Positions 1 through 64,000 of a stretch of DNA of 64,000 nucleotides are shown piece by piece. Numbering within the stretch: the stretch's first letter is position 1; every line of letters starts with the position of its first letter. The notes under the pieces were generated by a model that did no database searches, was not told the DNA's origin, and saw only the letters and a list, made by a program, of their open reading frames with translations. The DNA comes from Eledone cirrhosa (taxonomy: Eukaryota), in the NCBI GenBank assembly GCA_964016885.1, contig OZ024741.1, positions 373,302,001 through 373,366,000 of the forward strand. Direction: 5' to 3'. The position numbers and the translations under genes were made by a program.

Positions 1-149
1 GGCATTGCTTTATATCTGGAGATCTCTCTGCACTTGTCGTCACATGGTACCATGGGCCCAGCACTATGTGTCAGTAATTGTCACAGGTGTAGTGTTTGTA
101 TCAGAGTTTTCAAGTCGGTGGTTGGACTAAAACGTCACACTCGTTCAGC

Positions 150-438
150 GCATCGGTAGGGGTTCTCCTACATGGATATAGGGCAGTGGCCGTACTCGAA
201 AACATACAGCATTTCTTGGACATTTTAAGCCTGGCAGAGCCCATCCCTCTCCAGGCCTGAGTGCAGCAGATTTCTTCCAGAGAAAGGAAATGAGAAAGAG
301 ATATAGAGAAAGAATCGACCCCAGTACTAAACTGGTATTTTTTTTTAATCATCTTCAAAAGGATGAACTCAGAGAGCCGGAACAAATACCATAATGTATT
401 CTATCCGACGTTCTAACGGTTCTGCCAATTTGCCACCT
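150..438 (-). mobile_element. tRNA-derived SINE (octopod type, extended tail)
   Basis: Reverse complement reads aggtggcaaattggcagaaccgttagaacgtcggatagaa...ctctgagttc...ataccagt...ggggtcgatt; the same family occurs at 27007-27280 and 37902-38180. Confidence 0.75.
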
Positions 439-695
439 ATATATGTGTGTGTGGGTTGGGGGGGGGGGGGTTCAAAATGTAAGGAGAAATAACAAAGCAT
501 GTAACACAATATGATGAAAAAATATATTAGTTTAATGCTTGATATAGTAAGAAAGGAGTCTTTTTGTTTTGGACATTAGTTTTTCATCAGAAGATAGAAT
601 GAGAAATAGAAAGATAGAATGAGAAGAAGAAGGAATGGAAACAAATTTGAGAAAAATCACATGTACGTATTCAGTCAGCCATTTTAGAAGAAAAA

Positions 696-729
<34 letters not shown>

Positions 730-1206
730 TTTCACCCTTTATAGATTGTTCTCTCTTACTTATTTCTGTTAATAAACGTTGTAGTGTATGTGTAAGAATT
801 CTAATTTTTTCAATATAGCAAGGGGCCTCACCTGGGTTCATTATTTACAGCAAGAAATAACTCCATAAATCAAAGTATAACTGACTTAACTATTTATTTA
901 TTATTTTATTTAATCAATTTAAATGTTCATGGAGAGCTGATAAGCTATGACACACTGAGAAAAGGTATCTAATCCCAATTATAATTAATAAGAAAGAGAG
1001 AGAGAGGTTGTAAAGAGTCAATAAAATTACGAAAAAGGTGAAAAACAAGGACAGTTGAAGAGGTGTTAAATGTTTCAGTTGTTGAATCATTTTGTAGCCG
1101 CCATTTTTATGAAAATTTTATTTATGGCTTGTAGATCTTTGACAGTATATTGTATCTTTAATCTTGGTTGTTTTTTGTTTTTTTTTGTAACGACTAGTTT
1201 TAAAAT

Positions 1207-1242
<36 letters not shown>

Positions 1243-1377
1243 ACTAATATTAAACATTATTAGACATCATAATTAGAGATTTGTGACAATAAATATAAAC
1301 AAGACCACCAACACTCTAAATATCTAACTATTTTATGTCAGGTGAATACATCACCGATTAGATTAAAGAGTGTTGAC

Positions 1378-1990
1378 TTTCTTTAATTAGATATTTAAAT
1401 CCATTTAAAAATATATTAACCATTATAATATTGCAACCACTGGCTCCATCACTGCTACACTAACCACCACCACTAACTAGCACCACCAACACTATAACTT
1501 TCTCAAATTAAATACTTAAATCTATATAAAAAATATATTTATCATTATAATACTGCTACTACTAGTTACATCACTACTACATTAACAATTGCCACTACCA
1601 CCACCACTACAACATTCTCAAATTAGATACTTAAATCTCTATAAAAAATATATTTGCTATTGTAATATTTCTACCACCACTAGCACCACCACCAACACTT
1701 TCTCATATTAGATACTTAACACTTTAGCATTTTTATTACTCTATATTTACTATTATATTTTCACGGTAAAGGCTTTTCCTTTCACGGTAAAGGCTTTACC
1801 TCGAATCTATGAGATTTTGATATGATTTATTTTGAGAACAATACCTTAACATCAGTATGAGTGGCTGGTTACAGCCAATTTGAACAGAAAGAGATGAGAG
1901 AATCCTGGCCAGATATAGCTGGTTTAAATGCTAAAGAGTTAAATTTATATAAAATATATATTTACCAATATAATATTGTTACCACTAGCA
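1378..1990. repeat. Degenerate tandem repeat (about 85-120 bp units, 4 copies), last copy split by a MITE
   Basis: ttctcaaattagatacttaaatctatataaaaaatatatt recurs at about 1378, 1498, 1613 and 1698. Confidence 0.7.
1720..1938. mobile_element. piggyBac-type MITE (family 1, about 220 bp)
   Basis: TTAA at 1716-1719 and 1939-1942; TIR c(a/c)ctttagcattt / aaatgctaaagag; neighbouring tandem units show the empty gatacTTAAat site. Confidence 0.75.
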
Positions 1991-2975
1991 CCATCACTTC
2001 AACACTTGCCACCACAAACACTATCACCACCAACACCATTAACACCACTACTAGCATTGCCATAACCTACTGCTACACTTACCACTATTAGCCTCACTTT
2101 CACCTCCGTTGGCACCCTACTAACTAACTCCACCATTGCTACATTTACAACCATTACTAACTACAACCGCCTTCACCATTACTACCATTGCCACTACTAC
2201 CGTTAGTTCTCCTACACCCACCACCACCGTCACTACCACCACTTCAGTCACCAGCACCACTACTACCATTAGCTCCCCACCACCACTAGTGCCTCTAGCT
2301 CTATCACTACTTCAACCACTACCATTAGCCTCACCACTACTGCCTCTAGCTCCATCACTACTACTACTTCAACCACTACCATTAGCCCCACCCCCCTCCC
2401 ATCACCACCTCTACTGTCACTAACACTACTACTACCATTAGCTCCCCACCATTACTGTCACCACCACCAGTGTCACTAGCTCCATCACTACTACTACTCC
2501 CACCATTACAGCCACCACTACCAGTGCCACTAGCTCCATCACTACTACTACTCCCACCACTACCAGTGCCACTAGCTCCATCACTACTACTACTCCCACT
2601 ACTACCAGTGTCACTAGCTCCATCACTACTACTACTCCCACCATTACAGCCACCACTACCAGTGCCACTCCCACCATTACAGCCACCACTACCAGTGCCA
2701 CTAGCTCCATCACTACTACTACTCCCACCACTACCAGTGCCACTAGCTCCATCACTACTACTACTCCCACCACTACCAGTGCCACTAGCTCCATCACTAC
2801 TACTACTCCCACTACTACCAGTGTCACTAGCTCCATCACTACTACTACTCCCACCATTACAGCCACCACTACCAGTGCCACTAGCTCCATCACTACTACT
2901 ACTCCCACCACTACCAGTGCCACTAGCTCCATCACTACTACTACTCCCACCACTACCCCCACCACCACCACAATG
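1975..2975. repeat. (CAC/TAC)-rich low-complexity region with a 42/54-bp minisatellite (about 2460-2960)
   Basis: Unit ccactaccagtgccactagctccatcactactactactccca with an optional ccattacagcca insert; the ORFs here are repeat artefacts. Confidence 0.9.
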
Positions 2976-3569
2976 GTTGTCACTTCATTAACACCTTGGT
3001 TATTAATCTTCAATTATTAGAACTAATGTACCAAAGATTACAAAAAAATATGATAAGGATTTCTAATTTAGGCACAAGGCCAACCATTTTAGTGGGAGGG
3101 AAATTCGATTATGTTGATCCCGGTATTTTATATCATTGACCCCCAAATTGACAATCAAGAAACATTTCGAAAATTCATTGTAATAATCTAGTAATTTTGT
3201 ATATAAAGAGCTAAGCCATGACACACTGAGAAAGGTATCTCATCAAAATTATAATAGAGAGAGAGAAGATGCAAAAGAAATAACAAAAATATGAGAAAGG
3301 TGAAAAAATGGACAGTTGAAAAGCAGTGAAATGTTTAAATTGTTGAATTTTTTTGTAGCCGCCATTCATTGGAAGATCTTGTTTAGATTTTTCAATAAAA
3401 CTTAATATCACTTAGCTTTCTTTTTTATATATATTTCTTAATGATACATTAGTAAGTTGACTATGGTTCTACCTGTACATACCAGCCAGAGACAGTCACA
3501 GGTTTTATTCAACAAATTTCAATTAAAGTATATAATGTTTGGAATAAAAAAGATGTTTTAATTGAATAA

Positions 3570-4540
3570 TAAAAGTAAGGTTCCAGACTCTATATAAAAG
3601 AAAGATGTCAGAAAAAGGATGTCAAAAGAATTGCTGCATACAATAGTCAGCAACACCCACTGCATCAGCAATTCCACCCATGGGGCTGCTACTTCATGCA
3701 GGATGCTCTCCTCCAAATTTTGTGAAGGAAAACAACAGTTCAAGGAATAAAGATACCAGAAGGAAGCAGTCAGTCAAGTCCCAACATTTGGTTATCTTCC
3801 ACACCTCTCTGTTATGGGTAAAAGTGTTTGGGTTTGGGGCTGACAAGCTTGGAGATGGAGAACATGTCGCAGCATATGGCATCCCAGTTTAGAGATTTAC
3901 TCCTCTTGAGTGGGAATACGTTTATCCCATCTCAGTCCTTACCATCACCATGGCTGAGGCTAGCAGGCTCCTGTTTGATGGGAAACCAGCCATGTCAAGA
4001 CTAGATTTTTTTTTTAAATACTCACTTCAAGAAAGGCAATAAAGCCAATAAAACCCAAGGGGTTACTGAGATGGGGAAAGGATAAGACAAAGAGGACATA
4101 ATTCAAGGATAGAGAAGATAATCATTGATGTTGCTTTTAAATTTTTGCAAATTGTAGAGGCCAGGAAAGCAAGAAGCCAGAAGAGAATTCCATAGGTGAG
4201 ATGTGTGAGGAAAGAAACTATCAGAATAGAATTTATGAATGCATTTAAGAACTTCAACTCTAAATGGATGATACCTTGCTGCTAATCTAGCGATCTGTTT
4301 AAACTCATAGAGATGAGGCAACAAGAGTAACACTCACCAGAACAATTCCCATGAAAATATTTATAAACAAGGAAAAGTGGGGCAACATTTCTATGGTGTG
4401 ATAGTGATTGAAGCCAACCTGAAAAGTCAGTATCAAGAATGATCGTGATTCTTCTTTGGATCTTATCCAAACTCTCAAGGTATATAGTAAAAGTACCAGT
4501 CTAGATGTGGGCACAGTATTCAATACAAGGTCAAATGATA
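3570..4540 (-). pseudogene. Decayed CR1/Jockey-group LINE fragments (RT C-terminus and APE-RT linker)
   Basis: Minus-strand peptides DKIQRRI...LQSLSHHRNVAPLFLVYKYFHGNCS, SFFPHTSHLWNSL and REVWK...NCCFPS are typical of this LINE group; multiple frameshifts. Confidence 0.7.
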
Positions 4541-4844
4541 AATTTATAAAGATATATAAATATGGTTGGTACTAGGAAGGGCATCCAGCCATAGAAAACC
4601 TGCCAGATACAGTCCTATATGAGCGAGACACGGTCACCCAATCAATCTAACCTCAAGTGGGATAATTCCTGTCTAACCCATGCTAGCATGGAAGATAGAC
4701 ATTAAACGATGATGATGATGATGAGGATATATATAGTCTCTTTAAAGAAGAGGAAGAATATTATATGAAGAATAAATAAGAAGTTACACAAGTTTGAAGT
4801 TGTATTTTTCCTGCAATACATAGTTTAAAAAAGAGTTTGCTAAA

Positions 4845-5115
4845 GTCTATCTCAAGCTAAGAGGCTCATCAGGCCAGTGCTTATCCTGGTTTCCTTAGCA
4901 ACTGAGTGTACAAGATTACCATCTAGGCAGGACATCAGTTCATTGCAGTGTTAACTCCTCAGTTATTGCTGGTACTCATTTTCAGCTGAGTGTACTGGAG
5001 CAACATGAAATGAATGTTTTGTTCAAGAACACAATGCAGTTTCCTGTTCCAGAATCAAACTCACAACAATATGATTGTAAGTCCAATACCATAACCACTA
5101 GGCCATATACCTTTC
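4845..5115 (-). mobile_element. tRNA-derived SINE (second type)
   Basis: Reverse complement has tggcctagtggttatggtattggacttacaatc...tgttcttgaacaaaacatt; related copies at 10755-10970, 24645-24920 and 48438-48715. Confidence 0.7.
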
Positions 5116-5465
5116 ACATAACTCCATGTAATTGCATTTATTCCATCTGTCTAATGTAGTTCGAAATGTATTAGTCTGGTGTATAGCCACATCACAGTAT
5201 AATTAGCATAATAACATTCAACAGAAAAATTGAATAAATAACATGAAAACTCTAAAAAAAAAATGAAGGTAGATAATAATGTACATGTTTACCACAAGAC
5301 GATAACTGACGCTATATATTAATTTAGGATTCTTAGTATTTCTTGTCTTCAGCTAGCTAACAACCTCATATGATCCACTATCAATATTAATCTCTGTATT
5401 GCAGTCTTACACTGATGAAATGCTTTCTACAAAGTGACAGCTACTACTACTAGCAGCTGCTGCTG

Positions 5466-5466
5466 C

Positions 5467-5535
<69 letters not shown>
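5466..5535. repeat. (TAG)n microsatellite
   Basis: Perfect tag repeats. Confidence 0.95.
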
Positions 5536-6159
5536 AGATTCAGTAAAAAAAATACACTTTACAATTTTGGAAAGTGGAAATGTTAGTCTACAAAAACTAA
5601 GCTTAGTTGCTTATATATATAAACTTATATATATATATGGGTGTGTGTATGTATGTATATACTTATATATATATATACATGTGTGTGAGTGTGTATGAAT
5701 ATAAACAAGCTGATGAACTATGTAAGATGCATAGATTGGATTGTAAATCACTCAAGATAGATAGAATATACTGAGGAATAAATATAGATGCCAACAGCAT
5801 AAAAAGAATGAAATATAAGTAATTGGTAAGAATTGAACCGATTTCTCCTTAGTGTATTAACCACAATGTTCAGATGATTGACCAATGTCCATTAGTCAAA
5901 TGAATGTATGTGAGTGATTGCAATAGAGACTTAATGCTAATTGCTATAATTGCATTTCCTCTTAGCGTGACATTCTTTGTTTCTAACTTATGACCAATTC
6001 CTTCTGTGCCCTGTCTCCAAAGTAGAGACCTTTTGCCAATTTGCTCAGGTTATTTTAGGAATACAAGAAACATATATCTATTTCTATCTCAGTCCATCTG
6101 TGTGTCTCTTTCTCTCTCCCTCTTGCATATGCAAATGTCTCTGTGTGTGTGTGCGTGTG

Positions 6160-6707
6160 TGCAGGAGAGGAGGTTGCATTGGTATGGACATGTGCTGTGT
6201 ATGAAGGATGACAGCTGCATAAAAGGTGCAGAGCACTAAAATTCGATGGAAGCCTTGGAGTGGGGAGACCCAAGAAGACCTGGGATGGGGTGATAACAGC
6301 CGACCCTGCTCAATTGCACTTCGCAAAGGTGATGGCACAGGACCGTGAGCTCTGGCGTCATGCAATAATACAGAAGACCCGACTTCCCACGGGCACAAGC
6401 CGAAGCTGAAGCATATAGACAATATGCCCCCACACCCTCCCACTGCAAAGTGGGAGTGCAGGTGTCACGGCAAAAAAGCACCCAGCCCACACTGTAAAAT
6501 GGTCATATAGGCGCCACAGAAAAAAAACCATCCAGCACTCACTGTAAATGAGGTTGGTGTTAGGAAGGGAATCCAGCTGTAGAAATCAAGCCAAAATCAG
6601 TTCCCGTATAAGCAAGATAAGCTCACCCGACCTGGCACTGCCCACAACAAGACAACCCGTCCAACCCGTGCTAGCGTGGAAGAACGGACATGTGATGATG
6701 ATGATGA
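6160..6707 (+). mobile_element. RTE LINE 3' fragment
   Basis: QERRLHWYGHV...GRPKKTW, followed by a 3'UTR matching the 52007-53865 copy and a (GAT)n tail. Confidence 0.85.
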
Positions 6708-7888
6708 TATATATATTTAATAAATAAGACAGAGGGTTTTAATCATACATCTTCATTTTATTATCTAATTCCATTATATGTATTTCAAAGATGCAATTGT
6801 GGTTATATAATAACTGCCTAGCAGGTTTTTTTCAGATGAATTGAGATGTGTTTTTCTATCTATTGATATGTTACTGGTTTAACATGGTGTTAACATCGCT
6901 GTCCAGTACTCAATACAAGGTCTGAAATGTTGATTATATGCAAATCAGAGTCTCTTTATCTATCTTGAACATTGTACAAGTTATTGCAGCCTTCAGAAAT
7001 TTTAAAGTGTTATGAGGGCATTGATTGAATTCCCTCTCAATTATGTAGTGGGCTAATGGATTCAGGTCTGAAGAGCTAAAAGACTATATATTTGAGGTGA
7101 TCATAGAGATTCTAACTCATCTATTCTTAGGTTATCTTAGCCTTTGTTTGGCAAGCTTTCTATGGCTGGATGCTATTCCTATTACCAAGCACTTTATAGT
7201 GTGTACTGGGTGAATTTATCATGTAGATCACCAACTCTAGAGAGGTTATAATGCTGTGACACAACTGAGTGGTCCTCCAACTCTTTTCAAGCATGATTTC
7301 TACAGTGGGGTGCCCTTCGTGCCACCAGCCACCTTAAAGTGTGTACCAGGTGCATTTCTGTGGCACCAAAGATAGTGAGGTTGCTGGTCCCAACAGAAGA
7401 GCCATCTTCAGGGGGTTGTGGTATGATATGACAAGGTGATGAGTGAGGAAGGGGAAGGGGTGCATGGATAAGTCAGGTATTGTATACTATTTGTCTACAC
7501 CAGCACAACATAGCACCAGCCCTTGTGGTCCTTTGTCATTAATATTCTACTCAAATAATGTAGAAATTATAACCCTATTAGAAGCCAATGAAGTGTAGAT
7601 ATGAATATCACATCAAAGGAAAGCAACATTTTTTTTTGAGGAAAAGTAGTATCTTATTACATGTCACTGAGTATTCATGAACTACAATGTATTAATTAAG
7701 TACTAATCCTTGTCTTATTTGTTTTCATTGATAAACCATATATATATATATGTGTATATATAATGTAGGAGGTGAGTTTTATTGTAGCACAATAAAGCAA
7801 TGCAAATATCGGATAAGTAGCACTCAACAGTTTATAGGACTGGAGTATAAATAATATAAGATCAAAAGATGATTAAAAGAGTTCCATG

Positions 7889-7959
7889 TATTTTATTATG
7901 CGCATTTCAAAAACAAATATCATCATGGGATGATATTTGCGTTCTCATCAGATAAAATA
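7889..7959 (-). ncRNA. Minimal type I hammerhead ribozyme
   Basis: Reverse complement: tattttat CUGAUGA [long stem II] GAAA ugcgca UA auaaaaua. Confidence 0.8.
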
Positions 7960-8220
7960 GGGAGACATGATATGAAGCTTAAAAAACACTTGCGAGCAGC
8001 GAAATGTTAAATCTACATATGAAAAATAAAATAAGATGGATATATGAGATTGGGAAAAAAAAGAAGGAAGGGGGAAGGAAAAGGTAAGGAAGAGGAAGAA
8101 AGAAAATAAAGGATGATGGTGGAGGAGTATAAGATGGAAGGATGAGAGAGGAGGAGAAATGAGTGAGAGAGATAGCCTTTAATACTGAGAAACACTGTCT
8201 CACAGAGAGAAATTTAAAAA

Positions 8221-9197
8221 TCCAATTATTATAATAATGCGCTTTCCAAAGCCGGTTATCCTGACAAAATTAAATACAGTAAAGAAACCAATCATCGAAG
8301 GACTTATAATAAAATAGTTAGTTATGAAGATTCCAATAACTTAAATAAAAGACCTAGATACAAAAAGATGATTTGGTACAACGCTCCTTTTTCTCTATCT
8401 ATTACTAGTAATATTCCTAAACTATTTTTAGGGCCTTAGATAAATGCTTCCCTCCCTCGCATATCTTATTCTACCACTTCCAACATCTCTAACATTATCT
8501 CTAAACACAATAATAAAATATTAAATAATAAATTATATCCATCCAACACTGAGCATCATAATAATAGCAGTAGTACTCCCGACGTCAATGTTGACTCTAG
8601 GCTAGATTCAGTAAATTTAAATACGACGTTAAACGTAACTTTGTTGAATGTTCATAACACCAATCTAAATCAGGAAACTTTAGCACCTATCGTAAATAAC
8701 TTCTCCAATCCAATTCCTTCTATAAATAATACTAGGTCACTTGTTAATAACTCTGGTAATTTATCTAATCGTAATTGCCCTGTTAGAACTAAATGTCCTC
8801 TTAATAACCAATGCCTTGATAAAAATTTAGTGTATGAATGTAAGGTTATAACTGGTACTAATTCTTTTACCTATTTTGGTTCCACTTCCACTTCCTTTAA
8901 AGCAAGATTTTATAATCACAATTCGTCTTTTAAATACCAACTTAAAAGAACTAACACGGCACTCTCAGAACTCATATGGTCCTTAAAAGACAACAATATT
9001 AACTAAAACATTTCTTGGAGGAAGGTTTGCAACGCCTCTACTTACCAAAATTGTTCCCTATCCAGAACATGTAATCTCTGCCTAGCCGAGAAATTTACCA
9101 TTATCTCTAATTTTAATTCTATAATAAATAGACGTACGGGTTTATTTTCGCTCTGCTTGCATAAATCCCATAGAACTTTCCATAAAGTATACAGCTA
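8221..9197 (+). pseudogene. Penelope-like RT C-terminus plus GIY-YIG endonuclease, disrupted
   Basis: Frameshift/deletion near 8430-8470 and a stop at 9004-9006; the ORF track shows 8641-9006. Confidence 0.8.
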
Positions 9198-10156
9198 ATA
9201 TCTCACTACCTAATTAGTTTAAAACACTTTTATATCTTTTACAAATATACCCATCTTTCTACCTTATTTCAGTATATTATATTATACAATTTACTCATTC
9301 TATGTCATTAGCAGTCCCCTATTTTTCTTCTTTTTTATCCTTTTTTCCTTTTTTCTTTTTTAATTTCTAATCTTTAATCTGTAACTTTTACTTCTCAATT
9401 ACTTCTTAACTCATATTATTACTCACTATAGCATCTTGCTTATATTCTTGGCCATACAAACTATATTTTTAATATATACTAATATTACCATTAGTAAATT
9501 TTGTAAACATATATTTTTTTGACGTTATATATTTTTTCTTCCTTAAATTTTCTTCTTTCTTCTCTCCTTCCGTGCTCGTATTAAACCTATTATTTACTTT
9601 TTCATATTACAATACATAGAAACAAACTTAGACCCTAACTAATTCCTCTAAGTTCATAATTCATTTAATCTCTTCTTCATTCACCTTATCTCCTTAATTC
9701 TCCTTAATATTTTTATTTTAATAATACATATTAATAAATTCCTTTTCGCACATATTATTAAACCCTTCAATATATAAACCTTAAATAAATACTATTCTTA
9801 ATTCCTTTTTCTTTAATCATAAACATCACCATTCATAAACCTCATTAACTTTTAATTTCAAAATTTTTTTAAAATTATGTATTATCTTACAACGGTTTTT
9901 TTTAAATTTCTCTCTGTGAGACAGTGTTTCTCAGTATTAAAGGCTATCTCTCTCTCTCACTCATTTCTCCTCCTCTCTCATCCTTCCTTCTTATACTCCT
10001 CCCCCGTCATCCCTTATTTTCTTTCTTCCTGACCTTTTCCTTCTCCCTTCCTTCTTTTTTTCCCAATCTCATATATCCATCTTATTTTATTTTTCATATG
10101 TAGATTTAACACTTCGCTACTCGCAAGTGTTTTTTAAGCTTCATATCATGTCTCCC

Positions 10157-10227
10157 TATTTTATCTGATGAGAACGCAAATATCATCCCATGATGATATT
10201 TGTTTTTGAAATGCGCATAATAAAATA
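10157..10227 (+). ncRNA. Minimal type I hammerhead ribozyme
   Basis: 8-bp helix I tattttat/ataaaata; CTGATGA 10165-10171; stem II gcaaatatcatc/gatgatatttgt; GAAA 10208-10211; palindromic tgcgca; predicted cut after 10219. Confidence 0.85.
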
Positions 10228-10257
10228 CATCGAACTCTTTTAACCATCTTTTGATCT

Positions 10258-10293
<36 letters not shown>

Positions 10294-10354
10294 TATCATA
10301 TCATATCATAGTACGAATATATATATCATATTATATATATATATATCATATTAC

Positions 10355-10668
10355 GAATGACCAAGGTTTTGTACCGAAAAAGTTCCTCTCCAAGGCATAA
10401 GCCTGGGCAATGTATGTTTGTAGAAGACCAGCAGTTGCCTATGCATGCAAGTCTTCCCTCTCCATGCCACCAACGCTGTTGAAGGGAAAGGCAATGGCCA
10501 ATACAGCTTGGCACCAGTGACATTGCAACTCATTTCTACATCTGAGTGAACTGGAGCAATGTAAAATAAAATGTTTTGCTCAAGAACACAATGCACCACC
10601 CAGTCCAGGATTCAAACTCAGGACCTTACGACTATGAGCTCAATGCTCTAACAACTAAACTACATGCC
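10355..10668 (-). mobile_element. tRNA-derived SINE
   Basis: Reverse complement has A/B-box-like tagttgttagagcattgagctcatagtcgtaaggtcctgagtttgaatcctgga; a plus-strand relative lies at 29145-29490. Confidence 0.75.
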
Positions 10669-11453
10669 TTGATATATATATATCATCATTATCATCATCA
10701 ATATGAGTTTTACATATGTTTGCCATGCTGGTTTGGATTGGACAGGTTGTCTTCTCAGTGTTGTGTGTTATGTTTTTGAGCAAAACACTTCATTTTACAT
10801 TGCTCCAGTATATTCAGCTGAAAATGAGTACCAGCAACAGCTGGTGGTTTAATCCTGTGATGGACTGGTGTCCTACCTAGGGGAAATCTTGTACTTTCAG
10901 TCACTTAACACCATGGAAACTGGGATAAACACCAGCCTGATGTGCCTTCAGGCTCGAGTCAGACTTCAGACTATTTTTTTAGACATAAGTGTAAAATTCA
11001 TTATAATTGTGTGTTGGTAAATTAGGATAATTTTCCCATTTTTAAAGGTTTCAAGCAGCCGATGTTAGTCAGCCACATATGTACTACATCCAATCTGTTG
11101 CGTGTATGTGTGTACACACACAGGTGTGAGTGTATGATCCTAATTAAATGTTGGGTAGCCAATTTTAGTACTAAAAATAGTAGATATTTATGTATTTAAA
11201 TCAAGTATTGCTGTAGACAGAAAAAAAAATCTATAAAATAGAATCAAAAGTTTGTTAACTGGTAGTTATCAAACTAATTGATAATTTGGTTGGGAAACAT
11301 TAAAGCGACTGGGGTCCTTGGGTTAGAAAACAGTTGGTGCAGCTCCCAGCACCTGTTTGCAACAATCTTTATAAAAATTAAAAATGCATACAAATGTAGG
11401 CCTACACATAGAACAATACTGAGATTCCAGCTTTGATCCATGCCAAACTCTAA

Positions 11454-11671
11454 ACCTTTAGCATTTAAACTGGCCATATCCAGCCATAATTCTCTCACCT
11501 TTCTGTTCAAACCAGCCCTAACTGGCCACTCATACTAATGATAAGGTATTTTTCTCAAAATAAATAACATCAAAATCACGTAGCTTTGATATTATGTGAG
11601 ATAATATTGTGAAATAAAGCCTTTACCTCAAAAATACAATAGTAAATATTGAGTGATGTAAAAATAAAGGG
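11454..11671. mobile_element. piggyBac-type MITE (family 1)
   Basis: cctttagcattt...taaaggg flanked by (c)TAA and TTAA; empty site visible in the adjacent duplicated unit near 11917. Confidence 0.75.
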
Positions 11672-12053
11672 TTAAAGCAGTAGTGACATTTAAAGAAAAG
11701 TGTATTTAATAACAATTATAATATTCTAATGTGATTCTATCCTACACTAGTGTTAGATATAGACTGCAGTGATTTCTATTAAATAACCAGCGCCAGATTA
11801 AAGCAACTAGGATGTGTTGAAGAACATTTGGAGTCCCCAGTACCTGCTTGTGAGGAACTTAACATAGGCCTACATATAGAACAATGTTGAGATTCCAACT
11901 TCAATACATGCCAACTTTTAAAACAGTAGTGACATCGAAAGAAATAAAGAAGTTTATGTAATAACAATTATAATATTCTGTTTTGACAAAAATGTATTTC
12001 ATAGCTATATATATATATATAATGATTGCACCACTACACTTACGATTGCATAG

Positions 12054-12104
12054 GCATCTGATGAAGTCACATGCCTAACCATGTAATAGAAATATATATT
12101 ATGC
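12054..12104 (+). ncRNA. Minimal hammerhead ribozyme (solo Penelope pLTR remnant)
   Basis: gcat CTGATGA a-gtcacatg-cctaac-catgtaat-a GAAA tatata TT atgc; flanked by (TA)n tracts. Confidence 0.65.
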
Positions 12105-12367
12105 AATAAAGCAGTTATGGAGAAATAATCCCGACTTAACTATTCTTATTTGATAAATGAATACTCTGTCACTCCTAATCACCAATTCTTAGCTGGGATA
12201 AACTACTGCAGTGAAGTGCTTTTGAATCACTCGAACTGACTTATCCTCAAGAAGTTACGACATGACAACTACTTATAAGTAACATTCTTCTGCAATATGT
12301 ATATATATATATATTTAATAAGTAGACGGAACTAGCATGAGTATCACTGCTAGGACTGGTTGCATCT

Positions 12368-12481
12368 CAGAAATGGCTTCTACATGACTAGAACTGTTTC
12401 ATTCAAAAGAAATCATCAGGAAAGCTTTCCTGGTGATTTCCTTCAAATGAAACAGTTCTAGTCCTGTAGAAGCCATTTCTA
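12368..12481. repeat. Fold-back palindrome with hammerhead-like cores in both arms (family Y)
   Basis: agaaatggcttctacatgactagaactgtttcatt...ggaaagctttcc...aatgaaacagttctagtcctgtagaagccatttct; a related copy lies at 58812-58946. Confidence 0.8.
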
Positions 12482-12549
12482 TATTAAAAACTTATGCTTG
12501 GCTATGTATTGAGTATCTTACTGTGGTTACCTCCAATTAAACCTGGGAT

Positions 12550-12580
<31 letters not shown>

Positions 12581-14139
12581 AATGAACACACAAAGAAATG
12601 TGTTTTGAATTACATGGGGTGAAAACCACTTTAGTGCAATGCATATAATCTACGAAAAAACGAAATATACATAATACCCGGAAAAAGTAAATTAAAATGT
12701 ACTAACCATTTTAATGACTATTAAACTCCTGGACAAACTACAGATAGAGTTTGTTTCGCCGAAAATTAGTGACTGTGTCATAGAATCTCAGGGCTTCTTA
12801 ACAGGAGTAAGGATTGTAGGAACAGTACTCCTAGAGATAATTTAGGTAACTAAATATCGCACGTGGTATAGTAAGTGAACGTGTGAAACCATATGCGACA
12901 GACAGCACATAGAGGCATGAGTGGATCATAAAACGGCTAGAAATGGCAGTCTAAAGCCACTCAACTTCAAAGACTCAACAAACAACGAGAGAAATTGCTA
13001 GGAGCCAATATATATATATATATATATGTTTCCTAGCTATATTCTAATACCAGAAATGGAGAGATCTGTTTAACATAGATTTATTATATTACACACATTT
13101 CAACAATGATCAGATTCTAAACTTTCCTTTGGTCAACACAACTTCACCTTAGAAATCAAAATATCACATTGAATGCTGAATGTGGCTTACACCAGGGTTA
13201 ACTGCAATTCATAATAAACTGATATATATATTAATATATATTTTTAATTAGATGAGGCTTCTGAGCTGTAAGTCCCTGGGTTGCAGCCAATGTAGCCCCT
13301 ATTTAAATCTGATACTGTATCTTGGTAACATTAATATTTTTGTTACCATATTTTTAATGAAATACACTCTATTTCAATTAATTACTGATGAATTTTGATG
13401 TATTTACAAAAAGTATTAATTATTTTATTACAAAGATAGCAACTTAACACATGGCTCTTATATAAAATTATGTTGAAAGATTTTAATTTATATAGGAACT
13501 CTTTCAAATGAATGGCTTTGTTTCATAGAACCAATAGTGGTTTTGGTGGATAGGTATCAAAATGGTTAACTAATAACATGACAAATAGAAGTTATGGGGA
13601 TGACCAGAATGTAGAGAACTGGTAACTCACTCTAAGACATGTTGACTCCTTTTCATAGTTGATTTTTCAATTGTACATCCACACTCGAATTAAATATTTA
13701 ACCCTTTTGATACCAACCTGCTCAAAGTTTAGCGTTACACTTGATTTAACCCTTCTGATACAAAACCACCTGAAAATAGCTCAAGTCCTAATTTTCAAAT
13801 CAACTTGTTTTAAAACCTTTTTATACCAACCTGCTCAAAATTGCCTCTGGTGCTATGAAAGAAAGCCACTGATTTTAAAAGGCTGTTATCTAAATTAAAA
13901 TCTTCCAACATAATTTTATATAAGAACCATTAATTACAAATCCTATATTAATAATGAAATTTATAATTTTAGTAAATCCCTCAAAAATTTGTTTATTAAT
14001 TAATTGAAAAACAATGTATTTCATTATAAATATGGCAATGAAAGGCTTAAATATTTAAATGAAACATCCCATAGTTTCATAAACAGACAATATTTCTTTG
14101 ATAACAAAACTCTTGTTGAAAGAAAACAAAGCAACAGTC

Positions 14140-14217
14140 ACTTACTGATACACTTTCTCAGCAATTTACTTCGTACTTACCTGGAAAAAGAAGAAAGAAA
14201 GAAAGAAATATTATTAG
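14140..14217 (-). promoter_or_regulatory. Candidate recursive splice site (ratchet point) with a 35-nt cryptic RS-exon
   Basis: Minus strand: CTAAT (14217-14213), 25 consecutive pyrimidines (14208-14184), CAG|GTAAGT junction at 14181/14180, second GTAAGT at 14145-14140. Confidence 0.6.
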
Positions 14218-14569
14218 AGGATAAAGTAGAAATATTTGCTCTGGAGGGCCTAAATTTTCTCCACAAAGGAAACAATTTCAGAATAACATATTAGTTTCAT
14301 AATTAATTTTACTATTGTTAACAACAATGCAGCTGGGATAAACTGTTATAGAAATTTAGAAACATAGACAGCAAATACTAAACATTGTATTAGATTAAGA
14401 AAGAAATAGTAAAATTGAACACTTTCAACAATTGTATTGCCAATAGCAAACTTTACAGAAACAAAAATGTAATTCCATGTTAAATTCATATAATTGCCCT
14501 TAATTATCTAATTTTCTTGTTTTCACACAAGGCAATGGTAGATTGAGTTATTTAAAGATAGATATAGAA

Positions 14570-15200
14570 AATAGAGAGAAAGACTGAGAGTGAGGGAGTG
14601 TGATTATAGATGCATTTGTGTATGAGTGTATGTGTGTAACTGAGTGTGTGTGTGTATGTGTCATTTTGTGTATGTGTGAGGGACTTTGTGTATGTATGTG
14701 TGTGTGATATTTTGTGTATGTGTGTGTAAATGTGTGTTTGTGACTGTGAGTATGGAGTCTGTGTGACTTTGCATAAGTGTGTGTGTGTGTGTATAGGCAA
14801 ATGTGTATAGATATGTGTGTGAGTGTGTGTGAATAATGTGTAACTTTGTTAGTGTGTATGTGTGTGCATCTATGTAAATATATATCTGTGTGAATGCATG
14901 TGTCTATGAGTTGCGTGTCTATGTAAGCATGTATATATATATGTATGTGTCTGTGTGAATGTGTATCTGTATGAGTGTGTGTCTATGTATTTGTGTTTGC
15001 ATCTCTGTGAGTGTGTGTCTGTGTGTGTGTGAGTGTGTGAATGTGTCTATCAGTTATGTGTCTATATAAGCATGTATATATGTATTTGTCTGTGTCAATG
15101 TGTATCTGTATGACTGTGTGTCTGTTTGTGTGTGCATCTGTGTGTGTGAGTATGTGTGTGAATCTGTCTAGGAGTTATGTGTCTATATATGCATGTCTGT
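14570..15200. repeat. Degenerate (TG)n-rich low-complexity tract
   Basis: Continuous tgtg/tatg repeats. Confidence 0.9.
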
Positions 15201-15326
15201 GTTAATATTTAAATAATTATCTTCCACAAAAGGAACACCTCAGGAATTTTGTATTATTTTGTAAATATAATTTTTTTTTAAATAGGAACTAACTAGTTTA
15301 ATAAATACAAGTTGAAGATTATTATT

Positions 15327-15515
15327 AGGTGGATTGGCAGTATCAGTAGAGAGTCAGACACCATGCTTTGAAGTATAAAGTTATGTCCCTTTATGATCTG
15401 AGTTCAAATTCCACCGAGGTTAACTTTGCCTTTCATCCTTACGGGGTCGATAAAATAAAGTACCAGTAATGTACTGGGTAATTGCTGGCCTTGTGCCAAA
15501 AGTAGAAACAATTAT
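15327..15515 (+). mobile_element. tRNA-derived SINE (short, young type)
   Basis: ggtggattggcagtatc...ctgagttcaaattccaccgaggttaactttgcctttcatcc...ttgtgccaaaagtagaaacaattatta; near-identical copies at 19298-19468(-), 28760-28972(-), 35241-35433(+), 38505-38622(-) and 39290-39470(-). Confidence 0.85.
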
Positions 15516-15964
15516 TAGTAGATATTTCCAGAACATGCTGACTTCTACCAATCTATATTACTTAACACATTCTAAATCATGAAGGTGTGTGGCTTAGCGG
15601 TTAGGGAATTGGATTTGCAATTGTGAGGTTACAAGTTTGATTCCCAGACCGGGTGATGTATTTTGTCCTTGAGCAAGACACTTTATTTAATGTTGCTCTT
15701 TCTGTCAGGAGTTGCAACTGGTAGATAGTATCAGCAATGGAATAACCAATAGAAACATTGTTTCCTTGGTATGATTTGTTGAGTTCCACTCCACTTGGTA
15801 AGAGAATGAGGTCTGAAATCATTTTGATCAGTTCTCCCATCCATTGTGAAGGAATGTTGCTTAGTGGTCAGAGTACTGGTTTCATTATCATAAGGTTGTG
15901 GGTTTAATCCCTGGACCATAGGGCATGTTCTTGAACAAAATGTTTCATTTCAGGTTGCTTTTCA

Positions 15965-16200
15965 TGATAGGACTGGGGCCCCTATAATTAAAACACCTGA
16001 GAATCCTTCTATGTGATACAACCTGATGAGAGACCTACTAAAGCTGCAGTGGCTTAGTTGCTCTTTCTAACAGAGTGAGCGACCACATAGAGTTTCCATT
16101 GTAGCCTTGACCTATGCAGGTTTATTTGGCCCTCATACAAGGTTGTATCTCATAGGAGATTTCTCAGGTGTTTTAATGAGAGGGACCTCATTCTTATAAT
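15965..16200. mobile_element. MITE-like inverted repeat inserted in a SINE
   Basis: ttaaaacacctgagaatcc...gatacaacct is mirrored by aggttgtatctcataggagatttctcaggtgttttaa. Confidence 0.55.
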
Positions 16201-16922
16201 GTTGCTCTTACACCTCACTGTGTTAGAAATAGCAACCAAACCACTTTTAATGACAGCCTGTTGTCTTGACCTTTTTAATAGCAAACCACCTGGTTGTAAA
16301 ATACAAAACTCTTGGCTTTAAAGTGTTTTTATTTATCTAAAAAAGTTTCCACCATAATTTTATGTAAGAACTTTTGTTAAGTTATGTTCCAAACATCAGA
16401 TAAATAATCAGAAAGTCAGTTATATAACTAAAATTTTCCAAATCTTTAATTATTTTAATAATTATTTGAAAATTAGTCAAATAAAGATAATGTAGTTCCT
16501 GATATACAAAAATAAAAAAAAGATGAGATACTCATTGTTGAAACACATTTGATCATAGATCTGCTTGATCAAGTTTGACCTGGTGTTAAACAACAATGGC
16601 AACAACAATAAATCATAGGTAACTAGTTCTGTTTTTTTGTGGACTTAGCAGAGTAATAGAAAGCAATTGGTCCTGTGGGAATCCCCCTCTTCAATTAGAA
16701 ACAACCACCAAATAACAAAGATCAATATGACATTTTTAATGGGTTTTTTGTGTGTGTGTGTCTGGTGAGGAGATGGGATCCACCAAGTTTTAAAAGTTGC
16801 ACATATATAGACTTTTAAAACTTGGCAGATCCCTCACCAGACACTCACAAAAAAAAAAAAAAGAATTGGATCCGCACAGCACATGCCAGGACAGCCCATC
16901 ATGTCCATCAATGGAAAATAAA

Positions 16923-17288
16923 AGACAGCCTAGCATGTGACTGTGGGGACCTTGACCAGACAACCCAGCATGTACTGTGGGGACCCTGACTAGACAGCTC
17001 AGCTTGTGACTGTGGAGACCCTGACTAGATAACTCAGCATGTGACTGTGGGGACCCTGACCAGACAGCCCAGCATGTGACTGTGGGGATCCTGACTAGAT
17101 AACTCAGCATGTGACTGTGGGGACCCTGACCAGACAGCTCAACATGTGACTGTAGGGACTCTGACTAGACAGCCCAGCATGTGACTGTGGGGATCCTGAC
17201 TAGACAGCCAAGCATGTTACTAAGGGGACCCTGACTAGATAGCTCAGTATGTTACTGTGGGGACACTGACCAGACAGTGCTGCATGTT
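16923..17288. repeat. 35-bp minisatellite, about 10.5 copies
   Basis: Unit agacagcccagcatgtgactgtggggaccctgact, tandem without spacers. Confidence 0.9.
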
Positions 17289-17475
17289 CTTCGAGATTGT
17301 TCCATCAGACATTTTCCCAGCAATCCATAATACTATAAATGATGCCTTAGTCTGGCTCACCAATCTCGAAGTGTCACTCTAACCATTGTGCATATGTCAT
17401 ATGACAAGAAGGTTTTAAAAAATGCCCAAGAAATACTGTATGTCAACTGTGGTACCCCTTCAAGTTATGGGTCAA

Positions 17476-17698
17476 TCCTTTAACATTTAAATCTGCTGTG
17501 TATCCGGCCAGAATTCTTTCACTTCTTTCTGTTCAACCAGCTGTAACCAGCCACTCATACTGATGTTAAGGTATTGTTCTCAAAGTAAATACTATCAAAA
17601 TCTCATAGATTCAATATTATGTGAGATAATTATGTGAGATAAAGCCTTAACTGTGAAAATATAATAGTAAATATAATAGTAAGTATAATGTAATAGGG
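17476..17698. mobile_element. piggyBac-type MITE (family 1), diverged
   Basis: Internal sequence matches 11454-11671 and 63677-63907. Confidence 0.65.
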
Positions 17699-17827
17699 TT
17701 TAACTCAACACACACACATATATATTATATATCATATAGATTTTTAAAAATTGGAATTTTGACATTGCTACCATCACTACTATCACTGTCACTATTCTCT
17801 CTTGCCCACATACTCAGACACACTTAC

Positions 17828-17914
17828 CATCCTCTTTCCAACATATCAGACATTTTATATGACAGGTACAACAGTTTTAATGCAACAGATAATCAGTTAT
17901 CATCAACTCTATCT
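17828..17914 (-). other. Candidate 87-nt exon of an unidentified minus-strand gene, possibly containing a start codon (MSDMLERG...)
   Basis: Acceptor tgtttcttcag| at 17915 and donor atg|gtaagtg at 17827; ATG at 17853 in an aaaATG context; non-repetitive sequence. Confidence 0.35.
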
Positions 17915-20421
17915 CTGAAGAAACATAATCAATGAGTTTAGAGAAAGTATGCTTCAGAGTTCAGTTAAGTAGGAAGCTCAATCAATAGCAGATACAAATA
18001 AAATGATTAATCTTCCACGAGGTAATGTGATGGAACACTGTTTTATTAGTATATTCAGTATATTGGTATTGGTCATACTTCATCATTTGAGTGGCATTTC
18101 ACATTTATTTTCAGTAGACCATCTTCAGTTTTAATAGTAAAACTATCATCATCATCACCATCACCATCGTCATTTTACATCTGCTTTCCATGCTGGTATG
18201 GGTCGTCATGGTTTGAGATTGGACAAGTTGCAGAATCTCTTCTTATTTTTGATATAGGTTTATGGTTGGATGTCGTTTATAACACTAATTACTTTACTAA
18301 GTGCATTGGGTGCATTTCATTGTGGCACCAGCACTAGAGAGGTTATTATGTCCACAGTAGAACTAAAAGAGGATCCTCTCAAACCTATATGGTCTTAATC
18401 CAATAATTACCACTTTTTAGATTCCACTAATTTCATGAAATGTATTTTGAATGTATTTAAGAGCTGTACTTGTTTGACAAGTCACTTGTGATACAGAGTG
18501 GAAGTGTGCTAACGACCACCTGGTCACTGACATGATAAGACAAGATATTAACAACACTATTAACTCTTGTAGTGACCTACATTCCGCGGGCTCATATATA
18601 TTCTCCATGCGTTATTTGGCTCAGCCCAGCCAATGACCGCCAGCAGAGGAGAATTTATTTCTACACGCCCCGAGGGAAAAATTCCCGCGTCGATTCGAGA
18701 AATCTTTCTCTTGCAGCCTGACCATGGAAAGGTAAACTATTTTTATTTCACCATGAAATCACTAGCCAATATGTAACACAACAATTTAACCATGGCCTGG
18801 CAACAGTAGACCATGCAACAGTAGACCGTGCCTTCTGAAATCTTAATTTGTTTGTTTTATTTCTCTTGGTATACCAGCTCTACTCAGCTCAACCTTTGTT
18901 AATAAATAATGTAAAACATGCTAAAGTCGTTATCGATATTCCTATCATAACTTTCTACCAAACTGGTTACTCGTGGCGCTATAACTATTACATTACTACT
19001 TCTATATAATACTAAGACAGAGGAGTATATAAGTATGAAATGCTCCTTTAAAATATATATATACATTCAACTATTCTTCCTGTTAAACTCTTAATATCCT
19101 GTAGTGATTTAGCAGAAAATATGTTTGAAAATGATTTTGTTAATGCAAATGTTTATAGTATCCTTACTAGTGGACAGAAAATTGTGAAAATTTGCTGCAT
19201 TGGAATAAACACATTAATTTTTAATTGTCGGCCCGTCTAACCCATGCTAGCGTGGAAGAACGGACGTAAAACGGTGATGATGATGTCTCTCCTTTTGGCA
19301 CAAGGCCAGCAATTATCCCAGTGCATTACTGGTACTTTATTTTATCAACCCCGTAAGGATGAAAGGCAAAGTTAACCTCAGTGGGATTTGACCTCAGACC
19401 GTAAAAAGCCGTAACTCTATGCTGAAAAGCATGGCATCCAACCCTCTACCAATACTGCCAATCCACCAATTTTGAATGTGACACAGTCATATTGTTGTTT
19501 TGTACTTTTCAAGAATGTCTTGCTAATTGAGGTTATTTGCTGTACCGGATATTAACCTTCAGCACACTGAATTATTTTATGAATTGCTTCCCTTGACACT
19601 GCATTATGTATTAAGGGGAGATTACTCTATTCTCGCAATTTGTCGCCCACAGTGCTTTAAAGGTTAAGAGTTAATAAGTAAATGCAAAATGTAACTGCCC
19701 CCATCCTCTCAAATGAAATTTTAAAAAACATACAGAATAGGTAATGAGTTAATACCGTTCTTGATCACCTTACTTTGATTTGCAACTTGGCTTCTCCTTC
19801 CTGTAATACAAAACCACATTCTTATCCTTCAGATAGATTTCTGTATTCTTCTCTTCAGAGTATGGGGTAAGCTATTCAAAGACTTCAGGAAATGTCTCAA
19901 TTATCATGTTCAATAAGTTGGCTAGTAATATGGTTTCTTCCTTCTTTAGTTGTTTTTGCTCCCCATAGAACATTTGATGACTTTTATTGTTTCTGTAGTA
20001 ATTTTACTTAATGGAGGTAAGGTTACTAGCCTTCCACACCATCTAAATTTAAATATTAATCTATGATAAAATAAAGCAACGAAGAAAAACAAAATGGAAA
20101 ACATCTTATCTTCTATCTTATGTCCAAAAGTTATATATATTCAAATCTCAGCATCATAGCAAGATAACACAAAATTATTATCATCATTATTTCTAGACAG
20201 AAGTTTCTTTAAAATATTAAACTTTGACATTGATAAAGGTAATGTCAAATATGGTTTGGGTATTTGTATTATAATTGTGATAAAAAAGTGGTTTAATCAT
20301 ATTACCTTATGAAAGATTAATAATTCATCTGTATCTGCAATTGATTAAACTTCACACTTAATCCTTCTGATACCAAATCCCCTGAAACCACATCTGAATC
20401 GCAGATGCAAGACTGTTTTAA

Positions 20422-20598
20422 CCCTTTACCATTTACATTACTCTATATTTACTATTATATTTTCACTTTAAAGGCTTTACCTCACATAATTATCTCACAT
20501 AATATCGAATCTATGAGATTTTGATATTATTTATTTTGAGAACAATACCTTAATATAAGTATGAGCAGCCAGTTATGGCCGGTTTAAATGCTAAAGGG
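20422..20598. mobile_element. piggyBac-type MITE (family 1) nested in a family-2 TTAA MITE
   Basis: TTAA-ccctttaccattt...aaatgctaaaggg-tt. Confidence 0.7.
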
Positions 20599-21329
20599 TT
20601 TAAAGTGATTATCATCTTCATCATTTAACATGTTTTCTTTGCTAGCAATGGTTGGACATGTCATCACACATAGTCAGTACTCAAATGGAGCCTGACATAC
20701 GATCCCATACTCTACCGAATGCATTTTATCATGGCACCAACACTGTCATGTCATATTGACCCCAATACCTGACTGGTTCTTTATTTTTATCAACCTTGAA
20801 ACAATGAAAGGCAAAGCTGATCTCAGGGCCATAACAAAATACTGCATTAACAATTCTGCTGATCAATGTAATTGAATGGACCTATGATCAAAGATGTCCC
20901 AGCCATGACCATCTCATCATTTTGTATATTTGGGACTAGATTATCCAATTCTTTAAGATTGCAGGCTGTCATTTGAGCATGATTTGGTTGTTATTTCTAG
21001 CAAATTGAGCTGCTACACTTAGAGACACTGTTATTGTCTCAATCTATAAATTTATTGTTGATTGAAACTAACTTTTTCTGGAAGTATCTACTCATCTAAT
21101 ATTGGTGCAATACTCTTCAAATTATATCAAGTATTCAGTCAATTTATAGGTGTCATAAAGAAGGTATTTATTACATCTATAAACTGTTTTTTTCAATGTC
21201 TAAAAAGATACTGGGGGTGGTGTGATAAATTTTATGTCTGTGTGGTTAAGAAGTCCAATTTGAAACTACATAGCTCTAAGTTTGTTTTTTCCTGAATGGA
21301 ATTTAATAGATGGAAACTGTGTGAAGCCT

Positions 21330-21695
21330 GTCATCATCATCATCTTTTTATGTTGACTTTTTTATGTGATAGCACAGGTTAGATGGGTTTTTCCAGGACT
21401 GCTTCTCACCACATACCATGTTCCTTCATTATTTCTTCTGTCAGATGCAGCATTTTGAGAGCCACTCTCATCACTTCTGCCCAGGTCTTCCTTGGACTTT
21501 TTTTACTGCAGCTTCCTTCTATTGAGAACTTCTGACACTTCTTCCCCTAACAATCATTATCCATACACATCACATGTCCATACCAGCACAGTCTTCTCTC
21601 CTGCATACTACATTTGATTCCTCTTATACCCGTTTGTTTCTCCCAGTCAATTAGTATTTTCGCCATTCATGCATATTGACATCACACATCCAATC
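21330..21695 (-). mobile_element. Decayed RTE 3' fragment
   Basis: Reverse complement encodes QERRLCWYGHVM...PRKTWAEV and ends in (GAT)n. Confidence 0.7.
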
Positions 21696-23426
21696 ATTTT
21701 ATATCATAAGTAATTTTGACGGTTACTTATAAGTTTTACCATGTGCCCAACTTAATAAGGCTATTTTATTGAGCCAGGCACACAGCCAAAATTATGATTA
21801 ACTGTCACAATTTCTTATAATATAAAAAAAAGAAACGTATATTTTCCAGCATAATATTCCTCGACTTGTTGTGCTCCTTCATCATCATCATCTTTGTGTG
21901 GTTCAACATCTTCAGATCAGCTTTCTTTGCTTCTTCCCATGTCTTTTTTTTTTTTATCTTCTTTCACAGACACATTCTGCCCAAAGCTCCTGCCACTTCT
22001 TCATCCAAAGATCGTCATCTATATGCATAGCATGTGTATACCAGTGAAATCTTTCCTCTTTTACATTACATCTGGTTCCTCTTTCGCCCAGTTTTACCTT
22101 CAGAATATGTGTGCTTCATCATTCATGTGCACAAACATTACACATCCAGCATAGCCTGCTAGCCTCATTTCATTCTAAACTCTGCATTCATTTGGTGGAA
22201 CACCTTAATGGCTCAACATTATCACAATACTCGTGTATGTAATATTACCTGTCCGACACATGACAAATACTTTGGGGAGTATACGTGTGCCATTGAGAGT
22301 AACATCGGATAATGTTACATAGGTAAAATAATTATGATTTTAATTTTTTCAATTTTCATAAAATTGTGAAATGAATGTTAATTTTGAAAAATAATAATAG
22401 TTATTAATTTAAAATAAGATAAAATAAAACAAATAAATATTTAGAGATAAATAAATAACATTATAATTCCCTGTAGCTGCATTTGACTAAAATTATTCAT
22501 ACCAACTTTCACATTCAAACATTACAAATGTAGTGCTAACGTTTTTGATACCAAACTGCTTGAAACTGCCTCTGGTCCTATGTTTCAAAACTTATTTTAT
22601 TTTAGAGTGTTCATAGTTATCTAAAAACCTTTCATCATAATTTTATGAAAGAAACTTATGCTTAGTAATGAGAAAGTTAGTTATGTTACTAAATCGTTCC
22701 AAATCCTCCATTATTTTAAAATCATAAGCAATATCGTTCATTAGAAATATAATGATGAAAACAATTTGAGAAAAATAAAAAAAAATTTGAGAAATGGAAT
22801 ATACATTTTCCTATCTGTGTATTCCAAGAATATGTTACTTTGTACTAAAACTGTAAGCATTCGCTTTTCATTCATAACTTTCAATGTATGTGTGGATGCA
22901 TATCAGTTCATTATTTAATTCGGTGAGAATGTTTTTAGTGTTGCAAAAGTGACGGGCAAACAGAGAATATACATGTGGGAATCATATTATTAGATTTCTT
23001 CTTATCCAGTTATACACATTCTTATTACTTTGCCATTGATGAATAACTTTGTAGTTGGTCAGTTGGAAGTGGGGTGGAGGAGCTAATGCCTTGAAGCTTA
23101 CATATGAAAATCCATTCCTTTTTTGCTCTAGCTTAACATATGTATTAGTTCTGTCATTGTAGTTTATGTGTTTGTAGGTTCAATAAATATTGATCATCAA
23201 TTCTTCACAAGCTGATATTGTTTATTTTCTGGAAAGGGATAAGTTTCAAAGACAGAGATGTGTTAGTCATAAACTATATTCTCACTAATAAAATCAGAAA
23301 ATATGATTCACTCAGCATCAATTTTCTGAACTTCATATACAAACAGCCAGTAACATCTATAACAATATTTCATCTTGCATTTCTTAGATTAAATTAAAGG
23401 CATATTCAAATTTAGATTAATATATA

Positions 23427-23471
<45 letters not shown>

Positions 23472-23475
<4 letters not shown>

Positions 23476-24125
23476 GAATAAGAGGGATCAGATGCTGTTT
23501 ACTTGAGAGAAGATTATGTTGGTATGGTCACGTGATGTGCATGAAAGATGACAGCTGTATAAAAAAAGTGCAGGGCTATCAAAATGGATGGAAGTTATGG
23601 AGTAGGTAGACCCAGAAAAATCTGGGACGACATGATAAAATCTGACCTTGCACACTTACACCTCTCTAAGACAATGTCATTAGATTGAGACCTTTGGCGC
23701 TACGCAGTAATACAAAAGACCTGCCTTCCCTTACATACAAAGTTAAACCAACAGTTAGTAGGCACCTCTTAACCAAATATACACCCCACTCCCCCTACTC
23801 CATCCTCCCACTCTCACCACCTTTCTCTGTAAAGTTATGTTGGTACCACAAAACATCCAGTCCACACTAAAGAGGTTGTGTAGGTGTCACGGCAAAAAGC
23901 ACCCAGTCCACGCTATAAAGTGGACATGTAGGAGACACGGTAAAAAGGCTCCCAGTCCACACTGTAAATGTGGTTGGTGTTAGGAAGGGCATCCAGCCGT
24001 AGAAAAATGCCAGATACAGTCCTATATGAGCGAGACACGGTCACCTGATCAATCTTGCCTCATGTGGGACAATTCCCATCTAACCCATGCTAACGTGGAA
24101 GATAGACATTAAACAATTATGATGA
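23472..24125 (+). mobile_element. RTE LINE 3' fragment with long 3'UTR
   Basis: GIRGIRCCLLERRLCWYGHVM...GRPRKIWD; UTR matches 57730-58127. Confidence 0.85.
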
Positions 24126-25791
24126 TATATATATATATATATATTATCATTATCATCGTTTAATGTCTATCTTTATATATAGCAGATACTCTGTAAAGTG
24201 GTAATGCTGGTACAATGATAGAATACACATAGTATATTCTGTAAAATATTTGGTAGAAAGGAAGAACATCCTGTTACAGAAACCATGCCAAATTATAAAA
24301 CATGTTAAGCAAGATGTGGTCCTCCAACCTGACTAGTATCAGACCGTGATGACTTGTTCACCCCATACCAGCATGGGAACCAGACATAAAATGATGGTGA
24401 TGAGAATGATGATGATGATAAGTTACTGAACATCTAGTTTCTGAACTGACTGATTATATAAACAGTATTTCTATGCTATAGCAATGTTTTATCTTGCATT
24501 TCTTAATTTAAATTAAAGAAGTACTGACATGGCTATAAAATTGAGGCTTGTTTGCATAATTGCAAATGAATCGAATGCTATTATTAATATTCGAAAAACT
24601 CAGATTACATTTATAATTTTAGATTAATATGTACTAAAAAAGTCTAAAGTCTCTCTCAAGCCTAGAGGTCCATCAGGCCAGTGCTTATTCTGGTTTCTGT
24701 TCTTTTAAGTGACTGACATTACAAACTTCCTCCTGGATAGGACACCAGTCCATTGCAGGGTTAAACCCACAGCTACTACAGCTGCTCATCTCAGCTGAGT
24801 ATGCTGAGCAATGTGAATGAAGTGTTTTACTCAAGAACCCAACACATAACCCAGTCCAGGAATTGAACCCATGACATTATGATCGTCAGTCCAACACACT
24901 TAGAACTAGGCCATATATTTTCAGTTTACACATTGTTATCAGTGTGGTAATGGCTACATTAACATGTCTCCCTTGCTATTCTCCAAGTAATGCTTTTTTG
25001 TTATTCTGTTTGCTTAGGATCATGAGATGCTTGCACCTGGAGTTCTGCATGCCAGAGAGTATTCCTTTACACTGTCTATGCAAGGATCATTGGGATAGCA
25101 ATGATTTAGGTTGCTAATATCTATAACATCTGTCTCCACCACACACACACACACACACACTCACACACACACACACACACACACTCACTCACTCACTCAC
25201 ACACACGATTTGTGCTTAGATATGATGAACCAGGTTACACATAAATATTTTTAGAGATTGCCATTTACTTCGAGATTAACCTCAATGAGATTTACTTTCA
25301 GACCAGTATCAATGGAACATATTTCCTACAATCAAATGAGTAAACAGCAAAACTCTCAACATTGTGTAATCTATTGTTATAAGAAATTTCAGTACAGCTG
25401 TTAGAAATGGATTGTGTATGCGATAAACACATGTTACTGTCACAGCTGCCTTATCAAGGAATAGACAACAATTGCAGCAAAAGACCACCTGTTTCAGTAC
25501 CATATAGAATATAAAAAGACTCCTATTTCTATACTCTACAGTTCATTTTATATCATTATTATCATCAACGTTTAATATTCTATTTTCCATGCTTGCATGG
25601 ATTAGACATGTTGTAATTTGCTGAGGCTAGACTGGTCAGTGTGACCATGTCCTGCTTGGACAACTCCATTTTGGCTTGATATCTTCAGCTGGATACTCTT
25701 CCTAAAGCTAATCCCTTTATGCACACATATATATATATATATGTACACACACACATATATATATAGATATATATATAGAGAGAGATACACA

Positions 25792-25991
25792 NNNNNNNNN
25801 NNNNNNNNNNNNNNNNNNNNNNNNNNNNNNNNNNNNNNNNNNNNNNNNNNNNNNNNNNNNNNNNNNNNNNNNNNNNNNNNNNNNNNNNNNNNNNNNNNNN
25901 NNNNNNNNNNNNNNNNNNNNNNNNNNNNNNNNNNNNNNNNNNNNNNNNNNNNNNNNNNNNNNNNNNNNNNNNNNNNNNNNNNNNNNNNNNN
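25792..25991. other. Assembly gap (200 N)
   Basis: Run of n; the true size and the continuity across it are unknown. Confidence 0.98.
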
Positions 25992-26118
25992 TTCCATTTA
26001 CCGTTTTCGGTGCGCCGGCCGACTAACTCACTCGATATGCAAATTAGGCTGCTCAACCGTTAATATACATAAGGAAAGTATATACTTTCAAACGTTCAAT
26101 CATCTGACAGAAAGGTAT

Positions 26119-26161
26119 ACGATGCTGACGATAGCTAATAAGCTTGAAACTAGTTCATCGT
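26119..26161 (+). ncRNA. Minimal hammerhead ribozyme in a CpG-rich Penelope-type pLTR next to the gap
   Basis: acgatg CTGACGA t-agct-aata-agct-t GAAA ctag TT catcgt; predicted cut after 26155. Confidence 0.7.
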
Positions 26162-26371
26162 TCCTTTGTCAGTGTTGAACAAAAGGGAGACGATGGTTGC
26201 CGAGCACTGTACGGCGTAATTCGGGCTGTTTGTTTACAAACAAACCGAACATTATAATAAATTGTTCGGTAAACCCATACGTACATATATATATATGTGT
26301 GCATGTATGTATATATATATACATACTACTGTACGTCTGTACACATATATGTATGTACGTATACATACTTA

Positions 26372-26406
<35 letters not shown>

Positions 26407-27006
26407 TTATATTGTATTAATTGTATTACAATAATCTTATTAATGCCATTTCTCTGGGAAACAGTGTAGTAAATAACGTATTAAGACCTATATCACCAAA
26501 AAAATGTGAATACTCAGAAATAAAATGTTAAAATAAATTTTAAATATCAGTGAGAATTTATAATAAAAACTTCATCATTTCATTCCCTAGTACATTTTTA
26601 CTAAAATACATTCTTACAGAATTAACTAACCCCTTGGAACTCAGCCACTCTTTGATAGGTTTGTGGTTGAGCCTGTGTCAGTTGAGCCTGTGTCAGTTGA
26701 GACTCTGGCATTCTTGGCTCCTTGACCACATCCCTGCTCACTGCTATTGGAGCAGAGTTGGTTACCAGCAAGTGTGAGCCCTATGAAGTGGAGTGACTGT
26801 TCCAGCACCTCTTCCTCCACTATCTTCTGGGAAATGTTTTCTCCAACCTGTTGGCTGGGATCACAAAGTGGACTGACCCTAAAGTCTTAAGTTTCATTTA
26901 TGGTGGTGGCATGTGGATTAGATTTACTTGCACTTTTGTACATACATATACACAAAGTAGAAGCATTTCATCATTTCCATTCCAGTTTTACATTAACTAA
27001 CTTCAC

Positions 27007-27280
27007 AAGGTGGTGAATTGGCAGAGTGGTTAGGACATCGGATAGAATGCTTTATGGTATTCATTCCGGTTCTCTGAGTTCAAATCCCACCGAGGTCAAA
27101 TTTGCCTTTCATCCTTTCAAGGTAGATGAAAAAGTACCAGTCCAGTGCTGGGGTCGATTCTTCCTCTCTCTTGAAGAAATCTGCTGTACTCGGGCCTGGA
27201 AAAAGATAGGTTTCACCAGGCTTAAAAATGCCCAAGAAATGTTGTATGTCAATATGATGCCCCTATGACTCTATCAGGAG
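27007..27280 (+). mobile_element. tRNA-derived SINE
   Basis: aaggtggtgaattggcagagtggttaggacatcggatagaatgc...ctgagttcaaatcccaccgagg. Confidence 0.8.
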
Positions 27281-28759
27281 TTACGGAGGGTGGGGGAGGG
27301 GGGCATACACCGGAAGTACACATCTGACCTCCTGACATTGTCAACTTGATATCTGACCTGACATTGCTACCTTACGATACATCTGATTTCCTGATGTATG
27401 ACTTAACATTGCTATCTAACTACACACATGACCTCCTGACATATGACTTATCTTGCTATACAACCTTACATCTAACCTCTGACCTCCTGACATAGTTATC
27501 TATTATGACATCTCACCTGTGGCTCTTGTTATTTAAACAGGCAAGGAGACTATTACTTCAATACAGAGAATACTTCCACTAGATACATATTTAAAACTAA
27601 ACAAAGGAAAACAAAATTAGCTAATCTTTATATTTTCTGTTGGTTTGTCGCTAAACCATCAGTAAAGCATTGTAGAAAACTATTATTAACATCAACAACT
27701 AGGCTGTTGGTCTTAATCACCTCACATTACACACAATAATACTATCTATAAATATATAATAATCTAAATCAACAAGGTCCCAGACCTCATTTGCTTACTG
27801 ATTGGGGTGGAATTCATCAGATCAGATCAAGAAAACAATGTTTCCATTGATTTTTCTAATGGCTAAAACTATCTACCAGTCACAACTCCTGACAGAAGGA
27901 GCAATGTGAAATAAAGTGTCTTGTTCAATAACACATTGCCTTGCCCAGGAATCAATCTCAGCCCAGGAATTCTATCTAATGATATACTAAATCATCAACA
28001 ATCAGCAAATATATCAAATTTCCACAAAACCACAGAAGAAAAGATATGAACAAAAAAGACTTACATGTGCTTTTCTTACATCTAGACCATATCTCTAATT
28101 TTTAGAAATGTACCAAGGAAACAAGTGTCTCCCTCATCATCTTCCAGGGAAATGCCTTCTCTATTCTGTCTGCCAGGGCCACAGGGTGGCCAGTGCATGG
28201 GTCCCCATTTGCTCATAATAGTGAGAGTTGGGGAGAGTGGAGGAGATAGAGGCAGTGACAGTTTGAGTTTGGTTTCTTTGTGTTCAGACCTGGTGTATAT
28301 GTATGTGTTTATTTACTGCACCAAACACACATTTATCAAGACACCAACTATAACCCAAGTGATTGTGTACTTCTGTAGCTCAAATTAGACATTCAGTATT
28401 TGTTTTTGCAAAGATTTCAATGCTCATCTAAAAACATTTACAATCTACATTAAGGATCACCAGACTTTTTAGACCATTAGGCCCCTTCATGGAATCTTTG
28501 ACTGCCCCCCCCCCCCCCCCACACCTCATCAACCCCCATTCATGTACAAAAATAAATAACTAAATAAATAAATCAGTAAACAGAATATAAAATACACTGA
28601 CAATAAAGACTAATTATATATAAATCAGAAACCTGTAGAAATAAGTTGTATTTTATTGTATTATTTTATGCATTTTCATTTCTTATACAAACGTTAGGTT
28701 TTAACCCAAATGTTCAATCGATCCCCAAGGGAGAGGAGAAGTTAAAAAATAATAATGGT

Positions 28760-28972
28760 TTCTTATATAGGCACAAGGCCAGCAATTTTGCGAGAGGGGG
28801 AAAGTCGATTAAATTGACCCCAGTGCATGACTGGTACTTTATTTTATCGACCCCATAAGGATGAAAGGCAAAGTTAACCTTGGCGGAATTTGAACTCAGA
28901 TCATAAAGGGCCGTAACTCTATGCTGCAAAGCATGGCGTCCAACCCTCTACTGATACTGCCAATCCACTGAC
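28760..28972 (-). mobile_element. tRNA-derived SINE
   Basis: Reverse-complement match to 35241-35433. Confidence 0.85.
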
Positions 28973-29144
28973 CTAAGTTAAAAAATAATAATGAAAATTA
29001 TTGTGTACAGTGTTCAGGTGCACTACAACAACAGTTCATATTAACCCTTTCGGGATACCTAATCTACATTATTCTGCAAAATATCATGGATGCTCACAAA
29101 TATAAAACATCTCAACCATTAGATAGCACATATGTAATACTTGT

Positions 29145-29490
29145 GAAGGTGTAAGTCTTAGTGGTTAGAGCATTGGGATTACAACTGTCAGGTTGTGAGT
29201 TCAATTTCTGGAGTGGCCAGGCAGTCTGTTGTATACTTGAATAAGACACTATATTTCATGTAACTCCAGTTCACTCAGCAGTAGAAATGTGTTGTAATGT
29301 CACTGATACCAAGCTGTATTAACCTTTGCCTTTCCCTTGGACAACATTGGTGGCATGGAGAGGGAAGACCAGTATGCATGAATGACTGCTGGTCTTACAC
29401 ACAAATAAAAACATGCCCAGACTATGTGCCTTGAAGAGAACTTTCTAGGTACAAAGTCCATAGTCATTTGTGACTGAAAGGGGTCTCTAC
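29145..29490 (+). mobile_element. tRNA-derived SINE
   Basis: cttagtggttagagcattgg...gagttcaatttctgg; matches the reverse complement of 10355-10668. Confidence 0.75.
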
Positions 29491-29921
29491 TTCTAATACT
29501 GGTGAACAAACCTCCATGCCATACATTTCAATCAATATCAAAAATAACCCTGTATAACACCACCATGACATCTAGACAACTTATAAAGAAAGACATGGCT
29601 AAAAATGATGGAGGAGAAAATGATAACCAAGGGGTTGGTGACAGGGATGCAGAGGATATGAAAAAGTGGCAAAGCTTGACATAGGGCCTATGTCATAAGG
29701 CTTAAGCAGGAGAAATGACTAAAATGCTTGTTACTGTCCAGAGTCATATTTAGACCTTGGAGCTTCACAGCAGTTCAAGCTCCTGGGTAGTTCAGGTTTG
29801 GTGGGGCCTAGGGCTGTTCTGGAGGTGGGGAGTTATTTCACAGGGGGGAAACAGGGCATTCACCTCTCCGTCCCAATAAAGCTGGTCCTATTGCTGTCGT
29901 TATACTCAGAAGATATAAGTA

Positions 29922-30089
29922 CCGTATTTCCCGACGTCGAAGGCGCTACTTTTTTCCTAAAATAAATCTCAAAAATCTACCATGCGTCCTGGAGGCCGAA
30001 GGTTGTTTATTATTTCTTTTCAAACTTTTGGTTGTCAAAATTAGAGTGCATCCTCGAGGACGAAGCGTCTTCAGCGCTGGGAAATATGG
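29922..30089. mobile_element. Tc1/mariner (Tc2-like) MITE
   Basis: TIR ccgtatttccc / gggaaatatgg with TA duplicated on both sides; the adjacent tandem copy at about 30108-30148 shows the empty site. Confidence 0.8.
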
Positions 30090-31194
30090 TATATAGAGGA
30101 AATAAAGGTTGTTATATTCAGAAGATATAAGTATATAGAGGAAATAAACTCTACAGGTACCCACTGGCATAACGTTTGGTTAATATTGGTGCACATAAAT
30201 ATGAGAATGGGAGATTGGTAGAATTGGTAGTGTTGGATAAAATGCCATTACAGTAACTTGTTCCGACATTTAACAGTCGGAGCTATTGAGGTCGACTTGC
30301 CTTTGATCCTTCCAAGATCAATAAAATAAAGCAACAGTTAAGTACTAGGGTTGATCAATCAACTATGCCCCCCACTGCCACTCAAAGTTGCTGACCATAT
30401 GCCTCAATTAGAAATCAATATTGGTGTAAATATATTTACATAAATTATTTGTAATATTAGCATGAAGTCCATCTTGAAGTATTTTGGTCCAGAATAACTC
30501 ACAATTTTCTTTCAGAGAACAACAGTCGGCCTTCCCTATTTAATTTTTTTATTTTATTTTTATATTCACTTATCTCTGTATATTTTGTTTTCTATTTCTC
30601 AACAGTAAAAACTACTAGATTCTTTCCCTAGTCTGTCATGACTTACTAGCTCTATATGGACATTTAAATTGATTAAATAAATAAGTGAATAGAAGACTGA
30701 CAAGACAAAACTTGACTGTCAACATTATAAGTGATTGTATACACATTATATCCATTATTTACCTCTTGCTCTCAACGAAAACAAAACACAATTTCATAGT
30801 ACTTAGAAATATAATTGATGCAGAGTATAGCCACAGACATTTTCAATACATGTAGCTGTTTCATTCCATGAGGCTACATGTCAAAACAATTGTAAACACT
30901 TTAATACATTAGCATATGCTAACAATGTTATTGTAAATTACTTTGTCTAATATGATTTAGTCATTATCTTCGTCAACATTATTAAAATTAATGTAAAGGA
31001 TGATGTGCTCATGTACAGAGGTGTTAAAAATTGCTTAAAAAATAGGGTGAAGATCATTTAAAGATGGAAAAAGAAGTTGGCATTAATCATTATGAGGAAT
31101 CTCCCAGATACTGGATAAAACTTCTTTTTCCCATCTTCAAAGGGTCTTCACTCTGTTTTGTAAGCTATTTTGAAGCATCTCCATACATGAGCAC

Positions 31195-33820
31195 ATCAGC
31201 AGGAAGTTTTTTTCTGCGATATACGTATGACCATGTCAACACTGCTACTTGGAGTCGTTTACCGTCCCCCAAATTACCATCAGGACACTCAACTTTGTGA
31301 TATCCTCAGAGCTGCTGCCAGGAAGACAGCCACTTATGTTTTCATTGCAGGTGACTTCAATCACCCTGAGATTGACTGGGAGACCTTTCGTTGGCCGCCA
31401 AGTGCAAATGACTTCCTTGAGCTGGTGCTGGACTCGAGTTGGTCCCAGGTGGTCACCTCCCCAACGAGAGGTGACAACACTTTGGACCTACTCTTCACCA
31501 CTACTCCTGAAACGGTCATTAGTGTTACTGCTGAGGAACCTTTAGGTGACTCTGATCATGCTATGATCATTGCCAATCTATCCCTCATGGGCAGTAACAA
31601 GAACCACAACCATCTCCAAACTGCTCACTTTGACTGGAATAAAGCAGACTGGAACTGTTACTGCACCGAGTTGCAACGGCCAAACTGGCTTGAGTTCTAT
31701 GACTCTGGAGATGTCAACACTGTACTCCAGAACATCCTGAGCTCAATATGGACAGCATGTGCAGCATCAGTGCCACGTAAGCGGAAAAAACATCCTAAAA
31801 GCGCAATTTGGGAGACTGCAGCAGTCCGTCTTGCCAGAAAAGAACGGCGCAATGCTGAACGTGAGTACAAACTTCACAAATCAGACATTAATAGGAAGAG
31901 GCGAAATAGATCGTCCAACCACCTCAAACAGGTGACAAAAAAGGCAGTGCTTCAATTTGAGCAGCGCATAGCAACCAGCCCTGACAGTAAGGTGTTCTGG
32001 AAGTATGTTCACTCAAAGCAGAGGCCTCACTCTCCAGTTGGTCCTCTTCGCAATCCCCACACAAGCCAGGTTACTGACGACCCCAAGGAATGCGCAGAGC
32101 TCATTGCTGAATGCTATGCAGGCATTTTCACCATTGAAGACCAGAGTGTACCATCTCCACCACCTATGACACCGGACTCTATTACAACCATGGAATTTAC
32201 ACCTGCAATGCTGCGACGTCACCTAAAAAATAAACGCAACCATGCCTCTCCTGGTCTTGATGGTGTTACGTACCTGCTTCTTAAACGTGGTGGGTACTTC
32301 CTTCTACACCAGTTATCACGCTTCTTCCAATTCTGTCTGAACAACAGTGCTACTCCAGAACAGTGGAAAACTGCCAGTGTCATTCCTCTGTTCAAAAAGG
32401 GTGACCGCACATCACCTGTGAACTATCGTCCAGTCAGTCTTACTAGTTGCATCGCCAAACTGATGGAATCCTGTGTCAGAGAAACACTTTGGAACTTCTG
32501 GAGCTCTCACAGTCTTATCCGGCCCTCGCAATTTGGATTTATCCCCAACTCCAGCTGCTGTGATCAACTTATAGAGTTTCTTGAGGACATCACCCGGATC
32601 ACTGATGGCGGCTCATGGGTGGATGTTGTTTACCGTGACTTTGCGAAGGCCTTCAATTCTGTGCCACACAAAAGGCTTATGGCAAAACTCTCTGCAATGG
32701 GTGTGAAGGATGATCTTTTTAACTGGTTGAAGTCCTTCATTCTCAGTCGAAGAGAGGTAGTCACGGTTCTGGGACAGCATTCCTCACCATATGAGATGTC
32801 ATCTGGTGTACCTCAGGGATCTGTTCTTGGCCCCCTTTTGTTTGTGGCATATATTAATGACATAGATGCCAACTTAAGGAATGCCACAGTACTAAAGTAC
32901 GCAGACGACATCAAGCTGTACCTTGAGATAAAAAGGACAGATCCTGAACACTATAGATCTTGCTTGCAGTCTGACCTGGACACAATGCAACAGTGGATCT
33001 CAGACTGGCAACTCAAGCTAGCTGTGGACAAGTGCACCACCATGCATTTTGTGAGTAAAAACCCAGCGTCCACATACTCCCTCCACAGCACTAATATCAA
33101 GAAGTCTTCCTGTGAACGTGACCTGGGCATTACGGTCAGCAGCGATTTGCGTTGGACGAGGCACGTCTCTAAAATTGTCAAGAGGGCCGAGGGTGTCTTA
33201 GCATCACTCAGCAAGACCTTTGTCAGCCGCTCTCCAGATATCTATTTAAGGCTGTATACAGCTATGGTGCGACCACACTTAGAATTTGCATCACCAGTCT
33301 GGAACCCCTATCTTGCTCAGGACATTGACCGCCTGGAAACTGTTCAGAGACGTGCAACCAAGCGAATACCCTCCATCAGGCATCTACCATACTCTGAGCG
33401 CCTTGCTTCCCTGGGCATGGATTCATTGAAGCTCCGACGCCTGGCAACTGACTTGGTAAACACCCACAAAATTGTTAACCATGTTGCCAACAACAACCCT
33501 GAGTGCCTTTTCGATTTCCATGTGTCTAACACACGTGGACATGCCCACAAAGTAAGAAAACAGCACAGTTCCCATGACTTTCGGAAACATTTTTTCACGC
33601 TCAGAGTTGCTGAAGCATGGAACAAACTACCTGCATCAGTTGTTAGCTGTCGAGACACTGCATCCTTTAAGGCCTCCATGCTTCCCGAGATCCGCCAACA
33701 CTACAGCTAACACATACAAACATGTACTTCCCTGGCATTTGTGTATTATTCTATGTACTATATTGACGAGTTGTAGTGCACCTGAGCACTTTACACAATA
33801 ATTTCATTATTATTATTATA
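31195..33820 (+). mobile_element. CR1/L2-type (Jockey group) LINE, 5'-truncated, young
   Basis: Open APE(partial)+RT ORF, short 3'UTR ending tgtagtgcacctgagcactttacacaataatttc(att)n. Confidence 0.9.
31227..33710 (+). CDS. LINE ORF2: C-terminal half of AP endonuclease plus reverse transcriptase (827 aa, N-terminally truncated)
   Basis: Motifs VYRPP, GDFNHP, TRGDNTLDL, SDH, NYRPVSLTS, QFGF, DFAKAF, GVPQGSVLGP, YADD and RPHLEF...W. Confidence 0.9.
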   Translation: MTMSTLLLGVVYRPPNYHQDTQLCDILRAAARKTATYVFIAGDFNHPEIDWETFRWPPSANDFLELVLDSSWSQVVTSPTRGDNTLDLLFTTTPETVISVTAEEPLGDSDHAMIIANLSLMGSNKNHNHLQTAHFDWNKADWNCYCTELQRPNWLEFYDSGDVNTVLQNILSSIWTACAASVPRKRKKHPKSAIWETAAVRLARKERRNAEREYKLHKSDINRKRRNRSSNHLKQVTKKAVLQFEQRIATSPDSKVFWKYVHSKQRPHSPVGPLRNPHTSQVTDDPKECAELIAECYAGIFTIEDQSVPSPPPMTPDSITTMEFTPAMLRRHLKNKRNHASPGLDGVTYLLLKRGGYFLLHQLSRFFQFCLNNSATPEQWKTASVIPLFKKGDRTSPVNYRPVSLTSCIAKLMESCVRETLWNFWSSHSLIRPSQFGFIPNSSCCDQLIEFLEDITRITDGGSWVDVVYRDFAKAFNSVPHKRLMAKLSAMGVKDDLFNWLKSFILSRREVVTVLGQHSSPYEMSSGVPQGSVLGPLLFVAYINDIDANLRNATVLKYADDIKLYLEIKRTDPEHYRSCLQSDLDTMQQWISDWQLKLAVDKCTTMHFVSKNPASTYSLHSTNIKKSSCERDLGITVSSDLRWTRHVSKIVKRAEGVLASLSKTFVSRSPDIYLRLYTAMVRPHLEFASPVWNPYLAQDIDRLETVQRRATKRIPSIRHLPYSERLASLGMDSLKLRRLATDLVNTHKIVNHVANNNPECLFDFHVSNTRGHAHKVRKQHSSHDFRKHFFTLRVAEAWNKLPASVVSCRDTASFKASMLPEIRQHYS

Positions 33821-35240
33821 TCATTCCTTATATTAGCCTTATCTTCTCAGTGCTTTGTAAAAGTCCAAATGATCAGCTATGTAAATATTATCATTGCTTT
33901 TATAACACCTTTTCCATGATGGCATGAGTTAGATGGAACATTTTAAAGCAATATTTACAGCTGGATGACCTTCCTGACACCAATCTTTTAGTCACCTCTT
34001 ACAACATGTGAGGATTTGGTGTACCTATTCTAAACCAGACACACATAACACTCTTTTTTTGGCATTCAGTATTGAGATGATCTTCATAAAAGTGGTCCCA
34101 TTTTCTTATATTGAAGGGTCTCATATGTGTTATATAGTAAATTAAAAAACAATATAATGAATTGAAAAACTTCAATCAACTAAAGTTATTGAACCAAAAT
34201 GTAGACCAAACTCCTTTGTATGATATTTAAAATCTAAAAACATAACGTAAGGAAAACAACTCCAGTAAGCTACATGTATATATCATAATCATCATAATTA
34301 CCTTTATCATCTTTACATTGAATTTTCCATGCTAACATGAATTGGACAGGGCATTTACGAGGTAATGTTTTACAGCAGGATGCCCTTCCTGACTAACCCT
34401 TTTAGTCACCTCCTTAAAACACTTTAAACTGGATATTTGAAAAGAGAAATATACCAAAAGATTTGAACAATCAATTTATATTTTTTATTTAAATTGTTTT
34501 TAGGTTTCCAAATTTATTTTAACCCTTTTCATTCCAAACCAACAGAAACCTTTCCCGACTCTACAATAAAAAAAAAATAGCTTGTCAACTTTGATGTTCA
34601 CTCTTCTAAGTCAAGAACTACGATTCAAATAATCAACTTTCTCATTTCCTCAAATAGCTGACCTAGTGCCAATGTTAGAAAGAATTGTGATATCGTAGAA
34701 TGTTCTGCAATGTTGCAGTCTGAGTGAATTTAACATGTAAATAACTGTTACAAACAAGTTGTAACTTGTTTTCACAACAAACTGTAGTCTTTGCATGATC
34801 AGGTTATCTTTCAATTCAGTATATATTTTATAACTGACCTATGAGTGAAGCCTATGATTGTGTAGTGTGCTATTTGTGTTTTTGTAGAAATATATTGCAA
34901 TGGCTCTGTTTATGGTTCTCTCTTAATATAAGAAGAAAAAGGACTTGATCAACAAGATCCCAGACCTCATTTGCTCACCAAGTGGGTTGAAACTTGTCCA
35001 ATAGGACCAAGGAAACAATGTTTCCATTGGTATTTCCATTACCAATACTATCTACCAGTTGCAACTCCTAGCAGAAAGAGCATTGTGAAATAAAGTATCT
35101 TACTCAAGGACATAACATTCGCCCAATCTGGAAATCAAACTCACAACCTCTTGATTGTGAATCCAATTCTCTGACCATTAACCCACGTGCCTCCTCTTAG
35201 TACAAGTGGATCTATATTATTTTGACATCTCATCTACCAG

Positions 35241-35433
35241 GGTAGTGGATTGGCAGTATCGGTAGAGGGTCGGATGCCGTGCTTTGCAGCATAGAGTTAC
35301 CGCCCTTTACGGTCTGAGTTCAAATCCCGCGGAGGTTAGCTTTGCCTTTCATCCTTATGGGGTCGATAAAATAATGTACCAGTAATGCACTGGGATAATT
35401 GCTGGCCTCGTGCCAAAAGCAGAAACAATTATT
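35241..35433 (+). mobile_element. tRNA-derived SINE (young, CpG-retaining copy)
   Basis: gtggattggcagtatcggtagagggtcgg...ctgagttcaaatcccgcggagg...tgccaaaagcagaaacaattatta. Confidence 0.85.
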
Positions 35434-37901
35434 ATTGGCATCTCAACATGACCTTCCTGCATGTTCTGACACACTTCATCACAAATCTAAATATTTCACA
35501 TTTCTCATCCTTAAAACACCCCACCACCCACTTTCCCATCTTAGGTAAGCCTGCAATCTTGTATGTTTCTGCTGCTCTTTTATTATATTCTTCTTACTTT
35601 ATCTACTGAATTCTTTCACTGCAATCTTGCCTCCTGCCAACTTTGGATCAACTCCAGCCTCAATAATTAGGTTTGGTTTGTAATAGTTTTTCCAATATGA
35701 ACATTCAGCTGTCCTCAGTAATATTCTCTATCTTATTTAGTAATATACTAATACTCTGAGGAAGTTAGCTCTAGTAGAAGTATCTGTCGTGCTACATTTT
35801 TCTACTTTCTTTCTTGTGATATTCTTTCCTAACCACTTTAAATCTATTCATTACTAATCTAAATTAGGACACATGTTTCATCCAAGCTAGACAGTATATT
35901 TATAACAAAATTTTTGTCTATCTTGGTAGTCAAGACAAAATAAATTTATGTCACGGCCCCATCTTGTGAATTAGCTGATATTTTGAAAATATATATTGTC
36001 AAAGGTCAGTAAATTTAATATCACAACTTTAAAAGTCTGTTATTCTTTAAATCTTAAATATTCAAGTGCAGTTGCTTATCTATCCTGGTGTTTCCAAAAT
36101 ATAATCCTTTCCCAAAAACAAACTCTAAAAAAACAGCAGGAATTAAATTATAACTTCTAAATTTAGTATAAATGAAACTGTGTTAAAATTTCCTGTGGTA
36201 GTTTAAATATAGTTATATATTTTAATGTCAGATCTTCAAGTTTTACTTTTTATAAAACAAAAATATTTTAATTTTCATGTTTTCTCATGTTTCTTCTACA
36301 GATTTAATCTATCTTTTATAAACATTGGACAAAATATTATGAAGAAATTTAGAAATAATAACAAAGTAAATATCATTAAAATTTTAATGACAACTAAAAT
36401 TGAGACAACTAGAATTTATTAATCAATGATGTAAATAATGATTTTTAAGGAGAAGTTGTAGGGACAGGGTTAAGATTAAAACATAAAATGTGTCAACTTG
36501 AAAAATTAATTTTTTATTAAAAGAAATATTTAGATGTTGCCATTGGAAACAGATAAAAGAAAGAAGGAAAGAGTACATTAGAGATATGTTGACATTTATA
36601 GATTTTGCCTAACAACCTGTAAATAGAGCATTCCATTCACGAAACCAATTTGAAAAGAGAACATTTTCAAATTAATTACTTTACCTTCTTTTAAAATTTC
36701 AAATATAAATGAAGGTTTTAAAAATATTTGATTATCTGAAAATTAATATTTTTGTGTAGACTTTTTCTATTCAAGAGAACATAAGTTATGAAGAATGATT
36801 TGTCTAAAGAATCTGTTGAAATTAGATTGGAATTGAATTCTTATTAATTATCATGATGAGAAAAATCTAAGAATTGTTAATCAGTTATTATTACAAGCAG
36901 TAAGAAGTAATTTTTTTTGATATGTTGAAATATTTATTTAATTCTTTATCATTTTACAGAAATATTAGAGCTATACAATTAAACATCACAAAGTCTTGAT
37001 TAAAAATTATATTTATTTTATTCCTTGTATGTGTTTATATTTTGGTTTACGAAATTATATATAGCAATATTGACTTCAAGAAGTGAAACTTTATCAAAAT
37101 AAAAATTTGTCTAGTGATCCATGCATCATCAATTTTTTCATCTAGTCTACCTTCAAAGAAGCTTCTAGATAATTGCATGTGTCACACTATTTAACCCTTC
37201 TGTTATATTTCTAATGAAAGACACAGATTATGATTTTCAAATTATTTCCCAAGTATTCAAGAATTTAGAGAGATTTAGTAATATAACAGATTTTCTCTTT
37301 AACCTGATGCATTCTTACATAAAATTATATCGAATAATTATAATATTTGATTTATTTGCAAGCTAACAGCCTCCTTACGCTATGTTTTTTAGATGACCAT
37401 TGCCATCCTTTTGTTCTAGCAGTGACATAGAGAAACAATTAACAATTACATTTACATATCCACTATGTTAGAGCAAAAAAACAAACTCTAATTTTGTTTT
37501 TAAGATAGAAAGTTTTTGGATAAATACAATGTGTCCATTTTATTAAGATAGTAAGGAAATTGGCTGCTATTTCTAACATATCCAGTGACCATGTTGAGAC
37601 TCCCCTGTTTTACTTTTGCTGTGATTAACTAAGTTGTTTAATCCTTTTCATACTAAACCATCTGAAACTACCCCTGGCTTTATGATACAAAGCTGTTTAT
37701 TTTATCTAAAAACCTTATATTATAATTCTACATAAGAACTTTCAACTCAAAAATGAAAAAGTTAGTTATTTTACTAAATTGCTTAAAATTTTTTAATTAT
37801 TCTCAAAATTATTTGAAAATTTTAAGTAATGTCTTTTATTAGATATCAAGTAGTAAAAGGGTTAATTTGTGTTTATTTTTGTATTATCTACCAATGTATT
37901 A

Positions 37902-38180
37902 AGGTGGCAAATTGGCACTTATTAGAACATCGGATAGAGTGCTTTGTAATATTCATTCCTGCTCTCTGAGTTCAAATCCTGCCATGGTCAACTTTACCTT
38001 TAATCCATTCAAGCTCATTAAAAAGCATACCAGTCAAATACTGAGGTTGATTCTTCCTCTATATCTCTTTCTCACGTTATATCCTTTTCTGGAAGAAACC
38101 TACTGTACACAAGCCTGGAGGGGGATGGGTTTTACGAGGCTTAAAATGCTCTAGAAATGCCATATGGAGCCCCTACGACT
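37902..38180 (+). mobile_element. tRNA-derived SINE
   Basis: Same family as 150-438 and 27007-27280. Confidence 0.75.
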
Positions 38181-39183
38181 ACATCAGGAGTTATAGGACC
38201 ATACTGTTCCAATGCATTCTTATAGAAAACTAAACTATTTTAGAAGTTACAGAAAACGTTCTGCAAATTAAATATGTTTTTATTGAAATCTATAAACAAT
38301 ATAATTGAAGCTTGACTAAAACCCTTCAAGGCAGTGCCCCAGAATGGCCTCAGTTCAATGACTGAAACCAATAAATGAATAAAAGAGTAGCCGTCAAAAC
38401 CTCACAATTAGAATTTCAGTTTTTATTTTTCAATTTTTAAGCTATTTGGTACCAACCCAGCCCAAACTGGTTCCTGTTCTATGTAAAAAAACGTTTAAAT
38501 AATAATAATTGTTTCTACTTTAGGCACAAGGCCAGCAATTACCCAGTGCATTACTGGTACTTTATTTTATCGACCCCGTAAGGATGAAAGGCAAAGTCAA
38601 CCTCGGTGGGATTTGAACTCAGAGATCTTCCAATATAATTTTATATAAAAATAATATGCTGTTACTATCTTAGTAATGAAATAGTAATTTTAGTAAATCT
38701 CTCAAAACCTTTCATTGATTATTTGAAATAGGGCGGTGGATTGGCAGTACCGGTAGAGGGTCGGACGCCATGCTTTGACGCATAGAGTTACGGCCCTTAC
38801 CATTCTGAGTTCAAATCCTTGTGCCAAAAGTAGAAACAATTATTTGAAATAGAGTGCATTTCATTAAAAGTACAATAACAAATTGATTAAATATAATTAT
38901 ATTAAATCTTATAAATTATCAAAACACTGGAAGTGTTTGAAAATTGAAAATGTGAGCATCCCGAATGCAGAAAATAATTGTAATAATAGTTGGTTACTAT
39001 GGATAATAGTTGAAAAAATTGTGTTAATTACCCTCAGAGACTACCCACTTTTACCTCTAAGGGTAATTTACCCACTTTTCTTTATTATCTATAGTGGTTG
39101 ACTATTATTACAGTTATTTGAGACTCACACATTTTCAAATAACTATTCTATTTTCATTGCGCTCCTATTTGCATCCTGTAAAA

Positions 39184-39745
39184 CAGGTTCTTAAACTTTT
39201 TTGGCCACCACCCACCTCACGGCCACATAATACCCCCAGTACCCCTCAACCCTATTTACAGAGAGACCGGCTTGCATACAAATTGTAAATAATTGTTTCT
39301 ACTTTTGGCACAAGGCCAGCAATTATCCCAGTGCATTACTGGTACTTTATTTTATCGACCCTGTAAGGATGAAAGGCAAAGTTAACTTCGGCGGGATTTG
39401 AACTCAGGTCATAAAGGGAGGTAACTCTATGCTTCAAAGCATGGCGCCCGACCCTCTACCAATACTGCCAATAAATAATATATAATAAATAAAATCGTTA
39501 ATTTATATGTAATAAATAATACAATATATACTATGTATAAATAAATATATATTTTATATTTTACTATATTTATATATAATATGTATCATTTGATACTTAA
39601 TATACTATTATATCATCTCTAGTGCCCATGGCCCTCTTAGGCCCCAGTGCACTCTGGACCTTCTCTACACACCCTGTACCTTCTCAACAACCCCTGGACT
39701 TTGTCAACGCCCCGGGGGTGGGAGTGCCTACTTTGAGAACCTCTG
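39184..39745. mobile_element. hAT (Charlie-like) MITE with a nested SINE
   Basis: Ends caggttcttaaactt / tttgagaacctctg; exact 8-bp TSD ctgtaaaa at 39176-39183 and 39746-39753; SINE inserted at about 39290-39470. Confidence 0.8.
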
Positions 39746-39958
39746 CTGTAAAACATTATCAGACTGCTGTAACCAAAGTTTCCCATCAAGTATCTATAAA
39801 GTGTGTATATCATCCGCCATTAGTATTCCAGTAGTCAGTATCTACAACTTTTGTCTAATTAACATTTTTAGGTAGCTTATATTGCGAACCTATTGCAAAA
39901 CACTATGTCATAAATCATTATCTATCAGTACAGATTATTATCATACACACTATTACTG

Positions 39959-39990
<32 letters not shown>

Positions 39991-40332
39991 ATGTATATAA
40001 ATGTTTGTATATATACAGGGTGCGGACGATATTTGTTTGCAAGATTACTGTCTAGGAAAAAATAACACAGTAGTTTTATTTTTTAAGATTTATATATATA
40101 AATGAATGTGTGTGTATATGTGTATATTTATATATATATAGTAATAATAATAAATTTGAAGACTAAAATCCAAAGAGGGCTCGATGAGGATAAATATATA
40201 TCAAATATATAAGAACCATAGAGCAAATATTTATTAAAATAACAGATTAAAGTTTAAGCAAAGAATCGCTGCTTTCACCCTTAACGGGATCTTCTGAATA
40301 TATATATATATATACTATATATATATATATAC

Positions 40333-42762
40333 TAGTTAGGCAGCGGGACAGGCAGATAGTGTCTAATACCAAGGCATACCCTGAGGAAGAATGTACCCCA
40401 AAGCATAGGTTAGTCGTTAGTGATATCTCAGTAAGCAAGAGATGAAATGAGACATACAGGAAGGTGTGGAGAAGAAAGGTTTGGAAGCTAAAAGACCTTT
40501 CACTAAAATACAAATTTAGGAAAGCCCTTCAAGATGTATATGACGAAAAAGAAGATGATTTAGAGACGTATGACAACTTACTGCAGGCAACTGATGAAAC
40601 TTGTCGCTGGAGCAGAGCTCCAACCAGACAGAGAGTGACCTGGTGGTGGAACAGCACAGTAGATAAGGCCATTAGAGACAAAAGACTAGCATGGAAGGCT
40701 TGGAAAAAGGGTGGGAGTAGGGAAGAATATACAGCCGCTAAGAGAGAAGCTAGACGTCAGGTGTACTTAGCACACAGGGAGGCTGAGAGTAGGAGGTTTG
40801 CCAATGTTCTGCGACGGGAAGATCAGAGGCGTGCGGTGTTCCACATTGCAAGGCAGTGTGTCAATGCAAATCAGGATGTTGTTGGAGATAAATGTGTCCG
40901 GAATGATGCCGGTGTACTTAGTGTCACGAATGATCAGAAAAAGGAGGCCTGGAAATGTCATTATGAGAGACTGATGAATGTGGAGAACAAATGGGAGAGA
41001 GAGACTGATGAATGTGGAGAACAAATGGGAGAGAGAGAAATTACCCTTAGTAGATCCGACAAAGGGACCAGCTATTGAGATTGACAAATATAGGGTCCAA
41101 GAGGCGATTAAGGAAATGAAAAATGGTAAGGCTGCTGGACCATTGGGAATAGTTGCTGAGATGCCGAAGGCATCAGGGGATGTGGGCACTAAACTGGTTG
41201 CACACATCATCAATCAGGCTATATATGGTGGTATCATACCCAAAGACTGGTGCAGCAGTATTCTCATAAATTGCTACAAAGGTAAAGGGGATGCTCTGGA
41301 GAGGAGCAATTATAGGGGTATAAAACTGATGGATCAGGTTATGAAAGTGGTAGAAAGGATATTAGCACAATTAATTAGAGAAAGGGTCAAACTAGATGAG
41401 ATGCAGTTTGGTTTTGTGCCTGGGAAGAGTACAACAGATGCCCTCTTCTTGGTGAGACAATTGCAAGAGAGGTTCTTAGAGAAAAATAAGCCACTGTACT
41501 TAGCCTTTATTGACCTAGAGAAGGCCTTTGATAGGGTACTCCGATCTGTCATCTGGTGGTCCCTAAAGAAACTAGGTGTTGAGGAACGGCTTGTGAGGAC
41601 AGTGCAAACTTTGTACAGAGGTATTCTCAGTAAAGTCAGAGTAGGAATGGAGTTTAGTGAAGAATTCCAGATACAAGTAGGAGTACATCAAGGTTCAGTC
41701 CTCAGCCTGCTCTTTTTCATTATAGTCATAACAAGGAGTTTAAGACTGGCTGTCAATGGGAACTTCTCTATGCTGACGATCTGGTTCTTATAGCAGAATC
41801 AGTATAGGAGCTAGAGAATAAATTCTGGCTATGGAAACAGCAGTTGGAAGCAAGAGGACTGAGAGTGAACCTAGCTAAGACAAAAGTGTTGATGAGTAGA
41901 AAAGAGGACAAAACTCTAATTCCGTCAGGGAAATGGCCATGTTCGATATGCAGAAAAGGAACTGGCATAAATTCTATAAAATGCACACAATGCAGATCCT
42001 GGGTACACAAGAGATGTAGCAGGATAGCAGGCAAACTAACAGGTAGGGAGAAATATATATGCAGTAGATGTACAGGGAAATTAGACAGTAGAAGTCACAT
42101 TGATAGACACATTTTTCAAATGCAGGAGGGTGCTATAGAAGTGGTGGATAGCTTCCACTACTCAGGAAATCAGATTAGCATGGGAGGGGGTGTTCCAAGG
42201 CCATAGTATCTAGAATAAGGACGGGTTGGAAGAAGTTTAGGGAGCTGCTTCCTCTGCTGACGAAGAAGGGTTTCTCCTGCGTACAAAAGGCCGGTTATAT
42301 GATGCCTGTGTGAAAAGCGCGATGCTGCATGGTAGTGAGACATGGGCAGCAACTGCAGAGGATATGCGACGGCTGGAGAGAAATGAGGCAAGCATGCTCC
42401 ATTGGATGTGCAGTGTAAATGTGCGTGAATGACCCAGCATGAATGTGTTGAGAGAGAAACTGTGTCTGAGAGGGATAGAATGTAGTGTACGAGAGAGGAG
42501 ACTGAGGTGGTATGGACATGTGATGTGCATGAGGGATGACCGATGGGTGAAGAAGTGCCAGGAAATGCTAGTTGAAGGAAGACGTGGTAGAGGTAGACCA
42601 CGAAAAACATGGGAGGAGGTGGTGAGAACAGACCTCAGATCGTTGAAGCTCACGGCGGAGATGACGAAGGACCGTGACGAGTGGAGAGATGCTGTGCTGA
42701 ATAAGACCCGTCCCACCCTTGCAAGCAGGGAAGAGCAGACATAAAATGATGATGATGATGAT
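40333..42762 (+). mobile_element. RTE LINE, 5'-truncated and disrupted (short-3'UTR subfamily)
   Basis: TWWWN, GKAAGP, NYRGIKL, QFGFVPGKSTTDA, FIDLEKAFD, GVHQGSVL, YADD, LRWYGHV and GRPRKTW; a 34-bp tandem duplication near 40971/41005 causes a frameshift; (GAT)n tail. Confidence 0.92.
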
Positions 42763-42802
42763 ATATATATATAAATGAATTCATATATATATATATATAT
42801 AT

Positions 42803-43070
42803 CAGGGGCGAAGGGTGCGTACATGCGCTATAGAATCTTCAGTTGATCAATTGTGTCGGTTGAATGCAAGCAGAATTTTGGCTGTTTGCTAAACCGTAGA
42901 CACATAAAAAGATAAGACACACACACACACACAGTAGATAACACTATATGCGGCTTTGGCCGGGAGGGTCATTTAGAGGGAATTGGGGGTGGGGTAAGGC
43001 TGCACAGCCCCACTTTCCACCATGGCGATTGGACTGCATGCCCTGCTTTCCAGGTTACCCTTCGCCACTG
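42803..43070. mobile_element. hAT-like MITE in a (TA)n tract
   Basis: TIR caggggcgaagggt / acccttcgccactg; atatatat on both sides. Confidence 0.75.
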
Positions 43071-44024
43071 ATATATATATATATTTATTAAAATAACAGA
43101 TTAAAGTTTAAGCAAAGAATCGCTGCTTTCACCCTTAACGGGATCATCCTATCGAGCCCTCTTTGGATTTTAGTCTTCACATTTATTATTATTATTACTA
43201 TATATATATATATATAGGTTCAGATTCAGCTGTCAAAATGGTTGGAGCTCAGCCATCGGGGTCCTGAATCTTTTCATATATGTGTATATATATATATATA
43301 TATATACACACACATTTTTGTGTGTGCTGTCACTGGATATAATTTTTATCATTTTGATTAGATTTACTCTTAGTTATCTAAATTGCTAGTGAACAAACTT
43401 CCTCGGCTTACTATAATCAACCAGTTTCTCTTCCACTCTACATTGCATGTTTTCATTAATTTCATTTCAATTTATAAACTTTTTATTCAGCCTCAATTGG
43501 CATATGGTACAAAACAAATGCATTTATAAATGTGCTTATACTGAAATATCCTGTATACAATAGAACTCTTCAGATCTTCACCAATTTTATAGATTGTATT
43601 GTTAGCATTCCTACAATATTTTTCACATCTACATTACAACTATACATACAATCTCCTTTTCATTCTCTCTTTCCATTATTCACACACATACACATATGAA
43701 CACACATGCACATATGAACACACACATACACACATGAACACACATATATACTCACTCACATAAAGAGATGCACTCTCACGCACACATGTATTCACTGACA
43801 CATACACACACACATATTCTAATATAGTCATGTTAGGAAAGGCTACCTCCTCATATATCAACTGTACGGAGGGTATAATTGATTGTTGGCATTAGGAAGG
43901 ACATCCAACTGTAGAAACTATGGCAGAATGGAAGTTAGGAGTAAAATTCAGTCATCTGACCTGTCTCGTCTCAGAACATGAGAGCCTGTCTAACCAATGT
44001 AAGCATTGAAAATAGACATTAAAC

Positions 44025-45345
44025 AGTGGTGGTGGTGGTGGTGGTGGTGGTGATGGTGGTGGAGGTGGTGTTGATGGTGGTGGTGGTGTTGATGGTGGTG
44101 GTGGTGTTGATGGTGGTGGTGGAGGTGGTGTTGATGGTGGTGGTGTTTGTGGAAGTATTGATGGTGGTGTTGATGTTGGTGGTGGTGGTGTTGATGTTAG
44201 TGGTGGTGATGGTGGTGGTGGTATTGTTGATGTTGGTGGTGGTGATGGTGGTGGTGGTGATGGTGGTGGTGATGGTGGTGGTGGTGGTGGTGATGGTGGT
44301 GGTGGTGTTGATGGTGGTGGTGGTGGTGTTGATGGTGGTGGTGGTGGTGGTGGTGGTGGTGGTGGTGGTGGTGGTGGTGGTGGTGATGGTGTTGGTGGTG
44401 TTTGTGGAAGTGTTGATGGTGGTGGTAGTGATGGTGGCGTTTGTGGAAGTGTTGATGGTGGTGGTGTTTGTGGAAGTGTTGATGCTGGTGGTGTGGTGTT
44501 GGTGGTGTTTGTCGAAGTGTTGATGTTAGTAGTGGTGGTGGTGGTGGTATTTGTGGAAGTGTTGATGTTGGTGGTGGCAGTGTTGTTGGTGTTTGTGGAA
44601 GTGTTGATGGTGGTGGTGGTGGTGGTGTTGATGTTGGTGTTTGTGGAAGTGTTGATGGTGGTGGTGGTTGGGGTGTTGGTGGTGGTGATGGTGCTGGTGG
44701 TGGTCATGGTGGTGATGGTGGTCATGGTGGTGATGGTGGTGTTGGTAGTGTTTGTGGAAGTGTTGATGTTGGTGGAGGTGATGGTGGTGTTTGTGGAAGT
44801 GTTGATGTTAGTAGTGGTGGTGGTGGTGTTGGTGTTTGTGGAAGTGTTGATGTTGGTGGTGGCGGTGGTGGTGGTGGTGGTGGTGTTGGTGTTTGTATTG
44901 ATGGTGATGGTAGTGGTGGAGATGATGTTGGTGGTGGTGGTGATTGTGGAAGTGTTGATGTTGGTGGTAGTGATGGTGATGATGGTGGTGGTGGTGGTGG
45001 TTGTGATGGTGATGTTGGTGTTGGTTGTGTTGGTGTTTGTATTGATGGTGGTGGTAGTGGTGGAGATGATGATGTTGGTGGTGGTAGTGTTGGTAGTGGT
45101 GGTGGTGTTAGTGTTGATGTTGGTGTTTGTAGTGGTGTTAGTGTTGATTGTAGTGGTAGTGTTGGTGGAGGTGTTGATGCTGGTGTTTGTGGTAGAATTG
45201 GTTGTGGTGGTAGTGTTGATGTTGATGGTGTTGGTTGTGGTGGTAGTGTTGATAGCTGTGGTGATAATAGTGTTGATGGTGGTGATGATGATAGTGGGGT
45301 GATGATGGTGTTTCTGGTAGCAGCAGCAACAATGGTGGTGATAAC
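44025..45345. repeat. (GGT/GAT)n trinucleotide low-complexity array with a recurrent gtgtttgtggaagtgttgatg subunit
   Basis: The poly-V/poly-P/poly-T ORFs are by-products of the triplet repeat. Confidence 0.92.
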
Positions 45346-46279
45346 AGATTGCAGATAGTGTATACGAGAGGCATTGAGTCTCTGTTCTTACATTCTACAG
45401 ATGGCCCAAGGTTTTGCTATCATAGTGCAGAGTATTCAAATTACTATTCTATATTGGAGAAGTTTTAAATCAACACATGTTTACCATGAAACCAAGATAC
45501 AGGTTATGTTTGACTGATAACCAATCAAACATAACCAGTGTCTTGGTTTCTCAAGAGACCAACACAGCACCAAGACAGTGCATGAATGGATGAGTGTCGA
45601 CTTTCAGCTGATTACATTTAACCCCTTTGATATCAACCTGCCCCAAACCACGTCTGGTTCTATGAAACAAAACCACTAATTTTAAGGGGTTTCTATTTAA
45701 ATTAAAACCTTCAAATGTAATCTTACTTCTGATAAGTTATGTTAAAAATACCATCTTAATAATAAGGAAATCCCCATTTCCATTTTAACATCTGCTTTCC
45801 CTGCTAGCAAGGGTTGGGTGAGTCTACATAGATTAAGTCAGTACTAAAGTGGAGCTACTGATCTTCCAGACATACTAGGGATCAGTGTTTCACTTATGTA
45901 TGGTGTCACCTTCCACAGAGTACACAGGAGACGTTGTCATGTCTTTGACACAACTGAGGGTTCTCCTAACATTTTGTTTGGCAAGCTTTCTACAGATGGA
46001 TACCTTTCCTTAGTAAATCCCTCTAAATTCTTCAACAACTAATTTAAATACAGTGTATTTCATTAGAAACATGGTAACAAAAGAGTTGATATTCCAAGAG
46101 ATGTTTATAGAAGAGTAAATAAATCACAGGCTACACTTGACTCATAGGAATAGGTATACAGGGCCTTATTGTACTAGAGGAGCTTTATAAATGATACACA
46201 TTTCACAGGTTAATGGTGATCTAGTTGGATACAAAGTACTGGTCTTAGAACCAAAATCCAGATACAAAATGCTGGTTTT

Positions 46280-47460
46280 AAGATCAGCAGCAAAAGTGAA
46301 GTGACCAGTGTTGAGTGCACAGCATTTCTAACATTTTGGACTACCCCTTATGAAAACAGAAGAGGGTGTTAAAAAGAGGGATGATAATAGATCAAAGATA
46401 AGATAATGCTTCTACAAGAGAGATTTGTCTTGTTTACAAATAGTAGATAAAGTTTTACTTGTTTGACATCTTTAACAAGTCTTTCATGCCAAACTGATTA
46501 CATACAGATGAGAATAAATTATGTAGGTATTGCAAGTCACTCTCTATATGTTCTATAAAAACCAGAATATATAAGATACAAGAGTTCTTGAATAACCAGG
46601 CACTATTATTATATCTTTGTACCACTTAATACAATGATGAGAAAGGTCAATCATGATGCTGGCCATTGAAAGATAGTAGAGATGTAAAAAGATAAAATAG
46701 ACACTAGATATGTTAGGAGCAGAGATTTAACCCTCTTAAACTTCCCTGTGAGTGTTGGACTCTTCAGATCTGGTGAATCACATGATTTCTGAAAGGTCAT
46801 CAAATGATTATTATAACAGTAAAAATCCCCCAGGACTATATCACCAGAGCGACTGGCAAAAATCAATGTCTTTTACAATGACATCCCCTACCACCACCAC
46901 CACAACAACAAGACATTGACTTCTGTTATTTTATACACTTCTAACATGGTTAAAGAATGTCCTTGGCCACTGTTACTATGTGGATTCTACAGAATAATTG
47001 ACATTGATATTTAAACATAACCATTCCTTCAGCAGTCTGCAATCTGGCAAGAATTACATAAACAAATACCTGAGCCATAATGCTTAAAAGACATATGCTT
47101 TTTTATGATTTTAGAGCTATTATTGACATGGTGCTCTCTCTTGTGCTTATGGAGTGATGATGTTGGCATATATTCAATAATCAGACATACAGAGACAGAA
47201 TAGTAAGTGTTACTTCAGTAAGAAAATAATCTCCAGCAGTCTTTCAAATTTCAACTGTGATATGATTTCTTCTATGGTCTTATTGTCTTTGATATCCTAG
47301 CATAGCTGGTTTCCTTTGTAGATATATCAGTATTAGGTTCACTGCTACCACAATGGAAATGATATCTAGATCTGCCTCCACAATCTTTAATAAAACAATA
47401 ATGAGAAGAGACATCTTTAAATATCAATCCATATTCTGTAAGGTTGTCTCACAGGCTTCT
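46280..47460 (-). pseudogene. Heavily decayed CR1/Jockey-group LINE (APE to start of RT)
   Basis: Minus-strand IVLGDFYCYNNHL (GDFNAHH-like) and downstream remnants of RT domain 1. Confidence 0.55.
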
Positions 47461-47669
47461 AAAGATTATCTTTTTACTTATAGATTAATTCATGTATCAC
47501 ATATGCAATATGTAAATGACATTTACATTAATAACCAACTTTTATTGTTGAGTTGACACACTATATATCTATAGTTAGTATCCGAATATGACTCTCACCA
47601 CAGCATTATTAATGCATGAGGTCAGTGAAATAAATATTTCCCAATCACATGTGGTTAATAGTTTCTGCT

Positions 47670-48285
47670 ATCTAGGTGACCTAATTAACAGCCAAGGAGA
47701 GTCGTCTGAGAGCATAATATCTAGAATAAAAATAGGATAGAAGAAGTTTAGAGAGTTATTCACACTGTGGGCAACAAAAGGTTTCTCTCTGTGTACAAAA
47801 AGACAACTGTATAATGCCTGTGTGTGAAGTGTGATCTGCATGGTAGCGAAACATGGGCAGTGACTGCAGAGGACATGCGTAGACTGGAGAGAAATGAAGC
47901 AGCCATGTTTTGTTTGATGTGCAATGTAAATGAGAGAGAAAGGCAGAGCTTGGATGAACTAAGTGAGAAGCTGGGTTTAAGAGGAATCCAAGGTGGTGTG
48001 CAAGAGAGAAGACTGCATTGGTATGGGCCTGTGATGCACATGAATGATGATTGCTTGGTGAAGAAGTGCCCGGAAATCCCAGTGGAAGGAAGCCTCTGTA
48101 GACGTAGACCAAGTAAGACCTGGGCAGAGGTGATGAGAGCTGATCTTAAATCATCGAGACTCAGAGAAGAGATGACAAAGGGGTGTGGTGAGTGGAGAGA
48201 CGATGTGCTGAAAAGGACCCATCCAACTTATGTGAGTGTGGAAAAATGGGTGTAAAAATGATGATGATAATGATAGTGATGAGGT
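47670..48285 (+). mobile_element. RTE 3' fragment
   Basis: LHGSETWAVTAEDMRRLERNE...RRLHWYG...RPSKTW; (GAT)n tail. Confidence 0.85.
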
Positions 48286-48794
48286 AGCTCAGAGATAAAA
48301 CAAATATTTTCTTAGAACTACAAGTTTTGTCGTATTGTGCCTATGGAAGCTTGGATAATGGTTTGACTTAAAGTCTTCCAATATTGTTTAGAATAGATAC
48401 ACTATTTTTCAATACTGTGTATCTGGTTTAGAATATAGTCTAAAGTCTATCGCAAGCCCAGAGGCTCATCAAGCTGGTGCTTATTCCAGTTCCTGTGGCA
48501 TAAAGCAACTGTGAGTACAAAACTTTGCCCCTGGACAAGATGCCAGTCCATCATAGGGTTAACCCCCCAGCTATTGCTGTTGCTACTGAGTATACTGGAG
48601 CAATGCAAAATAGAATGTTTTGCTCAAGAACACAACACACAACCCAGTCCAGGAATAGAATCCATGGCATTATGATGGTAAGTCCAACACCGTTACCACT
48701 TGGCCACATGCACACCATTTTCCAATACTGTGTATCTGGTTTAGAATAGGTACACCATATTTCAATATTATGTTTCCAGTATTCAGTAAACAGA

Positions 48795-49092
48795 AGAAGG
48801 GAGGTAGGTGTAAAAGCCAAACTTGCTACCTTCAATTTGGTATTTATCCCAACTCTGACCTGTGGTTAGAATGTCCCAGGAAAGAATCACTGAACAGATT
48901 TTATGGGAAAACCCCACTGGCAAGAGACCCAGAGGTAGACCCCGAGCAAGGTGGTTGGATAACACCCATGAGCTCAGTTGGTCTTGCTTGGGGATCCAGC
49001 CGGATCAGTTGGAGACGGTTGTTTCTGACAGGAACTGTTGAGGACTCTGCCCCCAGGACCCTCTCAGGAATAAGTGGGCAAAAAAGAAGTTT
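48795..49092 (+). mobile_element. Fragment of a second RTE family (internally deleted 3' end)
   Basis: Matches 60403-60450 and the reverse complement of 59345-59570. Confidence 0.75.
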
Positions 49093-49284
49093 AGAATCGA
49101 TACGCAATGCTATGTGTATGCAGTTCAGAAAAAGTACACTATACCCCTGCATGTCCTAAGAGGTGATTAAAAGGATTGGCACAGGAAGGTTATCTGACTA
49201 TAAAAGATTTTTTTCAAAAGGGATTTCTTGATGAATATGAGACTTCCATTGGGCCATAAAAATCATACAAAAAGAGTTTTCAAC

Positions 49285-49992
49285 ATAGGGGCGTATATAT
49301 GTGAGTGGGGCGCATATATAAGTGAGTAGGGGCGTATATGTGAGTGGGGGCATATATATATGTGAGCGGGGGCATATATATGTGAGTGGAGGCATATATA
49401 TATATGTGAGTGGAGGCATATATATATGTGAGTGGAAGCGTATATATATATATGAGTGGGGCATATATATGTGAGTGGGGGCGTATATATGTGAGTGGGG
49501 GCGTATATATGTGAGTGGGGGTGTATATATGTGAGTGGGGGCATATATATGTGAGTGGGGGCGTATATATGTGAGTGGGGGCATATATATGTGAGGGGGG
49601 CATATATATGTGAGTGGGGGCATATATATGTGAGAGGGGGCATATATGTGAGAGGGGGTGTATATATGTGAGTGGTGGAATATATATGTGAGTGGGGGCA
49701 TATATATGTGAGTGGGGGTGTATATATGTGAGTGGGGGCGTATATATGTGAGTGGGGGCATATATATGTGAGGGGGGGGCATATATATGTGAGTGGGGGC
49801 ATATATATGTGAGAGGGGGCATATATGTGAGTGGGGGTGTATATATGTGAGTGGTGGAATATATATGTGAGTGGGGGCATATATATGTGAGTGGGGGTGT
49901 ATATATGTGAGTGGGGGGTGTATATATGTGAGTGGGGGTGTATATATGTGAGTGGGGGTGTATATATGTGAGTGGGGGCATATATATGTGCA
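49285..49992. repeat. About 20-bp minisatellite (atatatatgtgagtgggggc), roughly 35 copies
   Basis: Tandem units with variable (AT)n and G-run lengths. Confidence 0.95.
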
Positions 49993-50279
49993 TGTGTGTG
50001 TGTGTGTGGAGGGGGGTGTTGTGCGTTTAACATGCAACTCTTTTCTAGGTTTAATAGTTTTTTTTATAAGGATAATTTTGAAAATACTTCTTTATCAGTT
50101 GTTTAATAGTTTGTTTGAAATGGTAGTTTCTAGACTTTCACACTCTTATCTTCATACTTGCATAATCACTGTAATAATGGCAGACATCAATAAGATGTTT
50201 ACAAACAAGCTAATAGAACATACCATAGAACAATATAGAAAGAAAGTCAACAAGTCAACAAAGTAAACACATCAAACAC

Positions 50280-50622
50280 TACATTATCATCATCATCAAT
50301 ACCACCACCATCACCAGCACCACCATCATCTCCACCAGCACTACTATCATCACCACCAACATTACTATCATACCCACCACCATCATCACCACCAGCCCCA
50401 CCACCATCACCACCACCAGCATTACTATCATCACCACCACCACCATCACCACCAGCATTACTATCATCACCACCACCATCACCACCACCAACATTACTAT
50501 CATACCTACCACCATCATCACCACCAGCCCCACCACCACCACCAGCATTACTATCATACCCACCATCATCATCATCACCAGCATTACTATGATCACCACC
50601 ACCATCACCACAACAACAACCA
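50280..50622. repeat. (CAC/CAT)n low-complexity minisatellite
   Basis: Recurrent caccaccagcattactatcat. Confidence 0.9.
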
Positions 50623-51570
50623 GAATGGCAGTGGTCTAATGATTGAAACCAGTAAAAGAGTAAAGAGTTAATATTGAAAGAGATACTAACAGCACAACAC
50701 AATGCTAAAATATATCCACAGACTACTTCCAAAGACCAAAAGAATATGATTGCAAATATAAGCAACTGAAATGAGGGTCCTCTGAAGGGCTTTTTGTGTA
50801 ATGTTACTCAATAGGGTGCATAACTCTCTCTTATTAACTCTTTGTCCTCTGTCTCTTTCTTTCTCTCATTTGTTCTATGATTACCTTCTCCTCTCCATCC
50901 ATCTCACTCTCACGTCTTTTTCACTTTTCACTGGGTGTCTTGTCAATTTCGAAATGTGGAAACCAGCCTCTAGCATATCTTATTCCAAAGCTGGACCATC
51001 TCATAACAAATATCTCAATAATATTCAGAGATAAATTGAAAAGGAAATATTTTTCTAGCTCATTAAATAGCTATGTCTATCAAATAATTGAATCGTTTAT
51101 GTGTTGGCAATTAATATTTCATATTCTGATAGGCTGATTATTATAAATGTATTATGGAACAATGTTGACATTTATATACATCTATGGCAGAGGAATCTGC
51201 AATTTTCAGTATTATCATGGATGAATAAACATTGTGAGATAGTTCTAGATAATATCTACAGTTCAAATAGGTAATGAGAAAGAGATAAGATTTTGGCTTT
51301 AACTGCTAGAGTCACACAATTTACACAATACAATTGACAAGCAGATTTGAAAAGACAACGTTTCAGATCTGATTCAATAATACTGTGTGTACAGAAAAAA
51401 TGTGCACACAAATATCTGTTTGTTTAATATATTATTTAGTCTTTACTGTCAGTCTCTATTTTCAGTTGTCTTTTACTTTGTACTTTACTGTTTGCTAATT
51501 TAGTGCTTGTCCTTTTTACTATATTTTTAGTCTTTTATATTATATATATATTTATTTAGCCTTTATCATT

Positions 51571-51679
<109 letters not shown>

Positions 51680-51811
51680 AGATATAGATATATATAAACA
51701 CATCGGTCTTCCCTCTAACCAAACTGTTCTGATTTATTTGAAGCATTCTGAACTAATCACACCAGTCTCTCCATGTCCTCCATCCCTTTCACTATATATG
51801 TATAAACATAT

Positions 51812-52003
51812 ATAAAAGTGTCAGGACCCCAATGGCTGAGCTCTTGCCATTTCAACAGCTAGTTCCAGTCAGGAACTAGCTGTTGAAACGGTAAGAGCTC
51901 AGCCTTCTGAGAACTGACTCTTTCACATAACCATACTCTACTAACCTAAGTATTGAGGACACTGGTGAGTAATGGTCTAACCTTTTACTGTATCTATCTT
52001 GAT
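51812..52003. repeat. Fold-back palindromic mini-element (family X)
   Basis: ggctgagctcttgccatttcaacagctagttcc-agtca-ggaactagctgttgaaacggtaagagctcagcc plus a unique tail; second copy at 58175-58365. Confidence 0.8.
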
Positions 52004-52006
52004 AAA

Positions 52007-53865
52007 TCATCATCATCATCACTGTTTTACGTCCGTTCTTCCACGCTAGCATGGGTTAGACAGGTTGTCCTGTTGTGGGCAGTGTCCGGTCGGCTGACCA
52101 TGCCTTGCTCATATAGGAACTGATTCTGGCTTGATTTCTACAGCTGGATGCCCTTCCTAACACTAACCTCATTTACAGTGAGTGCTGGGTGCTTTTTTCC
52201 GTGGCTCCGACATGCCTACTTTACAGTGTGGGCTGGGTGCTTTTTTGCCGTGGCACCTCCACGACCACTTTGCAGTGGAATGATAGGGACCCTGGTGTGG
52301 AGTGTGGGGCATATTGTCTATATGCTTCAGCTTCGGCTTGTACCCATGTGGGGTCGAGTCTTCTGTATTACTGCACAATGCCAGAGGTCACGGTCGTGTG
52401 ACATTGCCTTTGAGAGGTGTAATTGGGTAAGGTCGGCTTTTATCACCTCATCCCAGGTCTTCTTGGGTCTCCCCACTCCGCGGTTTCCATCAACTTCTAG
52501 TGCTCTGTACCTTTTTATGCAACTGTCATCCTTCATACGCATGTCCATACCAATGCAACCTCCTCTCCTGCACACAGCATTTGATTCCTCTTATGCTCAG
52601 TCTCTCTCTCAATTGATTTATGCTTTGCCCTTCACGTATATTACTATTACACATCCATCGGAGCATGCAAGCTGCGTTTCTTTCTAATCTACGCAAATCT
52701 TCTACAGACAGCGCCCAGGTCTCACTACCATGTAACATTGCTGTTTGTATACATGCATCATATAGTCTGCCTTTCATTTTGAGGGAAAAGCCTTTTGCAG
52801 CTAGCAGTGGCAGTAGTTCCCTGAACTTCTTCCATCCCATTCTTACCCTAGTTATTGTACTTTCCGAACACCCACATCTGCTACTAATTCAGTCACCTAG
52901 GTAGCAGAAGCTGTCTACTGTTTCTACAGAGCCCTCCCAGAGTTTGGTGGTACTTGTTTCCTGTGGCTGTTTGCTGCTTGCTGTCCCAGCATAGCTGCTA
53001 CATGTGAAACCTACATTCTTAGTTAAGCTTCCTGAGATCCTGCTACATCTCTAGTGTACCCATTGTTTGCATTAAGGGCAGAGAATGGAGTTCCTACCTA
53101 CACTTTTCCTACATACTGAGCAAGGCCATTTCCCTGAGGGGATCTGGGTTCTGTTTTCTCATCTACTTACAAGGACCTTAGTCTTTGTCAGGTTGACCCT
53201 GAGACCCTTTCTCTCTAGTCCCTGCTTCCAAGTTTGGAATTTATTCTCTAGTTCTACCATAGATTCAGCTATAAGTGCAAGGTCATCTGCATACATGAGT
53301 TCCCATGGGCATCTGGTCTTAAACTCCTTTTTTCCTGCAGAACTATGATGAACAGGAGAGGGCTAAGAACAGAGCCCTGGTGGACACCGACCTGCACGCT
53401 AAATTCCTTGCTATAGTCATTGCTAATCCTAACTTTGCTGACTGCTCCCCTATACATGGCTTATACAGCTTTCACAAGCCATTCATCTACTCCTAGTTTT
53501 CTAAGAGCCCACCAGATTATAGCATGGGGAACTCTGTCAAAGGCTTTCTCGAGATCGATGAATGCCAGCTAGAGCAGCTTACCTTTAGCTAGGTACTTTT
53601 CCTGTAACTGCCTCACAAGAAAGAGGGAATCAGTGGTGCCTCTTCCTGGCACAAACCCAAATTGCATCTCATCAAGTTTCACCCAGTCCCTAATTAACTG
53701 TGCTATAACTCTTTCTGTTACTTTCATGACCTGGTCCATCAGCTTTAAACCTCTATAGTTTCCTCTATCTAGTGCATCACCTTTACCTTTGTAGCAGTTG
53801 ACAATGATGCTACTGCACCAATGCTTTGGTACGACACCTTCTAGTATTACCTGGTTAACAATAGG
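52007..53865 (-). mobile_element. RTE LINE, 5'-truncated and disrupted
   Basis: Minus-strand NYRGLKL, QFGFVP, FIDLEKAFD, GVHQGSVLSPLLF, YADD and LHGSETW; (GAT)n tail at 52007. Confidence 0.92.
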
Positions 53866-53868
53866 TGT

Positions 53869-53926
<58 letters not shown>

Positions 53927-54002
53927 ATATACTGGTGGCTTAGTTCAGATCTAACTGTTGAAACGGCTGGAACTCAGCCAACGGGGTTCTGAATATTTTC
54001 AT

Positions 54003-54345
54003 ATCATCATTATTTAACATCCATCTTTCACACTAGCATGAGTTGGGACGGTTTTGTCCCACTTGAGGCGAGATTGGTCGGGAGACCATGTCTCGCTTAT
54101 ATAGGACTGTTTCTGGCAGGTTTTCTACGGCTGGATGCCCTTCCTAACACCAACCACATTTACAGTGTGGACCGGGAGCCTTTTTACTGTGTCTCCTATA
54201 TGACCACTTTACAGTGTGGACTGGGTGCTTTTTGTCATTTCACCTACATGACCACTTTACATTTGACGGAAATGGGAGAATGGAGTAGGGGGTATTGGGT
54301 GGGTTAAGAAGACTGTAGGTTTAAGTCTGTATGCAAGGGAAGACT
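54003..54345 (-). mobile_element. RTE 3'UTR fragment
   Basis: Reverse complement of the 57730-58127-type UTR. Confidence 0.8.
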
Positions 54346-54679
54346 TGTGTGTATAGAATTATTATCCTCATTGAACATCCATTTTCTCTTCCAGCTAGCA
54401 AGGGTCATCATCATCATCATCATCATTTAATATCTGTTTTACCCCTGCTAATGTAGAAGATGGATGTTAAATGATGATGATGATGATGATGATGATGATG
54501 CCTGGGTTAGACAAATTGTCATGTACTGAGGCAAGACAGGTTAGGTGATCACATGTTGCTTGTACATTATGTTTTTGGTTTGGTTTTCTATGACTAGATG
54601 CCCTTCCTAACACCTTACCATATTGTTTAGGAGCATTTTCATCACTGGGGAGGCAATGACGGGAGTGGTATTGCAAAAT

Positions 54680-57600
54680 GGGACAAAAACAATGAAAGAA
54701 GACAAAGGCAATAAGAAAATGTCAATTTATATTTATACACCTTGAATGTAGGCACCTTAAAGGGTCGCTCTAACGAGGTTGTAGAAATGCTTGAACGTAA
54801 GGAGGTCGATGTTTGTTGTATTCAAGAGACCAGGTGGAGGGGTGGATCTGCTAGATACATTGTGGGTAGAAAACGATGCTATAAGCTTTTCTGGGTGGGA
54901 AACGACGATGGGATGGGTGGAGTAGGAATCATGGTAGCAGAAAAGTGGGCAGATAAGATAATAGACGTAAATAGAGTGAACGACAGAATAATTAAAATAA
55001 GACTTGTCCTCAATAGAACTACGGTGACAGTAATATCCGCTTACGCACCCCAATCCGGACTGCCCAGCACTATAAAAGACAGATTCTATGAGACACTGAT
55101 GCTCACTACCTCCCAAATAACCGACAGTGACTAAATAATTATTGCAGGCGACCTAAACGGTCACGTTGGACAACATTGTGACGGCTACGACGAAATCCAT
55201 GGAGGCTATGGGTTTGGTACTAGAAATGAGGAAGGCTCCAGAATCCTGGAATTCTGCGACGCAAATAACCTAACTATCTGCAACACTAACTTCAAAAAAC
55301 GAGACAATCACTTGATCACCTACAGATCAGGGGAACATACTAGCCAGGTAGATTATATCCTTACCAGAAGACGTGACAAAGTGACTGTCGTAAACACTAA
55401 ATCCCTCCCCCATGAAGAATGCACTTCCCAACATAGACTGATAATTAGCGACCTAATAGTCAGGACGAGACGTACTAGACAACAGAAGAGGACTATCCTC
55501 AGGAGAAAAATATGGAAGCTAAAGGACCCCACAGCCAAAAATAAATTCCAAAGCATATTACTTGATGCTTTCGACAGTGAGGAAGAGCAATTAGAGACGT
55601 ACAAGGTAGAGGAACAGTGGGAATTCCTGAAAGCAAACCTGCTGACGGCGGCAGACGAAGTCTGTGGCTGGAGCAGGCCTGTAGGCAGGAGGAGAGTAAC
55701 ATGGTGGTGGAACAGTAAGGTGGAGGGGTCAATTAAGGCCAAAAAGCAGGCTTGGAAAGTATGGTGGGATGGGGGAAGCAGAGAAGACTATCAAGTGGCC
55801 AGGAGGGAAGCTAGGAGACAAGTGTACTTCGCAAGAAGGGAAGCAGAGGAAAGAAAGTTCAAGCATGTTCTACAACGTGAGGACCAAAAACGTGAGGTGT
55901 TCAGGATTGCTAGGCAATGTGTCAAGGAAAACAGTGATATTGTCGGGGAGAAGTGTGTACTTAACGATGACGGCGTACTTGCCATCACCGACGCCGATAA
56001 GAAGGTAGCTTGGAAGTGTCACTATGAAAGGCTACTAAATGAGGAGAATAAATGGGAGAAAGACAGTCTCTCCCACATCGACCCAATAGAGGGACCAGCA
56101 GTGTTAGTCGAGGGTAGTATAATAAGTAAGGCAATCAAAGATATGAAGACAGGCAAGGCGGCTGGGCCTTCGGAAATAGTTGCCGAGATGCTGAAGGCAT
56201 CTGGTACGGTGGGACACACCATGGTCACCCGGATAGTCAACCAAGTCATACAGAATGGGGTTGTTCCGAAGGACTGGCGTAGCAGCATTATCGTTAACTG
56301 TTATAAGGGTAAAGGAGATGCCCTAGATAGGAGTAACTATAGAGGCATTAAATTAATGGACCAGGTCATGAAGGTCACGGAAAAAGTAATAGCGCAACTA
56401 ATCAGAGAGCGAATTGATCTAGATGAAATGCAGTTCGGGTTTGTGTCAGGAAAAAGTACCACAGACGCTCTTTTCATTGTACGACAACTACAGGAGAAGT
56501 ACCTAGCTAAAAGTAAACCCCTATACTTAGCTTTTGTCGACTTGGAGAAGGCCTTCGACAGAGTCCTCCGTTCCATTATCTGGTGGGCTCTTAGAAAACT
56601 AGGTGTTGATGAATGGCTTGTGAGAGCTATACAAGCCATGTATAAAGAAACAGTCAGCAAGGTTAGAATTAACAACGAATATAGTGAAGAGTTTAGTGTA
56701 AAAGTTGGTGTTCATCAGGGCTCCGTCCTTAGACCCTCCTATTTATTATTGCCCTTCAGGCTATAAGAACTCCTATACGCAGATGATCTAACGCTCATAG
56801 CTGAATCAATGGCCGAGCTAGAGAAGAAATTCCAAACATGGAAGCACGGCCTAGAATCAAAAGGCCTTAAAATTAACCTGGCTAAGACTAAAGTTCTAGT
56901 TTGTAAGAAAGAAAATAAGGCGGCGGTCCCCTCCAGGAAGTGGCCATGCGCAGAGTGTAGGAAAGGCGTAGGTAGAAATTCCATTTTGTGTCCCAAATGC
57001 AAAGTTTGGGTGCATAAAAGATGTAGTGGGATCACAGGTAAGCTAACTAAGAACATAGATTTTACATGTGGCCGGTGTTCTGGGGCAATAAGTAGCAGCA
57101 AGTGCCCACAAAATACTAGCTCTTTCAACTGCGCAGAGGGTTCTATAGAAATAGTGGACAGCTTCCGTTACCTGGGTGACAAAATCAGCAGTGGGGGTGG
57201 GTGCTCTGAAAGTACAGTAGCTAGAGTCAGAACTGGGTGGAAAAAGTTCAGAGAGCTTATATCACTATTAGCCGCTAAAGGGTTCTCCCTAAAAATGAAA
57301 GGCAGGCTGTACGATGCCTGCATACGAACAGCAATGTTGCATGGCAGTGAGACCTGGGCATTGTGTGCAGAGGATATACGCAGACTAGAGAGAAACGAAG
57401 CTTGCATGCTCCGCTGGATGTGTAATAGTAATATACGTGAACGACAAAGCATAAACGAACTAAGGAAAAAATTAGAAATAAGAGGGATCAGATGTTGTTT
57501 ACTAGAGAGAAGGCTACGTTGGTATGGTCACGTGATGCGCATGAAGGATGATAGCTGTATAACAAAGTGCAGGGCAATAAAGATAGACGGTAGCCACGGA

Positions 57601-58127
57601 ATAGGCAGACCCAAAAAAACCTGGGACGAGCTGATAAACTCCGACCTCACACACTTACACCTCACCAAGACAATGTCACTGGACCGAGACCTTTGGCGGT
57701 ACTCAGTAATAGAGAAGACCCGCCTTACCTAAATACAAAGTAAAACCTACTACAGTCAGTAGGCATCTCTAACAAAATACACCCCGTCCCACCACACCCA
57801 CCCCATCCACACCGCCCCCTTCTATGTAAAGTTATGTTGGTGCCACACCATCCAGGCCGAAACAAATGAGATCGTATAGGTGTCACGACAAAAAAACACA
57901 CAGTCCACGCTGTAATGTGGCCGTGTAGGCAACACGGTAAAAACCTCCCAGACCCACACTGTAAATGTGGTTGGTGTTAGGAAGGGCATCCAACTGTAGA
58001 AAACCTGCCAGACAGTCCTATGCGAGCAAGACAATCACTCTTGCCTCAAGTGGGAAAACTTCCGTCCAAACCCATGCAAGCGTGGAACACGGACGTTAAA
58101 CGTTGATGATGATGATGATGATGATGA
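54680..58127 (+). mobile_element. Near full-length RTE LINE (APE + RT + PHD-type finger), inactivated
   Basis: NVGTL...CIQETRW...SAYAPQ...GDLNGHVG...QVDYIL...TSQHRL, RT motifs and YADD; stop at 55132-55134 and frameshift/deletion near 56735-56770; about 390-nt UTR and (GAT)n tail. Confidence 0.95.
54742..57732 (+). pseudogene. RTE ORF2 (endonuclease/reverse transcriptase), split into three ORFs
   Basis: ORFs 54742-55134, 55312-56766 and 56809-57732 are colinear parts of one protein. Confidence 0.92.
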
Positions 58128-58174
58128 CACATGTATGTATGTGAGTATGATCAGATCAGTGACAATATATATAT

Positions 58175-58365
58175 ATAAAAGAGTTTGGATCCCAATGGCT
58201 GAGCTCTTGTCATTTCAACAGCTAATTCCAAACTAGCTTTTGAAATGGCAAGAGCTCAGCCATTGGGGTCCACACTCTTTCATATTACCACACTCTATAA
58301 CCCGAAGTATTGAGTACTCAGGTGAGTAATGGTCTAACTGGTTTTCACTGCATCCATTTTGATTT
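58175..58365. repeat. Fold-back palindromic mini-element (family X)
   Basis: aatggctgagctcttgtcatttcaacagcta-attccaaac-tagcttttgaaatggcaagagctcagccatt; same tail as 51812-52003. Confidence 0.8.
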
Positions 58366-58811
58366 TTTATATATATACAAAGGAAAAAACATTATAGTAA
58401 TCATGGATAATGTTATCAAATGATTATTGTCATCAAAATTTATCAATTCAAAACTATTTTAAATGAATTAAAGATTATAAGCTTATCAGAATCAAAGATC
58501 TGGAAATTGTTATCAAAACTTTAAAGCAAACTGAATACATTATTCATTCATTCACCACTACAGCCACAGCTACTACTACTGCCATCACTACCATTACTAC
58601 TACTACTACTACTGCCACCACCACTACTACTGCTACTACTCTATTGCCTGTCATCACTAAGGAGATAGAGGCAAGATCAAAGCAACAGTCACGCTAACTA
58701 CAGAGACTTGAGAGGTGTATGATGATGGGATTACTGTGTGTGTGTGTGTGTGTGTATGTGTGTGTGTGTGCATGCACATGCCCACACACAAACACACATT
58801 CACATAAATAC

Positions 58812-58946
58812 GTATTCATTTTATTATAGAAATTACTTCTACAGGACTATAACTGTTTCACTCATAATAAATCATCAGATGATTGATTTCTCATAAATAA
58901 AACAGTTCTAGACTTGTAGAAGTCATTTCTGTAATAAAATGAATAT
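58812..58946. repeat. Fold-back palindrome with a hammerhead-like core (family Y)
   Basis: tattcattttattatagaaattacttctacagg...cttgtagaagtcatttctgtaataaaatgaata; minus strand has CTGATGA...GAAAcagttaTA. Confidence 0.75.
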
Positions 58947-59339
58947 ACTTATACTCTACTAATCTATTGAATGCTTTTTTTTAACAGTGGTCATCTCCCA
59001 ATTTACATCAGCATCCTACAAATTATATATATATTTAATATATTTATAACAGTTTTGATTTTAAAATTAGGGAGTGTAGGTTACAAGGATAATATCATTA
59101 AAAAAATACATGGGACATATAAAGGAAAACATGGAAGAGACAAATACGTGGACAATTCCTGCTTATTAGCTGTTGATATATATATATATATATATGAGTA
59201 TGTGTGTAATAGCGGTGGAGGAGGAGGAGAAGAAAGAAAGAATATAGGACCCTAATACAACTAGGGAAATAGCCATGCTTGATATGTAGAAAACATTTAT
59301 TATATATAGAAATTCCATACAGAGTACTCAGTATGTACT

Positions 59340-60457
59340 CTTCTTCTTCACCCACTTATTCCTGAGAGGGTTATGGGGGCAGTGTCCTCAAACACTTATT
59401 CCAGTGGGTTCTGTCAGAAGCAACTGTCTCAAACTGATCCGGTTGGATCCCCAAGCGAGACCAGCAAAGTTCATGGATGTTATCCAACCATCTTGCTCAG
59501 GGTCTACACCTGGGTCTCTTGCCGGTTGGTTTTGCAATTTTTTCCCTCCGAGACATTCTAACCATATGCCCATAGTATGGGAGCTGTTATCTCTCAATTT
59601 GGAGAAGTAGTGGCTCTAGATGGAGTGAATCTCCAAGCTAACTACTCTATTGAGTAATGTTACTCCAAAGACGCTTCAGAAGAATCCCATTTCAGCCGCT
59701 TGTATTCGCAATCATATTTTTTCAGTCATTACTCAAGATTCATGACCATAGGTAGGTCTTCGAGAAATCATGGGAGTATTACCAAAATGTATATTCTTGT
59801 TTTGTAGACCTTGAAAGGCATATGACAGCATTCCTCAGGACCTGCTGTGGAAGTAGTATGGAATTGATGTCAGCTTCTTGTTACCTTGATATCTCTATAT
59901 GAATGCCCAGGTATTTGTGTTTGGATAAATGGTGCTAATTCTAAACCATTCAATGTGGCAGTTGGAATCTGCCATGGGTACATACTGTCACCTCTCCTAT
60001 TCATTATTTTCATGAACAGGATTAACATACGCACCCATGTTGGAAGTGGTATCATGACTGGCAGGTGTAAAATCAGTCGGTTAGAATTTGCAGATGACAT
60101 GGTGTTACTTAACTCAACAGAAGGTGACCTCCAACTTGTACTCGATAGGTTTGATGCCAAGTGCTGCATGGCTGGAATGAAAATCAGTGCTGTGAAAACT
60201 GAGACACTTGTCCTTTCAAGGAAGCCTGTGCAGTGCACACTACATGTTAATGGGGTTCTACTGAAGCAGGTAGAGAAGTTCAAGTATCTCAGGGCCATGT
60301 TCACAAGTCATGGAAGGCAGGAAGCTGAATTAAGTGCAAGAATTGTAGGAGCTGGTGCAGTGATGCACCAGATTCAGCATTCAGTAATCAAAAGAAGGGA
60401 TGTAGGTGTAAAAGCCAAACTCGCTGTCTTCAATTTGGTATTTGTGCCTACCATTAC
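59340..60457 (-). mobile_element. RTE-clade LINE (second family) with a 5' inversion
   Basis: 59340-59753 is the 3' end on the minus strand (TYGHES...QAAEM..., (GAA)n tail). 59754-60457 is the preceding RT segment on the plus strand (FVDLE, LSPLLF, FADD, FKYL, ...FVPTI). Confidence 0.85.
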
Positions 60458-60504
60458 CAGTATGAACCTTTGTATCCTAATGAGCTAACCCTTAAAGCAG
60501 AATA

Positions 60505-60830
60505 CAGTTGTCCCCTGGTATTTGTGGGGGTTAATTCCTAGAGCACCTGCAAAGAGTGAAAAACCGCGAATATTGGACGTGGTCCATAAAAATGCATATA
60601 AACAGCAAAATATAATGTAAAATATAGCCCGGCAAATACAATATATTGTTATTAATAATTTAGCATTAAAAAGCATGAAAAAATCTATATTGCCACGAAT
60701 AAGCCACAAAAAAATCAAGAAAGATATTTACGATTCTGCGAATATGTGGTGGTTTCCCTGAGCAATTATTAGTTAGGTTCTAAGGGAAATTCCGCATATA
60801 ACTGGGAGGGTGAATGCTGGGGGTACACTG
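60505..60830. mobile_element. Tigger/pogo-type MITE
   Basis: TA-cagttgtcccctggtatt...aatgctgggggtacactg-TA. Confidence 0.75.
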
Positions 60831-61103
60831 TACATTTATAGTAAAAACTTATGAATAACAGAGAAAACTGGTTAAAGTTTGTACTGTTGATGACAAATAG
60901 CAATTAACATAATAATAATATAATGACAGCGATGAATTTGTTTTGCTAGGTATTTGATATGAAATCGTGTGTCGAAACAAATATTGTTATATTTGGGGAG
61001 GGTCATATTGTTGTAATAATATTGCCAGAAATAATAACAGAACACACTCACTATTTGGTTGGTTTTTGCTTCGGCATCTTTTATATCTCCATAGTTAATT
61101 CAT

Positions 61104-61955
61104 TTGGCAATGTCCAGTAGTGCTAAGTTTAATATTCTGATTGCAGACTTGGTACAAGTGATGAAGAACGTGTCCCGCATCTGCGACCCAACAGAAATGG
61201 AAAGACACATCCAACACTTCATCAACCGCATGCAGTTCTCTGGCTACAACCAAAGAGACAGAATCAGAATATACGAAGGAGCCACGGAGAAGTATAAGAC
61301 CCTCATAGAACTGGACATGAAAAAAATTTGCCCATTATACAGGAGCAAATCATGGAATAGCTTAGATAGGGCTAGGCATAAGATAGGGAAAGCCACCTCA
61401 TGGTACGACAACCAGAGATACCAGAGTGTCAAGTTTGTGGATGCTATCCCTGGAGGGAAATTAGCTAACCAATGTAGAAAGGCCCTAAAAAAGACCCACT
61501 TAAAGATTAAAGTGGTAGAAAAGCCAGGAACTACCATAAAATCCCTGATCAGCAAAACATACCCTTTTAAGAAAACCCACTGTACTAATAAGAAATGTGT
61601 TATATGTAAAGTAAACCCCCAGATAAACTGTAAAACTAGAAACGTAGTCTATAGCATAAGATGTACAGAGGATACTTGCAGAAACATGACAACAACATAC
61701 ATAGGAGAGACAGCTCGTAGCATAGGTGAAAGTATAGACCAACACTGGGGGGAACTAAAAGGCCGAAAAAACGGTTCAGTACTATACGAACACGCCAGAC
61801 AACAACATGACGGTAACATAGACAACACAGAAATTAAAATAATATCTAAACATAGAAATGATCCAGCAGGTAGGCAAATCAGAGAGGCCAGCGAAATAGA
61901 GCTTAGAAGGCCAAAGCTAAACAGAAAAAATGAATGGAATAACAACAACACCTAA
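61104..61955 (+). CDS. Penelope-like RT thumb plus GIY-YIG endonuclease with CCHH zinc finger (truncated, 283 aa)
   Basis: RMQFSGY, CTNKKCVIC linker, CKTRNVVYSIRC...C...YIGETARS...H...LYEH...H...RQIREA...PKLN. Confidence 0.85.
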   Translation: MAMSSSAKFNILIADLVQVMKNVSRICDPTEMERHIQHFINRMQFSGYNQRDRIRIYEGATEKYKTLIELDMKKICPLYRSKSWNSLDRARHKIGKATSWYDNQRYQSVKFVDAIPGGKLANQCRKALKKTHLKIKVVEKPGTTIKSLISKTYPFKKTHCTNKKCVICKVNPQINCKTRNVVYSIRCTEDTCRNMTTTYIGETARSIGESIDQHWGELKGRKNGSVLYEHARQQHDGNIDNTEIKIISKHRNDPAGRQIREASEIELRRPKLNRKNEWNNNNT

Positions 61956-62221
61956 ACAAACAATACTGACTTAAATAAATAAATATATACACAAGCACAA
62001 TAACAACAAACACATATAAACACACACTAATAAACTAAGATAGAATACAATAACCAAAACACATACACCCAAACGCGAACACATACACCAAATACTATAC
62101 ACACATGCAAACGCATGCGCAGAGATGGAGACAAAAATAAATAAATAAATAAATAGATAAAATAAAAATGGTGTAGACATTACAATACATACAATACAGC
62201 AGGGGAAACATGATAATGGTA

Positions 62222-62265
62222 CCACTGATGATGTTGCAGATGTGCAACGAAAGAACTTTATTAGA
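62222..62265 (+). ncRNA. Degenerate hammerhead motif
   Basis: CTGATGA t-gttgca-gatg-tgcaac GAAA gaactt TA; helix I poorly paired. Confidence 0.5.
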
Positions 62266-62610
62266 CTATTTGTATCTGTATTTCTGACCGTTGGTCAGTC
62301 AGTGATAAACATTGATGACCAAATGAATTAACTTTGGAGATATAAAAAATGCAGAAGCAAAAACCAACCAAACAGTGAGTGTGTTCTGTTATTATTTCTG
62401 GCAATATTATTACAACAATATAACAATAATATTATAAATTGTACATACTGCTTGTGTGTATTTTCATCTTTATATTCTCTCTCCCTTCATAGTCAGCCTA
62501 TGAACATTTAAGCTAATCCTTATATGTGTGAGTATATATATATTCGGATCTAGCTGTCAAAATGGCCAGAGCTCAGCCGTAGGGATCCTGAATCTTTTCC
62601 TTATATATAT

Positions 62611-62850
62611 ATATTAATTCAAAATATTAACAAAAATAGACATTCGTGTGATCAACTATATTTTATGATACATATTTCAGAGGTACTGAGCTATCTTCAA
62701 CAGTACGTCCTCATCAGATAAAATAAGATGATGCATGACATACCCTGAGAGGACGTACTGTTGAAGATAGCTCAGTACCTCTGAAATATGTATAATAACA
62801 TATATTTGATCACACGAATGTCTATTTTTGTTAATATTTTGAATTAATAT
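62611..62850. repeat. Fold-back palindrome (about 100-bp arms) derived from a Penelope pLTR
   Basis: 62611-62712 mirrors 62748-62850; (TA)n flank on the left. Confidence 0.85.
62659..62725 (-). ncRNA. Minimal type I hammerhead ribozyme
   Basis: Reverse complement: tattttat CTGATGA ggacgtactg...cagtacctct GAAA tatgta TC ataaaata (8-bp helix I). Confidence 0.8.
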
Positions 62851-62932
62851 TAATAACTCCGGAAAACCATTACTGTGGAGTGCTTCTAATCTATTGTAAA
62901 ACTTTATTCTTTGAACCTTGTTTAACCTTTAA

Positions 62933-62964
<32 letters not shown>

Positions 62965-62967
62965 GGA

Positions 62968-63027
<60 letters not shown>

Positions 63028-63676
63028 CTATTGTTTAGAGAGTTTTCTTACCACTTGTTAATTATCACACTGCACACACACACGCAAGCACATACACACA
63101 TACACACACACACACACAACGATATTAATATGCAACAAGGTGCTCAATACGTTTTAAAAACAGAGTACACACATTTGTTTATTCAAATATCAACCTTACA
63201 TTATTTCAAGTATTTCAACTTCATAGGTCACACTGATATAAAAATATTGCACATTGTTTAAGTAAATAGAATCATAAAAAACACAAAAACCAAAGCAATC
63301 GAACAGAAGTATGTATAAAAAACAAATACTTGAGAAATAATATAAAGTGCTTTTGTATAATGGGTTTACCAACTTTACTATATAACTAAGCCAAATATTG
63401 ATTTTATTAGGATGAAATAAATATCTAGTGAAAATGCCAAAAATAGGAAGAGGTTAGAAAGGATTCAGATAAAGAAGGAAGAAAAGATAGAAAGAATGAA
63501 GAAGAAGGGCTCATGTGTCACCTGACTTAACTAAACTAAGGTTAGAATATTTAACAACATCAAGCATTTTAACCCTTTTGGTATCAACCCAGCTGAAACA
63601 GCCCCGGATTTGATAAAACAATTTATTTTAATATATTCATACTTAAATTAAAACGTTCTATCATAATTTTGTTTAA

Positions 63677-63907
63677 CCTTTTAGAATTTAAACCGGACAT
63701 ATCTGGCCAGAATTCTCTCACCTAGCTTCTGTTCAGACCGGCCATAGCTGGCTGCTCTTACTGGCATTAAGATAGTGTTCTCAAATAAATAACATCAACA
63801 TCTTGTAGATTCGATATTATGTGCAATAATTATGTAAGATAAAGTCTTTAACACAAAAATACAATTGTATATATATATAAATATAGAGTAATGTAAATGC
63901 TAAAAGG
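63677..63907. mobile_element. piggyBac-type MITE (family 1) nested in a family-2 TTAA MITE starting near 63570
   Basis: TTAA at 63673-63676 and 63908-63911; TIR ccttttagaattt / aaatgctaaaagg; the host MITE sequence resumes afterwards. Confidence 0.8.
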
Positions 63908-64000
63908 TTAAGATATTTTTGTGAAGTAATGTTTTAAATACCATCTTACTAACGAAAAGGTTTGCTATCTCATTAAATTCAAATTTTCACAACTAATTGA

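Follow-up and report, generated by a model that had tools for sequence, protein, structure and literature searches.

The 64,000-nt stretch of DNA analyzed here (the window; C2:373302001-373366000 of the 3.0-Gb Eledone cirrhosa genome, with positions in window numbering unless prefixed by C) lies inside a gene that we identified by homology as PDE4/dunce. An exon scan over 864 kb around the window returned one clear conserved coding exon, located at C2:373078485-373078309 on the minus strand, and its translation matches a PDE4 protein of Octopus sinensis (P0005) at 100% identity. This 58-residue exon, referred to below as the shared exon, matches no Pfam family, and we take it to be UCR1. Among the 15 listed members of the Octopus PDE4 protein cluster (27 in all), those that carry the shared exon show three different N-termini before it. 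Protein mapping placed these N-termini in three upstream exons on the minus strand: exon A, which starts at C2:373912911 (97%), exon B at C2:373471377-298 (26 of 26 residues) and exon C at C2:373226616-456 (79%). The PDE4 exons are collinear at one locus (C2:373912911-372748252, minus strand), giving a gene of at least 1.16 Mb, and cluster member P0127 carries both the PDE4_UCR and PDEase_I domains of Pfam.

By this homology mapping the whole window (1..64000) falls between exons B and C, in the first intron of PDE4/dunce. The preliminary description had proposed that the window sits inside a very long minus-strand intron, and protein mapping bears this out: the intron measures 392,812 nt from exon B to the shared exon, and 834,340 nt when the transcript begins at exon A, with exon joins and intron lengths inferred from proteins of other species (Octopus). 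Of 192 proteins retrieved, 58 share the exon B junction, RRHSW-C|FDV, with fish PDE4D isoforms, amphioxus and arthropods among them; in human PDE4D, it is presumably the 370-kb intron that follows the RRHSW exon. PDE4 has many promoters. One annotated Octopus vulgaris isoform, P0132, begins at a methionine located within the shared exon, so the gene may also have non-coding exons upstream of it.

Several other features of the gene were recorded along the way. Octopus isoforms P0123, P0127, P0129, P0131 and P0133 contain two optional 7-residue inserts after the shared exon, which suggests tandem microexons in the next, 185-kb PDE4 intron. At C2:373503328-373511243, also within a PDE4 intron, lies a satellite array of 7.9 kb that repeats about every 31/62 bp. 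In the window itself, LINE-type endonuclease/reverse-transcriptase open reading frames (ORFs; Pfam RVT_1, Exo_endo_phos_2) run antisense to PDE4 at 31191-33710 (+) and 55135-56766 (+). Two more ORFs, at 8440-9006 (+) and 61095-61955 (+), have no Pfam match; by eye they resemble fragments of Penelope-type GIY-YIG elements, which is how we presume to read them. Finally, the region C23:4.79-4.88 Mb contains a cluster of at least 8 long, apparently intronless ORFs, 800-1700 codons in length, whose products share about 30% identity with the PDE catalytic domain.

On the minus strand, and thus in the sense orientation of PDE4, positions 14217 to 14140 carry an acceptor fused directly to a donor. Reading in the direction of transcription, a branch-point-like CTAAT (14213..14217) places an A at 14214, position -34, which we presume to be the branch point. 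It is followed by an uninterrupted 25-nt pyrimidine tract (14184..14208) within a 56-nt AG-free zone, and then by a 3' splice-site CAG (14181..14183). This CAG abuts a GTAAGT (14175..14180) with no intervening base, creating the AG|GT boundary of a ratchet point. A second GTAAGT, preceded by TCA, occupies 14140..14145 and delimits a 35-nt candidate cryptic recursive-splicing (RS) exon at 14146..14180. The preliminary description had reported CTAAT, the 25 pyrimidines, CAG|GTAAGT at 14180 and the second GTAAGT at 14145, and each of these elements reads base for base as it was given. Positions -5/-6 are TT and the branch-point-like word lies within -21 to -36, completing, with the long tract, the signals of a strong acceptor. 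The tract is also microsatellite-like in composition.

This arrangement is rare. Across both strands of the window, it is the sole site at which at least 17 of 20 pyrimidines precede AG|GTRAG, representing one of 14 AGGTRAG words. A looser pattern that tolerates two mismatches likewise matches once in the window against 0.09 expected, although 8 of 100 shuffles also reach one match. In the 3.0 Gb of the genome, the strict 29-mer has 7 matches, compared to one for the reversed pattern. Scored with our own simple weight matrix, the acceptor reaches 12.5, a value it shares with a second copy described below and the highest among the 7 RS-like acceptors listed in 1.06 Mb of the PDE4 gene; none of the antisense RS-like sites in the same 1.06 Mb scores above 7.2. 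Three looser sense-strand candidates (C2:373237738, 373125447 and 373060998) were not accepted, as they have no downstream donor within 130 nt. Used as a ratchet point, the site would cut the exon B intron into segments of 155,117 and 237,695 nt. The preliminary description had suggested a donor at 17828 as an upstream partner. That donor is actually at 17827 and has no support as a partner; the homology-mapped donor is 155 kb upstream.

We then considered what the 35-nt segment would do to the message. Exons A and B are both phase 2 and both end in G. Joining either of them to the site rebuilds a donor (TTG or TCG followed by GTAAGTAC) that matches the 11-nt U1 donor consensus at 8 of 11 positions, whereas the segment's own donor (TCA followed by GTAAGTGA) is weaker, with 6 of 11 matches and one wobble. 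Donor strength here is a simple count of consensus matches, not a MaxEnt score. The order of strength, 8 against 6 matches in favor of the rebuilt donor, is that of a ratchet point. The reading frame continues into the shared exon when the 35 nt are left out. The segment itself has stops in all three frames, and its inclusion after exon A or B brings a stop in the next codon, as in RS-exons. This stop falls far upstream of later junctions, which is also what a poison exon would show. None of the 15 listed members of the Octopus cluster needs the segment to account for its sequence.

Although the preliminary description placed the motif in non-repetitive DNA, its surroundings turned out to be partly repeated. 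A 558-bp segment (13756..14313) has a 94% identical copy 330 kb upstream at C2:373646148-373646697, on the same minus strand of the same gene, between exons A and B. Within this segment, approximately 13864..14079, its 3' half, is a high-copy interspersed repeat with about 40 genome matches near 80% and a contig depth of 20,000-126,000. The copies differ by 26 substitutions and an 8-nt gap, and their flanks are different; there are no differences over 14085-14263, a stretch of 179 bp spanning every splice signal. When the core was compared with all of the remaining alignment, the contrast was clear (0/105 versus 26/445 differences, p 0.008). Omitting the repeat and using only the unique flank reduced it (0/105 versus 5/129, p 0.07). 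For this reason, and because a recent duplication or gene conversion also explains the identity, we treat the identical core as weak evidence of constraint. Together, the site and its copy would cut the exon A intron into 266,261, 330,384 and 237,695 nt.

DNA contigs from three runs of one study, which may derive from the assembly's own sample, reach roughly twofold depth over the shared core and over the copy-specific letters, making it unlikely that the second copy is an assembly error. Given the different flanks, the 26 substitutions and 8-nt gap, and the presence of both sets of letters in the contigs, we rejected an assembly artefact as its source. Tandem duplication of the gene was rejected too, since only 558 bp are shared and there is a single PDE4 locus. 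We saw no target-site duplication by eye, and no genome match spans either breakpoint of the duplicated segment. Between exon A and the upstream copy lies a separate 51-nt exon-like segment (C2:373693557-373693507, minus strand) with a strong acceptor and donor; it is frame-preserving and stop-free in phase 2, and it is absent from every fetched protein. A second duplicated RS-like cassette exists elsewhere in the genome, with its two copies on different chromosomes (L094, C1:356294163, and L108, C3:203096774) and 88% identical over 333 bp.

The preliminary description had also suggested scanning the genome for enrichment of pyrimidine tracts ending in YAG|GTAAGT on the sense strand of long introns; a genome-wide scan found YAG|GTAAG enriched. 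With a 16-pyrimidine tract fixed in all four patterns, the 3.0-Gb genome contains 73 cases of YAG|GTAAG, 43 of YAG|HTAAG, 50 of YAH|GTAAG and 398 of YAH|HTAAG (odds ratio 13.5), compared to roughly 5 cases of YAG|GTAAG expected under independence. Because ordinary exons often start with GT, we additionally counted how often AAG follows that dinucleotide: 73 of 1531 times after YAG|GT and 50 of 10088 after YAH|GT, with about 28 expected for the former from base composition. Even if none of them had a role in recursive splicing, 5 to 28 of the 73 genomic sites would be expected.

We compared the first 30 of these 73 sites with the first 30 of the 43 YAG|HTAAG controls. A branch-point-like word precedes 20 of the 30 sites and 5 of the 30 controls, a contrast that is inflated because the controls contain microsatellite ends. 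A second donor at +12 to +120 follows 18 sites and 3 controls, against a background of about 19%, and T occupies +6 in 24 and 11, respectively. The AG-free zone and open-frame length do not differ between the two sets of 30. With each of two duplicate pairs reduced to a single member, the site counts become 18/28 for the branch-point-like word and 16/28 for the second donor. The sites also tend to come in pairs. Seven pairs lie 30 kb-1 Mb apart versus 1.7 expected, and all seven are on the same strand; one is the PDE4 duplicate, while each control set contributes one pair at this distance. Same-strand pairs at C1:355.9/356.3, C2:294.4/295.1, C4:221.44/221.49, C4:228.0/228.7 and C6:77.6/78.2 Mb probably mark other giant genes. 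At one locus (L027), two RS-like motifs sit 1.4 kb apart on opposite strands (C21:19791521 minus, 19792916 plus), and the plus-strand motif, at the end of a long poly-T tract, may be a chance match.

In four other site regions examined for host exons, we found a host in one. Searches around the sites on C4 (including the C4:221 Mb pair), C15 and C18 identified no host exons in 200, 100 and 100 kb, respectively. On C21, the host exon is the RRM exon of couch potato (cpo). The O. sinensis cpo protein maps from C21:22087366 to 21613859 on the minus strand, and the first intron, at 392,668 nt, contains two sense RS-like sites: one at C21:21960711 (L228, minus strand) with a second donor 50 nt on, and another at C21:21750096 (L177, minus strand) with a second donor 48 nt on. 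Long neural genes are enriched for recursive splicing anyway, and the region was picked for its same-strand pair, so we consider the two cpo sites to be suggestive and not proof. The same gene contains a 33-nt coding microexon at C21:21770230 (minus strand), located after a strong acceptor, that is present in O. sinensis isoforms X12/X15. It begins TTAAGT, one base from a ratchet donor, and is possibly an RS-exon turned coding.

The site in PDE4 has every sequence-level feature of a ratchet point with its RS-exon. The architecture claimed in the preliminary description stands: the full layout is on the sense strand and belongs to a class enriched genome-wide. We conclude that 14140-14217 is likely a recursive splice site with a 35-nt cryptic exon in the giant first intron of octopod PDE4/dunce. 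In the mechanism we envisage, the branch point, pyrimidine tract, AG and the donor 35 nt downstream would define a short exon. Exon B, 155 kb away, or exon A via the upstream copy, would be joined to 14180 before transcription of the intron is complete. The rebuilt donor (TTG or TCG before the hexamer) would then outcompete the RS-exon donor with its TCA, so that a second step removes the 35 nt along with the remaining 238 kb and the mRNA retains no trace. Transcripts that on rare occasions retained the 35 nt would meet a stop at once and probably undergo nonsense-mediated decay. If the upstream copy is used as well, transcripts from the most distal promoter would lose their 834-kb intron in three steps, of 266, 330 and 238 kb.

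Alternatively, the main role of the 35 nt could be that of a regulated poison cassette exon, tuning the long PDE4 isoforms through nonsense-mediated decay, with the GTAAGT start either incidental or a minor path. Sequence does not discriminate between an always-skipped RS-exon and a regulated poison exon. In favor of the poison exon, the acceptor looks real, a perfect intronic hexamer lies 35 nt on, the stop is immediate after either upstream exon, and the two copies show no difference within the exon. Yet an identical 35-nt interior is unremarkable between segments that are 94% identical, and the exon's own donor is outscored by the rebuilt one. Furthermore, nothing in the function of a poison exon calls for a donor hexamer at its very start, yet such a start is enriched genome-wide, including the T at +6. 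We regard a principal role as a poison exon as unlikely.

A recursive splice site also accounts for the data better than chance does. A TTTC-type simple repeat could by accident have ended in CAG beside GTAAGT and been copied once by neutral duplication together with the adjacent repeat. The tract is indeed microsatellite-like, the duplicated segment includes a high-copy repeat, and 5-28 of the 73 genomic matches are expected by accident. However, both copies are in the sense orientation in a giant first intron, and recursive splicing is known for its human ortholog; the branch-point-like word, the T at +6 and the second donor are all present, and antisense sites in the same 1.06 Mb stay at or below 7.2 compared to 12.5 here. 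Such a coincidence seems to us quite improbable. Most improbable of all is that the segment is an ordinary short non-coding exon, or a terminal one, belonging to a PDE4 5'-UTR isoform that lacks annotation or to some other RNA from the minus strand: the methionine start of P0132 and the many PDE4 promoters leave room for this, but the 15 cluster members listed (of 27) can all do without it, ordinary exons would not favor a GTAAGT start, and two copies behind two promoters fit a per-intron function better.

We also put forward, tentatively and as a possibility that we rate below even, a broader proposal in two parts that would have to hold together. First, molluscs, arthropods and vertebrates would have in common that the giant first introns of PDE4/dunce and cpo are spliced recursively, through bilaterian ancestry or because this re-evolved in the same introns. 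Second, the octopod cassette, a few hundred bases long, would be a portable module, multiplying through short duplications while introns expand. The idea of a portable module comes from one cassette serving two PDE4 promoters 330 kb apart, from the second duplicated cassette on two chromosomes, and from a cpo microexon that looks as if it arose from an RS-exon.

Recursive splicing has RNA support in flies (10.1101/006163) and vertebrates (for human, PMC6110456), and there is a motif-level signal for other insects and sea urchin (PMC2773006). If our reading is true, it extends the mechanism to a third large bilaterian branch, and does so in the octopod orthologs of PDE4D and cpo, both of them published RS genes. 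It would become testable whether particular introns inherited their RS sites from an ancestor or whether such sites re-arise wherever introns become huge. The duplicated cassette would offer a rare glimpse of the birth of a new site, and the 73 genomic candidates form a list of primer targets. The mechanism is already known, and the octopod genes would represent a further instance of it in orthologs of published RS genes; since its presence in a mollusc is also expected by parsimony, the surprise is limited. The preliminary description was aware of no characterization in molluscs, and our literature searches on recursive splicing in octopus, cephalopod or mollusc likewise found no report. Searches combining recursive splicing with dunce returned nothing relevant, and PDE4D3 with RRHS gave no match. 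The available tables of PMC2773006 include no mollusc or other spiralian, and no mollusc is named in the available portions of a lungfish preprint and PMC10156609.

The evidence presented here is closest in kind to that of Shepard et al. 2009, which describes an enrichment of RP-site motifs in the large introns of four insects and sea urchin (PMC2773006), a motif excess without RNA. In mouse, PMC8797253 places RS sites in introns longer than 51 kb, mostly first introns, and counts PDE4D among the RS genes. For fly dnc, under the gene identifier used, the only site in the S2 table is not of high confidence (PMC6110457), and fly cpo has no row in the S2 table of Pai et al. under two gene identifiers. 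Competition between the rebuilt donor and the RS-exon donor has been described for fly and human sites (PMC8605326 and PMC6110456).

Human PDE4D is the nearest counterpart. According to PMC6110456, it has three read-supported saw-tooth RS sites (RS1-RS3) in nested 370- and 552-kb introns, which run from two promoters to one common acceptor. Octopod PDE4 belongs to the orthologous family and has the same nested giant first introns sharing one acceptor (393 and 834 kb), with RS segments of similar size, and the RRHSW-C|FDV junction is common to octopod PDE4 and fish PDE4D isoforms. The two octopod PDE4 sites are copies of one cassette, unlike the human ones, and we do not claim sequence homology between octopod and human sites. 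In flies, branch points of ratchet points lie mostly at -36 to -21, recursive segments measure 2.6-63.6 kb, and cpo has one intron with two ratchet points (10.1101/006163). Octopod introns are about ten times longer than those of flies, with segments of 155-330 kb, and while the human PDE4D sites have junction reads and a saw-tooth pattern, the candidate octopod sites are supported by genomic sequence. In architecture, fly ratchet points are like the octopod site, with AG|GTAAGT, a strong pyrimidine tract, TT at -5/-6 and a branch point near -30. Fly RS-exons are also like the 35-nt segment in being short, out-of-frame and cryptic, with a weaker donor and a place in a long first intron, and octopod cpo, with two sites in one intron, appears to match its fly ortholog.
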